DNA of 64,000 nt from Enterobacillus tribolii (lineage in GTDB: Bacteria; Pseudomonadota; Gammaproteobacteria; Enterobacterales; Enterobacteriaceae), in contig NZ_QRAP01000005.1 in NCBI RefSeq assembly GCF_003363015.1, forward strand, positions 330,820-394,819. Reading direction: 5' to 3'. This document shows, piece after piece, positions 1-64,000 of the stretch. The position numbers and the translations under genes were made by a program. Below the pieces are notes generated by a model. The model did no database searches. It was not told where the DNA came from and worked only from the letters and a program-made list of their open reading frames with translations. Each line of letters begins with the position of its first letter. Positions within the stretch are counted from its first letter, which is position 1.

Positions 1-174
1 GTCGTCCTGAGCGTGGAGAAAGTGCAGCAGATTGCCGAGGCCACGGTATATATCAATGGCGGAGAGCTGCACGCGGAGTCAGAGCATGAAGATATGTACG
101 CCGCCCTGGATGCGCTGGTAGACAAACTGGCGCGTCAGTTAAACAAACATAAAGACAAACTGAGACAGCACTAA
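1..174 (+). CDS. hpf: ribosome hibernation promoting factor, 3' end (partial)
   Basis: The frame ends ...[21 protein letters not shown] with stop at 172-174. This matches the Hpf/YhbH C-terminus and is followed by ptsN-rapZ-npr as in the rpoN operon. Confidence 0.8.
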
Positions 175-281
175 GCGTGCCTGCTCGCTAATTCATTAAC
201 CGCTTTGCTATCGGCCCGTTTCCCGTGAAACGGGCCGATAGATCATCAGGGGAACATAAAAGCCCGCGCCGCGGGACTTGA

Positions 282-758
282 GTGAAACACACGATGAGTA
301 ACGATTTGACAATGCCTTTAACCTCCGTGCTCAGCCCGGAGTGCACGCGCAACGCAGTACATTGCACCAGCAAAAAACGCGCCCTGGAAATCATCAGCGA
401 ACTGGCGGCGAAACAGCTGAACCTGCCGTCGCAGGTGGTGTTTGACGCCATCCTGACCAGAGAACGCATGGGAAGTACCGGGATCGGCGGCGGCATCGCC
501 ATTCCGCACGGTAAGCTGGAAGAGGACACCCTGCGCGCCATTGCCGTATTTATTCATCTGGAACAGCCCATCGACTTCGATGCCATCGACAATCAACCCG
601 TCGACCTGCTGTTCGCCCTGCTGGTGCCGGCGGATCAGTGCAAAACGCATTTGCAGACGCTGGCGATGATGGCGCAGAAACTGGCCGATAAAAGCATATG
701 CCGCCAGTTGCGCTCGGCGCAAAGCGATGAAGAGCTCTATAAACTCATTGCAGAATAA
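282..758 (+). CDS. ptsN: PTS IIA-Ntr nitrogen regulatory protein
   Basis: 158-aa ORF with a near-identical motif block to E. coli PtsN (KKRALEIISELAAKQL...RE.MGSTGIG.GIAIPHGKLEEDTLRA...DNQPVDLLFALLVPADQ.KTHL). Synteny hpf-ptsN-rapZ-npr. Confidence 0.9.
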   Translation: MKHTMSNDLTMPLTSVLSPECTRNAVHCTSKKRALEIISELAAKQLNLPSQVVFDAILTRERMGSTGIGGGIAIPHGKLEEDTLRAIAVFIHLEQPIDFDAIDNQPVDLLFALLVPADQCKTHLQTLAMMAQKLADKSICRQLRSAQSDEELYKLIAE

Positions 759-987
759 TACGTTAACTGATTATGAAAAAAGTAGCGGATGGCGTTGCCA
801 CACGTTACAGTGATCGACGATCGGTTTAAGAAATAATGGCTTTAAGAGACAGTAGGTTTAAGAACCGCCATACACGTAGCTGGTAAAATCAGCGGGCCGT
901 CACGATGACGTAAGGCCCGGCAAAACCGGCGGCGGAAACAAATTTAACGGTGGCATGGTGCCGCCCGTATACGAGGGGAAATGACTC

Positions 988-1839
988 ATGGTGCTGATGA
1001 TTGTCAGCGGCCGTTCAGGTTCGGGAAAATCCGTTGCCCTGCGAGCGCTGGAAGACATGGGCTTCTATTGTGTCGACAACCTGCCGGTGGAACTGCTGCC
1101 CGATTTAGCGCATACGCTATCCTCGCGTAATATTTCCGCCGCCGTCAGCATTGACGTTCGCAACATGCCGGAATCGCCGGAAGTGCTGGAAAAAGCGATG
1201 GACAGCCTGCCGCAGAGCTTTTCGCCGCAGTTGCTGTTTCTCGACGCCGATCGCAACACCCTGATCCGCCGCTACAGCGACACCCGCCGTCTGCATCCGC
1301 TGTCGAACAAAAACCTGTCGCTGGAAAGCGCCATCGATGAAGAGAGCGACCTGCTGGAGCCGCTGCGTTCCCGCGCCGATCTGATCATCGACACCTCCGA
1401 AATGTCGGTGCATGAGCTGGCGGAAATGCTGCGCACCCGCCTGCTGGGCAAGCGCGAGCGCGAGCTGACGATGGTGTTCGAATCGTTCGGCTTCAAGCAC
1501 GGCATTCCCATCGACGCCGACTATGTGTTCGACGTACGCTTTCTGCCTAACCCGCACTGGGACCCGAAACTGCGCCCGATGACCGGCCTGGATAAACCCG
1601 TCGCCGCGTTCCTCGATCGCCATACTGAAGTGCATAACTTCATCTACCAGACCCGCAGCTATCTGGAACAGTGGCTGCCGATGCTGGAAACCAACAACCG
1701 CAGTTACCTGACCGTCGCCATCGGCTGTACCGGTGGTAAACACCGTTCGGTTTACGTTGCCGAGCAACTGGCCGACTACTTCCGCTCACGTGGGAAAAAC
1801 GTGCAGTCACGTCACCGTACGCTGGAGAAGCGTAAGTAA
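988..1839 (+). CDS. rapZ: RNase adaptor protein RapZ (YhbJ), P-loop NTPase
   Basis: 283 aa with N-terminus [33 protein letters not shown] identical to the E. coli RapZ start. Walker A GRSGSGKS present; synteny. Confidence 0.9.
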
Positions 1840-1859
1840 ACAGGTCCGAAACACACATC

Positions 1860-2132
1860 ATGACCGTAAAACACACTGTGGAAATCAAAAACCGGCTGGG
1901 CATGCATGCCCGGCCGGCCATGAAACTGTTTGAACTGGTTCAGGGATTTGACTGTGAAGTTATGCTGCGCAACGAAAGCGGCGTAGAAGCGGAAGCAAGC
2001 AGCGTCATCGCCTTGCTGATGCTGGACTCCGCGCAGGGCGGCCATATTGAAGTTCAGGCCGACGGCCCGGACGAAGAAAAAGCGCTGGAAGCGGTCATCG
2101 GGTTATTCAATGCAGGGTTTGACGAAGACTGA
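1860..2132 (+). CDS. npr: phosphocarrier protein NPr (PtsO)
   Basis: 90-aa HPr-fold protein with the active His region ([10 protein letters not shown]), located immediately after rapZ. Confidence 0.9.
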
Positions 2133-2183
2133 CGATGTTCCCTGTGCAACAAACGGCGGCACCCGCACAGGGTGCAGGCCGTT

Positions 2184-4106
2184 TTAACTGCGGCTCAGGC
2201 AATCTTTGGCAACGCTGCGAAACTGCTCGAAATCTTTGCTGGCTAACAGGCGGCTGACCGCCCTTTCGCGCATAAACGTCACGAACAGATCGTAAATCGT
2301 CATCGCCTCTTCGTAGTCCTGCATACTGATCGCCAGCAAGAAAATGACGTAGGCGGTTTCCCCCGGCCCCCAGGCGATACCCTGCGGCGCCAGCACGGTG
2401 TACACCACGGTTTTCTTCGCCAGCAGCCCCAGCGAGTGCGGCAGCGCGATGCCTTCGCCCAGCATGGTGGAAACGATGCCTTCGCGCTCGACCAAAGACG
2501 GATGGAAATCCCCGCCGATGTATCCTTCCTGCTCCAGTTGCCGGCACAAGCGGTTGAACAGCTCGGCCTGGGTGATCGGCTTGTCGATGATGCAGAAGTG
2601 CGTCTCATCGAAAAATTTGTCCATCATATAAGGCCGGGTGCGGTCGATCAGCACCTGTTTCGCCAGTTGCTCCAGTTGGAAGCTGGTGGGGAACGGTGCA
2701 ACCAGCACCACCGGCTTATTCTTTTCCGCCACCTTCACCGTGCTGATCACAAAGTCTTCTTCAATTTGCTCCAGCTTTTCATACTCGCGCAAAGAATCAA
2801 CCTGCCGCACCATCAGTTGCGGAAACTCACGTTTAATCTTCGCTTCCAGCAAACGCACGGTAGAGATACCGGAATCACACACCAACAGCGCCTGCGGGTG
2901 GCGCTCGTAGCCAATATCGTAATGGCGTTCCAGCCCGACGCCGATATGCAGCACCAGGTAGCCGATTTCATTGTCGGTGATGGTGTAAGGAACGTCTTTT
3001 TCCCAGCTGGAAACCGCCGCCAGCGTGACGTCGTAGGCCAGCGGATAATGCTGCTTGATATGCTCCAGCAGCGGGTTCGGCATATTAATCTGGTACTTGG
3101 CGCGCGTCATCATGGTCGCGATATGGGAAAGCAGATCGCTGCGCAGTTGCTCATCCTCACGCAGATCGTAATTGTAGCGATCGTTGATAAAGCCAAGAAT
3201 ATAATCCACCAGCGCACGGTTTTCGTCCTGTCCGCCCGGTTGCAGGTTGGCGCCGTCGGTCATACGCCGCGCGGCGATCTGCACGCTGAGGTAATCCAGC
3301 TCGGCCTGCGGGATCTCGCAGCCGGTTTGCCGTTGCAGAATTTCGATCATCTGCGCGGCCGCCAGCTTCAGCGCCGGCTCCACGTCGCTGGCGCTGAACT
3401 CGCCCAGCAGATGGCCGGCGCGGATACGCTGCACAATGATGCCGCAGTAGATCATCAGATGCTGCTCGCCCTCATCGGTCATGCGAATCTGATGTTGCTG
3501 GATCACCGCATGAAGCTGTTCGCGCAGTTGGAGAAGGTCAACGCCGGGCAGCGCCAGCGCGTGCAGCTCCGGCAGGAAGTCATCCCCGCTCTGAAACTGG
3601 AACAACATGTTAGCCAGGCAGGCGCGCACCGCGTTCTCGCTGCCGAACAGACGCATACCGTGATGCGGCTTGCTCTCAATCGTCAGCCCGTACTTAGCGG
3701 CGATCTCACGCACTTCCGCCATATCGCTCTGCAACGAAGCCCGGCTGACAAACCAGCCATCGGCGATGTCATCCAGCTTGCACGCCTCGTCCTGCGCCAA
3801 AAAACGCAGCAACAAATGCACTACCCTGTCGCGTGCCGTACGCGGCAGCGTATTGCTCCGCATGTCCTGCTGCTGTTCCAGCGCGGCAAAACGCGATTCG
3901 TCGGTAATATCCAGGCGATATCCGCTGCCCCGCTGATGGACGAACTGCGCGCCGTAGTGGAGCAGAATCTCATTCAGAGCGTTAATGTCTGTGCGCACGG
4001 TACGGGTGGATACGTCAAAACGCCTGGCAAGCTCTTCCTGGGGCAAGGTTTCACCGCGGAGCGCGTCAAACAATTGGTTCAGACGTGGATATGGAAATTG
4101 AATCAT
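2184..4106 (-). CDS. PRD-domain transcriptional activator of MtlR/LicR/ManR type (HTH + two PRD + EIIB-like + EIIA-like domains)
   Basis: 640 aa. It has an N-terminal HTH (RRFDVSTRTVRTDINAL), PRD-like His-containing segments, and a C-terminal mannitol/fructose-type EIIA signature (LGEGIALPHS). It sits at the transcriptionally downstream end of the cluster at 4.5-11.7 kb. Confidence 0.75.
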   Translation of the reverse strand: MIQFPYPRLNQLFDALRGETLPQEELARRFDVSTRTVRTDINALNEILLHYGAQFVHQRGSGYRLDITDESRFAALEQQQDMRSNTLPRTARDRVVHLLLRFLAQDEACKLDDIADGWFVSRASLQSDMAEVREIAAKYGLTIESKPHHGMRLFGSENAVRACLANMLFQFQSGDDFLPELHALALPGVDLLQLREQLHAVIQQHQIRMTDEGEQHLMIYCGIIVQRIRAGHLLGEFSASDVEPALKLAAAQMIEILQRQTGCEIPQAELDYLSVQIAARRMTDGANLQPGGQDENRALVDYILGFINDRYNYDLREDEQLRSDLLSHIATMMTRAKYQINMPNPLLEHIKQHYPLAYDVTLAAVSSWEKDVPYTITDNEIGYLVLHIGVGLERHYDIGYERHPQALLVCDSGISTVRLLEAKIKREFPQLMVRQVDSLREYEKLEQIEEDFVISTVKVAEKNKPVVLVAPFPTSFQLEQLAKQVLIDRTRPYMMDKFFDETHFCIIDKPITQAELFNRLCRQLEQEGYIGGDFHPSLVEREGIVSTMLGEGIALPHSLGLLAKKTVVYTVLAPQGIAWGPGETAYVIFLLAISMQDYEEAMTIYDLFVTFMRERAVSRLLASKDFEQFRSVAKDCLSRS

Positions 4107-4542
4107 TCTCGTACCGCTGCTAACGAACTGATTAGCGCCGCAAAGCGCTGCGAATTGGCCGGAGAGGAGTCAGCAGGAAAACGTAAACGCTTCGGTCAAT
4201 TGGTGAACGAAGTCAGGCTGATTGGATACCTACCACCCTAAATAATCCGAACTGCACGGCGCAAAGAACGCGTTGAGCACCGCTGCTTTTCGAAATATAA
4301 CGGGCATATACTGTACCTTACCGCGCACAATATAAACACCGGTATATCAACCGGATGCACCCAAAAACGATTATACCGGCGACTAACAGATTCAGACAGG
4401 GAATGAATGTGATCTGTGTACCAGTTTGCGGAATCTTTCATGGAAATAAAAATCGCTTCCTGCACCCGTTCTTGTCGCGTCCCTGCTACTGCGCGCCATC
4501 TCCGCCATTGCGGACATGGCGCGCCAAACTTTCCGGAGTTTC

Positions 4543-5769
4543 TTAATGCCCGAATACCATTTGTGACGGTGCGCCCACACCCACCACGTCATCACTCATC
4601 GTCAGGCGCCCGCTCTGCGGGTCGCGGCTGAAGCGCATGATGTTGTCGCTGCGTTGGTTCAGGGCATACAAATAACGCCCGGTCGGGTCCAGCGTCAGCG
4701 TGCGCGGGTAATCACCGCCGGTCCAGACTTCCGCAACCTTGCTCAGCTTCCCTTCGTCCCCGACGGCAAACTGCATGATGCTGTTACGCAGGCGGTTGGC
4801 GACGTACAGGAAATGCCCGTCATGGCTCAGCACCAGCCCGGCGGCAAAGCTGGTTCCCTGATAGGTTTCCGGCAGCGAAGACTGGGTCGCCACCTCTTTC
4901 AGCGTACCGCTCTGCTTGTCAAAACTGTACTGCGTCAGGGTAGAGGCTTCTTCATTAATCAGATAAACCGTTTTGCCGTCCGGATGGAAGACGAAGTGAC
5001 GCGGGCCGGCACCGGCGGACGACGCCATGATGTAGGGAGGATTATTGGCCATCAGCGTGCCTTTCTCCGCATCAAAGCGCCACTGGTAAATACGGTCTAA
5101 CCCCAGATCGGTGGAAAAGACGAACTTGCCGCTGGGATCGCTGGCAATCATATGCGCATGCGGTCCGTTATGATCGCTGATGGCAAAACTGCCCGGCACT
5201 GCGGCTTCGGGTTTCGCCGCGCCCGCCGGCCCTTCGCTCTGCTTCACCGCGCTCGGCGCGCCGATTTTCCCGTCGCTTTCCACGGGGAATACCGCGATGC
5301 TGCCGCTGATATAGTTAGCGACCAGCAGGTGCTTGCCGTCCGGCGTCAGCGAAAGATACACCGGCCCTGCGCCCTGTGAGTCCGCCTGATTGAGCAGCGT
5401 AAGATCGCCGTTATCGCGGTTAACTTTGTATGCCGCCAGCGAACCGTGCTTACCGCCCTGATAGTCCGCCACTTCACTGGCTACATACAGCACGTTGCCA
5501 TCCGCCGACATCACCATCTGCGCCGCATTCGGCAAGGTACTGACCGTTTTCACTTTGCTCAGCGCGCCGCTGGCCGGGTCCACCTTCATCAGGTAAACCC
5601 CTTCCCCGTTGGGATTATAGGTTCCCACGTAAGCGAAGCGGGCCGGGGCCGGGTTTTCTGCCGTCTGCGCCAGCAATGGTTGTGCCGCCACGCCGCCGAT
5701 TAACAGCGTCATCCCCATACAAACTGCCCGTAACGGATGTAACGAAAATGCTGAATTAATAGATGTCAT
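4543..5769 (-). CDS. secreted 7-bladed beta-propeller lactonase (6-phosphogluconolactonase/3-carboxymuconate-cyclase family)
   Basis: The ORF track gives 444 aa. The likely start is ATG 5769-5767 (MTSINS...), preceded by a GGAGAAGG RBS, followed by a signal peptide (LLIGGVAAQPLLAQTAE). It has repeated blade motifs (DGKHLLVANY, DGKTVYLINE, DGHFLYVAN, TGRYLYALNQ). Confidence 0.65.
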   Translation of the reverse strand: MTSINSAFSLHPLRAVCMGMTLLIGGVAAQPLLAQTAENPAPARFAYVGTYNPNGEGVYLMKVDPASGALSKVKTVSTLPNAAQMVMSADGNVLYVASEVADYQGGKHGSLAAYKVNRDNGDLTLLNQADSQGAGPVYLSLTPDGKHLLVANYISGSIAVFPVESDGKIGAPSAVKQSEGPAGAAKPEAAVPGSFAISDHNGPHAHMIASDPSGKFVFSTDLGLDRIYQWRFDAEKGTLMANNPPYIMASSAGAGPRHFVFHPDGKTVYLINEEASTLTQYSFDKQSGTLKEVATQSSLPETYQGTSFAAGLVLSHDGHFLYVANRLRNSIMQFAVGDEGKLSKVAEVWTGGDYPRTLTLDPTGRYLYALNQRSDNIMRFSRDPQSGRLTMSDDVVGVGAPSQMVFGH

Positions 5770-5941
5770 TGCCTTCTCCGTTTGATACAACCTGGACAGA
5801 GCGCCAATGCGTGACAGACTAACGACGCATAAAACGCCCGCTGAAAACGGCAGCCGCGGACGCAGCCACCGGGACAAAACACGAAAAACCGCACCGAACA
5901 GCCGGTGCGGCAGTAGCGGGGCTAACTAACGCCCCAATCCA

Positions 5942-6682
5942 TCAACCCAACAACTTTTTCACGCTCGCCAGCAACGTTTTAACGTCTTCCGGACGCGTGT
6001 TTCCGCTCGCTTTATCAATGATGGAGCTATAGATATGCGGAATGATCTTCTTCACGCCGGCATCCAGCGCGATCTGCATAATCGCTTCGAAGTTTTCCAG
6101 ATCGATGCCGCCGGTCGGCTCCAGCCAGAAATCCTGCTCAGCGCAGGCCTGCGCCACGCGGGTGAACTCATCGCGGGTTTTCAGGCCGCCCATCGGGAAA
6201 TATTTCACCGAGCTGCCGCCCATGTCCTTGAGCATCGCGATGGCGCTTTCCACCGGCACAATGGCGTCGGCTTTCTGCGAACTCAGCGGGCCGGTGGAGA
6301 TTTTCACCATGCCCACCTGACCGGTCGGGGAGATCAGGCCGTTCACCACGCTCGCGTTCTGGCCCAGCATGCCGCGGCTGACGCCCACGCCGGTGAAGAC
6401 CTGGTTCACGTGCTGCGGCTGCAATACGCCGGAAATCTGCGACACCATCAGCGACTGATTCGGATCGCCGGCGCCGAGGCCGACGGAAAGCGCGTTGTCG
6501 ATCAGCCGTGCGTACTCTTTCATGTCCGCGATAGCGCTGCTGTTGTCGGGATAGTTCTTCGACAAGACGCCGACCAACACATAACCTTCCGCCGCTTCAT
6601 ACACATCGCGCGCGTTTTCTTTGGAACCGGCCAGCACGTTCAGGCAAACACGGTCTTTATAAAAATTTGGTGACAATTGCAT
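5942..6682 (-). CDS. KDGP/DgaF-like aldolase (DUF1341 'KDGP aldolase' family)
   Basis: The likely start is ATG 6682-6680 (MQLSPNFYKD...) with an AGGGAG RBS. The protein shows TIM-barrel-like Gly-rich segments. This protein family is recurrently found beside a SelA-like enzyme (the Salmonella dgaEF arrangement). Confidence 0.55.
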   Translation of the reverse strand: MQLSPNFYKDRVCLNVLAGSKENARDVYEAAEGYVLVGVLSKNYPDNSSAIADMKEYARLIDNALSVGLGAGDPNQSLMVSQISGVLQPQHVNQVFTGVGVSRGMLGQNASVVNGLISPTGQVGMVKISTGPLSSQKADAIVPVESAIAMLKDMGGSSVKYFPMGGLKTRDEFTRVAQACAEQDFWLEPTGGIDLENFEAIMQIALDAGVKKIIPHIYSSIIDKASGNTRPEDVKTLLASVKKLLG

Positions 6683-6720
6683 GACTTTCTCCCTCTCAAA
6701 ACTTTTCATTACAAGGCCAA

Positions 6721-7836
6721 TCAGAACAGGGCCTTGATGCATTCATAAACGGTATGCAGTTGTGCGGCGTCAACGCTGCGCACATCCACCTCAATCTTGC
6801 CTTCATTGGCCTTATAGCCGCGGAAATAGATCGCCGGGTCGCCGTTTTTCAGCCGCTCGACGATATGCTCCGTCGTGATGCCCAGCTTCTGGTGATCAAA
6901 GGTAATCTCGGTACGGGCGATGTCGCGGCCCGCGCTGTCCCACACCACCTTCGCCGATACGCCGTCGAGGGTGTTCAGGTTGTCGATGAACGCGGTCATC
7001 TTATCGACCATCTGCTGGCCGCTTTCCTTCTCCAGCGTCATATAGCTGGCGATAGCCTGAGTCAGGCCGAGAATGCCTTCTTTGCCGACCTTCATCGCCC
7101 GGCCGATGCCGTTGGCCTGCAACTTCACCCACTCAACGTATTTCTTGCGGCCAATGACCAGGCCGCTGGTGGGGCCTTCGATCGCCTTGGCGCCGCTGTA
7201 AATAACCAGATCCGCGCCCATGTTGTAATAACACTGCAGGTCCTCTTCCGCCGCGGCGTCCACGATCAGCGGCAGGTTATGGGCATGCGCCACTTCCGCC
7301 GCCTGCGCCACGTTCAGCATGCTTTTCTGCACGCAGTGGTGGGACTTCACATACAAAATCGCCGCGGTTTTCGGGGTAATCGCCGCCGCCAGCTGCGCCG
7401 GAGAACATTCGTTAGCGTAGCCCGCCTCACGCACGCAGCCGCCGCCCAGTTGCACCATGGTGCCGACCGGCGCGCCGAAGTTAACGTTATGGCCTTTCGG
7501 CACCACGATTTCGCTCGGTACGTCATGCGCATGGGCATGCAGGTTATCCAGACGGTATGCGTTGTCCTGCACGATCATCGCCGCCACCGACTGCGCGATG
7601 CCCGCGGACGCGCAAGAAACCACCACGGCGTCTTCCACGCCCAGCAGATCGGCAATATAGCGACCGGTTTTATTCACCAGATCCTTTACTTCGAAGTAAT
7701 GGTTCAGGCCGAAATTCACCGCCTCCACCACGTCTTCACGCGGCGTGGAAACCCCCAGGATGGTCATGCGGCCGGACGTGTTGATTACCGTCTTCAGGTT
7801 GTATTTTTGATATACGCTCTGGTTGTTAGAAGACAT
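6721..7836 (-). CDS. SelA-like PLP-dependent enzyme (DgaE-like sugar-acid-6-phosphate ammonia-lyase family)
   Basis: ~370 aa. A Lys-containing block YSGAKAIEGPTSG resembles the SelA PLP-lysine region. The start ATG 7836-7834 has a GGAGAG RBS, and the gene is immediately followed by the aldolase. Confidence 0.65.
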   Translation of the reverse strand: MSSNNQSVYQKYNLKTVINTSGRMTILGVSTPREDVVEAVNFGLNHYFEVKDLVNKTGRYIADLLGVEDAVVVSCASAGIAQSVAAMIVQDNAYRLDNLHAHAHDVPSEIVVPKGHNVNFGAPVGTMVQLGGGCVREAGYANECSPAQLAAAITPKTAAILYVKSHHCVQKSMLNVAQAAEVAHAHNLPLIVDAAAEEDLQCYYNMGADLVIYSGAKAIEGPTSGLVIGRKKYVEWVKLQANGIGRAMKVGKEGILGLTQAIASYMTLEKESGQQMVDKMTAFIDNLNTLDGVSAKVVWDSAGRDIARTEITFDHQKLGITTEHIVERLKNGDPAIYFRGYKANEGKIEVDVRSVDAAQLHTVYECIKALF

Positions 7837-8959
7837 GCTTTGACTCTCCATCTTGGGTAAGTACCGGCTGACCGGCGACAATCGCCGCTAACGGCAGAAT
7901 CATCGTCTGCCCGTTGCGGGTTTGTTGTTCTGAATCGGCAAACACCTGCGGCTGCGCTTCCACGGCGAAAAGGGTGAAGTCGGCGTCGCAGCCCACCTCC
8001 AGCCTGCCTTTGTTTTCGAGACGCAGCGCCTGCGCGGCGTTGACCGTGACGCAATCAATGATTTGCGCCAGACTCAGTCCGGCGATAAAGAACTTGGACA
8101 TCACGTACGCCAGGCTGTACACCGGCCCTTTGATGCGGTTCTTGCAGTAAATGTCGGAGCTGATGGTATTGGGGTAAATGCCCTGACGAATGGCGATTTC
8201 CGCCACGTCGAAGCTGAAACTGGCGCTGCCGTGACCGACATCCAGCAACACGCCGCGATCCAGCGCGCGCTTCACCGCGGCGCGCAGTTCGCCTTCCGGC
8301 GTCAGGATGCGGTTCGGTTTGCCGTTGTAGCAGTGGGTGATGATGTCGCCGCGGGTCAGCAGGTCGGCAATATCGTCCAGATTCGGCGGATTGTTGCCTA
8401 CATGCACCATCAGCGGCAACCCGCCGTTCTGCGCCTGGATTTCTTTGGCGCGCACCAGCGGTCTGATGCCGTTGTCCTGCACCACGCTGCCGCTCATGCG
8501 CGCCTTGATGCCGATGACAAAGCCTTTGTGATCGCCGATCGCCTTGTGCGCCAGCGCATCATCAATGTCGTTCATATCGCCCAGCTCGTTCTGACGCAGC
8601 AGGCCGATACGGGAAATGTTCAGAAATGCATAAACGTTGGTCTTCGCCGCGCGGGTCAGACGATAAAACTCGTCAATGTCGTCCGCGCCGGTGCTGCCGG
8701 CGTCAACCACCGTCGTCACGCCGCTGCTGACGCCGACCAAATCAGGTTCGTCGTTGTAAATCGGCGAGGACGGGTAGCAGTGGGTATGGGAGTCGATCCA
8801 GCCGGCGCTCAGGTAATAACGGCCGTTCAGGTCAAGGATTCGGGTTGCGGTGAGGTCGCTGTCAAGCTGGCCAATCAGGGCAATCTTTCCGTCTTTAACC
8901 GCAATATCAATCAGGCTGCCGTCAACGCGCTTACCCTGCTTGATAATTAAATCGTACAT
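7826..8959 (-). CDS. metal-dependent amidohydrolase (cluster-specific EF_0837/AHA_3915-like family)
   Basis: 377 aa with an N-terminal metal-binding motif (GWIDSHTHCY) and a later HVG/DVGHG block typical of the amidohydrolase superfamily. Confidence 0.7.
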   Translation of the reverse strand: MYDLIIKQGKRVDGSLIDIAVKDGKIALIGQLDSDLTATRILDLNGRYYLSAGWIDSHTHCYPSSPIYNDEPDLVGVSSGVTTVVDAGSTGADDIDEFYRLTRAAKTNVYAFLNISRIGLLRQNELGDMNDIDDALAHKAIGDHKGFVIGIKARMSGSVVQDNGIRPLVRAKEIQAQNGGLPLMVHVGNNPPNLDDIADLLTRGDIITHCYNGKPNRILTPEGELRAAVKRALDRGVLLDVGHGSASFSFDVAEIAIRQGIYPNTISSDIYCKNRIKGPVYSLAYVMSKFFIAGLSLAQIIDCVTVNAAQALRLENKGRLEVGCDADFTLFAVEAQPQVFADSEQQTRNGQTMILPLAAIVAGQPVLTQDGESKHVF

Positions 8960-9010
8960 AGTTTGCCTTCATCAGTTGGTTCCCCCGCACAAGGCGGGGG
9001 AAGGGGGGAA

Positions 9011-9661
9011 TTACGAGATAGCTACCGGGAAGATGGAACCGAAAATCATCGCACCCAGGATGGCGCCGCCGGTGATCGGCTTGTTCCAGATGTAGAACAG
9101 CAGCGCGCCGATCAGAGAACCGATACCGATAGGAATCGACGCCGTCATTGCCGACAGGATAATCAACGGCCCCAGGAAACGGCCGGAAGCATTACCTGCG
9201 CCCATCATGACGTCCGCGCCATAGGTCGAGTTGCTCTGGTTGATGGTGAACTTACGCGCCAGAATGATCAGGTAGCCGATCAACATCCCGATCACCATGC
9301 CGGTAATCAGCGAGGCGATAAAGTTCTCCACCGGGTAGATGATGCCCGCGCCCAGCAGCAGCGCCGGAACACCCAGGCCAACGCCGGTCTGTACCGCGCC
9401 GCCGATGTCCAGAATCCCCACCAGGGAGCCTTCGATGATACGGGCGAACAGGAAGCTGGCGCCGAATGCGGCAACCGCGCCGTAAACGCCGGTATCAATC
9501 CCCGCACGCAGCATGGACACGAAGGCCACTTCGTTGAACGCGCCGATACCGTACAGGTAGTACATGTGCGTCCCGGCAAATACCCCGGAGGACAGCAGTC
9601 CGACGAAAATCGGGAAAGACCAGTCGGCATACCAAAAACTATTCTTTAATTTCTCATCCAT
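9011..9661 (-). CDS. polytopic membrane protein, DUF4310-type (EF_0833/AHA_3914-like)
   Basis: 216 aa, very hydrophobic and Gly/Ala-rich with ~6 predicted TM segments. GGAGAC RBS. Length and position in the conserved cluster are as expected. Confidence 0.55.
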   Translation of the reverse strand: MDEKLKNSFWYADWSFPIFVGLLSSGVFAGTHMYYLYGIGAFNEVAFVSMLRAGIDTGVYGAVAAFGASFLFARIIEGSLVGILDIGGAVQTGVGLGVPALLLGAGIIYPVENFIASLITGMVIGMLIGYLIILARKFTINQSNSTYGADVMMGAGNASGRFLGPLIILSAMTASIPIGIGSLIGALLFYIWNKPITGGAILGAMIFGSIFPVAIS

Positions 9662-9679
9662 TGTCTCGTCTCCGCCCGA

Positions 9680-10456
9680 TTATTTGCCGCTCAGGGTGTT
9701 ATGGATATATTCCAGCCAACCCGGAACACCCAGTTGGAAGGATTCCAGCACCTTCATATCGAACCCGCGGAAGAAGCCGCTGAGGACAAACAGCAGAACA
9801 ATTACCGCCATCATGATCTTGGTGACTTTGTTCCAGCCGCTTTCTTCTACGCCCTTACCGATCAGGATGCCCAGAACCAGACCCGGTACGGCGTTGCCCA
9901 TAATCAGCTGCGCCAGGCCGCCGAAGATGGTGGCCCAGAAGCCGGAGCGACGGCCCGCGTCAATCGCGGCCAGCCAGAAGATAACCGGCATCACGGTATT
10001 CACCAGCAGGTTAGCGGCAGGCACCAGCACCTTAACGGCGGTGATCTGCAGCGCTTCCGGCACCGCGGAGGCGGTAGAGTTCAGGAAGGTCACCACGAGA
10101 ATGCCGATGATGCCGCACGCGATCGCCATCTTTTTGGGATCGTGCAGGGTTTCCGCGACGTTGCGGTTTTTGATCATCAGCGCCGCGGCGCCCCAGTTAG
10201 GAATGATGCGGTGGTCAACGTCCTGAGTGAACGCACCGGCCGCAACGGAGGAAGCCCAGGCGTTAAAGAAGAAGCCCAGACCGAAAGAGAAGTGAGACGC
10301 AGGATCGCCCTCGCACGAATTCAGCTCGCCCAGTGTACGAAACGCACCCATTCCCTGTACCGTCGGCGCGTGGAACATTCGGGCCGCACCGGCGCCGACG
10401 CCCACTCCGACCAAGCCGCCGATGATAATCGACTTAATCAGAATAATTAAAAACAT
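9680..10456 (-). CDS. polytopic membrane protein, DUF4311-type (EF_0832/AHA_3913-like)
   Basis: 258 aa hydrophobic protein with N-terminal GGLVGVGVGAGAA, adjacent to the DUF4310-type gene. Confidence 0.55.
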   Translation of the reverse strand: MFLIILIKSIIIGGLVGVGVGAGAARMFHAPTVQGMGAFRTLGELNSCEGDPASHFSFGLGFFFNAWASSVAAGAFTQDVDHRIIPNWGAAALMIKNRNVAETLHDPKKMAIACGIIGILVVTFLNSTASAVPEALQITAVKVLVPAANLLVNTVMPVIFWLAAIDAGRRSGFWATIFGGLAQLIMGNAVPGLVLGILIGKGVEESGWNKVTKIMMAVIVLLFVLSGFFRGFDMKVLESFQLGVPGWLEYIHNTLSGK

Positions 10457-10520
10457 CAGTATATTCCTTAATAGTATGACGCCTGCCAGGTAATTCCGTC
10501 AGGCGGTTGCTGTGGTAGCC

Positions 10521-10817
10521 TTATACCGATTTGAAATCTATTTTATCCGTATCAATAGAGGTTACACTCACCGTTATTTCCAGCGTCACGGAATATTCCT
10601 TTTTTTTACGCGGCAAGAAAAAAAACAAAAACTTTTCTGTCGTTATTTTCTCCTCAGCACGAATAACACGGACATCTTCCGGCTCGATCCGCAATAAAAC
10701 CTTGTCGGTTTCCCTGAGAATCTGACCTTGTACGCTACTTAACGCCGCGGCAAACGCTTTTTGTTTAGTATTGCTTTTGCCGCTGACGGTTACGGTGGTT
10801 GTAATACTCTCTTTCAT
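10521..10817 (-). CDS. small soluble protein, DUF4312-type (EF_0831/AHA_3912-like)
   Basis: 98-aa ORF directly upstream of the DUF4311-type gene and downstream of the SFCGS gene. The order matches the conserved cluster. Confidence 0.45.
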   Translation of the reverse strand: MKESITTTVTVSGKSNTKQKAFAAALSSVQGQILRETDKVLLRIEPEDVRVIRAEEKITTEKFLFFFLPRKKKEYSVTLEITVSVTSIDTDKIDFKSV

Positions 10818-10819
10818 TA

Positions 10820-11182
10820 TCAGTTACCGTGTTTTTTGATATAGGCTTCCACCAGCTTCTGACCTAATTCCTCTTTATCCATAAAGCCGAATCCTAATAC
10901 GTTGCAGCCTTCGTTAATGGCGGTAACGCCTTCTTCGATGGAGCGCATACCGTAGCGCGCTTTATAACCGTACTTGGTTTGCGCGGTAATAGCACCGGCG
11001 CCGCCGCTGCCGCAGAAAGAGATGCCCAGGTCAGCGTTTTCCTGCTTCATCACGTCGCCCAGCTTCATGTCCGCCGCCACGCCGGGGATAACAACAGCCG
11101 TGCCGCCAGCCGCTTCCACGCCCTGGCCCACTTTCTGGCCTTTCCCCAGACGATCGCCGATCACTACTTTAATTGCCGTCAT
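10820..11182 (-). CDS. glycine-rich SFCGS-family protein (EF_0830/AHA_3911-like)
   Basis: 120 aa containing the literal motif ISFCGSGGAGAITAQ plus Gly-rich segments. This family is diagnostic of the EF_0829-0839-type cluster. Confidence 0.75.
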   Translation of the reverse strand: MTAIKVVIGDRLGKGQKVGQGVEAAGGTAVVIPGVAADMKLGDVMKQENADLGISFCGSGGAGAITAQTKYGYKARYGMRSIEEGVTAINEGCNVLGFGFMDKEELGQKLVEAYIKKHGN

Positions 11183-11185
11183 AAT

Positions 11186-11533
11186 TTATTCTCCCGTTAC
11201 GCTGCTTAATTCATTTTCTTTCGCCACTTCGAAGTGGACGGATAATAAATGTGCTTCTTCATACGCCAGGCCGTCAAACCAACTAACAACCTGCTCTGCT
11301 AATTTCAGTGACATCGGTGAGATTTCATCAAACAAGGAAATATCGACCTCAGGTAAAGGTTCTCCGGTATGCGAACGTAATACCATGGCTTTTACATGTG
11401 AAAAAAGCATCTGCTTCTGCACTTCATTCGGATAAATTCCTTTACCGCTTAATAATGTGCTAACTTTTTCCAATACGCCGTTCGTTTCTTTTTCCAGAGT
11501 CACTTCATCCACTGAGCGTTGTTGTTCTGCCAC
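11186..11533 (-). CDS. small PRD-domain protein (EF_0829/AHA_3910-like), first gene of the operon
   Basis: The probable GTG start at 11533 is preceded by GAGGGGAGAG. ~115 aa with a His-containing C-terminal segment (HLLSVHFEVAKE). The longer ATG-initiated ORF (to 11674) lacks an RBS. Confidence 0.4.
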   Translation of the reverse strand: MAEQQRSVDEVTLEKETNGVLEKVSTLLSGKGIYPNEVQKQMLFSHVKAMVLRSHTGEPLPEVDISLFDEISPMSLKLAEQVVSWFDGLAYEEAHLLSVHFEVAKENELSSVTGE

Positions 11534-11960
11534 GCCGTCTCTCCCCTCTATTCTGTTCAACGGTATTCTTCTCTCTGTTGATGTTGTTACCCTACAGCGG
11601 ATAAATAAATAAGAGGAGCGGATCTTTTTCCATTTCAAACTGGAAATCCCTCCCCGGAAATGGGCCTGCTTCAAATTTTGCTTTTCACAAAATTTTATTC
11701 ATAGATTTATTGTATGATTTTCTTGGAAAAATCATTTTTGTGATGGGCTTTGCCGGTCACATTTGATACTATCGAACGACAAAATGCGGGCTGCCGAAAT
11801 CGTGATGCAGCTCACTTTTAAAATGCGGCGTGGCTCTTTATTATCGCTACAGACGCAAAAGCGAATGCTGAACCCTCACACCTCTGGCTGTGGGGGTTTT
11901 CTTTGTTATGACCGAATTCAACGAGAGGGGAGCTCTCAACCAAGACTCATGGAGAACAGT

Positions 11961-12371
11961 ATGCCCAGACCTGCAATTATATTGAACGAACTCGACGCCG
12001 AACGCCTGGACGCGTTACTGGAGCAGGCCGCCTACGCTAACTCACCGGTAGCTGAAGCGTTGAACACCGAACTGGATCGCGCGGAAATGCGCAGCCCGGA
12101 AGATATTCCTGCCGACGTCGTCACGATGAACAGCCGGGTGAAATTCCGCGATCTGGAATCGGGTGAAGAGCACGTCCGCACGCTGGTCTACCCCGTTAAT
12201 CTGAAAGACAGCAACGATCAGATTTCCGTGATGGCGCCGATTGGCGCTGCCCTGCTGGGGCTGCGGGTCGGTAACAATATCATCTGGGATCTGCCCAACG
12301 GCAACCAGACCCACATCGAAGTGCTGGAGCTGCAATACCAGCCTGAAGCGGCCGGCGAGTACCACCGCTAA
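11961..12371 (+). CDS. rnk: regulator of nucleoside diphosphate kinase (GreA/GreB-family)
   Basis: The ATG at 11961 with a GGAG RBS gives a 136-aa protein that aligns along its whole length with E. coli Rnk ([17 protein letters not shown]...[13 protein letters not shown]...[11 protein letters not shown]). Confidence 0.85.
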
Positions 12372-12544
12372 TCAGAAAGGGCCGCCCACGCCAGGGTAGC
12401 CCGCGCTTATTAACGGGAAAATATCCTAATTTTCCCGTTATCGGTTAGGAAGATTCTCAAACTCAGATAGGCACCTCGCCATTCATTGGCGTTATGATAG
12501 CCTCTTCGCCCATATAGGGACGTAAGAGTACGAGATGCAGACTT

Positions 12545-13177
12545 ATGGAAAAAACCACGCCGATCGAATGCCTTATCGTTGACGATCACCCCGCCATCTG
12601 CTTCGCCCTGAAAGCTATTCTGGAAAAGACGCCCGGTTTTACTGCCTCTTCGGCGGCGGACGGCGTTCGTGCGATGGCGTTGATTAAAGAAAATCCCCCG
12701 TCGCTGGTCATTCTCGACATCATGCTGGCCCGTCTGGACGGCCTGGAAGTGCTGACCCGCATCAAACAGTTCGACCCGGCGATTAAGGTGCTGATTCTCA
12801 CCGGGCTGTCTGCGGAGCAATACGCCATGCGCACCCTGCGCGGCGGCGCGGAAGGCTTTATCAACAAGAATATTGATCTGCATGATATTCCGCTGATTTG
12901 CCGGCAGATTTTGGACGGCTACTGTTATTACCCGGATTTCTGCCTGAAGCAGCGGATTGCCGAACTCACGACGCCGGAGGCGGAGAACCCCCTCAGCACG
13001 CTGTCGGACAGAGAAATCTCCGTGCTGCGCCATTTACTGGACGGTAAATCGATCAAAGAAATCGCCGATCTGCTGCTATTGAGTAATAAAACCATCAGCA
13101 CCTATAAAGCCAGGCTGTTTGAAAAAACCGGCACGCACGATCTGGAGCGCCTGAAGCAGCTGATGGAACAGCAATAA
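12545..13177 (+). CDS. LuxR/FixJ-family response regulator (EvgA/BvgA-like)
   Basis: 210 aa with a REC domain (IVDDHP...LDIML) and a C-terminal LuxR HTH (LSDREISVLRHLLDGKSIKEIADLLLLSNKTISTYK). Directly upstream of a BvgS/EvgS-type hybrid kinase. Confidence 0.8.
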   Translation: MEKTTPIECLIVDDHPAICFALKAILEKTPGFTASSAADGVRAMALIKENPPSLVILDIMLARLDGLEVLTRIKQFDPAIKVLILTGLSAEQYAMRTLRGGAEGFINKNIDLHDIPLICRQILDGYCYYPDFCLKQRIAELTTPEAENPLSTLSDREISVLRHLLDGKSIKEIADLLLLSNKTISTYKARLFEKTGTHDLERLKQLMEQQ

Positions 13178-13205
13178 CCAATAAAAAAGAATTAATGGAA
13201 AAACC

Positions 13206-16200
13206 ATGAGCCGCCGCTTTTCGTTTCCGCTGTTTTCGCTTCTCCTGCTGACGTTCCTGTTTTGCGGTACGCCCCACACCCGCGCCGAAAACACCCCCGC
13301 GTCTTATCAGGAACTCATCCTGGTCGGTCACAGCGCCATGATGCTGGCCGACATAGATCTCAGCGACGACGAGTGGCGCTGGCTGCGCAAGAAGCGCGTC
13401 TTGCGGCTGGGCACCTGGGCGCCGAACTCTCCGCCCTACGACATTACCTCCGGCAGCCATGACTACAGCGGCATCAGCGCGGACTATGCCCAGCTTATCG
13501 GCCGCAACCTGAATATTCAGACCAAGGTTTACTACTATCCGGATTACAATTCGGCGCTGAACGCCATCCGCACCCGCCAGATTGATTATCTGGTGCTGGC
13601 CTCCGAGCGTGAACGCAACGAAGGGCTGATCCTGAGTACGCCCTACCTGCCTACCGTGCCCGCGATGGTGATGAACATTGATTCCACCAATACTCGGCGC
13701 GACCTGCGCATCGCCATCGATCCGCTGTACGCCGACAACGCAGAACTGCTGAAGCGCTATCCGGAGGCGACCCGGACGAAAGTAACGTCCACCCGCCACG
13801 CCCTGGAGTCGCTCTCGTTCCGCCAGCTCGATTTATTCGTCGGCGACATCGCCGGCGCCCAGTACATCGTCAATCAGGCCAACCTGCGCAACCTCAGCAT
13901 CCGGCCGATTCCCGACGTTAACATCAGAGGGTTTTCTTTCGCCGCCCTGCCGGAAAATCAAACCCTGATTACCATCTTCAACAAGCTGCTGGCGGCGATT
14001 CCCGGCAACATCCGGGCCGACATCCAGCGCCGCTGGGACGGCGGTGTTCCGCTGTCGATGGGGAACCGCAACCTGTTGTTCACCACGCTGGAGCGGCGCT
14101 GGCTGGAAAAACACCCGGCGCTGAAGGTCGCGATCGTCGACGATCTGGCCCCCATCAGCTTCTTCGACAGCAAGGGCACCCTGCGCGGCATTGCAGAAGA
14201 CATTATCACCGCCCTCGCCACCCGCACGGCCGTCCAGTTCATCCCCGAACGCTACGCCTCTTTGCACCAGGCGCAGGAAGCCATCGCCTCGGGCGAAGCG
14301 GATATCCTGATCAACTCGCTTTACAACAGCGCCAGCAAAAATGGCTTGCTGACCACCCGCACTTTTCTCTTTAACTCCTGGGCCGAAGTACGCCGCAAGA
14401 ATGAGCTTAAGCACAAAGGCCCGCCCCGGCTTGCCGTCCTGACAGGCGGAGAACCGGACGCCACACTGGCGGAGCTGTATCCGGGCAGCCCGGTAACGCG
14501 CCAGGAAACGCTGCGCGCCGCGCTGGAACAGCTGAGACTGGGATTGGCGGATATCGCCATTATGCCGCTGATTAACGCGGATTTTCTGGTGTCTCACTAC
14601 TATTCAGACACCCTGCGGATTAACGACAGCCTGGACGTCGAACCGGCCCGCTTCGTGCTGGCGGTCGCCGCCAACAACTACCCGCTGGCGACCATCCTCG
14701 ACAAAACGTTGCTGAACATCCCGCCGGAGGATCTGCATACCATCACCCATAACTGGTACACCAACGCCAACCTTCCCGGAAATATCGGCCCGCGCCCGGA
14801 AAAACGCGTTACCCCCTGGTGGCTGCCCGCCGCCGCCGGCGTACTGAGCCTGTTCTGCCTGCTGCTGGCCTGGTACGCTTTTCGCCTGAAACGGTACAAC
14901 CGCCAGATCGCCCGCAGCATTCTCGACACACTGCCGCTGCCCGCCTATGCCACGGATTTCAAAGGCCGTATCCGCTACGTCAACGATCGCTTCCTCAACG
15001 CGCTGTCGCTGCCCCGCGAAGAAACGCTGGGCAAACACCTCTCGACGCTGCTGCCGGTGCAATTGGACGACGCGCATACCCGCATTCTGCCCTCTTCCCG
15101 GCTGATCGAAACCGAGCGGGCCGACAAGAAAATCTCATTGCAGTTCTGGAATGAACTGATGCTGACGCCGGACGGCCAGGCCACCGGCTACATCGGCGGC
15201 TGGATCGACATTACCGCTCAGCAAAACCTGATCAGCGAACTGAAGAAGGCCAAAAGCGCGGCGGATAAAGCCAACCGCGCCAAGAGTACGTTCCTGGCGA
15301 CCATGAGCCATGAAATCCGCACGCCGATGAGCGCCATTATCGGCATGCTGGAACTGGTGCTGCGCCGGAAGTCGGCGAATCAGCCGGACTGGGACGCCAT
15401 CCACACCGCCTATGAGTCGGCGAACTCGCTGTTGATCCTGATCGGCGACATTCTGGACGTCTCGCGCATCGAATCCGACCGCCTGGTGCTGCACCCGGAG
15501 CGTGCCAATATCCGCCAGTTGATCGAGTCCGTGGCGGCGATGTTTGAAGGGCTGGCGCGCCAGCGGGGATTGCTGTTTCAGTTGGAGATCGACAGCGAAA
15601 TCAGCGGCGACGTGCTGATCGACCCCGTGCGCTTCAAGCAGATTGTTTCCAACCTGCTGAGCAACGCCATCAAATTCACCCAGTCCGGGCGCATCCTGCT
15701 GCGGGCCGCGCCCGAACGCGAAGACTCCACCAGCCTCTACCTGGTGCTGAGCGTGCAGGACAGCGGCTGCGGTATCGATCAGGACACGCAGTCCCGCCTG
15801 TTCCGCCCGTTCCAGCAGGGCGACATGCCGGCAACGCGCCAGGGCGCGGGGCTGGGGCTGTATATCTGCCGCACCCTGGCGCAGATGATGGAGGGCGACA
15901 TCACCCTGACCAGCCAGCCGGGCATCGGCACGGACGTCAATGTCCGGCTGCGCGTTCCCCGCCTTACGCACCTGGATCTGCTGCCGGTGTCTGCGCCGGC
16001 GCAAGCGCCGGAAAATCCGTCGCGCCTGATCCTGATCGTGGAAGATCATCCGGCCGGACGCATGCTGCTGACCCACCAGCTTCAGTACCTCGGCCACCGC
16101 GTCCTGTGCGCCAGCGATGGCGCACAGGCGCTGGCATTACTGGAACAACAGACGCCGGATCTGATCATCACCGACTGCAACATGCCGCGCATGAGCGGCT

Positions 16201-16703
16201 ACGAGCTAACGCGCACCCTGCGCCAGCGCTATGCCGCGGACATCACCATCTGGGGGCTGACCGCCAACGCCCAGCGCGCGGTGCGGGAAGAGTGCTTACA
16301 GGCAGGCATGGATGACTGCTTGTTCAAGCCCATCAGCATCAACACCCTCTCCGAAAAGCTGGCTACGCTGCCCGCCCTGCCGGTCCACGCCTGGCAGCAT
16401 TTCTCCCCGGAGCAGATACCCGCGGAGCTGCTGACACCGGAGAACCGGGAAGCCTTTGTCCGGCTGCAAATCGAGGCCATCGAAGAAGCGCTGCTCGTGC
16501 TTGACGGCGCCCCCGGCACGGCTACCCTGAAAGAAGCAATGCACAAGCTGCGCGGCGGGCTGTCGTTGATCGGCGCTGCGCCGCTGATCGCCCTGTGCCG
16601 GCAGGCCGAAGCCGCGCCGGAAGCCCCTCCCCTTGACGCACTGCGCCAGGAAGCCGGGCTACTGAGCGACGAGCTGAGCGCCTTTCAAAACATGTCATCA
16701 TGA
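13206..16703 (+). CDS. hybrid sensor histidine kinase with tandem periplasmic solute-binding domains (EvgS/BvgS-like)
   Basis: 1165 aa with a signal peptide, two SBP-like periplasmic regions, a TM segment, HisKA (MSHEIRTPM), HATPase (GLGLYICR), REC (LIVEDHP...DCNMP) and a C-terminal Hpt. Confidence 0.8.
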   Translation: MSRRFSFPLFSLLLLTFLFCGTPHTRAENTPASYQELILVGHSAMMLADIDLSDDEWRWLRKKRVLRLGTWAPNSPPYDITSGSHDYSGISADYAQLIGRNLNIQTKVYYYPDYNSALNAIRTRQIDYLVLASERERNEGLILSTPYLPTVPAMVMNIDSTNTRRDLRIAIDPLYADNAELLKRYPEATRTKVTSTRHALESLSFRQLDLFVGDIAGAQYIVNQANLRNLSIRPIPDVNIRGFSFAALPENQTLITIFNKLLAAIPGNIRADIQRRWDGGVPLSMGNRNLLFTTLERRWLEKHPALKVAIVDDLAPISFFDSKGTLRGIAEDIITALATRTAVQFIPERYASLHQAQEAIASGEADILINSLYNSASKNGLLTTRTFLFNSWAEVRRKNELKHKGPPRLAVLTGGEPDATLAELYPGSPVTRQETLRAALEQLRLGLADIAIMPLINADFLVSHYYSDTLRINDSLDVEPARFVLAVAANNYPLATILDKTLLNIPPEDLHTITHNWYTNANLPGNIGPRPEKRVTPWWLPAAAGVLSLFCLLLAWYAFRLKRYNRQIARSILDTLPLPAYATDFKGRIRYVNDRFLNALSLPREETLGKHLSTLLPVQLDDAHTRILPSSRLIETERADKKISLQFWNELMLTPDGQATGYIGGWIDITAQQNLISELKKAKSAADKANRAKSTFLATMSHEIRTPMSAIIGMLELVLRRKSANQPDWDAIHTAYESANSLLILIGDILDVSRIESDRLVLHPERANIRQLIESVAAMFEGLARQRGLLFQLEIDSEISGDVLIDPVRFKQIVSNLLSNAIKFTQSGRILLRAAPEREDSTSLYLVLSVQDSGCGIDQDTQSRLFRPFQQGDMPATRQGAGLGLYICRTLAQMMEGDITLTSQPGIGTDVNVRLRVPRLTHLDLLPVSAPAQAPENPSRLILIVEDHPAGRMLLTHQLQYLGHRVLCASDGAQALALLEQQTPDLIITDCNMPRMSGYELTRTLRQRYAADITIWGLTANAQRAVREECLQAGMDDCLFKPISINTLSEKLATLPALPVHAWQHFSPEQIPAELLTPENREAFVRLQIEAIEEALLVLDGAPGTATLKEAMHKLRGGLSLIGAAPLIALCRQAEAAPEAPPLDALRQEAGLLSDELSAFQNMSS

Positions 16704-16867
16704 ATGGACTACAGTGAAGTAGTCCATGCCTACCCCGAGCTTAGGAAGCAAGCCCATTGAGCTTACACAGGCACAGTACGTATCGTTATGGCTGAAGATT
16801 GCACGCCGGCGGATTAGCCGGTCGTGCGCCAATTGAAGTACTGATGACCTGAAATGGAGTTTACAAA

Positions 16868-17302
16868 ATGAAATTTACCAAACGCACCCTGCTGTCCATC
16901 GCTATGATCGCTGGTCTGGGCACCATGTCTGCCGCTCACGCTTACGAAGACTGCAATGCCAAGCGCGCTGCGCTGGAAAACCAAATCCGTATCGCCGAGC
17001 AGTACGGTAACTACAACAAAGTAATGGGCCTGAAAAAAGCGCTGGCGAACGTCAACGCATACTGCACCAACGACAGCGTAGCCAAAGACGCAGAAAAGAA
17101 AGTGCAGAAACTGGAAAACAAAATCGCAGATAAAAAAGCTGACATCAGCGAAATCAAAGCCGATCTGAACAAAGCAAAAGCCAAAGGCGATGCGAAGAAA
17201 GTGGCTAAATACCAGAGCAAACTGACTGAGAAGCAAGCTGAGCTGAAAGAGCTGCAGGCAGAGCTGAAAGCTGCACGCGCTCAACTGGCTGCGATGAAGT
17301 AA
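16868..17302 (+). CDS. DUF1090 (YqjC-like) periplasmic protein
   Basis: 144 aa with a signal peptide, a conserved Cys pair (CNAKRAALENQI...NVNAYCTND) and a Lys-rich coiled-coil tail, as in E. coli YqjC. Confidence 0.6.
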   Translation: MKFTKRTLLSIAMIAGLGTMSAAHAYEDCNAKRAALENQIRIAEQYGNYNKVMGLKKALANVNAYCTNDSVAKDAEKKVQKLENKIADKKADISEIKADLNKAKAKGDAKKVAKYQSKLTEKQAELKELQAELKAARAQLAAMK

Positions 17303-17370
17303 TTCCGCCGTATCCAATCTGTTACGCATTATAAGCCGGCCCCGCGGTAGTCCTGCCGCGGGGTCTTTAC

Positions 17371-19623
17371 GTGCATCCGCCGGATATTGCCCTTATGCGT
17401 CGCCTGACGTCATGCCTGATACTCCACGCCCTGCTGGCGGCGCCCGCGCCCGTGCTCGCGGAGGCCCAACGCGTCTGGGTATTGGTTAACGACGAATATA
17501 AAGGCGAGCTGCTGCTCGATTTTAACGAAGATTTCCCCTGTCTGCGCCGCCCGCTGCTGGAAGAATGGGGCCTGCGCGAACAACTGCTGGCACAGGTCGT
17601 TCCGACACCGGATACCTGTCTTTCCCGCGCCGCGCTGCCGCCGGAAACCCACTATTACTACGACAGAATCGCGCAGCTCATTACCTTTACGTTTCCGGAA
17701 AAAGACGTGGAAATCCGCCCCAACGGCGTCAGCACCAGCCGCTGGGACGAAGGCATTACCGCGCTGTTCGTCAACTACCACCTCAACTACACCTGGGACA
17801 ACGCCACCCGCAGCGAATACGAGCCCAAAAACAGCAACGCCTGGCTGGAGCTGGATTCCGGCCTGAACGTCGGCCCCTGGCGTCTGCGTTACCAGAACAG
17901 CATGCTGCGGGAGAAAACCGGCGAACGCACGTCCTACACCCGCCGCTTCAGCCTGGGTCGCAACATCCAGAGCTGGCGCAGCCGCTTCCTGGCCGGCGAA
18001 GGCGATACGCCTTCCGACCTGTTCGACAGCGTCTCCTTTCGCGGCGTGATGCTGAACAGCGACGAGAGCATGCTGCCCGACCGCTGGCGTGCGTTTTCTC
18101 CCAGAATTAAAGGGTTTGCCAAAAGTAACGCCGAAGTCACGCTGCGCCAGCGCGGCGAAGTGGTTTACCGCACCTTCGTCTTTCCGGGCGTCTTCACCCT
18201 GGACAACATCTACCCGCCCGAAGCCAACGGCGATCTGGAGATTACGGTGAAGGAGAGCGACGGAACGGAGAGCGTCAGGATCGTCCCTTACGCCTCCATG
18301 CCGAACCTGGTGCATGAAGGAAACGTCAATTATCAGTTGGTCTACGGGCACTACAAACCCTGGCGCGGCAGCGAACTGCCCCGCCCGGCCTTCGTGCAGG
18401 GCGCGCTCTTCGCCGGCCTGCCGGGCAACTTTTCGCTGTTCGGCGGCGTGATACACACCTCGCTGTATGACTCGCAGGCGCTGGGCATCGGTAAAAATCT
18501 GGGAACGTGGGGGGCGCTCTCCCTGGACGTAACCCACTCCCGCGCCACCCAGCCGCGCCGCAAAAGCGACGATCGCGGCGAAAGCTACCGCCTGCGCTAC
18601 GCAAAAGCCTTTTTCGACACCGGCACCAGCATCAGCATGCAGCTACGCTATTATCCCGCAGGACGGCGCTACCGCAGCTTCCAGCAGGCGGTTAATCAGC
18701 AAAAAACCTGGTGGTGGGACTGGGACGACAACGGCAACTGGGACGGCGACGAAGATCCGGAAAAACGCTGGCGCGCCGAGCTAAACCTGAACCAAAACCT
18801 GTGGCAGGACGGCAACCTCTACCTGACCTACTGGCAGGAGGCCTTCCGCCGGGGCGGAAAAGAGCACAGCATGATGCTGGGCTATTCCGACACCTTCCGT
18901 GACGTGGACTACAGCATCTACGCCAGCTATGACAAAGCGCCGGGGTTGCGCGGCAACAAAGAGGTCAACTTTACCGTCAGCATCCCCTTCTCCGTTTTCC
19001 TGGGCGAAGATCGCGGGCGCGGCATGCGTCTTAATACCGAATATACCGCGGCGAACCGCAAAAGCGCGCGCGAAGCGCTGACCACGATTAACGGCTCCGC
19101 GCTGGACGACTACAGCCTGCGTTATCAGCTCGGCACCGCTTACAACGCGGAAAAGCACGGCAGCCTGCTCGCCAACCTGGATTACCAACACAACGCCGGG
19201 GAAATACGCCTGGGCACCACGCAGCGGCCGCACTCACGGCAATACGACGCAGACGTCACCGGCAGCGTGATGGTTCATCCGGGCGGCGTGACCCTGGGCC
19301 AAACGCTGGGCGATACCATGGCGCTGGTGGAAATTCCCGGCACGGCCGGCATCGGCATAGACAACCAGTTCGGCGTCACCACCGACAAAAACGGCTATGC
19401 GCTGGTCAGCTATATGACGCCATACCGCGTCAACCGCATTACGCCGGATACCCTCAATCTGCCGGAGAATATGACGCTGCCGCTGGAAGAAGTGGACGTC
19501 GTGCCCACGGCGGGCGCCGTTGCGTTTGCCCGTTTCCTGAGCGTGGAGTGGTCTGAAGATGAGGAAGGTGAAGATGAAGATGGAAACGCTGAGGGAGAGG
19601 CGCCGGTCCCCCCTCCCCGGTGA
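17371..19623 (+). CDS. fimbrial outer-membrane usher (FimD/PapC family), orphan and C-terminally truncated (probable gene remnant)
   Basis: 750 aa. Colinear with FimD through the plug and barrel (LELDSGLNVGPWRLR; FRGVMLNSDESMLPDRWRAFSP; GDLEITVKESDGTESVRIVPYASMP; GVTLGQTLGDTMALVEIPG). It then ends in an acidic out-of-family tail (EDEEGEDEDGNAEGEAPVPPPR) about 100 aa before the expected CTD2. No chaperone or pilin genes are adjacent. Confidence 0.7.
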   Translation: MHPPDIALMRRLTSCLILHALLAAPAPVLAEAQRVWVLVNDEYKGELLLDFNEDFPCLRRPLLEEWGLREQLLAQVVPTPDTCLSRAALPPETHYYYDRIAQLITFTFPEKDVEIRPNGVSTSRWDEGITALFVNYHLNYTWDNATRSEYEPKNSNAWLELDSGLNVGPWRLRYQNSMLREKTGERTSYTRRFSLGRNIQSWRSRFLAGEGDTPSDLFDSVSFRGVMLNSDESMLPDRWRAFSPRIKGFAKSNAEVTLRQRGEVVYRTFVFPGVFTLDNIYPPEANGDLEITVKESDGTESVRIVPYASMPNLVHEGNVNYQLVYGHYKPWRGSELPRPAFVQGALFAGLPGNFSLFGGVIHTSLYDSQALGIGKNLGTWGALSLDVTHSRATQPRRKSDDRGESYRLRYAKAFFDTGTSISMQLRYYPAGRRYRSFQQAVNQQKTWWWDWDDNGNWDGDEDPEKRWRAELNLNQNLWQDGNLYLTYWQEAFRRGGKEHSMMLGYSDTFRDVDYSIYASYDKAPGLRGNKEVNFTVSIPFSVFLGEDRGRGMRLNTEYTAANRKSAREALTTINGSALDDYSLRYQLGTAYNAEKHGSLLANLDYQHNAGEIRLGTTQRPHSRQYDADVTGSVMVHPGGVTLGQTLGDTMALVEIPGTAGIGIDNQFGVTTDKNGYALVSYMTPYRVNRITPDTLNLPENMTLPLEEVDVVPTAGAVAFARFLSVEWSEDEEGEDEDGNAEGEAPVPPPR

Positions 19624-19658
19624 GCGCTTACTATCACGCCGGCGCGATGATGCGCAGC

Positions 19659-20075
19659 CTACTTATATTTCTTGTGATAAGTATTGCGCGTTTCTTTAAA
19701 GTTCTCCGCAGCCTGCTTCGCCTGCGTGAGCTGGCCAGCGTCCGCCAGTTGCTCCGCTTTATCGATCTGGCCGATCAACACGTCAAGGCCGTGGTGATAA
19801 TCCTTCATTTTCTCGCTGTCCGCAGCTTCCTTTTCCAGCTTGGGCGGCGTGCCCTGTTTGGCCTCGTTGGCCGCCGTTTTCATTCCTTCCAGAGCTTGTT
19901 TAAAGTCCTGGGCGTTCTCCGCTTTCAGCGCCGCTTTGTAATGTTCGGCAAGATCATCCATAGCATCACCGACATCAACAGAGGCGGCGAGAGCATTACC
20001 GCTAAACAACGCAACGGCCACGATAGCCAGTAAAGTTTTACGCATAATGGGGTCCTTATGATTTATTCTTAACAA
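19659..20075 (-). CDS. cybC: cytochrome b562
   Basis: 138 aa with a signal peptide. Colinear with E. coli CybC (..TPPKLE...MKD..HG.D.L.GQID.A..LA..G....A...A..K.TRN.YH.KY.). Confidence 0.85.
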   Translation of the reverse strand: MLRINHKDPIMRKTLLAIVAVALFSGNALAASVDVGDAMDDLAEHYKAALKAENAQDFKQALEGMKTAANEAKQGTPPKLEKEAADSEKMKDYHHGLDVLIGQIDKAEQLADAGQLTQAKQAAENFKETRNTYHKKYK

Positions 20076-20185
20076 TTACTCACGATGATTAACATAGGGG
20101 AGAGCGGAAAGCAGGGCAAGAGGATTTACATGAACATACATGAGGGCGGGCGTGATGACCGACCCGCACGGGAATGGCGGGAGCG

Positions 20186-20743
20186 TCAGCAGGCGGACAA
20201 CGGGGCATTTTCCCATTCGCTGCGCAACAGTCCGTAAGCGTACTCGTCCCCCCACCCGCCTTTAAAAAAGATATTCTGCCGGAAGTGCGCCTCGCGGCGA
20301 AAGCCGAGTTTTTCCAGGAGACGGGCTGCGCGGTCGTTTCTGGCGTCGATGGTAGCAACAAGCCGGTGCTTGTTAAGCTGCTCAAACAACAGCGTAATAA
20401 CCGCCGTAAGCGCTTCCCTGGCATATCCCTGCCGCTGGAATGGCTCATCAAATGTCATGCCCAGCTCAGCCTGCCTGCCTTCATCAATAAAGTGAACGGC
20501 GACGTCGCCGAGCAGTACGCCGTCTTCCGTGCGCACCACCGCAATCTGAAACCAGCTCCCCACGGTGTTGAATGCGAGGGGAAGCTGCTGCGCATAAAAC
20601 GCTTCCGCGTCTTCCCGCGTGTAGTTTTCCCAGGTCTGAAAGCGGGCAACGGCGGGATTACTGCGATAACGGATGAAACCCGGTAAATCGGCATGCGTGA
20701 ATTTACGCAAAGTCAGGCGTGAGGTAGTGAGCAGCAGTTCCAT
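20186..20743 (-). CDS. GNAT-family N-acetyltransferase (RimJ/RimL-like)
   Basis: ~185 aa starting from MELLLTTSRLTLRKF, with the acetyl-CoA motif (QRQGYAREAL). The upstream extension of the 232-aa ORF is probably not translated. Confidence 0.7.
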   Translation of the reverse strand: MELLLTTSRLTLRKFTHADLPGFIRYRSNPAVARFQTWENYTREDAEAFYAQQLPLAFNTVGSWFQIAVVRTEDGVLLGDVAVHFIDEGRQAELGMTFDEPFQRQGYAREALTAVITLLFEQLNKHRLVATIDARNDRAARLLEKLGFRREAHFRQNIFFKGGWGDEYAYGLLRSEWENAPLSAC

Positions 20744-20816
20744 CAGTGACCCATCGAATTTTCTCTGTGGCGGCGTCGGAATAAACCACGCCGCCGGATG
20801 ATCCTTCTTACGGCGC

Positions 20817-22157
20817 TTATTCCCCGGCAATCCGCATCGACGCCAGCAGCGCCGAGCCGCACTGAATATTACTGCGGGTTTCAATATCGTTGCCGAGGGC
20901 GACCAGGTTCCCCCACATCTCTTTCAGGTTCCCCGCGATGGTAATTTCGCTTACCGGGTACTGGATCTCGCCGTTTTCCACCCAGAATCCCGCCGCGCCG
21001 CGCGAATAGTCACCGGTCACACCGCTGACGCCCTGGCCCATCAATTCGGTAACCAGCAGGCCCTTATCCAGCTTTTTCAGCATGGCGTTAAAGTCGCCGC
21101 CGTTGCCCGCAATGCGCCAGTTATGGATGCCGCCGGCGTGGCCGGTGCTTTGCAACCCCAGCTTGCGCGCCGAATAGCTGGTCATCAGCCAGGTCTGCAA
21201 CACGCCGTTCTCAACGATATTCCGCTCCAGAGTACGAACGCCTTCGCTGTCGAACGGCGTAGACGCCAGCCCTTTCAGCAAATGCGGGTGCTCGCTGATG
21301 GTCAGCCAGTCCGGCAGAATCTGTTTCCCCAGGCTATCGAGCAAAAACGTCGATTTACGGTAAACGCTGCCCCCGCTGATAGCGCCGACCAGATGGCCGA
21401 ACAGCCCGGTCGCCACCTCAGCGCTGAACATCACCGGCGCCTGCATCGTCGCCAGACGGCGCGGGCTGAGACGCGCCAGCGTACGGCGCGCGCACTCTGC
21501 GCCGACCGCTTCCGGCGTGTCCAGATCGTGAATGTCACGGCCGATGGTGTAGGCGTAATCACGCTCCATGTCGCCGTTATGCTCGGCAATCACACAGCAG
21601 GAGATCGAATGGCGCGTGGAACAGTAGCTTTGCAGCATCCCTTCCGTATTCCCGAACACCTTGATGCCGTAATGGCTGTTGAAGCTGCCGCCTTCGGTAT
21701 TGGTGATGCGCTCATCGGCCTCTAAAGCCGCCTGCTCGGCGCGCGCGGCCAGTTCAATACCCCGCTCGGCGTCAAGTTCGCAGGGGTGGAACAGGTCGAG
21801 ATCGGGCGCCTCAAACGCCAGCAAATCCCGCTCGGCCACGCCGGCGCAGGGATCGGGCGACGTATAGCGGGCGATGTCCAGCGCGGCCTGCACCGTACGG
21901 GCAATCGCCTCCGGACTTAAATCGGTGGAAGACGCACTGCCCTTACGCTGCTGGTGGTACACCGTAATACCCAGCGCGCCGTCGCTGTTGAACTCTACGT
22001 TTTCCACTTCGCCGAAGCGGGTGCTCACGCCGATACCGGTGGTACGGGTCACTGACACCTCAGCGCCGTCCGCTCCCGCACGCGCCAGCTCCAACGCCCG
22101 TGACACCGCCTCTTCCAACGCCTTGCGCTGTTCTGCAACCTGAGTGACTATCTTCAT
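20817..22157 (-). CDS. pmbA: metalloprotease PmbA/TldE
   Basis: 446 aa of typical PmbA length and sequence. Divergent to yjgA and adjacent to cybC as in E. coli. Confidence 0.9.
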
Positions 22158-22335
22158 CGATCCGCCGTCGTCATTGAGGATAAAAATGAACCGGAGGCAT
22201 AATCCGGCTTTCCTTCGCTGAGTGTATCAGGAAGTTCGGGGAATTTCGCACTGCCCACCGTCATGCGCACTGGATAATCCCCCCGTCAACCTGATAGGAT
22301 CACCCTCTTTACCGATAACGTTGCGGAGCCCGATC

Positions 22336-22878
22336 ATGAACAAACACCCCGATGAAGAGTGGCTCGATGAGCTTCCTGAAGAGGAAGAAGACGAAGAGAT
22401 TATCTGGGTCAGCAAAAGCGAAATTAAACGCGATGCCGAAGCGCTGAAAGATCTTGGCGCAGAGCTGGTTGAGCTGGGCAAAAACTCGCTGGACCGCATT
22501 CCGCTGGACGAGGATTTGCGTAGCGCGATTGAGCTGGCGCAACGCATTACCAGAGAAGGCCGCCGCCGCCAGTTGCAGTTGATCGGCAAACTGTTGCGCG
22601 CCCGCGATCCGGAACCGATCCAAATCGCGCTGGATAAGCTGAAAAACCGCCACAACCAGCAGGTTGCCCTGTTTCACAAGCTGGAACAGCTGCGCGACCG
22701 CCTGATCGCCGAAGGGGACGACGTCATCCCCGTGGTGCTGGAGCTGTATCCGCAGGCCGACCGCCAGCAGCTGCGCTCATTGGTGCGTAACGCGCAAAAA
22801 GAAAAAGCCGCGAATAAACCGCCCAAGTCCGCCCGCCAGATTTTTCAGTACCTGCGCGAACTGTCTGAAGGGAATTAG
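22336..22878 (+). CDS. yjgA: ribosome-associated protein YjgA (DUF615)
   Basis: The ATG at 22336 gives a 180-aa protein that is colinear with E. coli YjgA ([21 protein letters not shown]...[15 protein letters not shown]). Confidence 0.85.
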
Positions 22879-22926
22879 CCTTATCCCGGCGGCGGCCCGT
22901 GCCGCTGCCGGCGCTTTCTCCCGCCG

Positions 22927-23202
22927 TTACGCCCTGGGGCGGATATTAAAGCGCAGGTCGCCTTCCAGTTCTTCTTCAGCCTCTTCGAACAGCAGCACCA
23001 GCGCGCCGAAACGACGCTTTTTATGGGCGCTCAGGTTGACGAATTCAACCTCCACCGGCAGGCCGATGCCTCCGGTCACGACGTCCCATAGGGCATCCAG
23101 GTTTTCCCCGAATCCGTCCGGTAAGGCGAACTTCTGCGCAAACTGTCTATAAAATGCCGGAAAATCGGGAATTTCACTGAAATCAAAGCTCACCCTGGTC
23201 AT
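22927..23202 (-). CDS. barstar-family ribonuclease inhibitor
   Basis: ~91 aa (MTRVSFDFSEI...), acidic, immediately downstream of and overlapping the end of a barnase-type RNase gene. Confidence 0.65.
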   Translation of the reverse strand: MTRVSFDFSEIPDFPAFYRQFAQKFALPDGFGENLDALWDVVTGGIGLPVEVEFVNLSAHKKRRFGALVLLFEEAEEELEGDLRFNIRPRA

Positions 23203-23206
23203 GCGA

Positions 23207-23659
23207 TCACTCCACACGGATAAAGTTACGATAGTGATCCTTGGTGACGTAAATCAGGCCGTCACTGGAATAAAGCAAACGATCGGCGTCACGCCGCCCG
23301 CAGCGGTAATTGATATCAGCCTCGCGCCATACCCGTTTGGCCTTATCCGGTAAACGCCCTTCACGGTTAGCGAAACGATCGCCGCCAATCGCCCGGCCGG
23401 GCAAAACGTCGCACAGGTTGCCGGAGCGCGCGTCCCAGCCGGCGCTGCGGGCCTGCTTCTTGGTTATATAGTAATCCGGCAGACGCTGGTGTTGCTGTAC
23501 GTAACTCACCACCTTGTCCTGCCGGGTAAGCTGCTCGATGCTTTCCGTGCTCCCGGCGTCCTCGTCGGCGCGGACCTCCGCGTTGCCGCGCAGGTTCATC
23601 CATGCCATACCGGCCAGTACCAGAACGACCAGCAGTACTATCCATGTTCGTTTTGTCAT
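23207..23659 (-). CDS. secreted guanyl-specific ribonuclease (barnase/RNase N1-T1 family)
   Basis: 150 aa with a signal peptide and a barnase-like C-terminus (LLYSSDGLIYVTKDHYRNFIRVE, compare barnase ...ILYSSDWLIYKTTDHYQTFTKIR). Confidence 0.75.
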   Translation of the reverse strand: MTKRTWIVLLVVLVLAGMAWMNLRGNAEVRADEDAGSTESIEQLTRQDKVVSYVQQHQRLPDYYITKKQARSAGWDARSGNLCDVLPGRAIGGDRFANREGRLPDKAKRVWREADINYRCGRRDADRLLYSSDGLIYVTKDHYRNFIRVE

Positions 23660-23856
23660 ATCTACCCCGTTTCGGCAAAGTCCGCCAAATCATAATCAAA
23701 AAAAATGAAACAAGCATGACACGGCGACGATGCACCGTTTCTGACAATGATAATAGCCGACGGGAAAGAAATCAGCGCGGAAGAATCCGCGCTGAATGAC
23801 ATCAGGGAGAAAGGGTAAACGGCGGGAAAACAGGTTTTCCCGACGTGAGGGAGTGC

Positions 23857-24120
23857 TTACTTATAAACGTCAGCAACGGCGCTGACGCGACCATGTTCAC
23901 GGCCGGCAATGATCACGTAATATTTTCCGCCTTTCTCATCGGCCAGTTTCGACAGTTCCTCTTTGGCATCCATCGGCGAGGTTGCCTCCGCCGTCGTCGT
24001 CACTGTACCGATCTTGGTGTATTTTGCCGCTTCTTCTTTAGTAATTTCTTCTGCCGCGATGGCACCGAAAGACACTGCACTTACCAGTACCGCTGTTGTT
24101 ATCAGTTTGAACGCCTTCAT
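23857..24120 (-). CDS. YhcN/BhsA-family (DUF1471) periplasmic stress protein
   Basis: 87 aa with a signal peptide then ...YTKIGTVTTT...EELSKLADEKGGKYYVI, typical of the family. Two hairpins lie downstream (23826-23843, 23768-23795). Confidence 0.7.
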   Translation of the reverse strand: MKAFKLITTAVLVSAVSFGAIAAEEITKEEAAKYTKIGTVTTTAEATSPMDAKEELSKLADEKGGKYYVIIAGREHGRVSAVADVYK

Positions 24121-24571
24121 GCATCACTCCTGTTGGTAAGAATCATTAATAAACATTCGGTTAACAATACACACACAAAAGCTAGTACAATATCTCCTTT
24201 CACGCAATTTTCTTTATTATTTTAATTCAGAATAGTCACATTACTTAAAAAAGGTAAAAATAAAGAAAAGTGATGAGATAACACCATGAAAAACAAAAAG
24301 GATTATCTTTATTGACATTCATATCCGTCACTTAATAAGTATTGTCAAATAAATAAAGACGCGCACAAATCGATCACAACATAATGAAATTAATCAGGTT
24401 TTATCAAAATGCCCAAACATCTCAAAATTCACAAAACAAACGCATAAAATGTCAAAAATACCGCTTTTTATATTATAAATTAATATAAGAGATATCTTAT
24501 ATATTGCCATAATGAATTTAATGAGATACAGATAAGGTTTGCCGGAAAAAATAGCCAAAGGAATATCCGCT

Positions 24572-25396
24572 ATGCCAACCCCCCGCCACATAACGCAATC
24601 CTTCCGGCGTTCCCCGGCCATACCTTATGCGGAGTTGCGTTCGACCTGGCATAGCCATCACGCGTATAAACGGCACACGCATCCTCAGCTTTCTCTCGGC
24701 GCTATCGTTCAGGGAGAGACGCACAGCGTTTGTCAGGGCAGGAAATATCATCTGCATGAAGGCGACCTGATTTTAATCGCTCCCAACGCCGTTCATAGCT
24801 GCAATCCGGTCGGCGGCGGCACGCGCAGCTATCATATGCTTTATCTCAAGCCGGAGTGGTGCCTGTCTCAGCTGGCCCCCTGGCATTCTTCCGGGGGAAC
24901 GGCGCTGCATTGTCCTCCCGCCATCATCCGCGATCCCCGGCTGTTTCAGGAGTACCTGGACATTGTCGACCTGATGACACAACAACAGACTGACGTATTA
25001 CCGCAACGGCTGAGCGCCCTGCTGCAATCGCTGCCCGGGCTGGGCGTCTCAAAAGCGGCGAACACTCTGCCGTACAGTGAGCGCTTGCAAACACGCCTGC
25101 TGGCGGATTTACAGTCTCCACCGACGCTGGATCAGTTGGCCGGTGAATTTTCCCTGCGCAAAGAAACGTTGATCAGGCACTTCCGGCGTGAAACCGGCCT
25201 GACGCCGGGCGCATTTCTCAGCAACGCACGGGTGGAATTCGCCCGGGAACGCCTGCGGGCAGGCGATGACATTACCGACGTCGGCTACCAGAGCGGCTTT
25301 GCCGATCAAAGTCACTTCCACAAAACGTTCGTAAATTACACCGCCTCAACGCCGGGCCAATATGCCGGGCGACGATCAATATCTGACAATTCCTGA
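24572..25396 (+). CDS. AraC-family transcriptional regulator (cupin N-domain + AraC HTH)
   Basis: C-terminal AraC HTH (LDQLAGEFSLRKETLIRHFRRETGLTPGAFLSNARVEFARERL) and an N-terminal cupin (HSHHAYKRHTHPQLSLGAIVQGE). Start placed at MPTPRH. Confidence 0.7.
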   Translation: MPTPRHITQSFRRSPAIPYAELRSTWHSHHAYKRHTHPQLSLGAIVQGETHSVCQGRKYHLHEGDLILIAPNAVHSCNPVGGGTRSYHMLYLKPEWCLSQLAPWHSSGGTALHCPPAIIRDPRLFQEYLDIVDLMTQQQTDVLPQRLSALLQSLPGLGVSKAANTLPYSERLQTRLLADLQSPPTLDQLAGEFSLRKETLIRHFRRETGLTPGAFLSNARVEFARERLRAGDDITDVGYQSGFADQSHFHKTFVNYTASTPGQYAGRRSISDNS

Positions 25397-25445
25397 GCCT
25401 TCCCCCTGCCTTACAGTGATCCGGTAATCGCATTCCGAGGTCGCT

Positions 25446-26087
25446 ATGGACATATTCAACCTGCTTATTCCGCCCGCCTTTCCCGTGCTGGCGCTTTCTC
25501 ATTTCGTTGCCCTGCTCAGCCCCGGCCCCGACTTTTTCCTGCTCACCGGCTATGCCGTCCGTTACCGTATGCGCGGCAGCGCGGGGTTATGCCTCGGTAT
25601 CGCATCAGGCAACGCCCTCTACATCATGCTGGCGATCCTCGGCTGGAGCGGCCTGCGGCATGCGCCGGCGCTGTTTACCGTCATCGAGCTGACCGGCGCC
25701 GGATACTTACTGTGGATCGGCAGCCGCCTGATGCGCAGCCGACCCGCGGCGTTCACCGCCGACGGCACCACGGCGGCATTTCCTGCCTTCTCCCGTCAGA
25801 TCCTGCTCGGCCTGGGTTCCTCCCTGCTTAACCCTAAAAATGCGCTGTTCTATCTGGCGCTGATGACTTCCATCCTGGGAGCGAACGTCACGCTGTTGCA
25901 GCAGGCTACCTGCGGCGTCTGGATGACCGGCGTCGTTTTGCTCTGGGATCTGATGATGGTATGGCTGATAGGTTTGCCGGGCGTTCAGGCACGCCTGACG
26001 GGGTATATACCGGTGATTGAACGCCTGGCCGGCGCGGTATTGGCCGGGTTCGGCGGTTGGATACTGCTGACGTTTCTTTGGCGTTAA
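25446..26087 (+). CDS. LysE/RhtB-family amino-acid exporter
   Basis: 213 aa, ~6 TM segments, with N-terminal family signature (LSPGPDFFLLTGYAV). Paired with the AraC regulator. Confidence 0.75.
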   Translation: MDIFNLLIPPAFPVLALSHFVALLSPGPDFFLLTGYAVRYRMRGSAGLCLGIASGNALYIMLAILGWSGLRHAPALFTVIELTGAGYLLWIGSRLMRSRPAAFTADGTTAAFPAFSRQILLGLGSSLLNPKNALFYLALMTSILGANVTLLQQATCGVWMTGVVLLWDLMMVWLIGLPGVQARLTGYIPVIERLAGAVLAGFGGWILLTFLWR

Positions 26088-26125
26088 TGCCGGCCCCGGC
26101 GGGCCGGCATTAACGCCACGACAAC

Positions 26126-27160
26126 TCAGCGATCGGACGACGCCTTCCAGATATTCAGCTTACCGTCCGCCACGTGGCGATCGATATTTTCCAACTCCTC
26201 GCGGCTGAAGCTCAGGTTCTTCAGCGCCGCACAGTTTTCTTCCAACTGCTCCGGACGGCTGGCGCCGATCAGCACGGACGTCACCCGCTCATCCTTCAGC
26301 ACCCAGCTCAGCGCCATCTGCGCCAGCGACTGGCCGCGCTGCTGCGCCATCTCATGCAGCATTTTGATGCTTTTCAGGTTCTCCGGCGTCAGCATCGACT
26401 CTTTGAGCGAACCTCCCGCCTCGCGCACCATGCGCGAATCCTGCGGAATGCCGTTGAGGTATTTGTCCGTCAGCATCCCCTGCGCCAGCGGCGAAAACGC
26501 GATACAGCCCACGCCCGTATCGCCCAGCGTATCCAGCAACCCGGTCGTCTCCACCCAACGGTTGAGAATGCTGTAAGACGGCTGATGAATCAGCAGCGGA
26601 ATCTTCCATGCCTTCAGGAGTTCGACCATCTCGCGGGTACGCGGCGCCGCATACGAGGAGATCCCCACATACAGCGCCTTGCCGCTGCGCACCGCCTGCG
26701 CCAGCGCGCCCGCCGTCTCTTCCATCGGGGTATTTTCATCCACGCGGTGAGAATAGAAGATATCAACGTAGTCCAGCCCCATGCGCTTCAGGCTTTGGTC
26801 CAAGCTGGACAGCAGATATTTGCGCGAACTCCCCTGACCGTACGGCCCCGGCCACATCAGATAGCCCGCCTTCGTCGAGATAATTAACTCATCCCGGTAA
26901 GGTCTGAAGTCTTCGCGCATCAAACGCCCGAAATTCTCTTCGGCGGAGCCCGGCGGCGGCCCGTAGTTATTCGCCAGATCGAAATGGGTTATCCCCAGAT
27001 CAAACGCTTTACGCAACAACGCCCGCTGCGACTCCAGCGTACTGATGCCGCCGAAGTTGTGCCACAACCCCAGCGAAAGCGCGGGAAGCTGCAGGCCACT
27101 GCGGCCGCAGTAACGGTATTGCATCTGTTCGTATCGGGAAGGATCTGCATTGTAAGGCAT
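26126..27160 (-). CDS. gpr: L-glyceraldehyde 3-phosphate reductase (aldo/keto reductase YghZ)
   Basis: 344 aa, near-colinear with E. coli YghZ (RYEQMQYRYCGRSGLQLPALSLGLWHNFG...HFDLANNYGPPPGSAEENFGRL). Confidence 0.85.
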   Translation of the reverse strand: MPYNADPSRYEQMQYRYCGRSGLQLPALSLGLWHNFGGISTLESQRALLRKAFDLGITHFDLANNYGPPPGSAEENFGRLMREDFRPYRDELIISTKAGYLMWPGPYGQGSSRKYLLSSLDQSLKRMGLDYVDIFYSHRVDENTPMEETAGALAQAVRSGKALYVGISSYAAPRTREMVELLKAWKIPLLIHQPSYSILNRWVETTGLLDTLGDTGVGCIAFSPLAQGMLTDKYLNGIPQDSRMVREAGGSLKESMLTPENLKSIKMLHEMAQQRGQSLAQMALSWVLKDERVTSVLIGASRPEQLEENCAALKNLSFSREELENIDRHVADGKLNIWKASSDR

Positions 27161-27381
27161 GTGGGACTCCTTGCGCCTGAGAAGTGTATTTTCGAAACAG
27201 TATTTCTATTTTACATTTCTGTCACTTCACGGCAAGCTGGCGCTCAAAATAGCGCCACGAATAAGCAGGGATTTCAAGCATTAAATTTTTTTAATTTGTC
27301 GTTCGCTGAAAAGCTGGTCTGCTTAATGTCTGGCATTATAGGATAGAATCATTCGTCACCGCGGTGATAACGGAGTCGGTC

Positions 27382-28275
27382 ATGGCCAACGAAAAAAATG
27401 TGGAAACCCCCGCCGTTCAACGGATAACGTCCCGGATCAAAGATGTCGGCGGTATCCCGGTGGCCCGCGCCTTGCCGGTGAAGGAACGCCGCCTGATCGG
27501 CGCGTGGTGTTTTCTCGATCACGCGGGTCCTTCCGTATTCCGCGGCGACGCCGATGCCATGCACGTCGGCCCGCATCCGCACACCGGCCTGCAAACTTTC
27601 ACCTGGATGTTGCAGGGCGAGCTGCTGCACCGTGACAGCCTGGGTTACGAACAAATTATCCGTCCCGGTCAGGTGAACCTGATGACCGCCGGCCGTGGCA
27701 TCGCACATTCGGAGAATTCGGTGCCGGGCGAGCGTCAATTGCACGCCGCCCAGCTCTGGATCGCCCTTCCCGAAGCCGTAAAGAATATAGCTCCGCGTTT
27801 CGATCACTATCCCCGGCTGCCGCAGTGGCAGCTTCAGGGCGTTCACTACACGTTGCTGACGGGCGAATTCGACGCTTATAAAGCCCCGACGCTCAGCTTC
27901 TCGCCGCTGGTCGCGGTAGACGCTTCCGCACAGCATCAGGCGGACGTAACGCTGGCGCTGCGCGGGGACTTCGAATACGGCGTTTTCGTGCTGGAGGGAG
28001 AGATCCGGCTTAACGAAGAAGTATTTATTCAGGACGAGCTGGCCTATCTGGGGCTCAACCATACCAAATTAAACGTCGCCCTGAGCCCCGGCGCCCGCAT
28101 CCTGTTGCTGGGCGGGGAACCGCTGGGCGAAAACGTCATGATGTGGTGGAACTTCGTCGGACGCAGCAAACAAGAACTTCAACAGGCTGTGGACGACTGG
28201 AATGAAAACAGCGGCCGCTTCGGCGAGGTCGCCGGCGATACGCAGGCACCGACGCCCGCGCCGCAGATGCCCTGA
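27382..28275 (+). CDS. pirin-family bicupin protein
   Basis: ~298 aa with pirin N-terminal motifs (GPHPHTGLQTFTWML.GEL.HRDSLG; MTAGRGIAHSE). Start placed at MANEKN. Confidence 0.7.
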   Translation: MANEKNVETPAVQRITSRIKDVGGIPVARALPVKERRLIGAWCFLDHAGPSVFRGDADAMHVGPHPHTGLQTFTWMLQGELLHRDSLGYEQIIRPGQVNLMTAGRGIAHSENSVPGERQLHAAQLWIALPEAVKNIAPRFDHYPRLPQWQLQGVHYTLLTGEFDAYKAPTLSFSPLVAVDASAQHQADVTLALRGDFEYGVFVLEGEIRLNEEVFIQDELAYLGLNHTKLNVALSPGARILLLGGEPLGENVMMWWNFVGRSKQELQQAVDDWNENSGRFGEVAGDTQAPTPAPQMP

Positions 28276-28310
28276 CTTTTTTATTTTTTCGTCAATCCGG
28301 ATGACCGATT

Positions 28311-29297
28311 ATGTATAACACTCGCATTTTTACCTTACTTTCAGCGCTGCTGCTGTACAGCGCTGGCGCCTGCGCCGCAGAAACATCCGCGGTGCAGGCA
28401 AGTCCAGACGATCAGCAAATCCGCGGGCTTGTCATGAGCTGGCAGGAGGCCCACCAGCAGCGCAACAACGAACTGCTGGCGTCGTTGTACGGAGCAGAGG
28501 TCGATTACTACGGCCAACACCTGGCGCACGAGCAGGTGATCGCCGCCAAACGGGCGTTTTTCAGTAAAGAAGAGAATAAAGAGTTCAGCCAGTCTATTGC
28601 CAGCCCGCTGCACATTGAGGGGATCGAAGGCAGCGCGGAAAGCGGCGAAGCGCCGGTCACGAACAGCAAGCAGGTTGAGTTTGTGAAGCGGGCAGGCAGT
28701 TCCGCCGATACCGTGCGCAACTACCCCTCTACGCTGCGGGTAAGCAAGGATGAGAGCGGAAAATGGAAAATCGTCGCCGAATCCGATGATATTACCGATC
28801 TGAACCTGAAGCAGCCCACCTACTCACGCGTCGTGCGCGGCAAGTTTGACGGTAAAACCGAGCAATATGCCTGGGTTCGCGGCCAGGACCCCATCAGCGG
28901 AAACTCCTGTACGCCGGACGGCGACTGCATTTGCAAGCTCTGGAACTCCGATCCCGCGGTCCAGCCCGTCAGCATTCCTTCCTGCATCGACGCCAGCCTG
29001 GCGGTGCTTCCCGGCCTTGACGGCACCGGCCGCGACCGCCTGCAGGTGATTCAGGACTGGTGGACCAGCGGATGGACGCTGGCGCGCCTCTACGACGTGC
29101 AGCAGACGCAGTGGATCCAGATCGTTCCCGCCTTCAGCACCAACGCGAACCAGCTGGAGGAAAGCGGCAACCGCATCCTGGTGGTAAGCAATCCCGCGCG
29201 CCCCGGCTACATCCGCATCAAAGTCACCCGTTTCGATCCCCAGACGGAAGAACTGCGCACCGAACAGCAGGATAAACCTCTGTTGGCATTACGTTAA
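28311..29297 (+). CDS. secreted hypothetical protein (N-terminal SnoaL/NTF2-like region, Cys-rich C-terminal half)
   Basis: 328 aa with a signal peptide (LLYSAGACAAE). No recognisable catalytic motif. Cys cluster C..DGDCIC...C. Confidence 0.45.
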   Translation: MYNTRIFTLLSALLLYSAGACAAETSAVQASPDDQQIRGLVMSWQEAHQQRNNELLASLYGAEVDYYGQHLAHEQVIAAKRAFFSKEENKEFSQSIASPLHIEGIEGSAESGEAPVTNSKQVEFVKRAGSSADTVRNYPSTLRVSKDESGKWKIVAESDDITDLNLKQPTYSRVVRGKFDGKTEQYAWVRGQDPISGNSCTPDGDCICKLWNSDPAVQPVSIPSCIDASLAVLPGLDGTGRDRLQVIQDWWTSGWTLARLYDVQQTQWIQIVPAFSTNANQLEESGNRILVVSNPARPGYIRIKVTRFDPQTEELRTEQQDKPLLALR

Positions 29298-29328
29298 TCT
29301 CCACACGGACGCCATACGGCGTCCGTTT

Positions 29329-30912
29329 TTATACCTGCCTGATGGTTTCCCAGCTCAACCCGAAACGCGCCAGATATTTACGCAGACGATCGGCATCGTT
29401 GGGCTGTTTCTTTTGTTCGCGCGACACGGCGAACAGCGTGCGCCCGGCTTCCGACAAGCTGGAAGACGCCCGGCACACTTTCAGCACGCAGGCCAGTTGG
29501 CTGCGGTCAAACATATCCACGTCACCCACGATGGCCGGCAGTTCCGTTTCCTCTTCCTGCCAGTCCAGGCGCAGCCGCCGGATTTCTTCATCAACCAGTG
29601 CGGCATTAACGCGCCCGTTTTCCGCCAACGTCGCCATACGGGTTACGGACGCCCCCAGCTCGCGGAAGTTTCCCCGCCAGATGGCCTGCGCCGAACAGGC
29701 GAATTCCAGATAACGCTGGCGGGCGTCTTTATCAAAACGCACCAACGTCTGCTGCTCCTGCCCGTAGCGGTTCAGCTCGAACGCCAGGTTCGGCTCAATA
29801 TCCTCACGCCGCTCGGCCAGGCCCGGCAACGGAAACGTCCACATGTTGATACGCGCATACAGATCCTCACGGAAATGCCCCTGCGCCACCCAGTGCCGCA
29901 TGTCGCGGTGCGTACCGGCAATCAGTTGAAAATCGCTGCTCACTTCTTTATCCGACCCGTAAGGCAGAAAACGTTTTTCCTCAATGGCCTTCAGCAGCAT
30001 CGCCTGCTCATCCAACCCCAGCTCACCGATTTCATCCAGAAACAGTACCCCGCCGTCCGCCTCGCGCAACAACCCGGTACGCGCCTGCTGCGCGCCGGTA
30101 AACGCGCCCCTGACATGGCCGAACAGGGTCGACATCGCGTTATCTCCGCGCAGCGTGGCGCAGTTCACCTCAACGAAGCGGCCCCCGACCTGATGGCGGG
30201 ACTGTTTAAGCTGAAATATCCGCCGCGCCAGGAACGACTTGCCCGCCCCGGTCGGGCCGGTCAGCAGCATCGGCGCGCGGGAGCGCAGCGCCACCCGCTC
30301 AATCTGATCGATCAGCGCGTTAAACGTCGGATTGCGGGTGGCAATGCCCGCCTTAAGGAAGGCCACCGAGGACTGCCGCTCGCGTTGAAAACGGCTGGTC
30401 AGCGCCGTATAACGGCTCAGATCGAGATCGATGACGGAATAAGTCCCGGCCGGCGATGCCTTGTCCTCCTCCTCCTGGCGCCCCACCGGTGAGGTTTGCA
30501 GCAGGCTGGCGGGCAGGTAGCGCGCTTCGGTCAGCAGGAACCAGCAAATCTGCGCCACGTGCGTCCCGGTAGTGATGTGTACCAGATACTCTTCGTTTTC
30601 GGTGTCGAAAGGATAGCGGGTCGCGAAATCCAGAAAAGCGGAGTACACCACTTCGAAATCCCAGGGGTCGTGCAGTTCCACGGCGTGTAAACGCACCTCC
30701 GTGGCGGGAGAAACTTCCGCGATGTCTTCACAGAGCCTTTGCGCCATGCCCAAATCACGCGGCTGATGCAGCAGCTCCAGCCGGTCGACGGGCAGATCCG
30801 GCTGCTGGCACAGCCCTACCGTCGGCCGCCATTTGTTCCAGCGATTATTACGCTTACCCCGTCTGTCGAGCACCGTTCCCAGCACCCCGATCACCACCCT
30901 GCGTTTCGTCAT
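29329..30912 (-). CDS. rtcR: sigma54-dependent transcriptional activator RtcR (CARF + AAA+ + HTH)
   Basis: 527 aa, colinear with E. coli RtcR (GTVLD..G....RW.KWRPT..LCQQ...IDRLELLH; [14 protein letters not shown]; GAFTGA; ESE-type [17 protein letters not shown]). Divergent from an rtcB-containing operon. Confidence 0.9.
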
Positions 30913-31047
30913 GATTTATCCATAAATATAAAAGGCGAGATAATTTTATAATAAATCGTCTCCCGTCAGAATCCCACCTTACGACCAGACTATTTTTAAT
31001 CAATTATTTATCAATGAGATAAAAAATATTTCCGCTGTTTTTCAAAA

Positions 31048-31064
31048 CTGGCACGTCTCTGGCA
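31048..31064 (+). promoter_or_regulatory. candidate sigma54 (-24/-12) promoter for the rtcB operon
   Basis: cTGGCACgtctctGGCAat has the -24 GG (31050-51) and -12 GC (31062-63) with the canonical 10-bp spacing. One mismatch to the TTGC -12 element. Located between rtcR and the operon. Confidence 0.5.
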
Positions 31065-31163
31065 ATAGTAATAGCGTCCGCACGCTGGAACTTGCCGGGG
31101 TTCAGAACCCCGCCGGCGCACCAGGAACGGCACGGGCCGTTTTCCGGTGGTACGTTCCGCCAG

Positions 31164-31224
31164 CGGTAGGACTTCGCGATAAATACAGGATTGCAGCAGG
31201 GTTCGAGTCCCCGCGATCGCACCA
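31164..31224 (+). ncRNA. tRNA-like element (acceptor stem + T-arm + ACCA, no anticodon arm) in the rtc operon leader; Y-RNA/YrlA-like candidate
   Basis: 5' strand GCGGTAG (31163-31169) pairs 6 of 7 positions with CGATCGC (31214-31220), including one G-U wobble and one mismatch. T-stem CAGGG/CCCCG (4 of 5 positions pair) flanks the T-loop TTCGAGT (31202-31208). Discriminator A then CCA (31222-31224). A further hairpin GCCGGGG..CCCCGCCGGC lies upstream (31103-31126). Confidence 0.35.
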
Positions 31225-31432
31225 TACTTTCAATATGGGATTGAACACATAAACGTAAAAAAACTCCGCGTAACCGGGCAGTTAACGGTTACCGCACCGG
31301 GCAGCCGGCAGAGATGCCGGGCCACGGGTAAAACGTCAGCCAGCAGCAACATCGTCCGCTGACCTTTCCCCCGCGGCTTCGCACAGACGTCCGCTCCCCG
31401 GCGCGCAGGAGAAATACCGATGGAGAATCAAC

Positions 31433-32569
31433 ATGATGGCTAAAAAAATTACAATACGGAAAGGTCAGTTAGGTTTGCTGTTAAAAGACGGCGATTACAC
31501 GCAGATACTGGAAGCCGGCGAACACCGCCTGAGCTGGTTTAATACGCCGCAGCTTGAGGTTGTTAACCTCAGCGACAACGAGGTTACCGCCGGACTGGCG
31601 GAGCAACTGCGCCGCTATCAACCGGCGTGGGTTGAAAAATATTGCCTGCGCGCCGACCTGGGAGAAAACGAAGTCGGCCTGCGCTTCGAAGACGACGTGT
31701 TGCAGGAAATCCTGCCGCCCTCTTCGCGCCGCCTGTTCTGGAAAAACGGCGAAGGCCAGCGCATTGAACGCATCAGCACTGAGGCCGCCCGCGTGCCGGA
31801 CGCCATCGTCAGCGCGCTGTTGCAGCCGAAGCTGCGCAACCGCGCGGTAAAAGGCGCGGAAGGCGTTCTGCTGGTGCAGGTTCCGGCCTGGCACGCCGGC
31901 GTACTGAAGGTCGACGGCGTAACCCAGGACTTACTGGCGCCGGGCGTCAGCGGCTACTGGCGTTTCAACCACGTGGTGGAAGCCGACGTGGTGGATACCC
32001 GCCTGCAGGTGCTGGAAGTCAGCGGTCAGGAAATCCTGACGCGCGACAAGGTGAACCTGCGCCTGAACCTGGCGGCCAACTGGCGCTATCGCGACGTACT
32101 GCAGGCCTTCGCCCAGCTCACCAAGCCGGTCGATCACCTGTACCGCGAGTTACAGTTCGCCCTGCGCGAAGCGGTCGGCACCCGTTCGCTCGACGAGCTG
32201 CTCGAAAACAAGCAGATCATCGACGAGGTGGTCAGCGCCCAAGTCGCGGCGCGCATGGCGGAGTACGGCATCGACCTCGCTTCGCTGGGAGTGAAAGATA
32301 TCGTCCTGCCGGGCGACATGAAGACCATCCTGTCACGGTTGGTGGAAGCGGAAAAATCGGCACAGGCCAACGTCATCCGCCGCCGTGAAGAAACCGCGGC
32401 GACCCGTTCGCTGCTGAACACGGCGAAAGTGATGGAAAACAACCCGGTGGCGCTGCGTCTGAAAGAGCTGGAAACGCTGGAAAAAGTAGCGGAACGCATT
32501 GATAAAATCTCTGTTTTCGGCGGCCTGGATCAGGTGTTGCAGGGATTGATACAGATTAAAGGAGCATAA
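31433..32569 (+). CDS. SPFH/band-7 (slipin/HflC-like) domain protein
   Basis: 378 aa with a band-7 core (VDTRLQVLEVSGQEILTRDKVNLRLN...) and a C-terminal coiled-coil (LSRLVEAEKSAQANVIRRREE...). Sits between the sigma54 promoter and rtcB, ending 4 nt before rtcB. Confidence 0.7.
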   Translation: MMAKKITIRKGQLGLLLKDGDYTQILEAGEHRLSWFNTPQLEVVNLSDNEVTAGLAEQLRRYQPAWVEKYCLRADLGENEVGLRFEDDVLQEILPPSSRRLFWKNGEGQRIERISTEAARVPDAIVSALLQPKLRNRAVKGAEGVLLVQVPAWHAGVLKVDGVTQDLLAPGVSGYWRFNHVVEADVVDTRLQVLEVSGQEILTRDKVNLRLNLAANWRYRDVLQAFAQLTKPVDHLYRELQFALREAVGTRSLDELLENKQIIDEVVSAQVAARMAEYGIDLASLGVKDIVLPGDMKTILSRLVEAEKSAQANVIRRREETAATRSLLNTAKVMENNPVALRLKELETLEKVAERIDKISVFGGLDQVLQGLIQIKGA

Positions 32570-32573
32570 CAAA

Positions 32574-33800
32574 ATGAAAAATAACGATTACCAGATCATG
32601 ACGTCAGAAAACGCCGCCCCGGTGAAGATGTGGACCCAGGGCGTACCGGTGGACCCGGGAGCGCGCGATCAGTTGCTGAACACGGCGAAAATGCCGTTTA
32701 TCTTCCGCCATATGGCCGTGATGCCGGACGTGCATCTGGGTAAAGGATCGACCATCGGCAGCGTGATCCCAACGCGCGGGGCGATTATCCCCGCAGCGGT
32801 CGGCGTGGATATCGGCTGCGGAATGATCGCGGTGCGAACGTCGCTGAACGCCGCCGATCTGCCGGATAACCTGTACGGGATCCGCAGCGCGATCGAGCAG
32901 GCCGTTCCGCACGGACGTACCGTTAACCGCAGCGGACGCGATAAAGGCTCCTGGAACCGGCCGCCGGAAGCGGTGGACCGCCACTGGGCGTCGTTGCTGC
33001 CGGGCTTCAAGCGCCTGACCGATAAGTATCCGGACCTGCTGAAAACCAACAACTATCAGCACCTGGGAACGTTGGGAACCGGTAACCACTTTATCGAACT
33101 GTGTCTGGATGAACAGAATCAGGTATGGGTGATGCTGCACAGCGGATCGCGCGGCGTAGGTAACGCCATCGGCAACCTGTTCATTACGCTGGCGCAGGAA
33201 GACATGCACCAGCATATCGCCAACCTGCCGGACCGTAACCTGGCCTACTTCGAAGAAGGCAGCCGCCACTTTGACGACTATATCGAAGCGGTAAGCTGGG
33301 CGCAGGAATACGCGCGCCGTAACCGCGAAGTGATGATGCAGCACGTGCTGGAGGCGCTGGCGCGCGAAATTCCCAAGCCGTTCACCGCGGTACAGGAAGC
33401 CGTGAACTGCCACCATAACTACGTACAGCGCGAGCGTCACTTCGGTGAATCGGTGCTGGTAACGCGTAAAGGCGCGGTGTCGGCGCAAAAAGGCGAAATG
33501 GGGATTATCCCCGGTTCGATGGGTGCCAAAAGTTACATCGTGCGCGGGCTGGGTAACGAAGAGAGCTTCTGTTCCTGCAGCCACGGCGCGGGACGGGTAA
33601 TGAGCCGTACTGCGGCCAAAAAGCACTTCACGCTGGAAGACCAGAAACGCGCCACGGCACACGTGGAATGCCGTAAAGACAGCGACGTGATCGATGAAAT
33701 TCCGATGGCGTACAAAGACATCGACGCCGTAATGGCGGCGCAGTCTTCGCTGGTGGAAATCGTGCATACCCTGCGCCAGGTGGTGTGTGTGAAAGGATAA
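32574..33800 (+). CDS. rtcB: RNA-splicing ligase RtcB
   Basis: 408 aa, colinear with E. coli RtcB (TSENAAPVKMWTQGVPV; MPDVHLGKGSTIGSVIPT; GTGNHFIEL; IPGSMGAKSYIVRG; SCSHGAGRVMSR). Confidence 0.9.
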   Translation: MKNNDYQIMTSENAAPVKMWTQGVPVDPGARDQLLNTAKMPFIFRHMAVMPDVHLGKGSTIGSVIPTRGAIIPAAVGVDIGCGMIAVRTSLNAADLPDNLYGIRSAIEQAVPHGRTVNRSGRDKGSWNRPPEAVDRHWASLLPGFKRLTDKYPDLLKTNNYQHLGTLGTGNHFIELCLDEQNQVWVMLHSGSRGVGNAIGNLFITLAQEDMHQHIANLPDRNLAYFEEGSRHFDDYIEAVSWAQEYARRNREVMMQHVLEALAREIPKPFTAVQEAVNCHHNYVQRERHFGESVLVTRKGAVSAQKGEMGIIPGSMGAKSYIVRGLGNEESFCSCSHGAGRVMSRTAAKKHFTLEDQKRATAHVECRKDSDVIDEIPMAYKDIDAVMAAQSSLVEIVHTLRQVVCVKG

Positions 33801-33819
33801 AATCATTAAGGAAAGAGAA

Positions 33820-34611
33820 ATGGAATGGGAAAGCGGCGGCGTCAGCGCCGCCATGCGCACCCGGGTCACGGAGACCCTGCGCATACTGGAGCAAGAACAC
33901 AAGGTGCGGGTGCTTTATGCCTGCGAGTCAGGCAGCCGCGGCTGGGGGTTCGCCTCGCCGGACAGCGATTACGACGTACGCTTTATCTACGTCCACCAGC
34001 CGGAGTGGTATCTGCGCGTTGACGCGCCGCGCGACGTGATAGAGATGCCCATCGACGATGAGCTGGACGTCTGCGGCTGGGAGTTACGCAAAACGCTGGG
34101 CCTGCTCAAACGCGCCAACCCGACGCTGATGGAATGGCTGGACTCCCCCGTCGTCTATCAGCAGGAGAATGAAACCGCCGCCGCGCTCAAAGCGCTGGCG
34201 CCGGCCTATTTCTCCGGGCCGCGCGCCCGTTATCACTATTTGTCGATGGCGCGCAAAAACTTTCGCGGCTATTTGCAGGGCGAACAGGTACGGCTGAAAA
34301 AGTATTTCTACGTGCTGCGCCCCCTGCTGGCCGTGCGTTGGATAGAGGCCGGCAAAGGCGTACCGCCGATGCGCTTCGATAGCCTGATGGCGGGAACCGT
34401 CACAGACCCGGCGCTGCGGGCGGAAATCGACGATCTGCTGGCGCTGAAGCGCCGCTCAGGCGAAGCGCAGTACGGCGTCCGGCGTGAACGCATCCACGCG
34501 TTCATCCTGGATGCCCTGGAGGAAACGCGGAGCATACCGCTGCCGCACGATCGCGAGCGGCGTGATACGCACGAGCTGGATCGCTTACTGCACGACGTCG
34601 TGCTGGGGTAA
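33820..34611 (+). CDS. Pol-beta-superfamily nucleotidyltransferase (minimal NTase with helical C-domain)
   Basis: 263 aa with the NTase signature ESGSRGWGFASPDSDYDVRFI (GS...D.D). Occupies the position usually held by rtcA downstream of rtcB. Confidence 0.65.
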   Translation: MEWESGGVSAAMRTRVTETLRILEQEHKVRVLYACESGSRGWGFASPDSDYDVRFIYVHQPEWYLRVDAPRDVIEMPIDDELDVCGWELRKTLGLLKRANPTLMEWLDSPVVYQQENETAAALKALAPAYFSGPRARYHYLSMARKNFRGYLQGEQVRLKKYFYVLRPLLAVRWIEAGKGVPPMRFDSLMAGTVTDPALRAEIDDLLALKRRSGEAQYGVRRERIHAFILDALEETRSIPLPHDRERRDTHELDRLLHDVVLG

Positions 34612-34707
34612 ATCGTGCCATAGCGCCGGACTAAACGCCGGTTCTATGGCACAGCCATTTGACAGCCTGAGGAGGCGCTCAGTAAGATCGTCTAAAAGTA
34701 AATCATT

Positions 34708-35169
34708 TTGGTACGGCTTATGGCGCAAACTTCTGCCTGTTCCCCTGAGGACATTCCGTTAGGACGGCTTATCCACCAGGTCAATCAATATAAGGATCGT
34801 CTGCTGACGCAAATCCTGGCGGCTCAGGATATTACGGCCTCGCAGTTCAAAGTGCTGGCGTCCATCCACTTTGAGCACTGCCAGACGCCGGTTGAAATCA
34901 GCCGGTTACTGTCCATCGACGGCGGTGCAATGACCCGTCTGCTGGATCGTATGGTCAAGAAAGGATTGCTCAAGCGTCAGCCGGCCCCCGACGACAAGCG
35001 CAAAGTGCTGCTGAGCCTTACCGACTACAGCGAAGAGCTGTGTAATAACTGCCGCCATCAGATCGCGGCCGGAATGCATGACATTCTGACGGAACGTCTC
35101 TCGCAAGAGGAAGTCCTCCAGTTAAAAAGGCTGCTGTGGCGTTTGCTGCCCCATGAAGGGAAGGAGTAA
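34708..35169 (+). CDS. MarR-family transcriptional regulator
   Basis: 153 aa with a winged-HTH core (ITASQFKVLASIHFEHCQTPVEISRLLSIDGGAMTRLLDRMVKKGLLKR). Alternative start MAQTS at 34720. Confidence 0.7.
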   Translation: MVRLMAQTSACSPEDIPLGRLIHQVNQYKDRLLTQILAAQDITASQFKVLASIHFEHCQTPVEISRLLSIDGGAMTRLLDRMVKKGLLKRQPAPDDKRKVLLSLTDYSEELCNNCRHQIAAGMHDILTERLSQEEVLQLKRLLWRLLPHEGKE

Positions 35170-35184
35170 TCCTCCCCCGCATGT

Positions 35185-36588
35185 TTACGCCTTGAACGTC
35201 ATCCACGGACGCAGGCGCGCCACCCGCTGAATCAGTCCTGCTTCCTCCTGCGCATCGATAACCGGTCCAATCCGTTTATACGCCGCCGGCGCCTCCTCCA
35301 CCCGACGCTCTTCGCGCAGCGTCACGCAATGCCACGGCAGCGCGTCATCCGCCGTTGGGCGCAGCGCCCGCACAGCCTGACGGCGCATGCGGCGACCGGC
35401 GCCATGACTACAGGAATTCAGCCATTCCGCATTACCCAACCCGCTGACGACGTACGAATAATCCCCCATCGAGCCGGGGATCAGCGCCAAATCGCCCGCC
35501 GCCGCCGGCGTCGCGCCTTTGCGGTGGATATTCATCCCGCCTTCGCGCAGCACCACGTTATGCGGAACGTCCACCGTCAGACGGGAATCGTCCTGCTGAA
35601 AAACATCCGCCAGACACTGACGCACCATTTCCGCCAGCGCCACCCGGTTCAGCCAGGCATAGCGTGCGGCGGCGCCCATCGCCTGCAAATACTCATCGGC
35701 CAGAGCGCCCGTCAACCCGTACAAACCGGAAGCAGGATGTTTTTCTCCCGCCGGCCACTGGTTACGGGCGTTGTCCATCCAACGCTGGCCGACGTAAAAC
35801 CCGACGTCGCGTGAACCGCTGTGAATCATAATGACCACATCCCCTTCACGCAGCCCATACTGCCAGGCGGCGCGGCGTTCAAGAATGCCGTCCACCACCT
35901 GCAGCTCAACGAAATGATTCCCCGCGCCCGGCGTTCCCAGCGAAGGATCGCGCAGCACATCGCGCGCGGTCGTCGTCAGCGCCGGCGGTGCCCAGGCGGC
36001 CTTACCGCCGAAGTCCGTCAGCCCGATGCAGGCATCGACTTCACGTTGCAGACGATCGCCATCTGCCGACGCCCACAGCCCCTGCTTCAGCAAACGATCC
36101 AGGCAGGCCTGCGGCCCGTCGTCGAACAGCGCGCGAAACGCCGCGCCGGTCATCGGGATATCACGCCCGTTCTGCAACAACGCGTGCGTAAGCCTCCGGC
36201 ATACGTCCTCACGCCGCGTTTCGAGCTGCGCCAGCGTCAGGCCGGTCGTCAGCAAACGCATGCCGCAGTTGATGTCCGTGCCGATAGCCGCCGGAATCAC
36301 CATATCCGGCGTGGTTGCCACGATGCTGCCCACCGGCGCAATGGCGCCGGGATGGAAATCCGGCGTAGCGCAGGCTTTGCACACATGGCCTTCGCTGCCC
36401 GGTACGCGCACGGCGGCAAAGTTCATCAGTTGCGTCACCGCTTTTTCTTCCAGCGGCAGCGCAGCGGGCAACAGCACGCTGGCGGATACGCCGTCGGTGA
36501 TGCGGGTCAGGGATACAATGTCATTTACGCGGGATACACGGATCCCTTTGCGTAAAAACGCTTTCTCAATTCTTGAGATGGAATACAT
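35185..36588 (-). CDS. RtcB-family RNA ligase paralog (RtcB2-like, N-terminally extended)
   Basis: RtcB signatures are present (GTDINCGMRLL; GAGNHFVELQ; IPGSMGDYSYVV; SCSHGAGRRM). The start is uncertain, taken as ATG 36588 (MYSISR...). The ORF track extends to 36744. Confidence 0.7.
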   Translation of the reverse strand: MYSISRIEKAFLRKGIRVSRVNDIVSLTRITDGVSASVLLPAALPLEEKAVTQLMNFAAVRVPGSEGHVCKACATPDFHPGAIAPVGSIVATTPDMVIPAAIGTDINCGMRLLTTGLTLAQLETRREDVCRRLTHALLQNGRDIPMTGAAFRALFDDGPQACLDRLLKQGLWASADGDRLQREVDACIGLTDFGGKAAWAPPALTTTARDVLRDPSLGTPGAGNHFVELQVVDGILERRAAWQYGLREGDVVIMIHSGSRDVGFYVGQRWMDNARNQWPAGEKHPASGLYGLTGALADEYLQAMGAAARYAWLNRVALAEMVRQCLADVFQQDDSRLTVDVPHNVVLREGGMNIHRKGATPAAAGDLALIPGSMGDYSYVVSGLGNAEWLNSCSHGAGRRMRRQAVRALRPTADDALPWHCVTLREERRVEEAPAAYKRIGPVIDAQEEAGLIQRVARLRPWMTFKA

Positions 36589-36850
36589 CAGAAACTGCCT
36601 CTGAAAAAGACATAACAAAATCACCCCATGAAAACGGGGCATGTTGTCTTTCCTGTCAGCAGCATTACGGGGAAAGGATCGGCAGTGTGGCGGAAACCGT
36701 AGCGGAAAGCAAGCACCGGGCTTTTCCCCTTTTTCATCCCGCAATAACCGTCACGACAGAAACCACCGCCGGTATTTAATTTTTCCCCGCTTCCGGGGTT
36801 AGGATAAGGTCAGTTTCGGCACGGCCGATGTTAACGACGGAGAAACGGCG

Positions 36851-37732
36851 ATGGAGAAAATCGATTTACACATGCACTCCCACCACAGCGACGACGCTGA
36901 CCTGCCGGTGGACGATCTTATCGCCCGTTGCCGGGCCAACGGCATCGGCGTGCTGGCCGTCACCGATCACAACTCGGCGGCCTCCGTGCCGGAAGCGGCC
37001 CGGCACCACGGTAACGGTCTGACCGTCATCTCCGGCATCGAAATCGACTGCACCGTTGAGGGCACCAATTTTCATCTGCTGGGTTACGGATACACGCCCG
37101 GTGACGACTTCGCACGCGTTCACCGTAATTTCAACGCATTACAGGCATCGCTGGTACCGGAAAAACTCGCCAAACTGCGTGCGCTGGGTTTCTTGCTCGA
37201 TGAGGACGAACTGGCGCGGCTGGCCGGAGATCGTTTGCCGCAGGAAGAACAGATGGGTGAGGCGATCCTCAACGATGACCGCAACCGCGATCACGCCTTA
37301 TTGCTCCCCTACCGCAGCGGCGGCGCACGCGCGGACATGCCGCTGATTAACTTCTACTGGGATTTTTTCGGGCGCGGTAAGCCCTGCTACGTGCCGGTGA
37401 CCTATCCGGCGATGAGCGAGATGATCGCCTTGATCCGTGACCACGGCGGGCTGCCGGTCGTCGCCCACATCGGGGCCAACATCAAAGATGACTATGAGCG
37501 CACCCTCGGCGCCATGCTGGACGCAGGCGTGGCCGGTATTGAAGTCTTTTCCAGCTATCACGCGCCGGAACTGACGCAGCGCCTGTATGACTTCGCGGCG
37601 TCCAGAAATGCGCACGTCACCTGTGGCAGCGATTTCCACGGACGTAACAAACCGAAAATCGAAGTTGGTCAGTGCAGCTACAGCGCGTCGCAGTATGCCG
37701 CCGTGCGGCGGTTCGTCGACGCCGTGGCCTGA
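36851..37732 (+). CDS. PHP-domain phosphoesterase (TrpH/YciV-like)
   Basis: 293 aa with the PHP N-terminal metal motif (IDLHMHSHHSD...LAVTDHN) and downstream His/Asp ligands. Divergent from the RtcB paralog. Confidence 0.75.
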   Translation: MEKIDLHMHSHHSDDADLPVDDLIARCRANGIGVLAVTDHNSAASVPEAARHHGNGLTVISGIEIDCTVEGTNFHLLGYGYTPGDDFARVHRNFNALQASLVPEKLAKLRALGFLLDEDELARLAGDRLPQEEQMGEAILNDDRNRDHALLLPYRSGGARADMPLINFYWDFFGRGKPCYVPVTYPAMSEMIALIRDHGGLPVVAHIGANIKDDYERTLGAMLDAGVAGIEVFSSYHAPELTQRLYDFAASRNAHVTCGSDFHGRNKPKIEVGQCSYSASQYAAVRRFVDAVA

Positions 37733-37733
37733 G

Positions 37734-38642
37734 CTATAGTGCGGAAAGCGCCGTCAGACGTTTATACAGGTGCTCCAGCATAAACGCGCTGAACGCATCA
37801 AACTTCAGCACCGGCTCTTTCTGCGGCAGGTAAAGCATATGCAACGGGCGGGTGGGCGGCGGGTAATCCGCCAGCACCCGCACCAGCGTGCCGTCGCGGA
37901 TATCCCGTTCCAGAATAACCTTGGACTGAAACACGATCCCGAACCCCGCCAGCGCCGCCTGCCGCCCGCCTTCCCCGGAGTTGACCACCAACCGCGGCGT
38001 CATCGGGCTGCCGGTTTCTTCTTCCGCGCCGATAAGCTGCCAGAATTTGCCGCCCTCGCGCTGACTGAAGCCGAGGCAATGGTGATGCTTCAGCGCCGCG
38101 GGCGTTTCCGGGGAGCCGTACGTCGCAAGGTATTCCGGCGTCGCGGCCAGCATCATTTCGTAGTCAGGCAACGCACGCGCCACCAGCCCCTCATCCATGA
38201 TATCCCCGATGCGGAAAGCGAAATCGAAACCCTCTTCGATCATATCGACCTTGCGATCGGCCAGCATGATCTCCACCCTGAGCTCCGGGTAACGCTTAAG
38301 AAAGCGGGTCACCAGAGGCGTGATGACGTGGTTGCCCAGCGTATAGGGCGCCGTGATGCGGATTTGCCCGACCGGCGTGGCCTGCAGGGCGTTGACCAGC
38401 GCCTCCGCGTTATCAGCATCGCGCACCAGCCGCCGGCAATGCTCATAATACAACTGCCCCGCTTCGGTCAGCCCCTGACGCCGGGTGGTGCGCACCAGCA
38501 GCTTGGCCTTCAGCCTGCGTTCCAGAAAACCAATGTGCTTGCCCACCATGGTCGGCGACATGTTCATCACATCGGCCGCCGCGACAAAGCTGCCTTTTTC
38601 CACCACGGCAATGAACACCGACATGCTGGTCAAACGATCCAT
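37734..38642 (-). CDS. LysR-family transcriptional regulator
   Basis: 302 aa with a LysR HTH (MDRLTSMSVFIAVVEKGSFVAAAD...) and substrate-binding domain. Divergent from an MFS transporter. Confidence 0.8.
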   Translation of the reverse strand: MDRLTSMSVFIAVVEKGSFVAAADVMNMSPTMVGKHIGFLERRLKAKLLVRTTRRQGLTEAGQLYYEHCRRLVRDADNAEALVNALQATPVGQIRITAPYTLGNHVITPLVTRFLKRYPELRVEIMLADRKVDMIEEGFDFAFRIGDIMDEGLVARALPDYEMMLAATPEYLATYGSPETPAALKHHHCLGFSQREGGKFWQLIGAEEETGSPMTPRLVVNSGEGGRQAALAGFGIVFQSKVILERDIRDGTLVRVLADYPPPTRPLHMLYLPQKEPVLKFDAFSAFMLEHLYKRLTALSAL

Positions 38643-38866
38643 ATATTCCGACTCCGGCTACGCATTTTCACATATCGATACTCGGGAGAACGGCCGGCAT
38701 TGTCAACGGCGGGCGCATTACACACCACGGGTTTATTCTCCACGGATAAACTAAGGGTTTTTCCCGCCCCCGGATCATGGAATACTGCACCAAAAAGATT
38801 CAATACCTATGATGTCAATGCGATTCGCCTTAGCGCACCCTGACGCCGACAAACCTGGCTGGACTT

Positions 38867-40117
38867 ATGCAACCAAACACACCCCCCGTCATTTCCCGTT
38901 CCGTCTTGCTGAAAACGCGCAACAGCGTGTTTCTTACGTTTTTCCTTTGCGGCTTTATGCTGGCCTGCTGGGCAGGGCGCATTCCCTTAGTGATGACGAT
39001 GCTCAACATTAATACCTCGCAGATGGGGATTTTGCTGCTGTGTATGGCGGCGGGATCGATCATCGCCCTGATCCTCGCGGGTTGGATCACTTCACATTTT
39101 GTGAACGCCATGACTCTTTGCGGCGGCGGCGGTCTGTTCTCCGGCGGACTGCTGATCACCGGGCTGTCGGTGCACTACGGCAGTTACCCGCTGGCCGGCG
39201 CCGGGCTGTTCGTCGCCGGGCTGGGGTTCAGCGCTGTCGACGTCGCGATGAACCTGGAAGGTTCGCGGGTGGAGCGCCTGATGAAACGCACCATCATGCC
39301 GCGCCTGCACGCCTTTTTCTCGCTGGGCACCGTGGCCGGCGCCCTGTTGGCCGCCGGCTTGCAGTTCGTCAGCATTCCGTTTACGCCGCCGTTTCTGACG
39401 CTGGCTGTGCTGACGCTGCTCGGGCTTATCGCCTGTAGCCGTCGCTACCTGCCGGCGGAATACACCCGCGCGGCCACCACGCACGATGGCGCCTCCGGAG
39501 AAAAAGCCAATCCGTTCGCCGCCTGGCTGGAACCCCGCACGTTACTGATCGGTTTTATCGTGCTGACCGCCTCGCTGGTGGAAGGCGCGGCGTTTGACTG
39601 GCTGGCGCTGGGCGTGGTAACCGGCTTCGGCACCGGCGCGGCTGCACCGGCTGAATGGCTGGGGTCGCTCTCTTTAGCACTGTTCGTCACCGGCATGACC
39701 AGCATGCGCTGGTTCGGCGGCGCGCTGATCGACCGCTACGGCCGCGTCGCCATCCTGCGGCTGTGCATGCTGCTGGGAATTACGGGGCTGCTGATTTTCG
39801 GGCTGGCGCCGTCTTACCATATCGCCATCCTCGGTATCATCTGCTGGGGGCTGGGCAGCGCGCTGGCCTTCCCGATGGGCATGAGTGCGGCATCGGACGA
39901 GCCGTCTAACGCCGGCGCGCGCATCGCCGTCGTTGCGGCGCTGGGGTATTGCTCCATGCTGGCAGGGCCGCCGGTATTAGGCTTTATCGCCCACGCTACC
40001 GGCGTACGCAGCGCGTTGCTGATGCTGGTCCTCCCGCTGATCCTCAGCTTCTTCCTGCTGCCGGTGATGAAACCGCCGGCACAAAAGCAGGCACAGGCCG
40101 AGCGGATTTCCGGATAA
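38867..40117 (+). CDS. MFS transporter, YbjJ-like
   Basis: 416 aa, 12-TM, colinear with E. coli YbjJ (LEGSRVERLMKRTIMPRLHAFFSLGTVAGA...). Confidence 0.75.
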   Translation: MQPNTPPVISRSVLLKTRNSVFLTFFLCGFMLACWAGRIPLVMTMLNINTSQMGILLLCMAAGSIIALILAGWITSHFVNAMTLCGGGGLFSGGLLITGLSVHYGSYPLAGAGLFVAGLGFSAVDVAMNLEGSRVERLMKRTIMPRLHAFFSLGTVAGALLAAGLQFVSIPFTPPFLTLAVLTLLGLIACSRRYLPAEYTRAATTHDGASGEKANPFAAWLEPRTLLIGFIVLTASLVEGAAFDWLALGVVTGFGTGAAAPAEWLGSLSLALFVTGMTSMRWFGGALIDRYGRVAILRLCMLLGITGLLIFGLAPSYHIAILGIICWGLGSALAFPMGMSAASDEPSNAGARIAVVAALGYCSMLAGPPVLGFIAHATGVRSALLMLVLPLILSFFLLPVMKPPAQKQAQAERISG

Positions 40118-40261
40118 GTTTTTTCATGGAAAGCCAGGGGGTATTAGGCTGCTGGCTTTCTGATTAACGTTGAGTCGTCAAAGAAGATAAAGGGGGCTGA
40201 TGCCAGCCACGGTATCTTACTTAATACTGGCTGGGTGACTTCGGTTTGAAGATATAAATGG

Positions 40262-41221
40262 TCAATCTTCGTTATAGTCAGGGACAATGTTACACCATTC
40301 ATCTCCATCGAAAGTCCAGACAGCAGAGGATGAAGCAATTAACATCATAGAATTACTGCTGTCCATCGAGCCTGATGGATGAATCACTTCCCCATTGCAA
40401 ATAAAAAAGTCTTTAATACTATTCCCATCCCAAATGAAAAAGTCTGCCTCCCCGATCCCCCAAAGCATATTATTAAACCAGCACAAATCATTAAGCTCAT
40501 CATGCAATTCAATAATATCTATTTTTTCCCAGGTATTCTTTTTTCCCCGCCAAATTGCGCTTCCAGATGCCACATAAACAAAACCATCACCAGCACACAC
40601 AACATTTTTCAATTTATCATTTGTTGGAAATCCACATTGCTGCCATGTTTGGCCATCAAACCACCAAATGTCTCCTTTCCCACCAACCGCATAGACTTCA
40701 CTTTCAGAAAATCCCGATATATCTTCAAATCCGTAATCAAAAATATCTTCTCTGTCACGGTCAATTTTAAAATGGATTCCATTTACCATTGGCCGCCAAT
40801 CATTAATTCCATACCGTTTTGATACTAATCGCTTTAAACCTACTGCCCAGGCGTATCCATCAATCATTTTGACTTTTCGGATGAGAGCACTGTCATTCCC
40901 GCCAACCAACTCCGGTTCCCAGGTTGTTTTCCCCCCACCGCTGGGTAAGGCAAACCCACCAATACTATCAACCATGAGGCCTTGTGATACAGGTTTTTGA
41001 GATGCGCCAAGCACACTGGAAAACGCCTCATCAAATTGTATCGATGAGTAACCCAGTTCATCATCCCCGGCGTCTTCAATAAGAGTTACTTGCCTCATAT
41101 CATCATCTGTACAGTTTTCAGCCTTAAGATAAATGATATCGCTTTCCCTAATGGCGCAGTCGGTAATAATGTAATTGTTCAGTATCTTTTTCCAATCTTT
41201 TTTTGCCAGCTTCTTTTTCAT
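40262..41221 (-). CDS. hypothetical protein with repeated W/F-x-F-D-G-x-x-W blade-like motifs (low-GC islet)
   Basis: ~319 aa from ATG 41221 (GGAG RBS). Repeats: DIWWFDGQTWQQ, AIWRGKKNTWEK, FFIWDGNSIKDF, AVWTFDGDEWCN. No signal peptide. AT-rich codon usage unlike the flanking genes. Confidence 0.5.
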   Translation of the reverse strand: MKKKLAKKDWKKILNNYIITDCAIRESDIIYLKAENCTDDDMRQVTLIEDAGDDELGYSSIQFDEAFSSVLGASQKPVSQGLMVDSIGGFALPSGGGKTTWEPELVGGNDSALIRKVKMIDGYAWAVGLKRLVSKRYGINDWRPMVNGIHFKIDRDREDIFDYGFEDISGFSESEVYAVGGKGDIWWFDGQTWQQCGFPTNDKLKNVVCAGDGFVYVASGSAIWRGKKNTWEKIDIIELHDELNDLCWFNNMLWGIGEADFFIWDGNSIKDFFICNGEVIHPSGSMDSSNSMMLIASSSAVWTFDGDEWCNIVPDYNED

Positions 41222-41450
41222 TTTATTCTCCGTATTTACTAGCAGTCCTGTCATCTGGAGCCTAACCCTGGTGATTTTTCTATCTGGGAACTAATTGCTC
41301 TGATCCTTTTAGCCCTCCCACCTCAAGATCTGTCAGTTTATCCTTATCTACCAACACCAGACTCTATTTCTATGCACCATTCACTGAATCACCCTGACTA
41401 ATAAATAAGAAACCGAGCATTAATCCGGCTTCTTATGATAAATCAAAAAG

Positions 41451-41738
41451 CTAACTGGAAGTCATCGACGCCAACCGTCCATTATTATCCTGTAAAATAA
41501 AACTGGTACCATAAACACGTACAGCAGGACTAACGTGATTCTTCAGCTTATTCTCTGACTCAAGGAATATGTCGAATGTATATCGTTTTCCAGCTTCAAA
41601 GTGATAGCCATAGGTAGGAATACATTTATCTGAGGACACAGGCACATTAATGCTAAACTTTTTTAAAATGTTCTCTTTATTGCCTACCTCCATAATGATG
41701 AGAGTAACCAGTTTTTCATCATCTTCTGGTTGAACCAA
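41451..41738 (-). CDS. hypothetical small protein / possible gene fragment (low-GC islet)
   Basis: 95-aa ORF initiating at TTG, with an internal ATG (MEVGNKEN...). No recognisable domain. Upstream frames are broken. Confidence 0.25.
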   Translation of the reverse strand: MVQPEDDEKLVTLIIMEVGNKENILKKFSINVPVSSDKCIPTYGYHFEAGKRYTFDIFLESENKLKNHVSPAVRVYGTSFILQDNNGRLASMTSS

Positions 41739-42042
41739 AACACAAACATCATTATTAACAGTAGTTACTTTGGCATCACAATCTTGTTGTAATCAATTGA
41801 GTTACCGTACACAGCCCGGGCCAGAACAATGACCATGGAAGCATTTTTCACCCCATAGATCAATTAGGCATTACTTAAATATAATTTATGAAATCAACAA
41901 CTTTTCGATATTCCCTTTGACGGCATATTTCTTTTCACTCACTGAGTTTTAAGCGTTTCGCCACCGCCCTTTCGGGCGGCAATCAATAAAGCAACAATGC
42001 ACTGAAAACGGAATCGAATGGCCCGTAGCCAGTACCTCCCAA

Positions 42043-43257
42043 CTACGCCGGCTTATGCGCAATCGCCCGGCACAGCACCAACGCCAGAACAATCCCCAAC
42101 GCGCCCCAGGCGCTGGTCAGCACCCATACCCATTGCCAGCCGTGGGTGTAGTCCACCACAAATGCCACAATAATCGGCCCCGCAAACTGGCCGAAGCTGA
42201 TCCAATGCTGCTGCCAGCCAATGGTGATGGGAATGGTGCGCGGCGACACGGAAACCTTTACCGCCAGGTTAAACAGCGTGGCCGGCGCCAAACCGCCCAC
42301 GGCGGAAAACAGGGTAATCGCCACGAACTGTACGCCGGACGACACGTTTAAGCCAAAAGCAATAAACGCGGTGACGATCATGGTGGAAAAAGCGACCATC
42401 AGCAGCGAACGTGCAGCGACCCCACGTTGCAGCAGCCGCCCGGCCATCAGGTTGCCGATGATGTTGACCCCCGCCGCCACCGCGGTAAAGGTTCCCATCA
42501 GCGGGCCGGAAATGCCGGCCTCATGGTAGATGATCGGTAAAAAGCTGATAATCGCCACCCATTGGCCGGTATACAGGGAAAAGCAGATCGCCACCAGCCA
42601 CGGCTCTTTCACCGCCAGCGTCTCTTTAATCGACTGCCACGCTTCGCCGCTCACCGGCCGCGTCGCCGCCGGATGTTCCGTATCCGTCACCGAGCGCCAC
42701 ACCAGCAGCGCCATCAGCAGGGAGATCAGCCCCGTACCGACCCACAGCGATACCCAGCTAAAGACATTCAGCATCGCCGCCCCCACGAACAGGGCGATAA
42801 CGGTCGCCGTGGGGATATACGCACTCCACAGCGCCACGAAGAAGTTAAGCCTCTCCTTCGGCGCGACCTGACGCATCAGGCTGGGCGCGGCCATCGAGAC
42901 CATCAGCAGAGCAAAACCTTCGATAATGCGAAACAGCAGCAGCGCTATGACGCTTTGGGAAAACGCACCGGCAAAGGAAGCCAGGGACAGGATAATCAGG
43001 CCGAACAGGATACTGCGCTTCTGCCCGATACGCTGAACGAACAGGCCGAACGCCAGCCCCATCAGCATTCCGGCAACCTGAAACACCGAGATAAGCCAGC
43101 CAGCCTGAGACAGCGTCAGCCCCAGGGTTTCCTGCAATACCGGCAGCGCCGGGGGAAGTTTCCAGATGTGCAACGCGGCGCTGACGCCAGCACCAAAAAC
43201 CAACATCGCCTGACGGGCGGAGGGTTTGCACTCTCTTTCCGATGAGATCGCGGACAT
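42043..43257 (-). CDS. MFS transporter (CynX/NimT-like)
   Basis: 404 aa, 12 predicted TM segments, typical MFS loop motifs. Confidence 0.75.
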   Translation of the reverse strand: MSAISSERECKPSARQAMLVFGAGVSAALHIWKLPPALPVLQETLGLTLSQAGWLISVFQVAGMLMGLAFGLFVQRIGQKRSILFGLIILSLASFAGAFSQSVIALLLFRIIEGFALLMVSMAAPSLMRQVAPKERLNFFVALWSAYIPTATVIALFVGAAMLNVFSWVSLWVGTGLISLLMALLVWRSVTDTEHPAATRPVSGEAWQSIKETLAVKEPWLVAICFSLYTGQWVAIISFLPIIYHEAGISGPLMGTFTAVAAGVNIIGNLMAGRLLQRGVAARSLLMVAFSTMIVTAFIAFGLNVSSGVQFVAITLFSAVGGLAPATLFNLAVKVSVSPRTIPITIGWQQHWISFGQFAGPIIVAFVVDYTHGWQWVWVLTSAWGALGIVLALVLCRAIAHKPA

Positions 43258-43689
43258 AATGCTCCTGATTGTACCTGGGTAATTGTTTTTTCACTAAATG
43301 ATAACTAATGAAACTGTTAACCCAATATCCTATTCTGAATGTGGCTTTTTGTTAACAACATATTATCCATTTTGCTACATTGTTGGCACTTTACGCCATC
43401 AGGCAAAATTTTGATTTTTCTCACCTTCGCATCATTAACCATGATGTTAGTATGAGAAATATTCCTTATATTTTTAGGATTTACCCAATACGCGCCAGAA
43501 CGACCGATTCACATAACAAGGAGTTTCCCTTATGCGAATATCCGTTCCTGAAGCCGGAAGCTTTTTCCCCAGACCCACTTTTTTCTTTTTGTTCAGTATG
43601 TTGTCGCATCATTCTGCCGCGCTGACCAGGCCGTTGCGCCCGTGCGTTATGCGTTGCTTTCCGCTTAACGTTGATTAAAGGAGTGATTC

Positions 43690-44763
43690 ATGGCTGCACA
43701 AAACCGTAAACGTCTTCTTCTCATGCTGGTGCTGGCTGCCGTGATCGTCATTGCCATCCTGTCCTGGTGGAGCATGCGTACGCCCGGCCTGCCGGAAGGG
43801 TTCGCCCGCAGTAACGGACGCATTGAGGCCACCGAAATCGATATTTCCACCAAATATGCCGGGCGCATCGACGCCATTCTGGTGCGCGAGGGCGCCTTCG
43901 TGAAGCAGGGAGAAGTGCTGGCGCGTATGGATACGCGGGTACTGAACGAGCAGCGCAATGAAGCGCTGGCGCAAATCAGCGAAGCCCAAAGTATGGTGGC
44001 GACCGCCCGTTCGCTGCTGGCCCAGCGGGAAAGCGAGAAGCTGGCGGCCAACGCCATCGTGAAGCAGCGGGAAGCGGAGCTGAATTCGGCCAGTAAACGC
44101 CTCGCCCGCTCGCAGGCGCTGTCACGCCGCGGCGCCGCCTCTGAGCAGCAGCTGGACGATGACCTGGCCGCAGCGCAAAGCGCCCGTGCGGCGCTGGAGT
44201 CGGCGCGGGCGCAGGTCGCCGCCTCGCAGGCCGCCATTGAGTCCGCCAGAGCAGGCATCATCCAGGCCACCACCCGGGTAGAAGCCGCGCAGGCTACCGA
44301 GCGTCGCCTTCAGGCCGATATCGACGACAGCGATCTTAAAGCGCCGCGCAACGGCCGTATCCAGTACCGCATTGCGGAGCCGGGCGAAGTGCTGGGCGCT
44401 GGCGGCCGCGTGCTGAATATGGTGGATCTCAGCGACGTGTACATGACGTTTTTCCTGCCGACCGCCGATGCCGGTAAGGTCGCGCTCGACAGCGACGTCC
44501 ACATCATCCTGGATGCAGCGCCCGATCTGGTGATCCCGGCCAAAACCAGCTACGTCGCCAGCGTCGCCCAGTTCACGCCGAAAACCGTGGAGACTGACAA
44601 TGAGCGGCTGAAGCTGATGTTCCGCGTCCGGGCGCGCATTCCCCCCGAACTGCTGGAAAAGCATCTGGAATATGTAAAAACCGGCCTGCCCGGCATGGCT
44701 TATGTGCGGATCGACGCCCAGAAATCCTGGCCTGATAACCTGCAAGTGAGGATACCGCAATGA
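43690..44763 (+). CDS. yhiI: HlyD-family membrane fusion protein YhiI
   Basis: 357 aa with an N-terminal TM, coiled-coil and barrel-sandwich regions. The stop overlaps the rbbA start (ATGA), as in the E. coli yhiI-rbbA-yhhJ operon. Confidence 0.8.
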
Positions 44764-47501
44764 CACACGCCCCGATCGTCCGCCTCCGGCAGGTCAGCCA
44801 GCAGTACGGACAAACGCGGGCGCTGCAGGAAATCACGCTGGATATTCCGGCACGCCAGATGATCGGGCTGATCGGCCCGGACGGCGTGGGAAAATCCAGC
44901 CTGCTGTCATTGATCGCCGGCGCGCGCAAAATCCAGAGTGGCGAAGTGTGGGTGCTGGACGGCAACATGGACGACGCCGCGCACCGGCGCGACGTGTGCC
45001 CGCGCATCGCCTACATGCCGCAGGGGTTGGGCAAAAACCTTTACCACACGCTGTCGGTCTTCGAGAACGTTGATTTCTTCGGCCGTCTGTTCGGCCATAA
45101 CAAAGCCGAGCGGGAGGCGCGCATCGACGATCTGCTGCACAGCACCGGGCTGGCGCCGTTTCGCGATCGCCCGGCGGGCAAGCTTTCCGGCGGGATGAAG
45201 CAAAAGCTGGGCCTGTGCTGCGCGTTGATCCACGATCCCGAACTGCTGATCCTGGATGAGCCGACCACCGGGGTTGATCCCCTGTCGCGCGCCCAGTTCT
45301 GGGATCTGATCGACCGCATCCGCGAACGGCAAACCAACATGAGCGTGCTGGTCGCCACCGCCTATATGGAAGAAGCGGAGCGCTTCGACTGGCTGGTGGC
45401 GATGGACGCCGGCAACGTGCTGTCTACCGGCAGCGCCGCCGAACTGCGCGGGCAAACTCACTGCGATACGCTTGAGGAAGCGTTTATCGCCCTGCTGCCG
45501 GAAGAGAAGCGCAGCGGCCATCAGGCGGTGGTGATCCCGCCGCGTGACGCCAGCGACGATGAAACCATCGCCATTGAAGCGCAGGATCTCACTATGCGCT
45601 TTGGTGACTTCGTCGCGGTCGATCACGTTAACTTCCGTATTCCGCGCGGTGAAATCTTCGGCTTTCTCGGCTCTAACGGCTGCGGTAAGTCCACCACCAT
45701 GAAAATGCTCACCGGCCTGTTGCCGGCCAGCGAGGGCAAAGCCTGGCTGTTCGGTCAGGAGGTCGATCCGCGCGATATCGAAACCCGCCGCCGTGTGGGC
45801 TATATGTCGCAGGCATTCTCCCTGTACAGCGAACTGAGCGTGCGGCAAAACCTTGAGCTTCACGCCCGGCTGTTTCACCTGCCGGAGGAGCAGATTCCGG
45901 CGCGCGTGCAGGAAATGAGCGAGCGCTTCATGCTTACCGGGGTGGAAGACGCCATGCCGGAAGCGCTTCCGCTGGGCATCCGCCAGCGTCTGTCGCTGGC
46001 CGTGGCGGTGATTCACCGCCCGGAAATGCTGATTCTCGATGAGCCGACCTCCGGCGTCGATCCCATCGCCCGCGACATGTTCTGGAGCATGATGGTGGAT
46101 CTGTCGCGCCGCGACGGCGTTACCATCTTCATCTCCACCCACTTTATGAACGAGGCCGAGCGCTGCGACCGCATTTCGCTGATGCACGCCGGTAAAGTGC
46201 TCGCCAGCGACACCCCGCACGCGCTGGTAGAGCAAAGCGGCCTGGCGACGCTGGAAGAGGCGTTTATTGCCGCGCTGCGCCAGGCGTCCGGCGACGCGGG
46301 CAACGCGCCGCCGGAACCGCCCGTTATCGCAGAAAACACGCATACGCCGGAGCGGGAACATGCCGGACGCAGGGGCTTCAGCCTGGCGCGCATGTTCAGC
46401 TACAGCCTGCGTGAGTCCCTGGAGCTGCAACGCGATCCGGTGCGTTCCACGCTGGCGTTGCTGGGGACGGTGATCCTGATGTTCATCATGGGCTATGGCA
46501 TCAGTATGGACGTGGAAAACCTGCGCTTTGCGGTGATGGATCGCGATCAAACCGGTACCAGTCAGGCCTATACGCTGAACCTTGCCGGATCGCGCTACTT
46601 TATTGAACAGCCGCCGCTCGCCGATTACAACGAAATGGAACAGCGGCTGCGCAACGGCGAGCTGGCGGTAGCGATCGAGATCCCGCCGAACTTCGCGCGC
46701 GATCTGGCGCGCGGGCATACGGTGAAGATCGGCGTCTGGGTAGACGGCGCCATGCCCAACCGCGCCGAGACGGTACGCGGCTACGTGCAGGCCATGCACA
46801 TGACCTGGCTGACGGAGATGGCGACCCGCCAGACCGGCAGCGTGGCAAACGGCGCGCTGCTCGACATCGAAACCCGCTACCGCTATAACCCGGACGTCAA
46901 AAGCCTGCCCGCCATCGTACCGGCGGTGATCCCGCTGTTGCTGATGATGATCCCGGCGATGCTCAGCGCGCTCAGCGTCGTGCGCGAAAAAGAGCTGGGT
47001 TCCATCATCAATCTGTACGTTACGCCGATCACCCGGGCGGAGTTTATCATCGGCAAACAGCTCCCTTACGTGGTGCTGGGCATGTTTAACTTCTTCCTGC
47101 TGTGCGCCCTGTCGGTGTTCATCTTCGGCGTGGATCATAAAGGCAGCTTCCTGACCCTGACGCTGGCGGCGCTGCTCTACATCACCACCGCGACCGGTAT
47201 GGGGCTGTTGATCTCAACGTTCATGCGCAGCCAGATCGCCGCGATTTTCGGCACCGCGATCATCACCCTGATCCCCGCCGGGCAGTTTTCCGGCATGATC
47301 AATCCGGTATCGTCGCTGGAGGGCATGGGCCGCTGGATCGGCAATATCTACCCGACTACCCACTTCCTGACCATCACCCGCGGAACGTTCTCCAAAGCGC
47401 TGACGCTGGTCGATCTGTACGCTTCGTTTATTCCGTTACTGATCGCCGTGCCGGTGATCGTCGGGCTGAGCGTCATACTGCTGAAGAAACAGGAGGCCTG
47501 A
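44760..47501 (+). CDS. rbbA: ribosome-associated ATPase RbbA (tandem ABC ATPase domains fused to an ABC-2 permease)
   Basis: 913 aa with two Walker A (GPDGVGKSS; GSNGCGKST), two LSGG signatures and a C-terminal 6-TM ABC-2 domain. Confidence 0.85.
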
Positions 47502-48625
47502 TGCGTAAGCTGGGAAATATTTTCAATCTGGGCATCAAAGAACTGCGCAGCCTGTTGGGCGATAAGGCGATGCTGGCGCTGATCGCGTTTTCGTTTACCC
47601 TCTCGGTTTACTCCACGGCGACCGGCGTGCCGGGATCGCTGCACATGGCGCCCATCGCCATCGCCGATCAGGATCAATCCCAGCTTTCCACGCGCATCGT
47701 CAACAGCTTCTACGCGCCCTACTTCATTACGCCGGCGATGATCGATGCAAATCAGATCGATCCCCTGCTCGACGAAGGAAGCTACACCTTTGCGCTGAAT
47801 ATTCCGCCCAACTTCCAGCGCGACGTGCTGGCAGGGCGTCAGCCGGCAATCCAGCTTAACGTGGACGCGACCCGCATGAGCCAGGCTTTCCTCGGCAACA
47901 GCTATATCCAGAACATCATTACCGGAGAGGCCAGCGAATTCGCATCGCGCTTTCGCGCTAACACTGAGCTGCCGGTCGATCTGGAAATCCGCACCCGTTT
48001 TAACCCTAACCTGACGCAGTCATGGTTCGGCGGCGTGATGTCGATTATCGACAACATCACCATGCTGGCGATCATCCTGACCGGCTCGGCGTTAATCCGC
48101 GAGCGGGAGCACGGCACCATTGAGCATTTGCTGGTCATGCCGATTACGCCGTTTGAGATCATGGTGGCGAAGGTGTGGTCGATGGGGCTGGTGGTGCTGG
48201 TGGCTTCCGGGCTGTCGCTGGTGTTCGTCGTTCAGGGGCTGTTGCAGGTGCCGATTGAAGGCTCCGTGCCGCTCTTTATGATGGGCGTGGCGCTGAGCCT
48301 GTTCGCCACCACTTCCATCGGCATTTTTATGGGAACGATCGCCCGCTCAATGCCGCAGTTGGGGCTGCTGACGATCCTGGTGCTGCTGCCGCTGCAAATG
48401 CTGTCCGGCGGCAGTACGCCGCGCGAAAGCATGCCGGAGCTGGTGCAGGATCTGATGCTGACGATGCCGACAACCCATTTCGTCAGCCTGGCGCAGGCGA
48501 TACTTTACCGCGGGGCGGATTTCAGTATCGTCTGGCCACAGTTCGTATATTTGCTGGTGATTGGCGGCAGCTTCTTTTTGATCGCACTGAGCCGGTTCAG
48601 GAAGACCATCGGGACGATGGCGTAG
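47501..48625 (+). CDS. yhhJ: ABC-2 family permease YhhJ
   Basis: 374 aa. The start overlaps the rbbA stop. ABC-2 type membrane domain. Confidence 0.85.
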   Translation: MRKLGNIFNLGIKELRSLLGDKAMLALIAFSFTLSVYSTATGVPGSLHMAPIAIADQDQSQLSTRIVNSFYAPYFITPAMIDANQIDPLLDEGSYTFALNIPPNFQRDVLAGRQPAIQLNVDATRMSQAFLGNSYIQNIITGEASEFASRFRANTELPVDLEIRTRFNPNLTQSWFGGVMSIIDNITMLAIILTGSALIREREHGTIEHLLVMPITPFEIMVAKVWSMGLVVLVASGLSLVFVVQGLLQVPIEGSVPLFMMGVALSLFATTSIGIFMGTIARSMPQLGLLTILVLLPLQMLSGGSTPRESMPELVQDLMLTMPTTHFVSLAQAILYRGADFSIVWPQFVYLLVIGGSFFLIALSRFRKTIGTMA

Positions 48626-48627
48626 GG

Positions 48628-49191
48628 CTACTCTTCCGTCAGTTCGTCGTACAGGCCACGCAGGCGGGTGCGCAGGTAGAGCACGGCTTTGTGCTTACGT
48701 GACAGCAGCGCCTGCACGCTGGCGCCGGATTCTTCCGCCAGCGCCTTAAAGCTGTAGCCATGCAGCTCGGTCTTTTCGAAAACGTCACGCTGCGCCGCCG
48801 GCAGCTCCGCCAGCGCTTCGTCCAGCTCTTCCCAGATCAGCGCGCTCAGGTACTCTTCCTCCGGCGTTTGCGGCACGCCAAACAGGGTTTCAGCCAGCTC
48901 GTTTTCCGGCGCATCTTCTTCGTCGCCATCTTCGTCATAATAGACGGGCAGCGGCAGCTCGCGCTTTTTCCGCGCCCGATCGGTGATCTCATTGCGCGCG
49001 GCGCGGAACAGCCAGGCGGCGACGTTCTCCACCGGCTGTTCAATCTTCATGAGTTGATAGGTGACTTCCTGCAGGATATCGTCCGCATCATCACGCACCG
49101 CCGTGCGGCCACGGATAAAGGCTTTCAGCCGCGACCGGCAGGCGTTAAGGGCGGACATCACCAGGGAATCGCCTTCCTTACCGACCTTCAT
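48628..49191 (-). CDS. ECF-family RNA polymerase sigma factor
   Basis: Sigma-70 region 2 (DADDILQEVTYQLMK) and region 4 HTH (FKALAEESGASVQALLSRKHKAVLYLR). The ATG at 49191 lies 6 nt after the stop of the upstream His-rich gene. Confidence 0.7.
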   Translation of the reverse strand: MKVGKEGDSLVMSALNACRSRLKAFIRGRTAVRDDADDILQEVTYQLMKIEQPVENVAAWLFRAARNEITDRARKKRELPLPVYYDEDGDEEDAPENELAETLFGVPQTPEEEYLSALIWEELDEALAELPAAQRDVFEKTELHGYSFKALAEESGASVQALLSRKHKAVLYLRTRLRGLYDELTEE

Positions 49192-49196
49192 TACGC

Positions 49197-49688
49197 TCAC
49201 TCTGCTTCCGGCGTTTTCTGTTCGCCGTTTTCCGGCTGACGGCAGCATTCCCGTTCATTCCGCGGGCCGCGACGACCGTCGTGCTCAGGGCGCCCGCAAT
49301 GGCCATGATGACCGTGATGACCGTGATGACCGTGCCGTCCGAATCCGTCGCGCCGCTGGCGGATAAATTCTTCGCGCTCTTCCGGCGTCATGTTCATCCA
49401 GCGCGCATGCATCCGCCGGCGGTCACGCGCCATGCCGAACATGCCCGGACGCATTCCCAGCCCGCCGAACAGAATGCGGCACAGGATCAGCAAACCCAAC
49501 GCCTGCCAGAAACCAATGCTGCTCACGCCGAACAAGGCGGGCAACAACGCATTCCACAGCGACATGACCAACAGGCCCAGCACGACAAACAACACCGCGC
49601 CGATCGCCAGCGGTTTAACCATCGGATGACCGCCGAAGCCATCGTGACCGCGGCCATGACCATGACCGCGCATACCAAATTCTCTCAT
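49197..49688 (-). CDS. His-rich two-TM membrane protein (candidate metal-sensing anti-sigma/regulatory partner of the ECF sigma)
   Basis: ~163 aa from ATG 49688 (AGGAGAG RBS). N-terminal GHGHGRGHDGFGGH, two hydrophobic helices, and a C-terminal GHHGHHGHHGHCG plus CC pair. Translationally coupled to the ECF sigma. Confidence 0.5.
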   Translation of the reverse strand: MREFGMRGHGHGRGHDGFGGHPMVKPLAIGAVLFVVLGLLVMSLWNALLPALFGVSSIGFWQALGLLILCRILFGGLGMRPGMFGMARDRRRMHARWMNMTPEEREEFIRQRRDGFGRHGHHGHHGHHGHCGRPEHDGRRGPRNERECCRQPENGEQKTPEAE

Positions 49689-49927
49689 TTTTTCTCTCCT
49701 CATAGCATAAGCTGATTACGCTTTCTGATGAGGTAGACGAATGAGCGACGGAAATATTGCCGGAAAAATAGAAAATTTTTAGTCGCCGGGGAAATTACGT
49801 CAGGAAACGTGCTCCGCCACTGATATTACGGACGGGGGGAAGCGCGATTAAAAAGCAGGGAGTAATGATAACACGCATGAAAAAGATGGGCGAAATACCC
49901 TCATTCCGCCCACCTCAATAAACCACC

Positions 49928-50662
49928 TTACGCCGTCAACCCGCCATCCAGCACCAGCGTTTGCCCGGTCATATACCGGCTGTCATCGCCGATCAGAAAC
50001 GCCGTTGCGCGCGCCACTTCCAGCGGGGTGCCGAGCCGTTTCAGCGGAACCTGTTTGCGCATCGCCTCCAGCTTGGCTGGCGGCATGGCTTCGGTCATCT
50101 CACTTTCGATGATGCCCGGCGCCAGGCAGTTAACGCGCAGGCCGAAACGGCCCAGCTCCGGCGCCAGCGAACGGCACAGGCCGATCATCGCCGCCTTGGT
50201 CGCGCCGTATGCAGTCTGCCCGATGTTACCCTTGATGCCGGTGACCGAAGACATCAGCACCAGCGCGCCGTCGCCGTTCATGATCATCGCCGGCAGCAGG
50301 TGCCGGTTCCAGTAAAACACCGCGTTCAGGTTGGTATTGATAACCTGTTGCCAGGTTTCCGCCGTTTGGTGGATGTGCAGGCCGTCCTGCGTAATGCCGG
50401 CGTTGTGGATCACGGCATGCGGCGCGCCGTGTTTTTCCAGCAGTTGCTGCGCCAACACATTAACCTGCTCTTCATTGCTGCCGTCGCACGGGTAAGCCTC
50501 TACCCATCCCGGCAGGCCGGCACAGGCGTCAACGACCGCCTGGCTGGCTTCACCGGTGTTACGGCAGGTGAACACCACGTTCCAGTCACGCGCCAGCTCT
50601 TCCACCAGCGCGCGACCGATCCCCCGGCTACCGCCGGTAATCAGCAGCCATTTTCTGTTCAT
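49928..50662 (-). CDS. SDR-family 3-oxoacyl-ACP reductase (FabG-like)
   Basis: ~245 aa from MNRKWLLITGGSRGIGRAL (TGxxxGIG Rossmann motif). Catalytic Y..K (YGATKAA) and S (SSVTG). Confidence 0.75.
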   Translation of the reverse strand: MNRKWLLITGGSRGIGRALVEELARDWNVVFTCRNTGEASQAVVDACAGLPGWVEAYPCDGSNEEQVNVLAQQLLEKHGAPHAVIHNAGITQDGLHIHQTAETWQQVINTNLNAVFYWNRHLLPAMIMNGDGALVLMSSVTGIKGNIGQTAYGATKAAMIGLCRSLAPELGRFGLRVNCLAPGIIESEMTEAMPPAKLEAMRKQVPLKRLGTPLEVARATAFLIGDDSRYMTGQTLVLDGGLTA

Positions 50663-50919
50663 GGCGCTGACTTCTGCTGTTGATCCGCCAGATGCTGGCA
50701 CAGTTCGCCCAGCGTCATTTCCGGGTTCTTGGTAAACATTTCCGCGTCGATGGTGACGCTGAACTCACGCTTGGCCAATACCATCAGTTCAACGTAGTCC
50801 AGGCTGTCGAGCTTCAGCTGGTGGAGAGGCATTTCTGCAGAAAGCTCATCCATCTCCATATCTTTAGCATCGCAGATCATTTCGCAGACTTTTTCATATA
50901 CGGTTTCATACTGGCTCAT
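50659..50919 (-). CDS. acyl carrier protein
   Basis: 86 aa with a phosphopantetheine attachment site (LKLDSLDYVEL, DSL motif). Confidence 0.75.
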   Translation of the reverse strand: MSQYETVYEKVCEMICDAKDMEMDELSAEMPLHQLKLDSLDYVELMVLAKREFSVTIDAEMFTKNPEMTLGELCQHLADQQQKSAP

Positions 50920-50937
50920 AGATAGTTCCCTTACTCA

Positions 50938-51759
50938 TTATTGTTGATATGAATTGACCTGGGCCGGCAACGTTTTCAATGTTACCGCGGTGGACAGCAA
51001 CGGCTGTTCATCCGACCAGGCCTGAATCACTATGCTGAGAACAAACCCACTTTCCCCTGAACCTGTTACTAAGGTGGGCTGAATCGCACAGTGCATACCC
51101 GAACCTGCGTGGAAATCGGCATCGGGCGAGAATAAACATGCATTAAAATGAACATCATGGTGCGTCTGTACTACCGGAACGCGGCCAAATACGTCGATCA
51201 GTGCATTGGCCCGTAATTGCGGAAAAACTTCTTTTACCATCCGCATGGTGTCCGGCGCTTCCACAATGCGCTGGAACAGCACGGCGTCCAGAAAACTCCA
51301 CAACCGGGCCGGTTCCTGCGCCGGTAGCGGAAAACGATGGCTCAGCGTACGTAGATCGTCCGAGGAATAGACGAGCACGTTGTCCGCGGGCGCGATCGTC
51401 AGCGGGGCGGCGGCGGTCAGCTTGGCGGAAAAGCAAACACTGTCGCTCTGCTCATCAACCAGCGTTCCCCTGACTTTCGTCCCGTCCGGCTGGCCGGTCA
51501 GCGACATCTGATAAGACTTATGGCACATCAGCGGCTGGCGCAGGCGTGCGCTGAACATGTAGAACTCCGCCTGCGGCGATGCCTGCAGCAACGCCGCGCT
51601 AAGATATTGTTTCATGTCCAGCAAAGCACGCATGCCATGTACGCTGAGATCGTCGCCGCCCAGCGCGCGGGCGCGCTCCAGATCGAAATGGATCGGGTTG
51701 TAGTCGCCGGAAAAGGCGGCCCACTGTTCGGCGTCACGTACGGTATACGTCAGGATCAT
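50938..51759 (-). CDS. MaoC-like double-hotdog (3R)-hydroxyacyl-ACP dehydratase
   Basis: 273 aa. The N-terminal hotdog carries FSGDYNPIHFD (MaoC dehydratase signature). A second hotdog-like half follows. Confidence 0.65.
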   Translation of the reverse strand: MILTYTVRDAEQWAAFSGDYNPIHFDLERARALGGDDLSVHGMRALLDMKQYLSAALLQASPQAEFYMFSARLRQPLMCHKSYQMSLTGQPDGTKVRGTLVDEQSDSVCFSAKLTAAAPLTIAPADNVLVYSSDDLRTLSHRFPLPAQEPARLWSFLDAVLFQRIVEAPDTMRMVKEVFPQLRANALIDVFGRVPVVQTHHDVHFNACLFSPDADFHAGSGMHCAIQPTLVTGSGESGFVLSIVIQAWSDEQPLLSTAVTLKTLPAQVNSYQQ

Positions 51760-53015
51760 GATCCGCTCCGGCTGATGATCAACGCCGCGTTAGCCCCGCC
51801 GAAGCCGAAGCTGAGATTCAGCGTATTATCCAGCTTGCCCGCCCGGTGCCCCTCGGCGACATAGTCCAGATCGCACGCCGGATCGGCGTTCTTCAGGTTG
51901 CAGGTAGCCGGCATCATCTGATGCTCCAGCGCCTGCAAACAGACGATGGACTCGAAGCTGCCCGCCGCCGCGATCAGGTGACCGGAATAAGACTTGGTGC
52001 TGGAGATCGGAATACGGTATGCCTGCTCGCCCAGCGCGATCTTCACCGCTTCGGTTTCGTTCAGGTCGTTGAGCGGCGTGGACGTACCGTGCGCGTTGAT
52101 ATAATCAATATCCTGCGCCGTGAATCCCGCCTGCTTCAGCGCCCGCTCGATGGTTTTGACGCGCGCCACCTTGTCGCCCGCCGGGGCGGTAAAGTCGAAG
52201 GCGTCGGAATAGTTTCCATAGCCTTTGATTTCGCCCAGGATGGTCGCGCCGCGCGCCAACGCTGCTTCGCGCTCTTCCAGGCACAGCACGGCGGCGCCTT
52301 CAGACAACACGAAACCGTTGCGATCGGTGCTGAACGGGCAGCAGGCACGGGTGACCTCTTCTTTTTCACTGGCCAGCGCCCCCAGAACATCGATGTTCCA
52401 AACCGATGCGTCGCTGCGCAGGGATTCACCCGCGCCCGCCAGCATCATGGACGCCCGGCCGCTGCGGATGATTTCAAATGCATCGCCAATGGCGATGGTG
52501 CCGGTCGCGCAGGCGGCAATCGGGGAGTTCTGGTAACCGCGCAGGCCCCAGAACAGGCTGCACGCCGCGGTGGCGACGTTCGGCATCGAGAAGAAGCAGC
52601 CGAAAGGCGAACCGACGCCGGAACGCTTGTATTCATCATAAAATTCGTAAGTTTCATCCTGCCCGGCCCAGCCGGTGCCGATGATGGCGCCGCACTCCAG
52701 CAGATCGTAATGATCCTTCGGATGCCCTTCGCCGAAGGCCATCGTCATGGCTTCACGCGCGGCGGCCAGCGACAGGCGCCCATGGCGCGGCAGGCGGCGG
52801 CGAATGGCGGCCGGTACGCCTTTCAGGCTGGGTTCTTCATCAATCAGGCCGAAGAAACGGGCCGAAATCCCTTCATCGGCACGGTCGACAAAACGGTATC
52901 CCAGGCGATACGCCATGATGGAATCCCAGCTTTCCCCGGCATTGCCTCCCAATGGGGTGACGGCACCATAACCTGTGACGACAACCCGACGCGGCATATT
53001 ATTATCGTTATCCAT
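51756..53015 (-). CDS. beta-ketoacyl-ACP synthase (FabB/FabF-like KAS)
   Basis: 419 aa with N-terminal VVVTGYGAVTPLG, an active-site Cys region and C-terminal His/His/Gly-rich motifs (GHLIAAAG; FGFGGANA). Confidence 0.8.
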   Translation of the reverse strand: MDNDNNMPRRVVVTGYGAVTPLGGNAGESWDSIMAYRLGYRFVDRADEGISARFFGLIDEEPSLKGVPAAIRRRLPRHGRLSLAAAREAMTMAFGEGHPKDHYDLLECGAIIGTGWAGQDETYEFYDEYKRSGVGSPFGCFFSMPNVATAACSLFWGLRGYQNSPIAACATGTIAIGDAFEIIRSGRASMMLAGAGESLRSDASVWNIDVLGALASEKEEVTRACCPFSTDRNGFVLSEGAAVLCLEEREAALARGATILGEIKGYGNYSDAFDFTAPAGDKVARVKTIERALKQAGFTAQDIDYINAHGTSTPLNDLNETEAVKIALGEQAYRIPISSTKSYSGHLIAAAGSFESIVCLQALEHQMMPATCNLKNADPACDLDYVAEGHRAGKLDNTLNLSFGFGGANAALIISRSGS

Positions 53016-54408
53016 TATTCATCCCTCCGAGGTCTTTTTCGTTATCGACACCCCCACCCAACGCCAGCCAAAGCTTCATCGTGGCGTACAAGTAGTTGTA
53101 TTGCATGGTCAACAAATTGTTCTCACTACTAAGCAGGGAATCCTGCGCATCCAGTAAGGTCTGGAAAGAAACGGCACCGGCCTGATATTGGCTGGTGACC
53201 AGCGCCAGACGGCGCTGGCTGAGCTCCAGGTCGCGCATCAGGCTGGCTTTTTGGCTTTCCGCATTCAGGCGTTGCGCCATGGCGTTATCCACGTCGGAAA
53301 GCGCGCTGTAGGCCGTGCTGCGGAACTTCACCGCGGCCTGTTGGACGTTCAGGTCGGACTGTTCGATCGTCAGCTGAACCGTATTCCACTGAATAAAAGG
53401 CAACGCGACGGCGGCGCCCAACGTCCGCACCGGGTTGGTGAACCATTGGGAAAATACGGAGCTACCGGCGCTTGCCCCGGCAGACAGCGACAGCGAAGGG
53501 TAGAAACTCAGTTTCGCCGCATCCTTACCCGCCAGCGCGGCGCGCAGACGCCACTCTTCGGCCTGCACGTCAGGGCGATGACCGATAACCTGCAACGGAA
53601 CGCGATCGGCAATGGCGATGCTCTGCATGAAGTCGAGCGTGCTCAGCTCATCCTGACGCTGGGAGGGGGGGCGGTTAAACAGGATCGCCATCGCGTTACG
53701 CGCTTCTTCCCGCTGTTCTTTCAGATCGCGCAGGCGGTTACGTTTACTGATGACGGACTGCTCCGACTGCAGCAGATCCACCTGCCCCACGTTGCCGGCT
53801 TCATAGCGCGAATTCACCATATCGAGCGTCTTTTCCGCGATCTCCAGGCTCTTTTCCTGGTTGGCGATCTGCTGATTGAGGCTGCCAATCTGCCAGTAAA
53901 GCTGCGCGGTAGTCCCGATCAGCGACAGGGCGGTAGCCTGGCGGTCGAACTCCGTCGCCTTCACTTTCCAGGCGGACTGCTCGCGCTCACGCGCCAGCTT
54001 GCCCCACAGATCCAGCTCATAGCTCAGGGAGATCGACGAACTGTAGGTTTCCTTCGGATCCGTATTGTTGTTCAGATTCTTGGTGTTGCTGGCGGAACCA
54101 CTCACGCTCACGTTCGGCGTCAGGTTGGTGTTGGTCAGCCCGGCCGCCACGCGCGCCAGTTGCAGTTGAATGCCGGCCGCCGCCAAATCGTTGTTGGTCG
54201 CCAGCATCTGGCTGATGATGCGTGAGAGCTGGGGATCGTTGAAGTTGTCCCACCAGTGAGGCGTATTTTTCAGGAACGTCGTACCGGTGCTGTCCTGCTG
54301 CTGCCAGGTGTCCGGCACCGACAGTTCCGGGCGCTGATATTCCGTTTTCGTCAGCGCGCCGCATCCGGTAAGCAGCAGGGTTAACAACGCTATCTGATAT
54401 CTTTTCAT
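53008..54408 (-). CDS. outer-membrane efflux lipoprotein (NodT/OprM family OMF)
   Basis: 466 aa with a lipobox (LLTGC) and the two coiled-coil/beta-barrel repeats typical of TolC-family OMFs. Confidence 0.8.
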   Translation of the reverse strand: MKRYQIALLTLLLTGCGALTKTEYQRPELSVPDTWQQQDSTGTTFLKNTPHWWDNFNDPQLSRIISQMLATNNDLAAAGIQLQLARVAAGLTNTNLTPNVSVSGSASNTKNLNNNTDPKETYSSSISLSYELDLWGKLAREREQSAWKVKATEFDRQATALSLIGTTAQLYWQIGSLNQQIANQEKSLEIAEKTLDMVNSRYEAGNVGQVDLLQSEQSVISKRNRLRDLKEQREEARNAMAILFNRPPSQRQDELSTLDFMQSIAIADRVPLQVIGHRPDVQAEEWRLRAALAGKDAAKLSFYPSLSLSAGASAGSSVFSQWFTNPVRTLGAAVALPFIQWNTVQLTIEQSDLNVQQAAVKFRSTAYSALSDVDNAMAQRLNAESQKASLMRDLELSQRRLALVTSQYQAGAVSFQTLLDAQDSLLSSENNLLTMQYNYLYATMKLWLALGGGVDNEKDLGGMNNG

Positions 54409-54410
54409 AT

Positions 54411-56369
54411 TTACTCGCGTGCCAGCGCCTCCGTTGGGTTAAGACGAGCGGCGTTCCTTGCCGGGAAGAACCCGAAGCACAAACCGATCAGCGCTGAGAA
54501 ACCGCACGACAACAGGACCGGCAGCAGGGTGAACACCATCGAGAACTCCTGGGTAACGAAGGAGAACAGGACCCCGAATATCCAGGAGCCGGCGATCCCC
54601 ATCAGTCCGCCCAAGACACAAATCACGATCGCTTCAATCAGGAACTGCAACATAATGTCCGCCGGCCGCGCGCCGACCGAAAGACGGATGCCGATCTCGT
54701 GGGTACGCTCCGTGACCGAAACCAGCATGATGTTCATTACCCCGACGCCCCCCACCAGCAGGGAGATCGCCGCGATGGCGGTGATCAACAGCGACATGGA
54801 GTCAGACGTTTTTTGCAGCGCCTTCGCCAGTTGATCGTCGGTCTGCGTGAAAAAGTCACGCTTCTCGTGTACCTGCTCCAGCAGCAATTCGACCCGGCGC
54901 TGCGCCTCCGACAGAGACACACCCTCATGGAAACGCAGCGTCAGTGATTCGATCGGCATAGTGCCGGACATGCGTTCCATCAGCGAGGTATACGGGATCC
55001 AGCCGCCCATCAGGCCGCCGATCACCTTAGGTCCTTTCTTGCTCGCCACGCCGACCACGCGGAACGGAACCCCCGACAGCAGGATTATTTCGCCGTTCGG
55101 ATCTTCCCCCTCCTCAAACAGGATCGACTTCGCCAGTTGATCGATGATGATGACCGGCTCGCGGTTCTCTACGTCTGCACCGGAGAAAGGCGCGCCGCTG
55201 CTGAAGTTGACGTCCTGCACGCGGAAGTAATCGTCGTTCACGCCGGAAAGCTGCATCATCGTCATCGGGATGTTGCCGCGGATGGCCTGCGCATTTTTAC
55301 CGACCACCGGCGATACGCTGTCAACGTAGGGCTGTTTTTGCAGTAGCTCTACGTCGGCCACCGACAGCGCATTGGCGTATTCGGGGCTTACCCGCCCCAT
55401 GCTCAGGCCGGGGCGGACTTCGAGCGTACTGTTACCCAGCTTGCCGATTTCCTGCATGATGCTCTGACGTGCGCCTTCCCCTACCGCCATGGACGAAACC
55501 ACCGATGAGATGCCGATGATGATCCCCAGCATGGAGAGGAAAGCACGGGTACGGTGCCCCAGCAGCGAGCGCCACGCCATGCGTACCGCTTCCGTCACGC
55601 TCAGCCAGAACGGCGGGCGCCCGTTGGAGTCCACCTTGGGCAAACCGCCGGAAGCGACGTCTTCGCGGTTGGACTCATTGACACGGTCGGCGATGATCTC
55701 GCCGTCGCTGATTTCGATGATGCGCTCGGCCTGATTGGCGATTTCCCGATCGTGGGTCACGATGATGATGGTGTGCCCGGCCTGATGCAGGGAGTGCAGA
55801 ATGCCCATCAGCTCCTGGCCGCTGGCGCGGTCCAGCGCGCCGGTCGGTTCGTCCGCCAGAATGATGCTGGCGCCGTTCATCAGCGCGCGCGAGATACTGA
55901 CGCGCTGCTGCTGGCCGCCGGAAAGCTGCGCCGGCTTATAGCCCATACGATGGCCCAGGCCCAGGCGCTTCAGCAGGTATTCAGCGCGGCTCTGCCGTTC
56001 GGCAACCGGCATCGCGGTATAAAGCGAGGGGATCGCCACGTTTTCCGTCGCCGTCAGGTACGGCATCAGGTGATAACGCTGGAAAATAAAGCCGATGTAC
56101 TGGCTGCGCAACTGCGCCAGTTGTTCGCTGTCGGCCACGTGCGCAGGCACGTCGTGGATAAACATCTCGCCCTGCGTCGGCTTGTCCAGGCAGCCGATGA
56201 TGTTCATCAGCGTAGACTTGCCGGAGCCGGAAGCCCCGACGATCGCCACCATCTCTCCCTCATGGATCTTGAGGGAGATATCCTTCAGCACCGCCACGGT
56301 CTCATTCCCCGACGGGAAGTGCCGGTAAATACCATTTAATTCAATCAGCGGCGAGGTGTCTTTCGTCAT
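54411..56369 (-). CDS. MacB-type ABC transporter (N-terminal ATPase fused to an FtsX-like permease)
   Basis: 652 aa with Walker A (GASGSGKST), signature ([15 protein letters not shown]), Walker B ([11 protein letters not shown]), then 4 TM segments with a large periplasmic loop. Confidence 0.85.
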
Positions 56370-56371
56370 AG

Positions 56372-57538
56372 CTACTTCCTGGCCATCGCGATGGTGCTGC
56401 CAATAACGACCTCTTCACCTTCCTGCAGGCCTTCCTTCACTTCGGCATACAGGCGATCATTTACGCCGGTTTTTATCCAGCGTGTTTCCACGCTATCGCC
56501 TTTTTTCACCCGCACCTGATAGGTGTTTTGATCTTTGCGCTGCCCCAGCGCGGTCATCGGCACTCTCGGCACGCCTTTAGCCTGCTCCGTGATGATGAAA
56601 ACCTGGGCTGTCATGTAAGTCCGCAGCAGGTGCTCGCTGTTGTCGATGTCGAACACGCCGTTGTAATAAACCGCGCTTTGCTGCTGGGAGGAGCTCATGG
56701 AAGAACTTTGCTCCATCAGCGCTTCATCCGGCGCGGATTGAATATTGCCCATCGTGCCTTCGTAACGGCGCTTGGGATCGGCCAGCACGTAAAACCACAG
56801 AGGCTGCCCCGGCTGTACCTTCAGGATATCGGCTTCTGAAATCCGGGTGTGGACCGTCATGGTGTCCATGTCCGCCAGCACCAGAATGGTCGGCGCGGTT
56901 TGCGAGGAAACGACCGTCTGACCTTCTTTGGTGACGATGCCCAGCACTTCGCCGTCCATCGGCGCCAGAATCTGGGTATAGCCGACGTTGGCCTTCGCTT
57001 TCTCCACCGCGGTTTCCGACTGGGTGATCTGCGCTTCATTCATGCGCAGTTGTTCAAGCTGGGCGTTATATTGCGCCTGAGCTTTCTCCAGATCGCTCCG
57101 CACGCCGGCGCCATCGCGGAACATTCTTTGCTGACGCTTCAATTCCTGCTGATACTGCTTAATCAATACGCGGGTGGAAGCGCGCTGCGCCAGCGAGCTG
57201 ACCAGCTGAGCTTCGGAGGTGCGCAGTTCGTTTTGTTGCAGCGTGGGGTCGATTTCGGCCAGCAGATCCCCTTTCTTGACCCGGTCGCCCTGCTTCACGT
57301 ACAGCTTCTTCAACTGCCCGTTAACCTGGGCGCCGACGCTGACCTGCAGCGACGGTTTGATAATGCCGGTGGACAAGACGGTCTTTTCAATATCGCCAAT
57401 GGATACCGGTTCCGTCAGCAGAGAGGCGGTTTCTTTATTTCCTCCGCTGAACATCTGGCTGATGGCTACCGCCACCAGCGCGATCACGGCCAGTGCCAGG
57501 AGAACAACCTTTTTGCGCTTTCCGCTCCATTTCGCCAT
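56372..57538 (-). CDS. MacA-type periplasmic adaptor (HlyD/RND MFP family)
   Basis: 388 aa with an N-terminal TM anchor, lipoyl/coiled-coil hairpin and beta-barrel regions. Immediately upstream of MacB. Confidence 0.8.
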   Translation of the reverse strand: MAKWSGKRKKVVLLALAVIALVAVAISQMFSGGNKETASLLTEPVSIGDIEKTVLSTGIIKPSLQVSVGAQVNGQLKKLYVKQGDRVKKGDLLAEIDPTLQQNELRTSEAQLVSSLAQRASTRVLIKQYQQELKRQQRMFRDGAGVRSDLEKAQAQYNAQLEQLRMNEAQITQSETAVEKAKANVGYTQILAPMDGEVLGIVTKEGQTVVSSQTAPTILVLADMDTMTVHTRISEADILKVQPGQPLWFYVLADPKRRYEGTMGNIQSAPDEALMEQSSSMSSSQQQSAVYYNGVFDIDNSEHLLRTYMTAQVFIITEQAKGVPRVPMTALGQRKDQNTYQVRVKKGDSVETRWIKTGVNDRLYAEVKEGLQEGEEVVIGSTIAMARK

Positions 57539-57550
57539 TTCAATGCATCC

Positions 57551-59710
57551 TTAATACGCAGCGGTCGCGACGAGTGGCTGCTCCACAGACGGAGTTGCCG
57601 AAGAGGCTTTTTCAAGCCGGCCATTTTCCATGCGATACACCTGATCAAACATCGCCAGCACCGTTTCGCTGTGCGTCACGGTAATCAAGGTCTTGCCGTA
57701 TTCGCGGCAGTGCTCCAGCAGGGTTTTGATCACCTGCTGAGCGGTAACTTCGTCCAGGTTGGCCGTCGGTTCGTCCAGCACCAGAACCGGTTTGTCGCTG
57801 TACATCGCCCTGGCCAGCAGCAAGCGCTGGCGTTGCCCCAGCGACAGCGCGGCATGGCTTTCACGGATCAGGGCGTTTTGCCCGCCGGGCAGCTTCGAGA
57901 CGACCGACGTCAGATTCAGCCCTTCCAGCGAGGCATCTACGCGCAGCTGTTTCTTCTCATCGAAGTCGGCGTCAAACAGCGTAATGTTTTGCAGCACGGA
58001 GGCGTTGAACAGAATGTCCTCCTGGCTTTGCAGGAAAAACAGGGAGTGAGCCTGACGGGCGTTAATCAGCACGTCGTCCACCGCGATCTCGCCAGCGGTC
58101 GGCGTAATCAGCCCGGCCATGATGCGCAGCAGGGTACTTTTACCGGCGCCGGATTCACCCACGATGGCCGTACTCTGGCCGCGGCGCAGGGACAACGATA
58201 AGTCGCTCAGCACCATCTGCTGCGGCTCATAGCCGAAGCAAATGCCGCGGTAGTCCAGCTGGCGCTCGAAGTGCACCACGGGCACCGGCGTCGCATCCCG
58301 CTCCTGTGCGTTTTCATCGTCGGTTTTGACCGGGAACAGATCCTTGGCGCGGGTATCAATAACGTGGATCTGGTTCTTCTGCAAAACAGAGAAAAAGATT
58401 CGGGTGATATAGGAGGTGAAGATCTGCCGGATAAAGTTATAGGCAAAGAATTCACCCAGGCTGATCACCCCGTCTTTCAGCATCGGCAGAGAAAGGAACA
58501 TGAACAGCACCATCTCAATGCTGCCAATCATCTGGTAAATGCTGTTTTTAACCTGCTCGTAAATCCGTTGCTTTTGCAGCGTGGTGAACAATGCCCAGGT
58601 ATAGCGGGCGAAATTGCTCTTGCGCTGGCTGTCCAGCCCTGCGGATTTGATGGTGGAAAAGCCCTGAATGGTTTCCAGAATATAGTCGTTCTGATCGGCG
58701 CTTTTCACCTGCAGCTGCTGGGTGTAGTAACGGTCGCGGTAAATCGCCCAGACGCTGACCAGCCCCATCAGGCTTACGCCGACGGCAGACACGGCCGCCA
58801 GTACCGGGCTGATGTAACACATCAGCGCCAGCGCAATAACGCCGATGATCCAGTCGGTGCGCAGGCCGTTATCCAGTTCAATCTTACGCGCCGCGGCCAT
58901 CTGCCAGGCTGAGAACCGGCTGAATATTTCACCGGGCGAGCGTTTGTCGAAAAAGCGCAGTTGGTTGCTCAGCAGGCGGGAAAATCCGGCCGTGCTGTTC
59001 AGAATGACGAACCGTTTGACGAACCGCTCAGTCAGTATGCGCAGCCCCATCGCCAAACCGGTGGAAGCGACAAACGCCAGGAAAAAGTAGAAATACGGGA
59101 AGTCAGTATTCCCGGCCCCCGAGAACACCTGGTTAATGGCCGAGCTGACCATGGTCGGCATGATGAACAGCGACAGGGAAATGATAAACGCGCAGATCAT
59201 CAGCCAGTAAATACCGGGAAGCTTTGAGGTTTCCTTCAGGCTCATGCTTTCCATGGCGCGGAAACGCTGGCTCTCCTTACGGGCCTTCAGCGTGGCTTCA
59301 TCGATAGTGGCTTCTTCGTCCAGCACCAGGGCATAACCGCTGATTTGCGCCTTCAGCGCATCCAGCGGCAGCAGCTGCTGCCCGATGGCCGGGTTCATCA
59401 CGCAAACGTAGTTTCCTTTACGGTAGGCCAGCACGACGTAATGGCTGGCGCCGTAGTGCAAAATCGCCGGCAGCGGCAGCGCATCGAGTTCGTTAAACGC
59501 GAACGCGACGGGGTAAACCGGGATCTTCAGATCTTCGAGAATGGAACACAGCGTCGCCAACGACGTGCCGTGCTCGGATGCGGGGTAACTCTCCCTCAGT
59601 TCGCGCAGCGGAACGTGCACGCCCTGCGTTTCCGCCAGCATCGAAATGCATGCCAGACCGCATTCATTGGTTTCTCCCTGAAATACCTGAGAAGGAATGA
59701 TCTTTTCCAT
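57551..59710 (-). CDS. peptidase-C39-domain ABC transporter (double-glycine leader-cleaving bacteriocin exporter, CvaB/LagD type)
   Basis: 719 aa. N-terminal C39 domain with catalytic Cys (QGETNECGLACI) and His (GASHYVVL). 6-TM domain. C-terminal NBD (GESGAGKST; LSLGQRQRLLLARA; VLVLDEPTANLD). Confidence 0.85.
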   Translation of the reverse strand: MEKIIPSQVFQGETNECGLACISMLAETQGVHVPLRELRESYPASEHGTSLATLCSILEDLKIPVYPVAFAFNELDALPLPAILHYGASHYVVLAYRKGNYVCVMNPAIGQQLLPLDALKAQISGYALVLDEEATIDEATLKARKESQRFRAMESMSLKETSKLPGIYWLMICAFIISLSLFIMPTMVSSAINQVFSGAGNTDFPYFYFFLAFVASTGLAMGLRILTERFVKRFVILNSTAGFSRLLSNQLRFFDKRSPGEIFSRFSAWQMAAARKIELDNGLRTDWIIGVIALALMCYISPVLAAVSAVGVSLMGLVSVWAIYRDRYYTQQLQVKSADQNDYILETIQGFSTIKSAGLDSQRKSNFARYTWALFTTLQKQRIYEQVKNSIYQMIGSIEMVLFMFLSLPMLKDGVISLGEFFAYNFIRQIFTSYITRIFFSVLQKNQIHVIDTRAKDLFPVKTDDENAQERDATPVPVVHFERQLDYRGICFGYEPQQMVLSDLSLSLRRGQSTAIVGESGAGKSTLLRIMAGLITPTAGEIAVDDVLINARQAHSLFFLQSQEDILFNASVLQNITLFDADFDEKKQLRVDASLEGLNLTSVVSKLPGGQNALIRESHAALSLGQRQRLLLARAMYSDKPVLVLDEPTANLDEVTAQQVIKTLLEHCREYGKTLITVTHSETVLAMFDQVYRMENGRLEKASSATPSVEQPLVATAAY

Positions 59711-59732
59711 GAGCGATATCTTCTAATCCATT

Positions 59733-60683
59733 CTATTCATTGATGAAATACAATGAATGCGCATGCCACAATAACCAGTCGGCCGGATGGCGGGTTATTG
59801 ACTCTTCAATAATGACCGGCATTTTCTTTTTCAACTCGCGGGCCGCAACCGGCGGCTCAATGTGAATTTTGATGCCTTTGTCGTAATACAGGTTGTAAAA
59901 CACCACCTGCGCCGACAGCACCCTGGCCAGCCGGATAATGCCGCTGTGCAAATGCGCAGGGCGGTTGAACAGGGTACAGTTCAGCTTGCCGGCCCGGGTT
60001 TCGTTGGTATCCAGGGTATAGTCCGGCGTGATGTCGGGAAAAATCATGATATTGCGCTGGTGGTCGGCGGCTTCCATGATGGAATCCATCAGGTTGCCGG
60101 CAATCATCCGGTTGTCACTGTGGATTGAGCAGTAAGTGAGGTTGACCCCGCCCATGGCGCGATCCTGCTCCTGATAAATCTCCGCGCTGGAAGACACCAC
60201 CACCGTGGCCTTCCCCGGATAAACCATGCTGCCGACGATGCCGGCCAGAATGTCCGATACCATGTGCATCGGCGCCAGGATCACCGGGGAGCCGTTCTGA
60301 TGCAGCGGTTCTACGATCTGATTAAGCTGATCGGCGCACTGCTTCAGTTCAGACTGGATCTGAGCGCTTTGCCCGTAGGTTGCGGCCAGGTCCAGCAGTT
60401 GCCGGCGCTGGGACACCCACGTATGACGCAACGGGGCCGCATCCGGCCCCAGCAAGCATCTTTTATTCTCTTCGGCCACCAGCGCCAGGTTGCGCCGGCG
60501 GCGCCCTGTCAGCCGCAGCCCGCGGCTGATGTGCGCCAGCAGAAACCCGGCGCGGTAGTCCAGGTGACGAAAGAGAAAACGGGCGGTTTTGCCGTGCCAC
60601 TCACGTGACTTGCCGACCTGTTCAGCCAGTTTCCCGGTGAAGTTTTTCCAGCTGAGATACAGCCACACGGCAAAGAAACGCAT
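59733..60683 (-). CDS. LpxL/HtrB-family (lipid A late acyltransferase-like) ACP-dependent acyltransferase
   Basis: 316 aa. Motif blocks parallel LpxL: HMVSDILAG (LpxL HFMSLELGG, HX4D/E region), FPDITPDY (LpxL APDQDY), and C-terminal PADWLLWHAHSLYF (LpxL PEQYLWIHRRFK). Confidence 0.6.
   Translation of the reverse strand: MRFFAVWLYLSWKNFTGKLAEQVGKSREWHGKTARFLFRHLDYRAGFLLAHISRGLRLTGRRRRNLALVAEENKRCLLGPDAAPLRHTWVSQRRQLLDLAATYGQSAQIQSELKQCADQLNQIVEPLHQNGSPVILAPMHMVSDILAGIVGSMVYPGKATVVVSSSAEIYQEQDRAMGGVNLTYCSIHSDNRMIAGNLMDSIMEAADHQRNIMIFPDITPDYTLDTNETRAGKLNCTLFNRPAHLHSGIIRLARVLSAQVVFYNLYYDKGIKIHIEPPVAARELKKKMPVIIEESITRHPADWLLWHAHSLYFINE

Positions 60684-64000: not shown

Follow-up and report, generated by a model that had tools for sequence, protein, structure and literature searches.

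The putative RNA-repair locus described here lies in a 64-kb stretch of DNA from Enterobacillus tribolii, referred to below as the window. It consists of rtcR and, divergent from it, three closely spaced genes behind a sigma-54 promoter and a structured leader. All ORFs are exactly as an earlier note on this DNA had described them. The elements of the locus are as follows:

29329-30912, minus strand: rtcR, ORF of 527 aa, divergent from the operon
31049-31064, plus strand: sigma-54 (-24/-12) promoter TGGCACGTCTCTGGCA, pattern TGGCAC-N5-TGGCA
31433-32569, plus strand: SPFH/Band-7 gene, ORF of 378 aa
32574-33800, plus strand: rtcB, ORF of 408 aa, 4-nt gap after the SPFH gene
33820-34611, plus strand: rlaP (Pol-beta nucleotidyltransferase), ORF of 263 aa, 19-nt gap after rtcB
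34615-34652, plus strand: hairpin with no U-tract, directly 3' of the rlaP stop codon
34659-34688, plus strand: sigma-70-like promoter for marR, 10 of 12 positions matching

RtcR contains a CARF-like N-terminal domain (Pfam ID PF06956; residues 3 to 189, E = 8e-84) and a sigma-54 AAA+ domain (Sigma54_activat, PF00158; residues 191 to 358, E = 5e-50) and matches over its full length, with the -24/-12 promoter opposite. It scores 840 bits against the NCBIfam equivalog NF038308 (cutoff, 650; residues 3 to 526) and 881 bits against the PADLOC model RtcR--CARF_AAA_HTH. The promoter lies 137 nt away from where rtcR translation starts. Its pattern occurs nowhere else in the 64 kb, where chance would give 0.14 matches, and both E. 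coli and 11 enteric genera have the element at the corresponding position. From its -12 position, transcription is predicted to start near position 31075. In Salmonella, the signal for RtcR is tRNA fragments with 2',3'-cyclic phosphate ends (PMC7790460).

RtcB is full length (PF01139; profile positions 1 to 426, E = 1.6e-132) and shares 72 to 84% identity with the RtcB proteins of related loci. Its translation contains the motifs DIGCGM, GTGNHFIE, HSGSRG, and CSHGAGR, with the metal-binding Cys/His and GMP-accepting His residues as in E. coli RtcB. Members of this family are 3'-phosphate/5'-OH RNA ligases. The earlier reading of the locus as an RNA-repair operon that contains RtcB and is under RtcR/sigma-54 control is supported.

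The nucleotidyltransferase matches the RlaP family (PF10127) over the entire profile (positions 1 to 249 of 249; E = 2.2e-100; 335.9 bits, cutoff 23). The GS...DxD motif previously noted in it is real: G38 S39, D48, D50, D52, and D83 are kept in at least 95% of 22 RlaP sequences and include the Pol-beta GS motif and catalytic aspartates. As in other RlaP operons, an RNA ligase gene is a neighbor, rtcB lying 19 nt upstream. RlaP activity needs three strictly conserved Asp residues (PMC12776372), for which D48, D50, D52, and D83 provide four candidates. The biochemically studied orthologs from Pseudomonas fluorescens and P. aeruginosa, which are ∼60% identical to the rlaP product, add one or two NMPs to RNA 3'-OH ends (PMC12776372). 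By family membership, the protein encoded here would likewise be an RNA 3'-end-extending enzyme. The earlier suggestion that it acts on RNA 3' ends thus stands in its general form; the proposed CCA-like addition is not supported. The activity reported for the family is the addition of 1 to 2 nucleotides to damaged ends, and the profile search of the 263-aa protein returns RlaP and no signature of a CCA-adding family. As the RlaP authors point out, its products have 3'-OH ends, which RtcB cannot directly join (PMC12776372).

A tblastn search of the window and the enteric loci with the Pfam-verified RtcA from Pseudomonas locus L014 (Pfam RTC, E = 2.6e-76) gives no match in any of them. Neither an RTC nor a TROVE domain is found in the 38 larger ORFs of the window that were scanned, in agreement with the earlier statement that rtcA and rsr are missing. 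The nucleotidyltransferase had been thought to replace rtcA, which is contradicted by the presence of RlaP and RtcA together, downstream of one and the same SPFH-rtcB core, in Pseudomonas and beta-proteobacterial loci (see also PMC12776372). At least 10 loci have both. Because the two co-occur in relatives, the loss of rtcA is a separate trait of the enteric branch.

The SPFH protein consists of a beta-rich N-terminal module of ∼145 aa, a stomatin-like SPFH domain (residues 145 to 290), and long C-terminal helices (residues 294 to 357). It matches Band_7 (PF01145) at residues 149 to 320 (E = 7e-29), and a PDB profile search places stomatin first (E = 6e-35). In the AF2 model (pLDDT 83.7), an SPFH fold with C-terminal oligomerization helices is predicted; the best Foldseek matches to this model are stomatin, HflK/C, prohibitin, and the major vault protein. 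Longer homologs carry 1 to 3 copies of the N-terminal module. A subfamily search retrieves 534 cluster representatives at E ≤ 1e-30, mostly aligned over residues 1 to 376, and the full-length alignment of N-terminal module plus SPFH domain assigns the protein to the RNA-repair-associated Band-7/SPFH ("slipin") subfamily. No RNA-binding domain was found in it.

This protein had been expected to organize the system at the membrane. Most characterized SPFH proteins, as seen among the PDB profile matches, are membrane associated, but here no transmembrane segment is detected: the best 19-residue Kyte-Doolittle mean is 1.2 (usual threshold, ∼1.6), and the N terminus is hydrophilic. The protein therefore lacks the N-terminal anchor of the membrane-anchored SPFH class (stomatin, HflK/C, QmcA). 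The model in which SPFH anchors repair at the membrane, with the nucleotidyltransferase substituting for RtcA by rebuilding CCA-like ends for RtcB, could draw on the missing rtcA and on an ACCA that ends the first leader domain after a possible acceptor-like stem. It is nevertheless very unlikely, given the hydropathy, the assignment to RlaP rather than to a CCA-adding family, the joint presence of RlaP and RtcA in Pseudomonas and other loci, and the need of RtcB for 3'-P ends where RlaP yields 3'-OH.

The SPFH gene, rtcB, and rlaP each have their own ribosome-binding site. Given the gaps of 4 and 19 nt and the absence of internal signals (promoter-like and terminator-like matches within the three genes are at chance level only), they look like a single transcription unit, and the option that SPFH and rlaP form a separately transcribed unit finds no support. 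The hairpin behind rlaP is stable, with an MFE of -34.3 kcal/mol (z = -3.65) that is equaled by 0 of 200 shuffles, and is a probable 3' end or stabilizer of the operon.

The structured leader of ∼360 nt between the promoter and the SPFH gene contains the following elements, the first domain being defined by RNAalifold on 11 genera:

31084-31225, plus strand: leader domain 1 (degenerate b7a-tRNA)
31084-31088/31160-31164, plus strand: helix P1 of domain 1
31097-31100/31108-31111, plus strand: hairpin P2 of domain 1, loop UUCAGAA
31114-31122/31149-31159, plus strand: helix P3 of domain 1
31124-31131/31136-31145, plus strand: helix P4 of domain 1
31176-31180/31216-31220, plus strand: tentative acceptor-like stem of domain 1, followed by ACCA at 31221-31224
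31196-31201/31209-31214, plus strand: canonical T-arm of domain 1, loop UUCGAGU
31300-31398, plus strand: leader domain 2, with an invariant GCUUCG and a variable inserted hairpin

The leader structure has strong covariation support. In domain 1, which lies ∼210 nt upstream of the SPFH start codon on the same strand, 22 of the 30 pairs show compensatory changes, and 94.8% of cells are paired versus 37 to 49% with slid partners, a level that 0 of 500 shuffles attain. For P5 and the ACCA tail, the assignment is a purely visual one. The T-loop GGTTCGAGTCC at 31200-31210 is the sole window match to its motif (0.20 expected) and has the b7a-tRNA T-arm form GGUUCGAnUCC on a covarying stem. The tRNA-like leader reported earlier is thus confirmed. 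It does not, however, resemble a cloverleaf tRNA: ARAGORN finds none, the Rfam tRNA model gives no match even at E ≤ 10, and a covariance model (R2) derived from 30 b7a-tRNA units aligns with the T-arm only (10.8 bits, E = 0.41; 64 bits in Gilliamella). Judged by its sequence, domain 1 is a degenerate descendant of b7a-tRNA, of which the T-arm and possibly an acceptor-like stem are left. The b7a-tRNA itself has never been validated experimentally, according to bioRxiv 10.1101/312249.

Domain 2 has compensatory changes in 16 of 20 RNAalifold pairs and ends ∼25 nt 5' of the ribosome-binding site. Every enteric locus matches its covariance model (R1) at 68 to 84 bits and Gilliamella does so at 31 bits, whereas 70 other loci give no match; no Rfam family matches the domain. 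In these loci it is limited to Enterobacterales and Gilliamella, and it appears to be previously undescribed.

Of 83 SPFH loci, 66 have a tRNA T-loop motif in the sense orientation in the 600 nt preceding the SPFH gene, at a density of 2.29 per kb versus a background of 0.0037 per kb (∼600-fold). The upstream elements are often called as tRNAs by ARAGORN or the Rfam tRNA model. That the tRNA-like sequences are nonfunctional relics, either decayed tRNA genes or scars of integration sites, would fit the degenerate window copy, with its negative ARAGORN and Rfam searches, and the chromosomal context of the module, which differs between genera and suggests mobility. Against the compensatory changes in the helices, the constant position and strand relative to promoter and SPFH gene, and the upstream enrichment of the motif, this explanation is highly improbable. 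Taken as a whole, and with all family assignments reaching or exceeding the curated cutoffs, the locus is likely an RNA-repair operon of the type Band-7 (SPFH)/b7a-tRNA/RtcB/RlaP under the control of RtcR and sigma-54.

No terminator is found between leader and SPFH gene, so the leader RNA is made as a 5' UTR. It may act only in cis or as a decoy rather than as the RNA subunit of an SPFH particle, whether as a processing or stability element, as a translational regulator of SPFH, or as a tRNA mimic that titrates nucleases directed at the anticodon or acceptor. The closeness of domain 2 to the ribosome-binding site, the decoy role proposed for the analogous tRNA-like domain of YrlA (PMC7790460), and the lack of a detected RNA-binding domain in the SPFH protein are all consistent with this option, to which we give a rather low probability: the ribosome-binding site is unsequestered in the conserved structure, and RNA-SPFH pairing over phyla is more in keeping with a partnership of protein and RNA than with a regulator near the promoter. 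Specifically, proteobacteria, cyanobacteria, and Chloroflexota all retain the pairing, with varying further partners.

Among 40 species with an SPFH protein at least 55% identical to the one described here, 30 have a divergent RtcR gene upstream; RtcB is encoded downstream in 30 and RlaP in 20. In the enteric species, the SPFH gene is linked to RlaP in 10 of 11 and to RtcB in 4 of 11, whereas outside Enterobacterales (SPFH 55 to 65% identical) it is followed by RtcB in 26 of 29 and by RlaP in 10 of 29. The seven enteric species with SPFH-RlaP and no adjacent rtcB (Hafnia, three Klebsiella species, Superficieibacter, Lonsdalea, and Mangrovibacter, in the arrangement of rtcR divergent from leader-SPFH-RlaP) still have these genes joined to leader and promoter, with an SPFH-RlaP gap as short as the SPFH-rtcB gap elsewhere. 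In 1,625 of 5,426 complete E. coli genomes (∼30%), leader-SPFH-RlaP is located between yjbD and lysC, adjoined by neither rtcR nor rtcB. A lack of linkage to rtcB in orthologous loci, named in the earlier note as a counterargument to its reading, is thus partly borne out, in these enteric species and E. coli; what holds is the linkage of SPFH, RlaP, leader, and promoter.

These rtcB-less layouts indicate that SPFH and RlaP may not need RtcB. Leader-SPFH-RlaP could then be an autonomous module with RtcB as an optional passenger and a ligase provided in trans or not at all, engaged in tasks such as surveillance or extension of the 3' ends of tRNA-like RNAs, or countering tRNA-targeting toxins or phage. 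The short gap in the seven enteric species, the E. coli genomes, the enteric preference for RlaP, and the fact that RlaP 3'-OH products are not RtcB substrates point in this direction. However, RtcB is the prevalent partner outside Enterobacterales, and the sigma-54 promoter is retained even where rtcR is not adjacent. In ∼90% of E. coli genomes, part of the query finds a match elsewhere; this is probably the canonical rtcB, which would likely provide a ligase in trans. Both the autonomy of the module and these tasks are a real possibility, with the balance still against them.

For the operon as a whole, the following course of events may be proposed. By orthology, the CARF-like domain of RtcR would sense RNA damage and the promoter at 31049-31064 would be opened, giving one presumed transcript from about 31075 with the ∼360-nt leader followed by SPFH, rtcB, and rlaP. 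RtcB would reseal RNAs with 3'-P or 2',3'-cyclic-P plus 5'-OH ends, as established for its family, and RlaP would carry out the step demonstrated for its Pseudomonas orthologs. The soluble stomatin-like protein probably forms a ring or cage, like stomatin and HflK/C, and probably binds the tRNA-derived leader, offering tRNA-shaped substrates a scaffold, chamber, or decoy. Assembly and RNA binding are both suggested by analogy, solely with the stomatin and HflK/C structures, and the reason for proposing the SPFH-leader partnership is just the near-invariable coupling of gene and RNA across phyla. Tentatively, and with more doubt than confidence, the bipartite leader might supply the RNA subunit to a cage, soluble and both stomatin-like and vault-like, that, together with RlaP, makes up a self-sufficient particle for tRNA-end repair or surveillance with no dedicated RtcB. 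Such a cage-RlaP particle, if real, would explain the rtcB-less modules of Klebsiella, Hafnia, and ∼30% of E. coli genomes.

In 2016, Burroughs and Aravind reportedly predicted RNA-repair systems in which Band-7 adjoins RtcB, a b7a-tRNA gene precedes them, RlaP belongs to the operon, and RtcR is the regulator. The operon layout is already known, and the word "variant" in the earlier note, with its implied novelty, has to be dropped. The gene set and order are shared with the systems of Burroughs and Aravind (Nucleic Acids Res 2016; PMC5062991), as far as these are related in bioRxiv 10.1101/312249 and PMC12776372; the former quotes them for Band-7 and b7a-tRNA beside RtcB. Compared with the systems as represented there, the RNA described here lacks the D-arm and anticodon arm and is unrecognizable as a tRNA, a second leader domain is present, and RtcA is absent.

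The E. coli K-12 locus, rtcBA with divergent rtcR, shares RtcR, the sigma-54 promoter, and RtcB (408 aa) but has RtcA and no SPFH, RlaP, or leader RNA; with its negative RtcA search, the window does not encode a canonical rtcBA operon. The Salmonella rsr-yrlBA-rtcBA operon shares RtcR/sigma-54 control, RtcB, and the co-transcription of a tRNA-mimicking ncRNA with a putative ring-shaped scaffold protein. Its scaffold is TROVE/Ro, its RNAs are YrlA/YrlB, and it includes RtcA and lacks RlaP. With no TROVE domain in the 38 ORFs and no Rfam match to a Y RNA-type family, the operon described here is not of the Ro/Y-RNA kind.

The rtc locus of P. aeruginosa and P. fluorescens (divergent rtcR, then SPFH PaFlo8, rtcB, rlaP, and rtcA) has the same regulator and order, and the SPFH proteins of four Pseudomonas loci (L014, L026, L038, and L043) are 57 to 61% identical to the one described here. 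These loci differ in keeping rtcA after rlaP and two well-formed tandem tRNA-like units; often, SPFH and rtcB are separated there by the gene for a small treble-clef zinc protein. PaFlo8 is encoded inside the P. aeruginosa rtc locus, and a paFlo8 deletion was without phenotype in the standard assays of that study (PMC13086221). A likeness also exists to the eukaryotic vault (major vault protein plus vault RNA): Foldseek aligns the SPFH model with the major vault protein over 420 to 490 columns (E ∼1e-10), and the two have in common beta-rich N-terminal repeats, an SPFH-like shoulder, a long helix, and an associated small structured RNA.

The earlier note on this DNA had read the region as a variant RNA-repair operon. 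This functional assignment is largely right: the families are confirmed by profile searches, and the gene coordinates and sizes it gave are exact. The features, in window positions, are as follows.

29329-30912, minus strand: rtcR, 527 aa; PF06956 and sigma-54 interaction domain
31049-31064, plus strand: sigma-54 -24/-12 promoter, TGGCACGTCTCTGGCA; sole match to the pattern in 64 kb (chance expectation, 0.14)
31084-31225: leader domain 1; P1 closes a junction that holds P2 (short hairpin) and P3/P4 (long two-part hairpin)
31196-31214: canonical T-arm, loop UUCGAGU, downstream of P1-P4 in leader domain 1
31300-31398: leader domain 2, a second structured element; 16 of 20 pairs compensatory, invariant GCUUCG
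31433-32569, plus strand: SPFH (Band-7) protein, 378 aa; Band_7, E = 7e-29
32574-33800, plus strand: rtcB, 4-nt gap after the SPFH gene; PF01139, E = 1.6e-132
33820-34611, plus strand: rlaP nucleotidyltransferase, 263 aa, 19-nt gap after rtcB
34615-34652: very stable hairpin (z = -3.65) lacking a U-tract, after the rlaP stop codon

RtcR scores 840 bits in a profile search against the NCBIfam equivalog NF038308 (cutoff, 650). The 263-aa protein, for which profile searches had been suggested, matches Pfam RlaP ("RNA repair pathway DNA polymerase beta family") across the whole profile (E = 2.2e-100) and retains both its GS motif and four conserved aspartates (D48, D50, D52, and D83); no sequence relative of it was found in the PDB. 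RtcB contains the metal-binding and histidine motifs of its family. The database annotation of the three proteins in Enterobacillus tribolii is generic (SPFH/slipin, RtcB family, and nucleotidyltransferase domain-containing). A tblastn search with a Pfam-verified RtcA finds no RtcA in the window, and no RTC or TROVE domains are seen among the 38 larger open reading frames (ORFs) scanned there. RtcR is the sole operon protein recognized by PADLOC, and the operon is therefore not a catalogued defense system.

The SPFH gene, rtcB, and rlaP are each preceded by a separate Shine-Dalgarno sequence. An internal promoter or terminator, which the note had named as evidence against a single transcription unit, appears only as chance-level matches across the region (3 sigma-70-like promoter sites versus 2.4 expected and 8 terminator-like sites versus 10 expected), and the plus strand from leader to SPFH gene has none of either kind. 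Based on these results and on the hairpin that follows rlaP, the operon order is predicted to be promoter, leader, SPFH, rtcB, and rlaP. The next gene, marR, is preceded by a sigma-70-like promoter.

Several neighboring genes deserve mention. A terminator-like hairpin with a T-run (29305-29326) lies between the abutting 3' end of rtcR and the gene for a 328-aa protein (28311-29297, plus strand), which has a hydrophobic signal-like N terminus and is matched by nothing in Pfam, NCBIfam, or PADLOC. The operon is closely followed by a second, divergent RtcB paralogue (35185-36642, minus strand; 485 aa in the NCBI call, about 467 aa as suggested by homologues), which is flanked by marR (34708-35169, plus strand) and a divergently transcribed PHP-domain phosphoesterase (36851-37732, plus strand). 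Its nearest relatives, 69 to 71% identical, come from Pseudomonas, Chitinivorax, and Variovorax, not from enterics, and stand alone or beside Tpt1/KptA. The PHP-domain gene was rejected as a conserved partner, as it is not one in three orthologous contexts. Pfam searches at E <= 1e-5 give no match for the ORFs at 40262-41254 (minus strand, 330 aa) and 59733-60683 (minus strand, 316 aa).

Folded as a single sequence, the leader does no better than shuffled sequence (z = -0.6 and -1.0), so that its structure is revealed by comparative analysis only. Rfam at gathering thresholds finds nothing in the window and, at E <= 10 on the leader, gives only chance-level matches, such as mascRNA at 16 bits; tRNA prediction over the window with ARAGORN is negative. 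When ten other enteric genera are compared, a conserved and covarying structure emerges. In domain 1, compensatory changes affect 22 of the 30 predicted pairs, and 94.8% of cells are paired versus 37 to 49% with the partners slid; none of 500 shuffles attains the observed value for covariation score, compensatory pairs or cells, or percentage paired. Visual inspection tentatively places a 5-bp acceptor-like stem, P5 (31176-31180/31216-31220), stacked on the T-arm and followed by an ACCA tail; an equivalent stem can be drawn, from different sequences, in about 8 of the 10 genera and is impossible in Escherichia coli. An assignment of CCAGCGGUAG as the D-loop and of the 5' end/GCGAUCGC as a 7-bp acceptor stem is ruled out by the covariation, which assigns these bases to P1 and P3. 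Domain 2 matches no Rfam family. Its covariance model scores 68 to 84 bits in all enteric loci and 31 bits in Gilliamella, with no match in 70 other loci and none outside Enterobacterales and Gilliamella.

The SPFH subfamily is large, with 534 cluster representatives at E <= 1e-30, mostly aligned over their full length; 80 loci came from a scan that used a single genome for each species. Of 83 loci, 66 have a tRNA T-loop motif, in sense orientation, in the 600 nt preceding the SPFH gene, and 48 of these 66 have two; the density of the motif there is 2.29 per kb versus 0.0037 per kb elsewhere. In Pseudomonas and beta-proteobacteria, these motifs are part of two tandem cloverleaf-shaped units with short acceptor stems, in which tetraloops often replace the anticodon loops; many of the tandem units pass the Rfam tRNA threshold. 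Within the literature searched, the name b7a-tRNA (band-7-associated tRNA-like RNA) is used only in bioRxiv 10.1101/312249. A model of the second b7a-tRNA unit scores 64 bits in Gilliamella and in the window matches the T-arm only (10.8 bits, E = 0.41); for this reason, the window leader is best described as a degenerate descendant of the tandem RNA.

In some loci (L060, 1530-5667; also L040, L058, L016, L030, L027, L021, L075, L063, and L072), the b7a-tRNA-SPFH module, which includes RtcB in several of them, directly follows a large array of normal-looking tRNA genes. Locus L060 has 25 ARAGORN tRNA calls, 24 of them within the array, where a GOLLD RNA (RF02032, 153.5 bits, 2330-2817) is also found. 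The upstream RtcR is missing in the five array loci whose SPFH protein is at least 55% identical to that of the window (L016, L021, L027, L030, and L040). In an Acidovorax locus (L033), an RNase P RNA gene (RF00010, 210 bits; 3290-3629, minus strand) immediately adjoins rtcR.

Among the 40 species with SPFH proteins sharing 55% identity or more with that of the window, RtcR is divergently encoded upstream in 30, RtcB downstream in 30, and RlaP downstream in 20. The layout of the window, rtcR divergent from leader-SPFH-rtcB-rlaP, is shared by Citrobacter and Xenorhabdus; in Xenorhabdus miraniensis (L005), rlaP is followed by a gene for the 2'-phosphotransferase Tpt1/KptA and, about 3 kb further downstream, by an AAA_21/RloB pair. 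The SPFH protein of that locus (8001-12263 and 15041-16812) is 524 aa long and has a duplicated N-terminal module. In Hafnia, three Klebsiella species, Superficieibacter, Lonsdalea, and Mangrovibacter, the arrangement is rtcR/leader-SPFH-rlaP; in the rtcB-less loci (L002-L004, L008-L013, and L052), rtcB is cleanly absent and the SPFH-rlaP spacing resembles the SPFH-rtcB spacing elsewhere. Promoter-leader-SPFH-rlaP is also found between yjbD and lysC in 1,625 of 5,426 complete E. coli genomes, with neither rtcR nor rtcB adjacent. The one E. coli record examined for its surroundings (NZ_CP026085.1, 4.83 Mb; L090, 4690-6928), labeled DH5alpha and possibly mislabeled, has a zeta-toxin family gene beside rlaP. 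The unlinking that the note had named as grounds for refutation is seen in part, in 7 of 11 enteric species and in E. coli, and the leader-SPFH-RlaP combination is a stable core even without rtcB.

The note's suggestion that the SPFH protein organizes the system at the membrane is contradicted by the lack of any hydrophobic segment (best 19-residue Kyte-Doolittle mean, 1.2). A PDB profile search places its SPFH domain closest to stomatin (E = 6e-35). The AlphaFold model (pLDDT, 83.7) comprises a beta-rich N-terminal module (residues 1 to 145), present as two or three repeats in longer homologues, the SPFH domain, and long C-terminal helices. Foldseek searches with this model put stomatin, HflK/C, and prohibitin on top and also retrieve the major vault protein, with longer alignments.

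The best-supported reading has four steps. RtcR would sense damaged tRNA and fire the sigma-54 promoter, by extension from Salmonella, where this is established (PMC7790460); RtcB would reseal 3'-phosphate or 2',3'-cyclic phosphate ends with 5'-OH ends; RlaP would restore one or two lost 3' nucleotides on over-trimmed RNAs; and the soluble stomatin-like protein might oligomerize, by analogy with stomatin and HflK/C cages, and bind the tRNA-derived leader as a scaffold or decoy, a step suggested solely by the gene-RNA coupling. A serious alternative, that the function centers on leader, SPFH, and RlaP, with RtcB not needed in cis or not needed at all, draws on the enteric modules without rtcB and on a chemical mismatch, RlaP products ending in 3'-OH versus RtcB substrates ending in 3'-phosphate.

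The name RlaP was given to PF10127 by Burroughs and Aravind (2016) for its operonic association with RNA ligases, as stated in PMC12776372; their analysis is quoted in bioRxiv 10.1101/312249 for the prediction of a Band-7 gene beside RtcB with a tRNA-like RNA, the b7a-tRNA, ahead of it. Two RlaP enzymes from Pseudomonas extend RNA 3'-OH ends by one or two NMPs and prefer cleaved-tRNA mimics (PMC12776372, December 2025 preprint). In Pseudomonas rtc operons, rlaP sits between rtcB and rtcA (PMC12776372), which contradicts the earlier proposal that the nucleotidyltransferase replaces RtcA; in the loci compared, RtcA follows the module in 15 non-enteric cases and in no enteric one. In P. aeruginosa, the rtc locus includes the gene for the SPFH protein PaFlo8; the authors' standard assays revealed no phenotype when it was deleted (PMC13086221). 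No experimental test of the role of the Band-7 protein or its tRNA-derived RNA was found in the literature searched.

A small treble-clef zinc-finger protein (PF13451) is encoded between the SPFH gene and rtcB in L014 (7169-7567), L018, L025, L026, L029, L032, and L041. These loci are Pseudomonas and beta-proteobacterial versions; the window lacks the insert. The operon type has already been described as a bioinformatic prediction and its RlaP part has recently been characterized; what the window contributes is therefore one more member and no new concept. The degenerate covarying leader, its second domain, and the rtcB-less modules, including those of many E. coli, are incremental findings that do not make the window feature novel. 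The covarying structure, domain 2, and the rtcB-less core are nevertheless useful leads on how the Band-7 protein and the RNA function, a question they could make tractable, and the presence of this core in many E. coli strains offers a convenient system for genetics. Should the SPFH protein assemble into a cage that contains RNA, bacteria would have in it a counterpart of vaults and of Ro/Y-RNA particles, one serving in defense against tRNA-cleaving toxins.

Follow-up and report, generated by a model that had tools for sequence, protein, structure and literature searches.

A reduced tRNA-like unit in the conserved leader of a Band-7-RtcB-RlaP operon of Enterobacillus tribolii

RtcB repair operons in bacteria are induced by damaged tRNAs. 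An RNA termed 'b7a-tRNA' was predicted beside genes for a Band-7 protein and RtcB by Burroughs and Aravind in 2016, according to a later description (bioRxiv 10.1101/312249); that description presents the RNA as a proposed functional equivalent of YrlA, unvalidated as of 2018. We found no later experimental work on b7a-tRNA in the literature searched. YrlA itself, in M. smegmatis, is cleaved by RNase P and receives an added CCA (PMC4201824), and RlaP, a nucleotidyltransferase, appends one or two nucleotides to the 3' ends of damaged RNA (PMC12776372). Here we describe a locus within a window of 64,000 nt from Enterobacillus tribolii (NZ_QRAP01000005.1, positions 330,820-394,819, forward strand; assembly GCF_003363015.1), numbered from its first letter. 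Judged by sequence comparison, the leader of its Band-7 operon carries an enterobacterial, reduced form of the Band-7-associated tRNA-like RNA.

The operon, its promoter and its Band-7 protein

The operon encodes, in order, a Band-7/SPFH protein, RtcB and RlaP, with rtcR divergent from it (Table 1). A distance of 209 nt separates the tRNA-like unit from the Band-7 ATG downstream of it; the RtcB and RlaP genes come next. RtcR is a sigma54 activator composed of CARF and AAA+ domains, and the Pfam matches together with the conserved -24/-12 element mark the locus as a putative RtcR/sigma54-controlled rtc operon, as had been claimed in an earlier reading made from the DNA letters without database searches (the sequence-only reading). 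That reading passed over the Band-7/SPFH first gene without remark. The sigma54-type element predicts a transcription start near 31075; an equivalent element is found 5' of most homologous leaders, and we infer that the copy in the window is an active promoter. The same reading had held that no Rsr gene is present, and Pfam indeed returned no TROVE/Rsr match among 17 flanking ORFs (approximately 20.8-41.3 kb of the window). No integrase was found among the ORFs scanned, and the neighbouring genes resemble ordinary chromosomal genes.

Table 1. Coordinates of the operon, its leader and the tRNA-like unit, in window positions
Feature	Position	Strand	Evidence or remark
rtcR, divergent	29329-30912	-	Pfam RtcR 8e-84, Sigma54_activat 5e-50
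Sigma54-type promoter, TGGCACGTCTCTGGCA (TGGCACG-N4-TGGCA)	31049-31064	+	sequence
Promoter elements	-24 GG 31050-51; -12 GC 31062-63	+	sequence
Structured leader, ~350 nt	31075-31432	+	5' three-way junction, unit, hairpins, long 3' hairpin domain
5' domain, three-way junction	31083-31165	+	RNAalifold, pair counts
P1	31083-88 : 31160-65	+	85% paired, compensatory changes
H1, loop UUCAGAA	31094-31100 : 31108-13	+	97% paired, compensatory changes
P2, UU bulge	31114-19 : 31152-59	+	98% paired, compensatory changes
H2, closed by P2	31124-30 : 31138-45	+	99% paired, compensatory changes
tRNA-like unit without anticodon arm, ~45-49 nt	31176-31224	+	covariance model R1, fitted alignment
Closing stem (GCGAU:AUCGC), 5 bp	G31176-U31180 : A31216-C31220	+	
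Mini D-like hairpin, loop ACAGG	A31182-U31184 : A31190-U31192	+	GG at 31188-89
T-stem	C31197-G31201 : C31209-G31213	+	mismatch A31198/C31212
T-loop UUCGAGU	31202-31208	+	bases invariant among aligned relatives
Tail A-C-C-A	A31221-A31224	+	preceded by two-nt spacer
Post-unit hairpin UUCAAU-AUGGG-AUUGAA	31229-31245	+	counterparts in relatives, e.g. UUCAUU-CUCCC-AAUGAA
3' domain, long irregular hairpin	31300-31332 : 31366-31398	+	RNAalifold; three helices
Shine-Dalgarno GGAG; Band-7 ATG	31422-25; 31433	+	both beyond conserved helices
Operon Band-7 + RtcB + RlaP, preceded by leader	31433-34611	+	
Band-7/SPFH (slipin), first gene	31433-32569	+	Pfam Band_7 7e-29
RtcB RNA ligase	32574-33800	+	Pfam RtcB 1.6e-132
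RlaP nucleotidyltransferase	33820-34611	+	Pfam RlaP 2.2e-100

The gene content of the operon varies among relatives, with RtcB absent from Brenneria, K. oxytoca and others, RlaP absent from Proteus and RtcR absent from Burkholderiales with tRNA arrays. Leader and Band-7 always co-occur in this operon comparison, Band-7 being the sole invariant protein partner, and the Band-7-adjacent arrangement recurs across homologous loci (L001-L160) with sufficient upstream sequence. The SPFH/Band-7 family is otherwise known for membrane scaffolds. The protein encoded here has a stomatin-type SPFH oligomerisation domain (PDB sequence search) and, inspected by eye, no hydrophobic membrane segment; where SPFH relatives carry their membrane anchor, AlphaFold predicts with confidence a beta-rich region comprising the N-terminal ~190 residues. 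When the AlphaFold model was compared with the PDB using Foldseek, the SPFH part alone was matched, and the fold of the N-domain matched no RNA-binding family. The number of tRNA-like units does not follow duplication of this N-domain.

The tRNA-like unit and its counterparts in relatives

Taken on its own, the window gives no signal beyond what chance would produce: its 64 kb contain a single copy of the 11-nt T-loop motif, where 0.48 are expected, and 38 of 100 shuffles contain one or more. ARAGORN found no tRNA in the window, and Rfam nothing at gathering score: the tRNA model was without a match at E<=10, and there were only weak mascRNA-type matches (E=2.6 and 4.1; the best, mascRNA-menRNA, reached 16.3 bits against a gathering score of 42.5). 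Neither program found a four-arm cloverleaf with a 7-nt anticodon loop in the window unit. Folding, which the sequence-only reading had proposed as a check, was uninformative (z-scores of -0.6 to +0.8), and owing to its A31198/C31212 mismatch the window T-arm is disfavoured in thermodynamic folding.

We stress that the module is to be regarded as real because of the comparison with relatives, the sequence motifs alone being at chance level. The T-loop, 3' strand and ACCA motifs are where they had been placed, with GGTTCGAGTCC at 31200-31210 and CCGCGATCGC-A-CCA at 31211-31224, and the T-arm, GGGUUCGAGUCCC at 31199-31211, is canonical (G53-C61 pair, U54 U55 C56 R57 A58). These canonical positions are invariant in a 22-sequence alignment, and all 125 non-redundant leaders that precede homologous Band-7/SPFH genes in Gamma- and Betaproteobacteria have the motif, at a constant spacing from the sigma54 promoter. 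The sequence-only reading was to fall if the motif were absent from orthologous leaders; every one of them has it. The T-arm motif is almost exclusive to tRNAs and Band-7 leaders: among 220 matches in 2.23 Mb, 76 fall in real tRNAs, 138 in Band-7 leaders and 6 elsewhere.

Using a covariance model (R1) built from relatives with the window left out, we obtained a sole significant match in the 64 kb, at 31173-31224 (26 bits, E=2.8e-4; next best E=0.1), in which the model itself selects the closing-stem, D-like hairpin and T-stem pairs of the unit. The covariance search that had been suggested earlier fails with Rfam, which gave nothing at gathering score, and succeeds with a model drawn from relatives. 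R1 also matches the Betaproteobacterial 'unit 1' along its full length, and size and organisation agree with those of the window unit. The T-stem covaries among relatives, and the unit is 96% paired with compensatory changes at 11 of 13 pairs, these best pair statistics resting on a model-fitted alignment. MAFFT alignments of the short units misregister the closing stem, and its register was taken from the covariance model of a well-aligned subgroup. In position-restricted shuffles the closing stem gives P=0.09 for the window and a Fisher p=0.0015 over 16 sequences, whose lineages are partly non-independent. Helix statistics for single sequences are weak (P 0.015 to 1.0), and for the helices of the unit the meaningful evidence is combined and positional only.

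On these comparisons, the identity of the feature as a conserved tRNA-like unit is solid. It keeps the acceptor/T 'top half' of tRNA together with the elbow, and the anticodon arm is missing; the 125 leaders and R1 thus bear out the earlier description of a tRNA-like module with a T-arm, an acceptor-like closing stem and an NCC(A) tail but no anticodon arm. Its account of the acceptor helix has to be replaced, however. The pairing that it proposed, GCGGTAG (31163-69) with CGATCGC (31214-20), can form six of its seven pairs here but is only 43-50% paired in relatives, and the first three bases of GCGGTAG belong to the covarying helix P1; the supported 5' strand is GCGAU (31176-80). The encoded ACCA that it reported is present at 31221-31224, but the full tail is particular to the Enterobacillus tribolii genome, relatives having mostly A-CC (ACCU, CACC, AACCA) and short-form leaders no A-CC(A) tail.

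Pseudomonas and Betaproteobacteria have one or two tRNA-like units at the equivalent position, at least one of which is a cloverleaf with a non-decoding anticodon loop. These units are called as tRNA by ARAGORN and the Rfam tRNA model, with 'anticodons' in 2-nt, 4-nt, tetraloop or arbitrary loops; UUCG or GNRA tetraloops or arbitrary loops replace the anticodon loop, and CC(A) is absent. The two Pseudomonas units abut like the genes of a tRNA operon, and in RtcR-less Burkholderiales the units lie directly 3' of genuine tRNA gene arrays on the same strand. ARAGORN found no tRNA in the Enterobacterales loci L001-L015. Leaders of the Klebsiella and Citrobacter type carry a decayed unit, a T-arm that can have as few as 3 G-C pairs; in such short forms of Enterobacteriaceae only the T-arm hairpin is present, the closing stem is absent, and the UCAUU that follows the T-arm can pair with an upstream GAUGA or a downstream AAUGA, both of which co-vary in L004. 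From orthologous position and sequence, we take the window unit to be a reduced derivative of the cloverleaf forms. Since tRNA finders and Rfam miss the reduced forms in the sampled Enterobacterales (Klebsiella, Citrobacter, Proteus, Providencia, Erwinia, Brenneria), the family is probably under-annotated.

A covarying leader around the unit

The sequence-only reading had regarded the module as a free-standing tRNA-mimic. A consensus structure computed with RNAalifold from 36 leaders places it instead as one domain of a leader of ~350 nt that is supported by covariation: over the whole leader, 45 pairs are 94.3% paired, compared with 82.4% after shuffling and 38-50% in slid controls, and compensatory changes occur at 38 of the 45. 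The comparative alignment called for earlier has thus revealed compensatory changes in the T-stem, in the closing stem and in the leader as a whole. The domains flanking the unit are collinear among relatives. On the 5' side, P2 covaries in 111 leaders spanning two classes, and on the 3' side the three helices of the 3' domain are 93-97% paired, with compensatory changes at 18 of 20 pairs. Of 79 enteric leaders, 95% have a hairpin of at least 5 bp directly 3' of the unit, compared with 49% of shuffles, and 28 distinct sequences occur among the stems. An alternative to it in the minimum free energy fold, CCAUA (31222-26) with UAUGG (31234-38), is specific to the window and would hide the CCA; we rejected it as the conserved post-unit hairpin, the homologue being 31229-45.

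Two weak mascRNA matches, each followed by ACCA, made two tandem tRNA-like units a candidate arrangement, which we also rejected: the segment 31074-31123 consists of H1 and the 5' strand of P2, the match at 31074-31119 (E=4.1) relies on pairing that is unconserved in relatives (alignment, by eye), and the first ACCA (31120-23) is merely the P2/H2 junction. A pairing of CGCUGG with CCGGCG was likewise discarded, covariation favouring P1 (CCAGCG, 31160-65) and P2. No terminator-like site was found on the + strand between 30850 and 31500, and the Shine-Dalgarno sequence (31422-25) lies outside the conserved helices; neither the sequestration nor the attenuation of a T-box or riboswitch leader was found.

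Possible roles and comparison with known systems

We hypothesize that the unit is a reduced Band-7-associated tRNA-like RNA and that the leader, whole or as a processed fragment, serves as the RNA cofactor or handle of a Band-7 complex, a reading to which we give about half of our belief. RtcR would fire the sigma54 promoter, so that the leader would be made only then and on the same transcript as Band-7, RtcB and RlaP; the leader or its processed piece would be the RNA cofactor or handle of a soluble Band-7/SPFH oligomer, with the invariant T-arm as the core contact; and the RNA might organise or target RtcB and RlaP onto damaged tRNA-like substrates, by analogy with Y RNA and Ro60. Comparative sequence analysis supports this reading through conservation, structure, positional orthology and co-occurrence with Band-7; from these we infer transcription from the promoter, processing, binding to Band-7 and a role in repair. 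Against it, what the bare T-arm forms retain falls short of 'tRNA mimicry', and the T-loop might instead work as a tertiary module within the leader. Also counting against the cofactor reading are the shortness of the closing stem, with a positional P of only 0.09 in the window, the derivation of the best pair statistics from a model-fitted alignment, the thermodynamic disfavouring of the window T-arm, the Band-7 N-domain fold that was assigned to no RNA-binding family, and unit numbers that do not follow N-domain duplication. A wider proposal, which we put forward only tentatively, is that the unit belongs, as its most conspicuous module, to a class of multi-domain structured RNAs of 300-550 nt not described before, conserved in both Gamma- and Betaproteobacteria and with the T-arm as universal core, which together with a soluble SPFH/Band-7 cage would form an inducible repair RNP.

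A functionless motif, arisen by chance or left by a dead tRNA 3' end (e.g. the att-site scar of an integrated element), is effectively refuted by the comparative data, and we give it almost no credence. Integration scars look like a T-arm with an acceptor 3' strand and CCA, which the unit resembles, and, judged within the window by itself, the motif is at chance level and drew no report from the tRNA finder or the Rfam models; yet such a remnant is at odds with the fixed promoter distance in 125 of 125 Gamma- and Betaproteobacterial leaders, the compensatory changes in T-stem and closing stem, the independent model match (E=2.8e-4) and the ordinary chromosomal neighbours with no integrase among the ORFs scanned. 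T-loops are also frequent as tertiary modules of riboswitches, RNase P RNA and T-boxes, and the leader might be a cis-regulatory sensor, riboswitch- or T-box-like, that detects for example damaged tRNA or tRNA halves and tunes the operon, its T-loop being an internal tertiary or docking module. A large, multi-domain structured RNA between promoter and first gene would suit such a sensor, as would the alternative pairings of UCAUU with GAUGA or AAUGA in the short forms, both co-varying in L004. We nevertheless consider it improbable. The + strand of the leader lacks an intrinsic terminator, the conserved structure includes neither the Shine-Dalgarno sequence nor the start codon, no Rfam family matched, and the full cloverleaves that relatives have at the equivalent position point to descent from a tRNA and not to a generic T-loop.

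A little less improbable, though still unlikely, is an uncleavable tRNA decoy or competitive inhibitor, which would be overproduced once RtcR fires and bind tRNA-targeting toxins or nucleases with an affinity for the elbow or acceptor, shielding real tRNAs while RtcB and RlaP carry out repair. With its anticodon loop absent, or in the cloverleaf relatives a tetraloop or arbitrary loop, the RNA would be immune to anticodon nucleases, and the leader is the first part transcribed upon induction; the same idea has been advanced for YrlA's tRNA-like domain, which is uncut by a DNA-damage-induced nuclease (Hughes et al. 2020, PMC7790460). The absence of that loop, and its replacement in the relatives, equally make a decoy for anticodon nucleases unlikely; the sequence-only reading had suggested a sensor or decoy for tRNA-targeting nucleases, or a substrate of RtcB or the nucleotidyltransferase. 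For most toxins the hairpin of the short forms is too small an imitation of a tRNA body; the leader's conserved 5' and 3' domains would be superfluous; the strict linkage is to Band-7 and not RtcB; and with one leader per mRNA the RNA would presumably be outnumbered by the cellular tRNAs and make a poor sponge. To a cis-acting processing or stability signal we assign the same low probability. The stack of closing stem and T-stem, the T-loop and the A-CC tail are the kind of feature recognised by RNase P, and the minihelix might recruit the tRNA-maturation machinery (RNase P 5' of G31176, 3' trimming to the tail or hairpin), the cut determining where the Band-7-rtcB-rlaP mRNA begins and how long it lasts, and perhaps freeing a small RNA. 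The unit indeed combines the closing stem on the T-stem, the canonical T-loop, a D-like loop ending in GG and a single-stranded A-CC tail that the majority of long forms retain; the RtcR-less Burkholderiales units lie 3' of tRNA arrays, where such processing is routine, and the two Pseudomonas units abut like tRNA operon genes. The YrlA of M. smegmatis, with its RNase P cut and CCA, is a precedent (PMC4201824). Short forms without a closing stem and Pseudomonas and Betaproteobacterial units without CC(A) do not fit, however; a 5-bp stem on a mismatched 5-bp T-stem would probably be a weak RNase P substrate, and the other conserved domains and the Band-7 linkage are left unexplained. Processing of this kind is compatible with the cofactor reading, as one of its steps.

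The locus offers a widely conserved candidate RNA partner for a cytosolic SPFH/Band-7 protein, for whose leader we provide exact coordinates and a secondary-structure model, and the naturally occurring deletions, which go as far as a bare T-arm, pinpoint the probable site of contact. If the wider proposal is true, the series from two cloverleaves through a mini-tRNA plus cloverleaf and a mini-tRNA to a bare T-arm would reveal which part of tRNA is needed, and an inducible Band-7 RNP would be a second, independent bacterial counterpart of the Ro-Y RNA particle.

Compared with known systems, the locus resembles the E. coli-type rtcR-rtcBA in its divergent RtcR and in the sigma54 promoter driving an RtcB operon, but Band-7 comes first here and RlaP replaces RtcA; the leader has no DNA match in 5,426 complete E. 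coli genomes (blastn). Minihelices, mascRNA (MALAT1), the tRNA-like domain of tmRNA and armless mitochondrial tRNAs likewise keep the acceptor-T stack and elbow and drop the anticodon arm, although there is no homology, the closing stem of the window unit has 5 bp rather than 7, and the unit lies inside an mRNA leader, not at a 3' end. YrlA is also a tRNA mimic with a conserved T/D core encoded in an RtcR/sigma54-controlled RNA-repair operon, and is thought to be the cofactor of a ring- or cage-forming scaffold protein. It adjoins rsr, however, and where a tRNA has its anticodon stem it has a Ro60-binding stem built from its 5' and 3' ends, whereas the partner gene in the window is Band-7, no Rsr was found among the flanking ORFs scanned, and no Ro-binding-type stem is evident around the unit in the consensus structure. 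The likeness to YrlA drawn in the sequence-only reading therefore stands as an analogy, the direct relative being b7a-tRNA as the citing description presents it. The strong cloverleaf resemblance reported there for b7a-tRNA is not matched by the window unit, which has no anticodon arm and a vestigial D-arm. Nevertheless, in the terms of that description, the two share a position immediately 5' of a Band-7/SPFH gene, an RtcB-type repair operon, a canonical T-arm and a proposed partnership of the RNA with Band-7 like that of Y RNA with Ro; to b7a-tRNA as known from this citing source, the window adds that the unit is embedded in a larger, covarying leader.

The rtc locus and its leader

The features of the locus, its leader and related loci are collected in the table. 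At 99% identity, the Band-7 protein matches a cluster from Enterobacillus tribolii. A Pfam scan of 17 ORFs spanning ~20.8-41.3 kb of the window found no Rsr/TROVE protein (0/17), in agreement with the sequence-only reading, and in the same scan the genes flanking the rtc locus resemble ordinary chromosomal genes. The second RtcB paralogue, ~31% identical to the operon RtcB, is convergent with, and lies just downstream of, the Band-7/RtcB/RlaP operon. A 73-aa ORF (31004-31225, - strand) runs antisense to the promoter and over the tRNA-like unit; it matches no Pfam family and is in all likelihood spurious.

Features of the locus and of related loci (window coordinates, except where a handle is given: L, fetched locus with a Band-7 homologue; P, Band-7 homologue)
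Feature	Position	Strand	Remark
rtcR	29329-30912	-	RtcR/CARF and sigma54-activator domains; divergent from leader
sigma54-type promoter TGGCACGTCTCTGGCA	31049-31064	+	from sequence
Leader	promoter to Band-7 start	+	360 nt; from sequence
P1	31083-88 with 31160-65		consensus mapped to window
H1	31094-31100 with 31108-13		consensus mapped to window
P2	31114-19 with 31152-59		consensus mapped to window
H2	31124-30 with 31138-45		consensus mapped to window
tRNA-like unit	31176-31224		consensus mapped to window
Closing stem	G31176-U31180 with A31216-C31220	+	5 bp
Mini hairpin	A31182-U31184 with A31190-U31192	+	loop ACAGG, ending in GG
T-stem	C31197-G31201 with C31209-G31213	+	one A/C mismatch
T-loop UUCGAGU	between T-stem strands	+	
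Tail A-C-C-A	31221-31224	+	after two-nt spacer
Hairpin after unit	31229-45		consensus mapped to window
3' hairpin domain	31300-32 with 31366-98		consensus mapped to window
Band-7/SPFH protein	31433-32569	+	378 aa
RtcB	32574-33800	+	
RlaP nucleotidyltransferase	33820-34611	+	
MarR-family gene	34708-35169		flanks second RtcB paralogue
Second, divergent RtcB paralogue	35185-36744	-	519-aa ORF, TTG start
PHP-domain gene	36851-37732		flanks second RtcB paralogue
Burkholderiales tRNA arrays	L024, L042, L045-L048, L061, L070, L033, L038	+	~1-2 kb upstream of Band-7 gene
Band-7/RtcB intergenic element	L030:5280-5400, L040:2870-2990, L049:5260-5380, L073:5290-5410, L077:5285-5400		
Duplicated-N-domain Band-7 homologues	P0001, P0003, P0005; L020, L039, L054, L055, L062		

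Conservation and anatomy of the tRNA-like unit

The motifs named in the sequence-only reading are present: GGTTCGAGTCC at 31200-31210, CCGCGATCGC-A-CCA at 31211-31224, and GCGGTAG at 31163-31169, which forms 6 of 7 pairs with CGATCGC. By themselves, the motifs in the window are not above chance. The T-loop motif occurs once against 0.48 expected, ARAGORN finds no tRNA in the window, and the Rfam tRNA model has no match to it at E<=10. Of the checks proposed with that reading, the Rfam search returned no family at gathering score, only two weak mascRNA-type matches at E<=10 (31159-31220, E=2.6; 31074-31119, E=4.1), and predicted folding energies were indistinguishable from those of shuffles.

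We fetched 160 loci with Band-7 homologues (80 from Gamma- and Betaproteobacteria species genomes, 80 from metagenome contigs) and extracted 125 non-redundant leaders, each spanning promoter to Band-7 start. The T-arm motif RGGTTCRAnYCY stands at a fixed promoter distance in all 125: Enterobacterales leaders carry a single copy, at +125 to +150 from the promoter, and Pseudomonas and Betaproteobacteria leaders usually two, at +160 to +190 and ~72 nt further on. Counted on both strands, the fetched DNA (2.23 Mb in total) contains 220 matches to motif plus stem: 138 in these leaders, 76 in genuine tRNA genes and 6 elsewhere. A covariance model trained on ten enterobacterial relatives, with the window excluded, gave a single significant match against both strands of the whole window, at 31173-31224 (26 bits, E=2.8e-4); it spans the full model, and the runner-up has E=0.1. 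That the rtc leader contains a tRNA-like module lacking an anticodon arm is thus borne out, and we are highly confident in identifying it as a form of the Band-7-associated tRNA-like RNA.

The anatomy of the unit was taken from the model's own alignment and from comparison with relatives. The closing stem recurs in the same place with other sequences across lineages (GCGAA:UUCGC, GGCGAA:UUCGCC, UGCGAAG:CUUCGCA, GCGAAU:AUUCGC, GGAAA:UUUCU, GGUG:CACC, GAUG:CAUC). Single helices are weak (position-restricted shuffle P = 0.09 in the window); over 16 sequences, not all from independent lineages, Fisher's combined p is 0.0015. In the model-fitted alignment, which is biased toward the structure, 96% of cells are paired (shuffles, 80%; slid controls, 33-55%), with compensatory changes in 11 of 13 pairs. 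By eye, the mini hairpin covaries both in Enterobacterales (AAU/AUU, GGC/GCC, AAAA/UUUU, UAA/UUA) and in Betaproteobacteria (GCA/UGC, GCC/GGC, CUC/GAG, GAC/GUC). In tRNA, D-loop G18-G19 docks on the T-loop; by analogy, the terminal GG of the mini hairpin would occupy that place.

The acceptor helix first proposed, 31163-69 with 31214-20, did not hold up: it is paired in just 43-50% of relatives and shares its first three bases with the better-supported P1. The encoded ACCA does exist in the window, but in full it is peculiar to the Enterobacillus tribolii genome. Long-form relatives (closing stem, mini hairpin and T-arm) mostly keep A-CC (ACCU, CACC, AACCA), the Proteus tail is CACC-AAAA-CCA, and short forms (T-arm without closing stem) have nothing comparable. 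The tail is flanked by the closing stem and the conserved hairpin at 31229-31245, and a window-specific alternative pairing, CCAUA/UAUGG, overlaps and could sequester it.

The larger leader and the units of relatives

We aligned 36 non-redundant enterobacterial leaders with MAFFT in the ordinary way and ran RNAalifold on the result; with one helix added by inspection, this yielded a consensus of 8 helices and 45 pairs, in which 94.3% of cells are paired versus 82.4% in column shuffles (0/500 reach 94.3%); the value falls to 38-50% with partners slid. Compensatory changes, which the sequence-only reading had proposed to look for, occur in 38 of the 45 pairs, and the module that it called free-standing is instead one domain of a larger covarying leader. 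P1, H1 and P2/H2 are predicted to form a three-way junction. P2 covaries family-wide: enterics have CGGC.C with G.GUUCCG, Pseudomonas and Betaproteobacteria have CGGU.C with G.AUGCCG, and a single leader of the 111 deviates. For this reason the weak match at 31074-31119 and the 'ACCA' at 31120-23 belong to the junction, and a second tRNA-like unit there was ruled out.

Two side observations concern relatives' leaders. L017, L022, L031 and further leaders from Pseudomonas and Betaproteobacteria carry two same-strand copies of CCCGCCGGUG, one in the 5' domain (P2 5' strand) and one directly past the hairpin following the units (GCAGUACCCGCCGGUGCGG). In short forms (L002, L004, L008, L009, L083, L086, L101, L113, L126), UCAUU/UCACU after the T-arm has two pairing partners, upstream GAUGA/AGUGG within a GUCA-GCCGA-UGAC hairpin and downstream AAUGA/AGUGA of the hairpin after the unit; both alternatives show covariation in L004, which makes a structural switch possible.

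At the homologous position Pseudomonas has two abutting cloverleaves, and Betaproteobacteria have a 43-49-nt unit 1 (6-7 bp acceptor stem, mini D-hairpin with UGGU loop, and T-arm, without anticodon arm) followed by a cloverleaf unit 2. Many of these cloverleaves are scored as tRNAs by ARAGORN and the Rfam tRNA model; their 'anticodon' loops are 2- or 4-nt oddities, UUCG/GNRA tetraloops or arbitrary triplets, they encode no CCA, and they are non-decoding. The window's unit equals unit 1 in size, layout and position after P2, and the enterobacterial model matches unit 1 over its full length and unit 2 mostly at the T-arm only. Because Klebsiella, Citrobacter and Phytobacter have lost closing stem and mini hairpin and retain only GGGUUCGAUUCCC, sometimes down to three G-C pairs, the T-arm is, judged from these sequences, the family's invariant core.

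In single-unit Pseudomonas loci (L016, L043, L064) the cloverleaf has a unit-1-like 5' half (GGCUCGGUAGCUCAG...) and a unit-2-like 3' half (...GCGGGUUCGAUUCCCGCUCGAA); this chimeric appearance suggests a recombinant, units being lost by recombination between tandem copies. Some Betaproteobacteria have a further conserved tRNA-like element between Band-7 and RtcB, GGCGCGCG...GCGGGUUCGAGUCCCGC-CGUGCCC-A-CCA. It has a long insert and encodes its ACCA, receives no call from ARAGORN, and may be a YrlA-like RNA.

The putative Band-7 partner and a possible role

Across the fetched loci, Band-7 is the leader's sole invariant neighbour. In a comparison of operon composition (L001, L002, L003, L005, L008, L009, L012 versus L013-L015), Brenneria, Lonsdalea, K. 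oxytoca and other Enterobacterales have Band-7 followed directly by RlaP, without RtcB; in Proteus the order is leader-Band-7-RtcB, and RlaP is missing. A set of Burkholderiales loci lacks RtcR and the sigma54 promoter, yet keeps leader domains and units. These leaders are directly preceded, on the same strand, by canonical tRNA genes in arrays of 2-10 (Asp, Phe, Arg, Pro, His, Glu, Lys, Leu and Gln, among others), which gives the repair operon the look of a fusion with a tRNA operon. In the Band-7 protein, the SPFH oligomerisation domain is of the stomatin type; no hydrophobic segment is seen by eye, and ~190 N-terminal residues are confidently predicted as beta-rich, a fold matched to no family. 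Homologues of ~520 aa with this domain duplicated occur in Xenorhabdus, Snodgrassella, Gilliamella, a Providencia MAG and B. pyrrocinia; the number of tRNA-like units does not follow the duplication.

We tentatively hypothesize, granting the scheme somewhat less than even chances, that a repair particle centred on Band-7 has the leader as its RNA component. The leader would be transcribed first once RtcR fires, the T-arm would provide the core contact of the particle, and the acceptor/T minihelix and A-CC tail of long forms may be a handle for tRNA-processing enzymes such as RNase P. A pure processing or stability signal is compatible with this particle as a sub-step and does not hold for the short forms.

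That the leader is an uncleavable tRNA decoy is weakened by the existence of bare T-arm forms and by linkage to Band-7, not RtcB. The alternative pairings of short forms would suit a riboswitch-like sensor, against which stands a leader with neither an intrinsic terminator on its + strand nor Shine-Dalgarno sequestration, the Shine-Dalgarno and start codon lying outside the conserved helices. A chance motif or att-site scar is excluded by the comparative data.

Among known systems, RlaP extends damaged RNAs at their 3'-OH by one or two nucleotides (2025 preprint, PMC12776372), and PaFlo8, an SPFH protein of P. aeruginosa, is encoded within the rtc locus (2026 paper). YrlA is a tRNA mimic with tRNA-type modifications; that of M. 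smegmatis can be cleaved by RNase P and receive CCA (PMC4201824), and such a mimic might inhibit anticodon nuclease competitively (Hughes et al., PMC7790460). Wang et al. (bioRxiv 10.1101/312249) propose that the Band-7-associated RNA is functionally redundant with YrlA and describe it as lacking experimental validation; the literature searched contained no later experimental work on it. The window's module is a reduced variant, set in a large structured leader, of this already predicted kind of RNA.

Follow-up and report, generated by a model that had tools for sequence, protein, structure and literature searches.

Does a gene pair encoding a His-rich membrane protein and an ECF sigma factor, found on the same strand beyond a large peptide/lipid export operon of Enterobacillus tribolii, belong to that operon or form a regulatory unit of its own, and what might the membrane protein do to the sigma factor? 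The question was addressed in a window of 64,000 nucleotides (the whole stretch of DNA analysed here), in which two ORFs fill the minus strand at 49688..48628, the gene of the His-rich membrane protein (hereafter the partner) being followed by that of the ECF sigma factor. A preliminary description of the locus had taken the pair as the 3' end of the operon, which it might tie to metals, and had offered an autonomous switch as the alternative. Our analysis favours the latter: the region is probably a two-gene module of the ECF241 type, autonomous and under positive autoregulation, with the partner acting as a membrane-anchored anti-sigma factor.

Layout of the cassette and its boundary with the upstream operon

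The two genes are placed as follows.

49197..49688, minus strand: gene of the two-membrane-helix, His/Cys-rich protein (163 aa), a putative membrane-anchored anti-sigma factor of the ECF241 partner type
48628..49191, minus strand: ECF sigma factor gene (187 aa; regions 2 and 4, conserved acidic linker), in translational coupling with the partner gene

Both ORFs lie on the minus strand where the preliminary description had located a coupled His-rich protein with two membrane helices and an ECF sigma factor. The partner ORF opens with an ATG at 49688, placed 7 nt downstream of the Shine-Dalgarno sequence AGGAGA, and closes with a TGA at 49199-49197. A second in-frame ATG (49703) falls within the Shine-Dalgarno region, and the start was assigned to 49688 since the orthologous proteins start at MR(D/E)F. 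The stop of the partner gene is separated by 5 nt (gcgta) from the ATG of the sigma ORF (49191, with its stop at 48628), close enough to the 6 nt reported earlier, and an in-frame GTG that overlaps the partner stop (GTGA) provides an alternative sigma start. The cassette consists of these two genes, the gene beyond the sigma factor being convergent.

The upstream operon (61364..49928) encodes a DsbA-like protein, an acyltransferase, a C39-peptidase ABC exporter, an HlyD-type adaptor and a MacB-type pump, together with a TolC-like protein, a ketosynthase, a dehydratase, an ACP and, as the last product, a FabG-like ketoreductase. The stop codon of the FabG-like gene is found at 49930-49928, and a gap of 240 nt on the same strand leads to the gene pair. 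The following elements lie within this gap.

49883..49916, minus strand: intrinsic terminator of the upstream FabG-like/lipid operon, outside the module (15-bp stem, -22 kcal/mol, z -3.55 vs shuffles, then the U-tract AUCUUUUUCAU)
49763..49780, minus strand: A/T-rich tract 5' of the -35 element, which may function like an UP element (a T-rich run is conserved here in 81 unique upstream regions)
49734..49760, minus strand: ECF-type promoter, a conserved block with -35 GCAATATT (49760-49753), a 14-nt spacer and -10 (C)GTCTA (49739-49734)
49698..49733, minus strand: leader hairpin in which CCUCAU (49733-49728) pairs with the Shine-Dalgarno region AUGAGG (49703-49698) (MFE -15.2 kcal/mol, z -2.2)

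The promoter, GCAATATT-N14-GTCTA, is kept at a near-fixed distance in 81/81 unique orthologous upstream regions, which share a block made up of a T-tract, rGCAATATT, 7 variable bases and sCTCATyCGTCTACCTCA, with the CGTCT about 50 nt before the ATG. The same AATATT-N14-GTCT was also seen upstream of homologous pairs at more distant loci (L092, L086 and the Caballeronia locus L096). Within the 64-kb window the cassette promoter is the sole site retrieved with the position weight matrix (PWM), and a relaxed pattern (up to 2 mismatches) gave 5 matches vs 3.5 expected, the cassette site alone being exact. The search for a cognate ECF promoter proposed in the preliminary description thus located one upstream of 49688 (49760-49734) and none upstream of 61364; neither the PWM nor the relaxed pattern revealed a site of this type at any other position of the window, and hence no regulon site within the 64 kb besides the cassette's own promoter.

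The leader hairpin was compared across 58 orthologous leaders, in which 78.5% of the cells are paired vs 25-41% in slid controls. Changes on both sides of the stem were counted in 28 cells vs 16.4 in shuffles, a value reached by 0/500 of them, and the compensatory changes include CCUCAGCAG/CUGCUGAGG vs CCUCAUCAG/CUGAUGAGG and also CUUCAUC/GAUGGAG. Because the 5' arm starts one base past the -10 element, this arm may be outside the sigma-driven transcript. A search of the region against Rfam returned nothing real.

The surroundings of the cassette were examined through a genome scan with one genome per species, which found relatives of the partner in 291 species and from which 80 loci were fetched. 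Almost all of the fetched loci bear the name of a member of the Enterobacterales; a locus filed under Chryseobacterium is apparently a Scandinavium with the wrong label. The carriers (about 290 species) include Enterobacter, Klebsiella aerogenes, K. oxytoca, Raoultella, Pantoea, Kosakonia and Dickeya, and none of 5,426 complete E. coli genomes has the cassette. The two-gene cassette was found in 80/80 sampled species, in unrelated neighbourhoods. Its flanks differ by genus, with an MCP gene and a DsbC-like gene in Enterobacter and phoA and malG in Pantoea, where the cassette is carried on megaplasmids. The genes downstream of it fall into 19 clusters across 81 loci, and no third conserved gene was found to be general downstream of the pair in these 81 loci.

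The pair is therefore an autonomous cassette, separate from the neighbouring lipid/peptide operon, since a terminator stands between them, the pair has its own conserved promoter and its neighbourhoods elsewhere are unrelated. It is very unlikely that the peptide/lipid export operon (49928-61364) ends with the pair and is tied by it to Ni/Co/Zn availability through a CnrY-like anti-sigma factor. The common strand, the gap of 240 nt, the His-rich character of the partner and the export and lipid synthesis functions of the upstream operon agree with such an arrangement, but the terminator (49916-49883) and the separate promoter divide the two units, no promoter-like site exists upstream of 61364 or elsewhere in the window, in Enterobacter, Pantoea and elsewhere the cassette occurs with no such operon, and the architecture of the partner is unlike that of CnrY, with no CnrX. 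The placement of the pair at the operon's 3' end, and with it the coupling of the operon to metals, is not supported, and the pair is no guide to the regulation of the neighbouring lipid/peptide export operon. The autonomous switch that had been raised as the alternative is the reading that the terminator, the promoter and the varied neighbourhoods favour.

Architecture and conservation of the membrane partner

The partner starts with MREFGMRGHGHGRGHDGFGGH at its N-terminus, continues with two hydrophobic stretches and a basic segment, RDRRRMHARWMNMTPEEREEFIRQRRDGF, and ends in a tail that contains GRHGHHGHHGHHGHCGRPEH...ECC... His/Gly-rich stretches at both ends of a protein of about 163 aa had been noticed before and are present as described, with GHGHGRGHDGFGGH as the N-terminal His-rich stretch and GHHGHHGHHGHCG as the C-terminal one. 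His accounts for 14/163 residues (8.6%), which ranks the protein 6th of 118 close relatives in this respect. Part of the C-terminal stretch is encoded by a short repeat.

49306..49334, minus strand: 9-bp tandem repeat coding for the (GHH)n stretch of the C-terminal tail of the partner (period 9, 3.2 copies, 100% matches)

A 98%-identical relative (P0001) has one GHH repeat unit fewer.

An AlphaFold2 model of the partner monomer, calculated with 118 sequences and of low overall confidence (mean pLDDT 62.5, pTM 0.26), contains helices at residues 24-52 and 58-75, which correspond to the two membrane helices, followed by two further helices at residues 85-98 and 102-116, with both tails disordered. 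The N-terminal tail comprises 23 aa and the part C-terminal to the membrane helices 85 aa, the latter rich in Arg and Glu; the segment that follows the second membrane helix contains 10 Lys/Arg. The two membrane helices are linked by exactly 5 residues in all close relatives, and in distant relatives the loop measures 5-8. As judged from the model and from the charge distribution, both termini most likely face the cytoplasm; with a periplasmic loop of only 5 residues, both His-rich tails would therefore be cytoplasmic and the protein would have no periplasmic domain.

Conservation in the partner peaks at the membrane helices and at the motif (R/K)W..MTPE(E/Q)RE.F, and 135 diverse members of the family all have Trp45 and Asn46 (W45 and N46). 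The membrane hairpin and the (R/K)W..MTPE.RE.F helix form the conserved core across 3,619 cluster representatives, whereas the tails vary in length and sequence across the family. In the Enterobacterales subfamily the tails are consistently rich in His and Cys, with a median of 4 His per tail and at least 1 Cys in the C-terminal tail of 113/117 proteins. The His-rich termini on which the preliminary description had laid weight are thus typical of this subfamily, as His/Cys richness, and are not a property of the wider partner family; since they are not conserved family-wide, they are not the universal sensor.

The partner itself matches no Pfam or NCBIfam family. The commonest Pfam match in its family is PF13801, found weakly in 30/135 diverse members (best E 1e-4); the partner of the window has no match to this family at E<=1. 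A profile search against the PDB sequences gave no related solved structure for the partner, the returns being a His-tag-like match and noise.

The sigma factor, its co-inheritance with the partner and its group

The sigma factor, which is 100% identical to an Enterobacillus tribolii protein, consists of regions 2 and 4 only, with PF04542 and PF08281 both above their cut-offs and a match to TIGR02937 (E 1.8e-19, 70 bits, cut-off 42.9). The linker between the two regions contains ELAETLFGVPQTPE.EYL, which varies little or not at all among 25 diverse pairs. The comparison with the PDB retrieved generic ECF sigma factors only (SigH, SigL, RpoE), and none of the named NCBIfam sub-families scored above its cut-off, with SigZ, PRK12513 and a Bacteroides expansion family below threshold. 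SigZ is among the best of these sub-family matches (TIGR02959, E 5.5e-18), and would fit a metal-sensing sigma factor of the SigZ/CorE type (ECF238), one that needs no anti-sigma factor and beside which the membrane protein would be incidental. The score, however, is 65 bits vs a cut-off of 169, the Cys-rich C-terminal extension that defines ECF238 is missing from the sigma factor, whose C-terminus, RGLYDELTEE, has no Cys, and the partner is strictly co-inherited with it, which leaves this reading extremely improbable.

This co-inheritance is seen at every locus of the subfamily that was analysed, with a homologous sigma gene directly downstream of the partner gene and on the same strand in 85/85 loci (the 80 species of the scan and 5 others). 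The spacing was measured in 83 pairs, being 5 nt in 70 of them and a 4-nt overlap in 5. An exhaustive profile search extended the partner family to 3,619 cluster representatives at E<=1e-3 (1,471 at E<=1e-10), with members also in Chitinophagaceae and Prevotellaceae (Bacteroidota). The six distant members inspected all adjoin a homologous sigma gene (6/6), whose product has 40-52% identity to that of the window; it is placed downstream in 4 and upstream, with an overlap, in 2. On a Caballeronia megaplasmid (pSBC2-1) the sigma gene precedes the partner gene, and their products have 45% (sigma factor, E 8e-44) and 53% identity (partner, over 81 residues, E 3e-19) to those of the window. A natural fusion, P0003, joins the partner to sigma region 4; its use as a proxy for the complex was dropped, because the MAFFT alignment paired the sigma sequences with the wrong half, at about 18% identity. 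Given that the two genes are co-inherited in both orders across phyla, there is strong evidence that partner and sigma factor are a functional cognate pair whose adjacency is not due to chance. The anti-sigma role that had been suggested for the membrane protein is a plausible one.

The best-matching group for the pair is ECF241, in which it was provisionally placed by its agreement with the published group description (Casas-Pastor et al. 2021, NAR, PMC7826278; bioRxiv 10.1101/2019.12.11.873521 supplement), where the group is distributed over Bacteroidetes (68%) and Proteobacteria (24%). According to this description, the partner is encoded at position +1, subgroups s1, s5 and s7 having it at -1 instead; a pair of consecutive membrane helices follows its N-terminus of about 10-20 aa and precedes a charged, cytoplasmic C-terminal part of about 50-260 aa. 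Some partners match PF13801 (Metal_resist), the linker of the sigma factor is conserved, and the promoter predicted upstream of the operon, which would make it autoregulated, has CAATA at -35 and TCT at -10 (PMC7826278). The pair of the window resembles this picture in the position of the partner (-1), its 23-aa N-terminal tail, two helices, 5-aa loop and charged 85-aa C-terminal part, and its promoter, the conserved sigma linker and the occurrence in Proteobacteria and Bacteroidetes all fit. Weak PF13801 matches are spread across the partner's family, although the protein of the window has none, and the His/Cys-rich tails are a feature of the Enterobacterales subfamily that goes unmentioned in the group description. 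Whereas the preliminary description had allowed for a group assignment that would point to a partner encoded elsewhere, the opposite was seen, ECF241 being defined by an adjacent two-helix partner.

The authors of the classification predicted for ECF241 the first anti-sigma domain located C-terminal to the membrane helices and suggested a role in metal resistance, as well as a FecR-like anti-sigma domain and a placement in the FecI clade (PMC7826278). BLASTP of the sigma factor against E. coli FecI gave no alignment, in a comparison of single sequences with low power, and hhalign of the partner-family profile against residues 1-94 of E. coli FecR, a single-sequence comparison also of low power, returned a probability of 0.2. 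In the literature searched, the name ECF241 appears in the classification paper only and no characterised Enterobacterales member was found; a single paper within the searchable literature reports experimental work on any ECF241 member.

Proposed mechanism and comparison with known systems

In the two-gene ECF241-type module that we favour, the promoter that precedes the first gene, GCAATATT-N14-GTCTA, would be recognised by the sigma factor itself, which would so drive its own synthesis. The first gene would yield a small inner-membrane protein with cytoplasmic N- and C-termini and a 5-residue periplasmic loop, and the 5-nt gap would couple translation, so that synthesis of the partner accompanies or precedes that of the sigma factor. 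The basic C-terminal two-helix segment (residues ~85-116, RRMH.RWM.MTPE(E/Q)RE.F) may then bind the sigma factor and keep it at the membrane until a signal, presumably from the membrane interior or the cytoplasm, frees it. In Enterobacterales the His/Cys-rich tails are the obvious candidate sensor, which could respond to a metal or to a thiol-reactive compound; metal sensing by the module is plausible, as a speculation. The freed sigma factor would amplify its own operon and probably switch on an unlinked regulon, which in the one Burkholderia member studied is an MFS efflux pump.

A more specific version of this scheme, offered here as a tentative proposal on the doubtful side, is that the partner represents a new class of anti-sigma factor devoid of an extracytoplasmic domain, in which the helices after the membrane hairpin sequester the sigma factor. 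Such a protein could sense the state of the membrane through its near-invariant LWN / FWQALG helices, or else sense a metal or thiol stress in the cytoplasm, in Enterobacterales by means of His/Cys tails whose length would drift by slippage of the 9-bp repeat. The leader hairpin, supported by covariation and masking the ribosome binding site, may add a translational control that depends on the promoter used.

The partner might instead be no inhibitor at all, the sigma factor being controlled in some other way, and would then be either a co-expressed output of the module (a small protein, membrane-bound or handling metals, akin to the heavy-metal resistance proteins of PF13801) or a positive factor, as the N-terminus of FecR is for FecI. 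The weak PF13801 matches in 30/135 family members, the membrane helices, more conserved than the cytoplasmic ones in a manner that suggests an intramembrane function, and the lack of a detectable anti-sigma domain would all agree with this. However, the PF13801 matches are weak, as their best E value of 1e-4 indicates, and the motif is cytoplasmic, unlike CnrX and CpxP, which are periplasmic members of the PF13801 family. In addition, a strict adjacency in both gene orders and across phyla is typical of sigma/anti-sigma pairs, and in Burkholderia the loss of the partner phenocopies the activation of the sigma factor and not its loss (PMC6963507). Taken together, these observations render a non-inhibitory partner unlikely.

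The Burkholderia system is the only ECF241 member with experimental work in the literature searched. BCAL2462 of Burkholderia cenocepacia (ECF241s2) autoinduces its own operon and the MFS efflux pump BCAL1510-1512, and strains with a premature stop in BCAL2461 show the same drug resistance as those with a gain-of-function BCAL2462 allele; the regulon is activated by loss of the partner or by a P51S change in the sigma factor (PMC6963507). The anti-sigma role of BCAL2461 is therefore genetically supported. BCAL2462/BCAL2461 and the pair of the window have in common an ECF sigma factor that adjoins a small uncharacterised partner and an operon that is autoinduced, as predicted for the latter; they differ in gene order, the sigma factor preceding its partner (+1) in Burkholderia and following it in the window. 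The homology of the window pair to Burkholderiaceae rests on the Caballeronia pSBC2-1 pair, which has the same promoter, and not on BCAL2461. The Burkholderiaceae partner (104 aa) is without the His-rich tails of the window protein, and a counterpart of BCAL1510-1512 linked to the window pair was not found.

A second point of reference is the CnrY-CnrX-CnrH system of Cupriavidus metallidurans (ECF291; class II anti-sigma domain), in which a small membrane protein is likewise encoded upstream of an ECF sigma factor. CnrY has an N-terminal cytosolic anti-sigma peptide and one membrane helix, and relies on a separate periplasmic metal sensor, CnrX. Both systems would employ a short helical cytosolic segment to bind the sigma factor (a candidate in our case) and not a four-helix anti-sigma domain, and a link with metal stress can be drawn at the conceptual level. 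In contrast to CnrY, the partner of the window has two membrane helices with an invariant loop of 5 residues between them, its candidate binding helices are C-terminal and cytoplasmic, and its N-terminal tail is variable and disordered. No CnrX gene is present in the window cassette and no sequence similarity to the Cnr system was detected, so that the term CnrY-type used in the preliminary description does not fit the protein.

The zinc-binding anti-sigma factors (ZAS: RsrA, ChrR, RslA) provide a further parallel, since the His and Cys residues facing the cytoplasm could bind a metal or answer a thiol-reactive stress; unlike them, the partner is without a four-helix anti-sigma domain. The motif H-x3-C-x2-C, searched as a regular expression, is absent from the window protein, which is therefore not a ZAS protein, and occurs in 1/118 close relatives and 2/135 distant ones. 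The SigAb-AabA-AabB system of Acinetobacter was considered as a relative and rejected, as gene order and partners differ. The pair thus probably adds to ECF241, a group already defined computationally and experimentally almost unexplored, for which the Enterobacterales subfamily, because of its unusually clean promoter and compact two-gene layout, makes an easy system in which to study the mechanism of the partner and its signal.

Ends of the cassette and its neighbours

The gene pair that encodes the 163-aa His-rich partner protein and the ECF sigma factor lies between the lipid/peptide export operon and a convergent transporter gene, with the following features at its two sides:

49928-61364, minus strand: ten-gene operon
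49883-49916, minus strand: intrinsic terminator with a 15-bp stem (-22 kcal/mol) and a U-tract after the stem
47501-48625, plus strand: ABC-transporter permease gene, convergent to the sigma gene

The operon codes for a DsbA-like protein, a lipid A-type acyltransferase, a C39-peptidase ABC exporter, an HlyD adaptor, a MacB-type pump, a TolC-like protein, a ketosynthase, a MaoC dehydratase, an ACP and a ketoreductase; this set looks like a system that exports a lipid-modified peptide. The terminator is strong and is placed directly 3' of the FabG-like gene, and it marks the 3' end of this operon. On the other side of the pair, the stop codons of sigma (48628) and of the permease (48625) are only 2 nt apart. 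Since this leaves no intergenic room for terminators between the two genes, their transcripts probably overlap.

The G+C content is 0.41 at positions 40001-42000, as compared with about 0.59 in the remaining window, and this segment may be horizontally acquired DNA.

Leader hairpin and His tract of the first gene

Two further elements belong to the partner gene, the first of the pair:

49698-49733, minus strand: leader hairpin, in which CCUCAU pairs with the Shine-Dalgarno sequence AUGAGG
49306-49334: 9-bp tandem repeat (3.2 copies) encoding GHH repeats

Covariation in the hairpin, measured on an alignment of 58 orthologous leaders (A5), was moderate: double-change cells numbered 28, compared with 16.4 for shuffles, and the share of paired cells was 78.5%, as opposed to 25-41% for slid controls. 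Because the 5' arm begins 1 nt past the -10 element of the cassette promoter, it may be located upstream of the ECF-driven start site and perhaps outside the corresponding transcript. As for the tandem repeat, it is shorter by one unit in a 98%-identical relative (P0001), and the length of the His tract therefore appears to vary through slippage.

Atypical copies and additional genes in other genomes

In a 248-aa protein (P0003), found in a single 2,154-bp Logan contig, the partner is fused to the linker and region 4 of sigma, and sigma region 2 is lacking, probably as a result of a deletion or an assembly artefact. One locus (L014, CACSKA010000006.1), from a genome with the label Chryseobacterium sp. 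18061, is near-identical to those of Scandinavium species, and this record is probably contaminated or mislabelled. Plasmid p1 of Pseudomonas silvicola (L097, 2498-2791) carries a degraded, frameshifted, Pantoea-like partner gene, probably a pseudogene remnant; the ORF list shows no sigma-sized ORF in the roughly 1 kb that flanks it to the left and to the right.

Some Enterobacter lineages show a third gene on the same strand, 40-70 nt downstream of sigma. At 12 loci (L021, L023, L025, L035 and eight others) it encodes a hypothetical membrane protein of 123 aa that has no match in Pfam, and at four (L001, L024, L032 and L044) a DsbC/DsbG-like thiol-disulfide isomerase. These third genes are possible lineage-specific members of the regulon.

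Follow-up and report, generated by a model that had tools for sequence, protein, structure and literature searches.

What are four genes for fatty acid synthesis doing beside a set of export genes, and on what acceptor is the chain that they could build finally placed? The question is raised by a stretch of the Enterobacillus tribolii genome (hereafter the window; 64,000 nt in all), in which a first-pass annotation had recognized a beta-ketoacyl-ACP synthase (KAS), a dehydratase, an acyl carrier protein (ACP) and a ketoacyl reductase. We found all four genes, on the minus strand, where that annotation had placed them, and they are the lipid-building 3' end of one string of 11 genes (positions 49928-61774, minus strand). 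Our search of the published literature yielded nothing on this cluster or on DUF4762, the family of its precursor peptide.

The fatty acid synthase quartet and its surroundings

The KAS gene (51756-53015, minus strand) encodes a 419-aa paralog of the FabF clade that carries both ketoacyl-synthase Pfam domains (PF00109 and PF02801, with E-values of 1e-32 and 1e-33). It scored 375.6 bits against the NCBIfam fabF model TIGR03150, below the equivalog cut-off of 493.75, and 231 bits against FabB; among solved structures, the scores were about 236 bits for E. coli FabF and about 161 bits for FabB. The Cys-His-His triad (ACATG, HGTST and SGHL) is intact, and the protein aligns with KAS II. Judged from its sequence, it is an elongating condensing enzyme of the KAS I/II kind, and its identity across related loci is 66-82%. 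The neighbouring gene (50938-51759, minus strand) encodes a MaoC-type (R)-specific dehydratase matching PF01575 with 29.9 bits (gathering score, 27). Its single chain contains two hotdog folds, as befits a double-hotdog enzyme, with the hydratase-2 motif (D19 and H24) in the N-terminal fold and an invariant QTH in the C-terminal one. The stretch FSGDYNPIH is invariant throughout this dehydratase family, distant cluster types included, and the family is confined to this cluster type (192 hits, all in Enterobacterales).

The ACP gene (50659-50919, minus strand) encodes an acidic protein of 86 aa (pI 4.3) with a PP-binding domain (Pfam E-value, 1e-9), in which the serine of a DSL motif is the phosphopantetheine site. 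This protein is only distantly related to AcpP: it scored 29 bits against TIGR00517 (cut-off, 70.45), lies below every AcpP equivalog cut-off, is 30% identical to E. coli AcpP over 53 residues, and has no sequence match among solved structures. The last gene, called at 49928-50662 on the minus strand, encodes a FabG-like NAD(P)H-dependent 3-ketoacyl reductase of 244 aa, which shows the SDR fold with the TGxxxGIG, S and YxxxK motifs and scored 233.3 bits against TIGR01830 (cut-off, 297.75). Its reading frame extends from a GTG over 49928-50701; the ATG at 50662, which overlaps the ACP stop codon, is the likely start. Given that all four proteins score under the NCBIfam housekeeping equivalog cut-offs, the sequences support the annotators' view of the quartet as a dedicated fatty acid synthase (FAS) module, separate from the housekeeping fab genes. 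Each of the four genes has only one copy in the window.

The 11 genes follow the order precursor peptide, DsbA-like protein, LpxM/PatA-fold acyltransferase, C39-ABC exporter, MacA, MacB, NodT, KAS, dehydratase, ACP and reductase, which recurs in essentially every full-length locus (73 loci were found with an acyltransferase profile). The gap between the dsbA and acyltransferase genes is 0, and reading frames overlap at nodT/KAS (8 bp), KAS/dehydratase (4 bp) and ACP/reductase (4 bp). With pump genes that overlap or abut and an order that is conserved, the quartet does lie inside an export operon, as had been proposed. The description of it as sandwiched between an efflux lipoprotein and an ECF sigma factor holds on one side only. 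The NodT lipoprotein gene (53008-54408) lies directly 5' of the KAS gene, but the ECF sigma gene (48628-49191) is merely near the quartet, because a gene for a His-rich membrane protein (49197-49688), downstream of the quartet, intervenes; nor is the sigma factor a conserved part of the cluster in the related loci of other genomes and of plasmids that we compared. Enoyl reductase, AMP-ligase and thioesterase genes, already noted as missing here, are absent from the cluster and from every related locus, as are genes for FabD, FabH and a PPTase. In Yersinia enterocolitica and Pantoea ananatis the cluster ends with the reductase gene. What follows it in other genomes is unrelated (an autotransporter, fimbriae or IS elements); past the cluster end, the genomes compared had no more lipid genes.

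The peptide, the acyltransferase and the exporters

The first gene of the string (61580..61774, minus strand) encodes a 64-aa precursor of the DUF4762 family (Pfam E-value, 3.9e-10), consisting of a 15-aa double-glycine leader (MKKINMIEAMQVVGG) and an acidic core of 49 aa. Across 53 unique sequences the leader is conserved as MKKxNxxEAxxIVGG, with hydrophobic residues at -4, -7, -12 and -15 and Glu at -8, and in the alignment of the 53 sequences the family has four conserved Cys residues and an invariant Lys in C-x-(D)K-x-G; the core residue directly after Gly-Gly varies. With such a leader, and with a cognate ABC exporter whose C39 domain has the Gln, Cys and His residues, the precursor belongs to the double-glycine-leader/PCAT class. 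The family is small and uniform: 1.84 billion proteins yielded only 35 clusters of it at 50% identity. The peptide gene is present in 76 of 83 loci, and in one Rahnella locus (L047) no peptide gene could be recognised next to the cluster. We consider this peptide, which the first-pass annotation of the quartet did not name, to be the most likely acceptor scaffold for the acyl chain.

Directly 3' of the peptide stop codon lie two strong RNA hairpins (61470..61579, minus strand; MFE -52.4 kcal/mol, z -5.7 versus shuffles), one of which is listed as a terminator-like site. They may form an attenuator, or may stabilise the transcript, at the junction of precursor and enzyme genes. The next gene (60684..61364, minus strand) encodes a dedicated DsbA-like thiol:disulfide oxidoreductase with a CHYC motif (Pfam DSBA, E-value 7.5e-12), which scores below the NCBIfam DsbA cut-offs and begins with a hydrophobic export or anchor segment (residues 1-28). 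The dsbA gene is missing exactly in those cluster variants whose peptide has only two Cys residues.

The acyltransferase gene (59733..60683, minus strand) encodes a 316-aa protein of the LpxL/LpxM/PatA fold, with the invariant motifs H140-x-V-S-D144, FPDxxP, LHxG and WxLWH. Its histidine motif is H-x3-D, not the classical H-x4-D/E, and its identity to LpxL, LpxM and PatA is only about 14%. It matched no NCBIfam LpxL, LpxM or LpxP model and only just reached the Pfam threshold; therefore, it is probably not an ortholog of the lipid A enzymes, and its gene belongs to a peptide-export cluster, not to a set of lipid A genes. No transmembrane segment was found, not even an N-terminal helix, which is consistent with a cytoplasmic acyl-ACP as donor. 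The solved relatives LpxM and PatA acylate hydroxyls of lipids and glycolipids, not peptides, and this counts against acylation of a peptide; the H-x3-D motif, the variable residue after Gly-Gly and the Rahnella locus without a peptide gene are further points against a lipopeptide.

Two export systems complete the string. Immediately 3' of the acyltransferase gene, in both cluster arrangements, is the gene for a peptidase-containing ABC transporter (PCAT; 57551..59710, minus strand), which combines a C39 peptidase (Peptidase_C39, E-value 6e-24; catalytic residues Q11, C17 and H90 as read from the sequence), a transmembrane domain (ABC_membrane) and an ATPase (ABC_tran), and scored 275 bits against the NHLP bacteriocin export ABC model. 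It is followed by a MacA-type periplasmic adaptor (56372..57538, minus strand; MacA 290.9 bits versus a cut-off of 342, RND_mfp above its cut-off), a MacB-type transporter in which an ATPase, the MacB periplasmic core domain and an FtsX permease are fused (54411..56369, minus strand; Pfam MacB_PCD, FtsX and ABC_tran; NCBIfam MacB 733 bits versus 966), and the NodT-family outer-membrane efflux lipoprotein (53008..54408, minus strand; TIGR01845, 256.7 bits versus a cut-off of 210; lipobox LTGC).

About 70 species of Enterobacterales carry the acyltransferase together with the quartet, in loci that span Serratia, Yersinia, Rahnella, Pantoea, Citrobacter, Enterobacter, Providencia and others. The cluster is mobile: the whole gene set, with IS elements at its flanks, also sits on IncF plasmids of E. 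coli, and the cluster is carried by IncF plasmids of Salmonella as well. A distant, rearranged version on the Serratia marcescens plasmid pE41 keeps the same parts in the order double-glycine-leader peptide (with a DKDG motif), macA, macB, outer-membrane factor, KAS, dehydratase, ACP, reductase, acyltransferase and PCAT. The position of the acyltransferase gene directly after the reductase gene in this version, together with the co-occurrence, supports the suggested link between the quartet and the LpxL-like enzyme. Chromosomal clusters of the Serratia marcescens group lack the dehydratase and reductase and retain only KAS and ACP, so that neither missing gene is essential to the system.

Possible products of the cluster

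The likeliest product of the cluster, at about even odds, is a secreted ribosomal peptide that carries a fatty acyl chain and disulfide bonds; the identity of the acyl chain and its transfer to the peptide we infer from the genes. In such a pathway, the private ACP would be primed and loaded by the housekeeping AcpS and FabD, and an acyl primer from the general pool would be extended by the FabF-like KAS. The 3-keto intermediate would become 3-hydroxy by the reductase and trans-2-enoyl by the MaoC dehydratase. Since the cluster encodes no enoyl reductase of its own, it probably passes on a chain that is hydroxylated or alpha,beta-unsaturated, as NodFE does, although FabI may saturate it instead. 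The soluble or peripheral acyltransferase would then move the chain from ACP to the peptide at the cytoplasmic face, with the invariant Lys of C-x-D-K-x-G, or the amino terminus exposed by leader cleavage, as candidate sites. The C39-ABC exporter would cleave after Gly-Gly and deliver the peptide to the periplasm, the DsbA-like protein would form two disulfides, and MacAB-NodT could pick up the lipopeptide from the periplasm or the outer leaflet and either expel it or leave it displayed at the cell surface. Precedents exist: disulfide-containing peptides are exported from the periplasm by pumps of the MacB type, whose Lol relatives extract lipoproteins (PMC5985334). None of the loci showed a candidate immunity gene, so that a bacteriocin role is only putative.

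It is possible, if somewhat unlikely, that the cluster has two products, with the quartet and the acyltransferase making or remodelling a lipid and the PCAT exporting the peptide as an unmodified, disulfide-bonded, microcin-like molecule. That lipid might leave through MacAB-NodT, in free form or as a glycolipid, in the manner of DevBCA; or it might be a lipid A or phospholipid altered so as to protect the producer. Such a division of labour would suit the nearest solved acyltransferase folds, LpxM and PatA, which act on lipid A and a glycolipid, and the MacB-type pumps, among which DevBCA is a glycolipid exporter and which may also act on glycolipids related to LPS (PMC5985334). No immunity gene being visible, envelope remodelling or efflux could confer immunity. 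However, the lipid genes are never separated from the peptide, PCAT and pump genes (about 70 loci and the rearranged plasmid type), the PCAT gene always comes right after that of the acyltransferase, and the acyltransferase, missed by the NCBIfam LpxL, LpxM and LpxP models, is probably no lipid A ortholog.

We regard as improbable the idea that the chain is a temporary inner-membrane anchor during periplasmic oxidation, removed before or after release to leave a non-lipidated product. Pyoverdine would be a parallel, its precursor carrying an acyl group that is later taken off. Once matured in the periplasm, pyoverdine leaves through PvdRT-OpmQ, a pump of the MacB type (PMC5985334), yet no acylase or hydrolase gene occurs in any version of the cluster examined here. 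It is very unlikely that the quartet consists of spare or stress-responsive housekeeping FAS paralogs, functionally unlinked to the adjoining efflux operon. The catalytic motifs are intact and FabF, FabG and ACP are recognisable, but the reading frames overlap those of the pump genes, synteny is invariant across genera and plasmids, the rearranged cluster keeps the same parts, all four proteins fall short of the housekeeping cut-offs, and the dehydratase family is limited to this cluster type.

Orthology of the quartet to a known aryl-polyene, flexirubin or PUFA cluster with its remaining genes outside the window is hardly credible: an LpxL-like acyltransferase with KAS, ACP, reductase and dehydratase gives a superficial resemblance and weak, sub-threshold matches (FlxB, 186 versus 340 bits; PRK09185, 183 versus 407 bits), but these models are far outscored by those of FabF and FabG, the single KAS has no chain-length-factor partner, the dehydratase is MaoC-type rather than FabZ-like, no thioesterase, ligase, LolA-like protein or MMPL exporter occurs in the window or in related loci, and the cluster stops at the reductase elsewhere, with unrelated genes beyond. 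With family models below their cut-offs, partner genes absent and no further lipid genes, this reading, which the first-pass annotation had named as the one that would overturn its own, is refuted. A PUFA synthase (pfa) was likewise rejected (PfaA model, 63 bits versus 1010), all the proteins being discrete type II enzymes.

If the peptide is indeed acylated, this would be, with respect to the literature searched, the first ribosomal lipopeptide pathway in Enterobacterales and the first demonstration that an LpxL/PatA-fold enzyme acts on a peptide. It would also provide a second, mechanistically different MacB-type pump that handles a lipidated polypeptide, after Aat/Cex, and a function for Pfam DUF4762 and for a gene widely mis-named 'ABC transporter'. 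More tentatively, we suggest a new class of Enterobacterales ribosomal lipopeptide, defined by a disulfide-bonded DUF4762 peptide with a double-glycine leader, an LpxM/PatA-fold enzyme repurposed from lipids to a peptide, a private FAS and release by PCAT and then MacAB-NodT, with plasmids as its means of spread among Yersinia, Serratia, Citrobacter, Enterobacter, Providencia, E. coli and Salmonella. The cluster occurs in genera of clinical or agricultural importance (among them Yersinia enterocolitica, the Serratia marcescens group, Citrobacter, Enterobacter, Providencia and Pantoea ananatis), and its product could affect competition, signalling or surface properties.

Comparison with known systems

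Gram-positive lipolanthines, goadvionins, selidamides and lipoavitides join a ribosomal peptide to a fatty or polyketide chain made by FAS- or PKS-type enzymes of the cluster. Their acyltransferases are GNAT-type or other enzymes, they rely on lanthionine or avionin chemistry, and most come from Actinobacteria; we know of none with an LpxL/PatA-fold enzyme or a MacAB pump, and of none in Enterobacterales.

Class II microcins and other double-glycine-leader bacteriocins (colicin V, exported by CvaAB-TolC) share with the present cluster the leader pattern, the C39 ABC exporter, the small disulfide-bonded core and a patchy distribution in Enterobacterales that includes plasmids. In contrast to them, the cluster has no CvaA-type adaptor and no recognisable immunity gene, and has in addition MacAB-NodT, a DsbA paralog, an acyltransferase and four FAS genes. 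DUF4762 peptides are absent from a recent catalogue of Serratia class II microcins (PMC13101503).

The Aat/Cex system of enteroaggregative and enterotoxigenic E. coli (AatPABCD with dispersin or CexE) likewise has a dedicated acyltransferase, which acylates a small protein that is then secreted through a MacB-like pump (PMC7943197). The pump, a MacB/Lol-like ABC transporter, likewise works with an adaptor and an outer-membrane protein resembling TolC, and brings the protein out of the cell or onto its surface (PMC7943197, PMC5985334). AatD, however, is an N-acyltransferase of the Lnt type, and its target is an N-terminal glycine of a protein already exported by Sec, whereas the enzyme here has the LpxM/PatA fold and no transmembrane segment. 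The chain donor of AatD is presumably a membrane lipid, as for Lnt; in the present cluster it is presumably the private acyl-ACP supplied by four dedicated FAS genes. The double-glycine leader cut by the C39-ABC exporter, the variable first core residue and the DsbA paralog are further differences. With no Lnt fold and no Sec-exported substrate with an N-terminal glycine, the cluster is not a composite lipoprotein secretion system of the Aat type.

In rhizobia, NodE and NodF are a dedicated KAS and ACP that make alpha,beta-unsaturated chains for a dedicated acyltransferase, NodA, which places them on a non-lipid scaffold that is then exported by an ABC transporter (PMC9048898). The private KAS II-like enzyme and ACP, the optional FabG-like reductase (NodG) and the lack of an enoyl reductase are all found here as well, and the KAS- and ACP-only clusters of the Serratia marcescens group mirror NodE/NodF exactly. 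The two systems differ in that the rhizobial acceptor is a chitooligosaccharide and NodA belongs to an unrelated family, whereas the present cluster adds a MaoC double-hotdog dehydratase and its presumed acceptor is a ribosomal peptide.

The fatty-acid-synthase-type quartet

The first-pass annotation had described four genes as a dedicated fatty-acid-synthase (FAS) module between an efflux lipoprotein and an ECF sigma factor. We found four consecutive minus-strand genes at exactly the coordinates it had given (49928-53015), and its reading was largely borne out, except that the ECF sigma factor proved incidental and the probable scaffold, a peptide, had been left unnamed. The quartet forms the 3' end of an uninterrupted same-strand gene string in which reading frames abut or overlap, and the window contains no second copy of any of its genes.

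The first gene (51756-53015, minus strand) encodes a KAS of 419 aa with both ketoacyl-synthase domains; the motifs ACATG, HGTST and SGHL supply the Cys-His-His triad expected of an elongating condensing enzyme. Among family models FabF fitted best (375.6 bits, below its equivalog cut-off of 493.75), ahead of FabB at 231 bits; against solved structures, the scores were about 236 bits for E. coli FabF and about 161 bits for E. coli FabB. The dehydratase (50938-51759, minus strand; 273 aa) barely passed the MaoC Pfam threshold, via its first 76 residues. Its hydratase-2 motif, FSGDYNPIH, is invariant throughout the dehydratase family and lies, unusually, in the N-terminal hotdog, while the C-terminal hotdog carries an invariant QTH motif of its own; the nearest solved relative by sequence is the mycobacterial HadB subunit, in the motif region only. 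The ACP (50659-50919, minus strand; 86 aa) has a PP-binding domain with the DSL serine, fell under the threshold of every AcpP model and found no match in a sequence search of solved structures. Its identity to E. coli AcpP was 30% over 53 residues. The reductase is a classical SDR closest to FabG (233 bits against 297.75). Its translation probably begins at an ATG at 50662 that overlaps the stop codon of the ACP gene, for a product of 244 aa, in agreement with the gene calls.

The peptide, the exporters and the acyltransferase

At the opposite end of the string lies a precursor peptide gene (61580-61774, minus strand), which matches the Pfam family DUF4762 (PF15959) and encodes a double-glycine leader, MKKINMIEAMQVVGG; the core of the window peptide has a mass of about 5.0 kDa. 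Directly 3' of its stop codon are two very stable hairpins (61470-61585, minus strand; MFE -52 kcal/mol, z -5.7 against shuffles); such hairpins in bacteriocin and RiPP operons usually set the ratio of precursor to enzyme transcripts. With the 64-aa peptide as query, a word-indexed search picked up no more than 7 close relatives. An exhaustive profile search was needed, and it recovered only 35 peptide clusters from 1.84 billion representative proteins, all of the same design. The 53 unique peptides share a 15-residue leader (MKKxNxxEAxxIVGG) followed by a core of about 44-52 residues, mostly acidic or neutral, that has four conserved cysteines, an invariant lysine in C-x-(D)K-x-G and a variable first residue. 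Three loci (L051, L053 and L058) carry a tandem pair of peptide genes.

The same strand also encodes a DsbA-like oxidoreductase with a CHYC motif and an N-terminal hydrophobic segment, an acyltransferase, and an ABC exporter with an N-terminal C39 cysteine peptidase (PCAT); MacA, MacB and a NodT-family lipoprotein lie between this exporter and the quartet. The acyltransferase (59733-60683, minus strand; 316 aa) barely reached the Lip_A_acyltrans Pfam threshold, carries H-x3-D (H140/D144) as opposed to H-x4-D/E and has no transmembrane segment by hydropathy. A sequence search of solved structures gave no match for it, and only fold comparison allowed its placement, as a structural member of the LpxL/LpxM/PatA group. 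As it matched none of the NCBIfam LpxL/M/P models, it is apparently not orthologous to the lipid A enzymes. In most genomes, NCBI and UniRef label this protein and its homologs 'ABC transporter', a name apparently inherited from the gene next to it. The acyltransferase of the window is 100% identical to its NCBI counterpart in Enterobacillus tribolii, the species from which the window comes.

Distribution, variants and boundary of the cluster

Using the acyltransferase profile against one-genome-per-species contigs, we identified 73 loci, all in Enterobacterales with the exception of one probably mis-binned MAG contig. A tblastn matrix showed the same eleven genes (49928-61774 in the window) in the same order in essentially every sufficiently long locus. 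Across the related loci, identity was 66-82% for the KAS, 54-77% for the reductase, 50-78% for the ACP and 32-57% for the dehydratase. With the peptide HMM, we detected the precursor in 76 of the 83 loci. Of the seven without a hit, four (L002, L003, L040 and L080) are truncated and end short of the peptide position, one (L082, on the Serratia marcescens plasmid pE41) has a distant peptide under the threshold, and one (L083) is a decayed Salmonella locus; the last, the full-length Rahnella locus L047, has no recognisable peptide gene alongside.

Gene content varies in two further ways. Chromosomal clusters of the Serratia marcescens group contain the KAS and ACP only, without dehydratase or reductase, and a second Rahnella type combines a two-cysteine peptide with absence of the DsbA gene; the presence of DsbA correlates with the number of cysteines in the peptide.

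The cluster is mobile. E. coli IncF plasmids, among them NZ_CP128928.1 with an intact copy, carry the complete gene set between flanking IS elements, and in them an IS3 element has displaced the peptide gene; a DNA-level search of E. coli chromosomes with the quartet gave no match, the E. coli copies being plasmid-borne and too divergent for blastn. The Salmonella Newport plasmid CP075023.1 (IncFIB), which bears L083, holds a decaying copy in which the annotation breaks the PCAT, MacB and TolC-family genes into fragments. A distant version, on pE41, has the order peptide, macA, macB, OMF, KAS, dehydratase, ACP, reductase, acyltransferase and PCAT, without DsbA. Its acyltransferase and dehydratase are 27% and 28% identical to those of the window, and its peptide of 53 aa has a leader ending in VIGG, two cysteines and, once more, D-K-x-G. 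The acyltransferase gene lies immediately 5' of the PCAT gene in either arrangement, and the catalytic invariants of the acyltransferase and dehydratase are kept.

Two diverged copies of the whole cluster occur in each of Serratia fonticola RP0009 and GTA-SR07 and Rahnella laticis SAP-17 (L007/L013, L008/L021 and L035/L047). In addition, on the contig L022 (JBEBPQ010000053.1, labelled MAG: Advenella kashmirensis), the peptide, DsbA-like and acyltransferase genes match those of the window at 99-100% identity; the contig is probably from Enterobacillus and mis-binned into a Betaproteobacteria MAG.

In the window, the reductase is followed 3' by a His/Gly-rich membrane protein with no family match (49197-49688, minus strand), just upstream of the ECF sigma factor (48628-49191). 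In Yersinia enterocolitica and Pantoea ananatis, the cluster ends at the reductase and an autotransporter gene or a fimbrial operon comes next. Therefore, the ECF sigma factor, which the first-pass annotation had taken as a flank of the module, and the His-rich protein are local neighbours and not parts of the system; both are absent downstream of the cluster in these two species, in S. montpellierensis and in the E. coli plasmid, and the His-rich protein does not adjoin the cluster in other genera. This protein may be an anti-sigma or metal-sensing partner. Its gene contains a 9-bp repeat (49306-49334), and its length ranges from 160 to 167 aa among sequencing samples.

A FimB/FimE-like recombinase gene lies just 3' of the cluster in P. 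ananatis (L079, 12582-13130), where the fimbrial operon follows it, and in Serratia montpellierensis (L055, 19631-20179); this could be a coincidence or a common insertion hotspot. Elsewhere in the window, an FKBP/FkpA-type peptidyl-prolyl isomerase gene (62607-64000, minus strand) runs off the end; its N-terminal part is a 105-bp (35-aa) tandem repeat array of Gln/Glu/Lys-rich units, and the protein reaches 1359 aa in locus L001, unusually long for FkpA. The stretch 40001-42000 has a GC content of 0.41 against about 0.59 elsewhere, contains a 330-aa ORF without a Pfam family (40262-41254, minus strand) and looks like a recently acquired insert.

Proposed acylation of the peptide and comparison with known systems

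The analysis established which genes the cluster contains and in what order, that their catalytic motifs are intact, that the cluster ends at the reductase and is mobile, and that DsbA correlates with cysteine count; the mechanism that we propose goes beyond these observations and is inferred. Since the cluster has neither a PPTase nor FabD, housekeeping enzymes would prime and load the private ACP. The FabF-like KAS would then elongate the acyl primer, and the reductase and MaoC dehydratase would convert the chain to the 3-hydroxy and then the trans-2-enoyl form. As the cluster lacks a dedicated enoyl reductase, the acyltransferase probably receives a hydroxylated or alpha,beta-unsaturated chain, following the NodE/NodF logic; alternatively, FabI could saturate it. 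The acyltransferase would transfer the chain to the peptide in the cytoplasm or at the membrane's inner face, candidate sites being the lysine of C-x-D-K-x-G, the N-terminus and Ser/Thr. PCAT would cut off the leader and export the product, and the DsbA paralog would oxidise it. Finally, MacAB-NodT would pick up the peptide from the periplasm or the outer leaflet and expel it. This last step follows published models, in which the enterotoxin STII, once oxidised by DsbA, leaves the periplasm through MacAB-TolC, pyoverdine in the periplasm is exported by PvdRT-OpmQ and acyl chains are drawn out of the outer leaflet by LolCDE (PMC5985334), and in which CexE of the Aat system is acylated and then secreted via a MacB/Lol-like pump (PMC7943197). 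We consider it likely that the quartet is the source of the acyl donor for the cluster's acyltransferase, and give the complete chain, from loading of the ACP to MacAB-NodT export of an acylated peptide, an even chance of being correct.

In the leading alternative, the substrate of the lipid module and acyltransferase would be a lipid, and the peptide would stay unmodified. The lipid could be lipid A or a phospholipid, altered for self-protection, or else a glycolipid that MacAB-NodT exports. The substrates of LpxM and PatA speak for this reading. Evidence against it comes from the invariable co-inheritance with peptide and PCAT, the adjacency of acyltransferase and PCAT in two gene orders and the apparent lack of orthology to LpxL/M. 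If the peptide is indeed acylated, the chain could possibly be a transient anchor, although the cluster contains no deacylase gene. Orthology of the quartet to flexirubin systems, or to the aryl-polyene or PUFA systems that the first-pass annotation had named against itself, is contradicted by model scores, gene content and cluster boundaries, and so is the idea that the four are spare housekeeping genes.

In the full-text literature, whose coverage was incomplete so that an earlier description is possible, we found no paper on DUF4762 or PF15959 and no microcin, RiPP or lipopeptide combined with FAS, MacB, C39 or acyltransferase genes like those of the cluster. DUF4762 peptides are absent from a catalogue of Serratia class II microcins (PMC13101503), and the Pantoea 'cluster 675' antibiotic locus (PMC7744662) is another cluster, with an AMP-ligase and RND pump. 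The nearest functional parallels described are Aat/Cex, which resembles the cluster in lipidation and a MacB-type pump, NodFE-NodA, in which a private KAS and ACP supply a dedicated acyltransferase, and the class II microcins, with their double-glycine leader and PCAT. NodE and NodF are required for the alpha,beta-unsaturated chains of Nod factors (PMC9048898). The Serratia clusters with only a KAS and an ACP mirror this NodE/NodF logic. A further parallel is offered by the fatty-acylated RiPPs of Actinobacteria. The cluster appears to belong to none of these groups, from which it differs in acyltransferase family, acyl donor, leader type and gene set.
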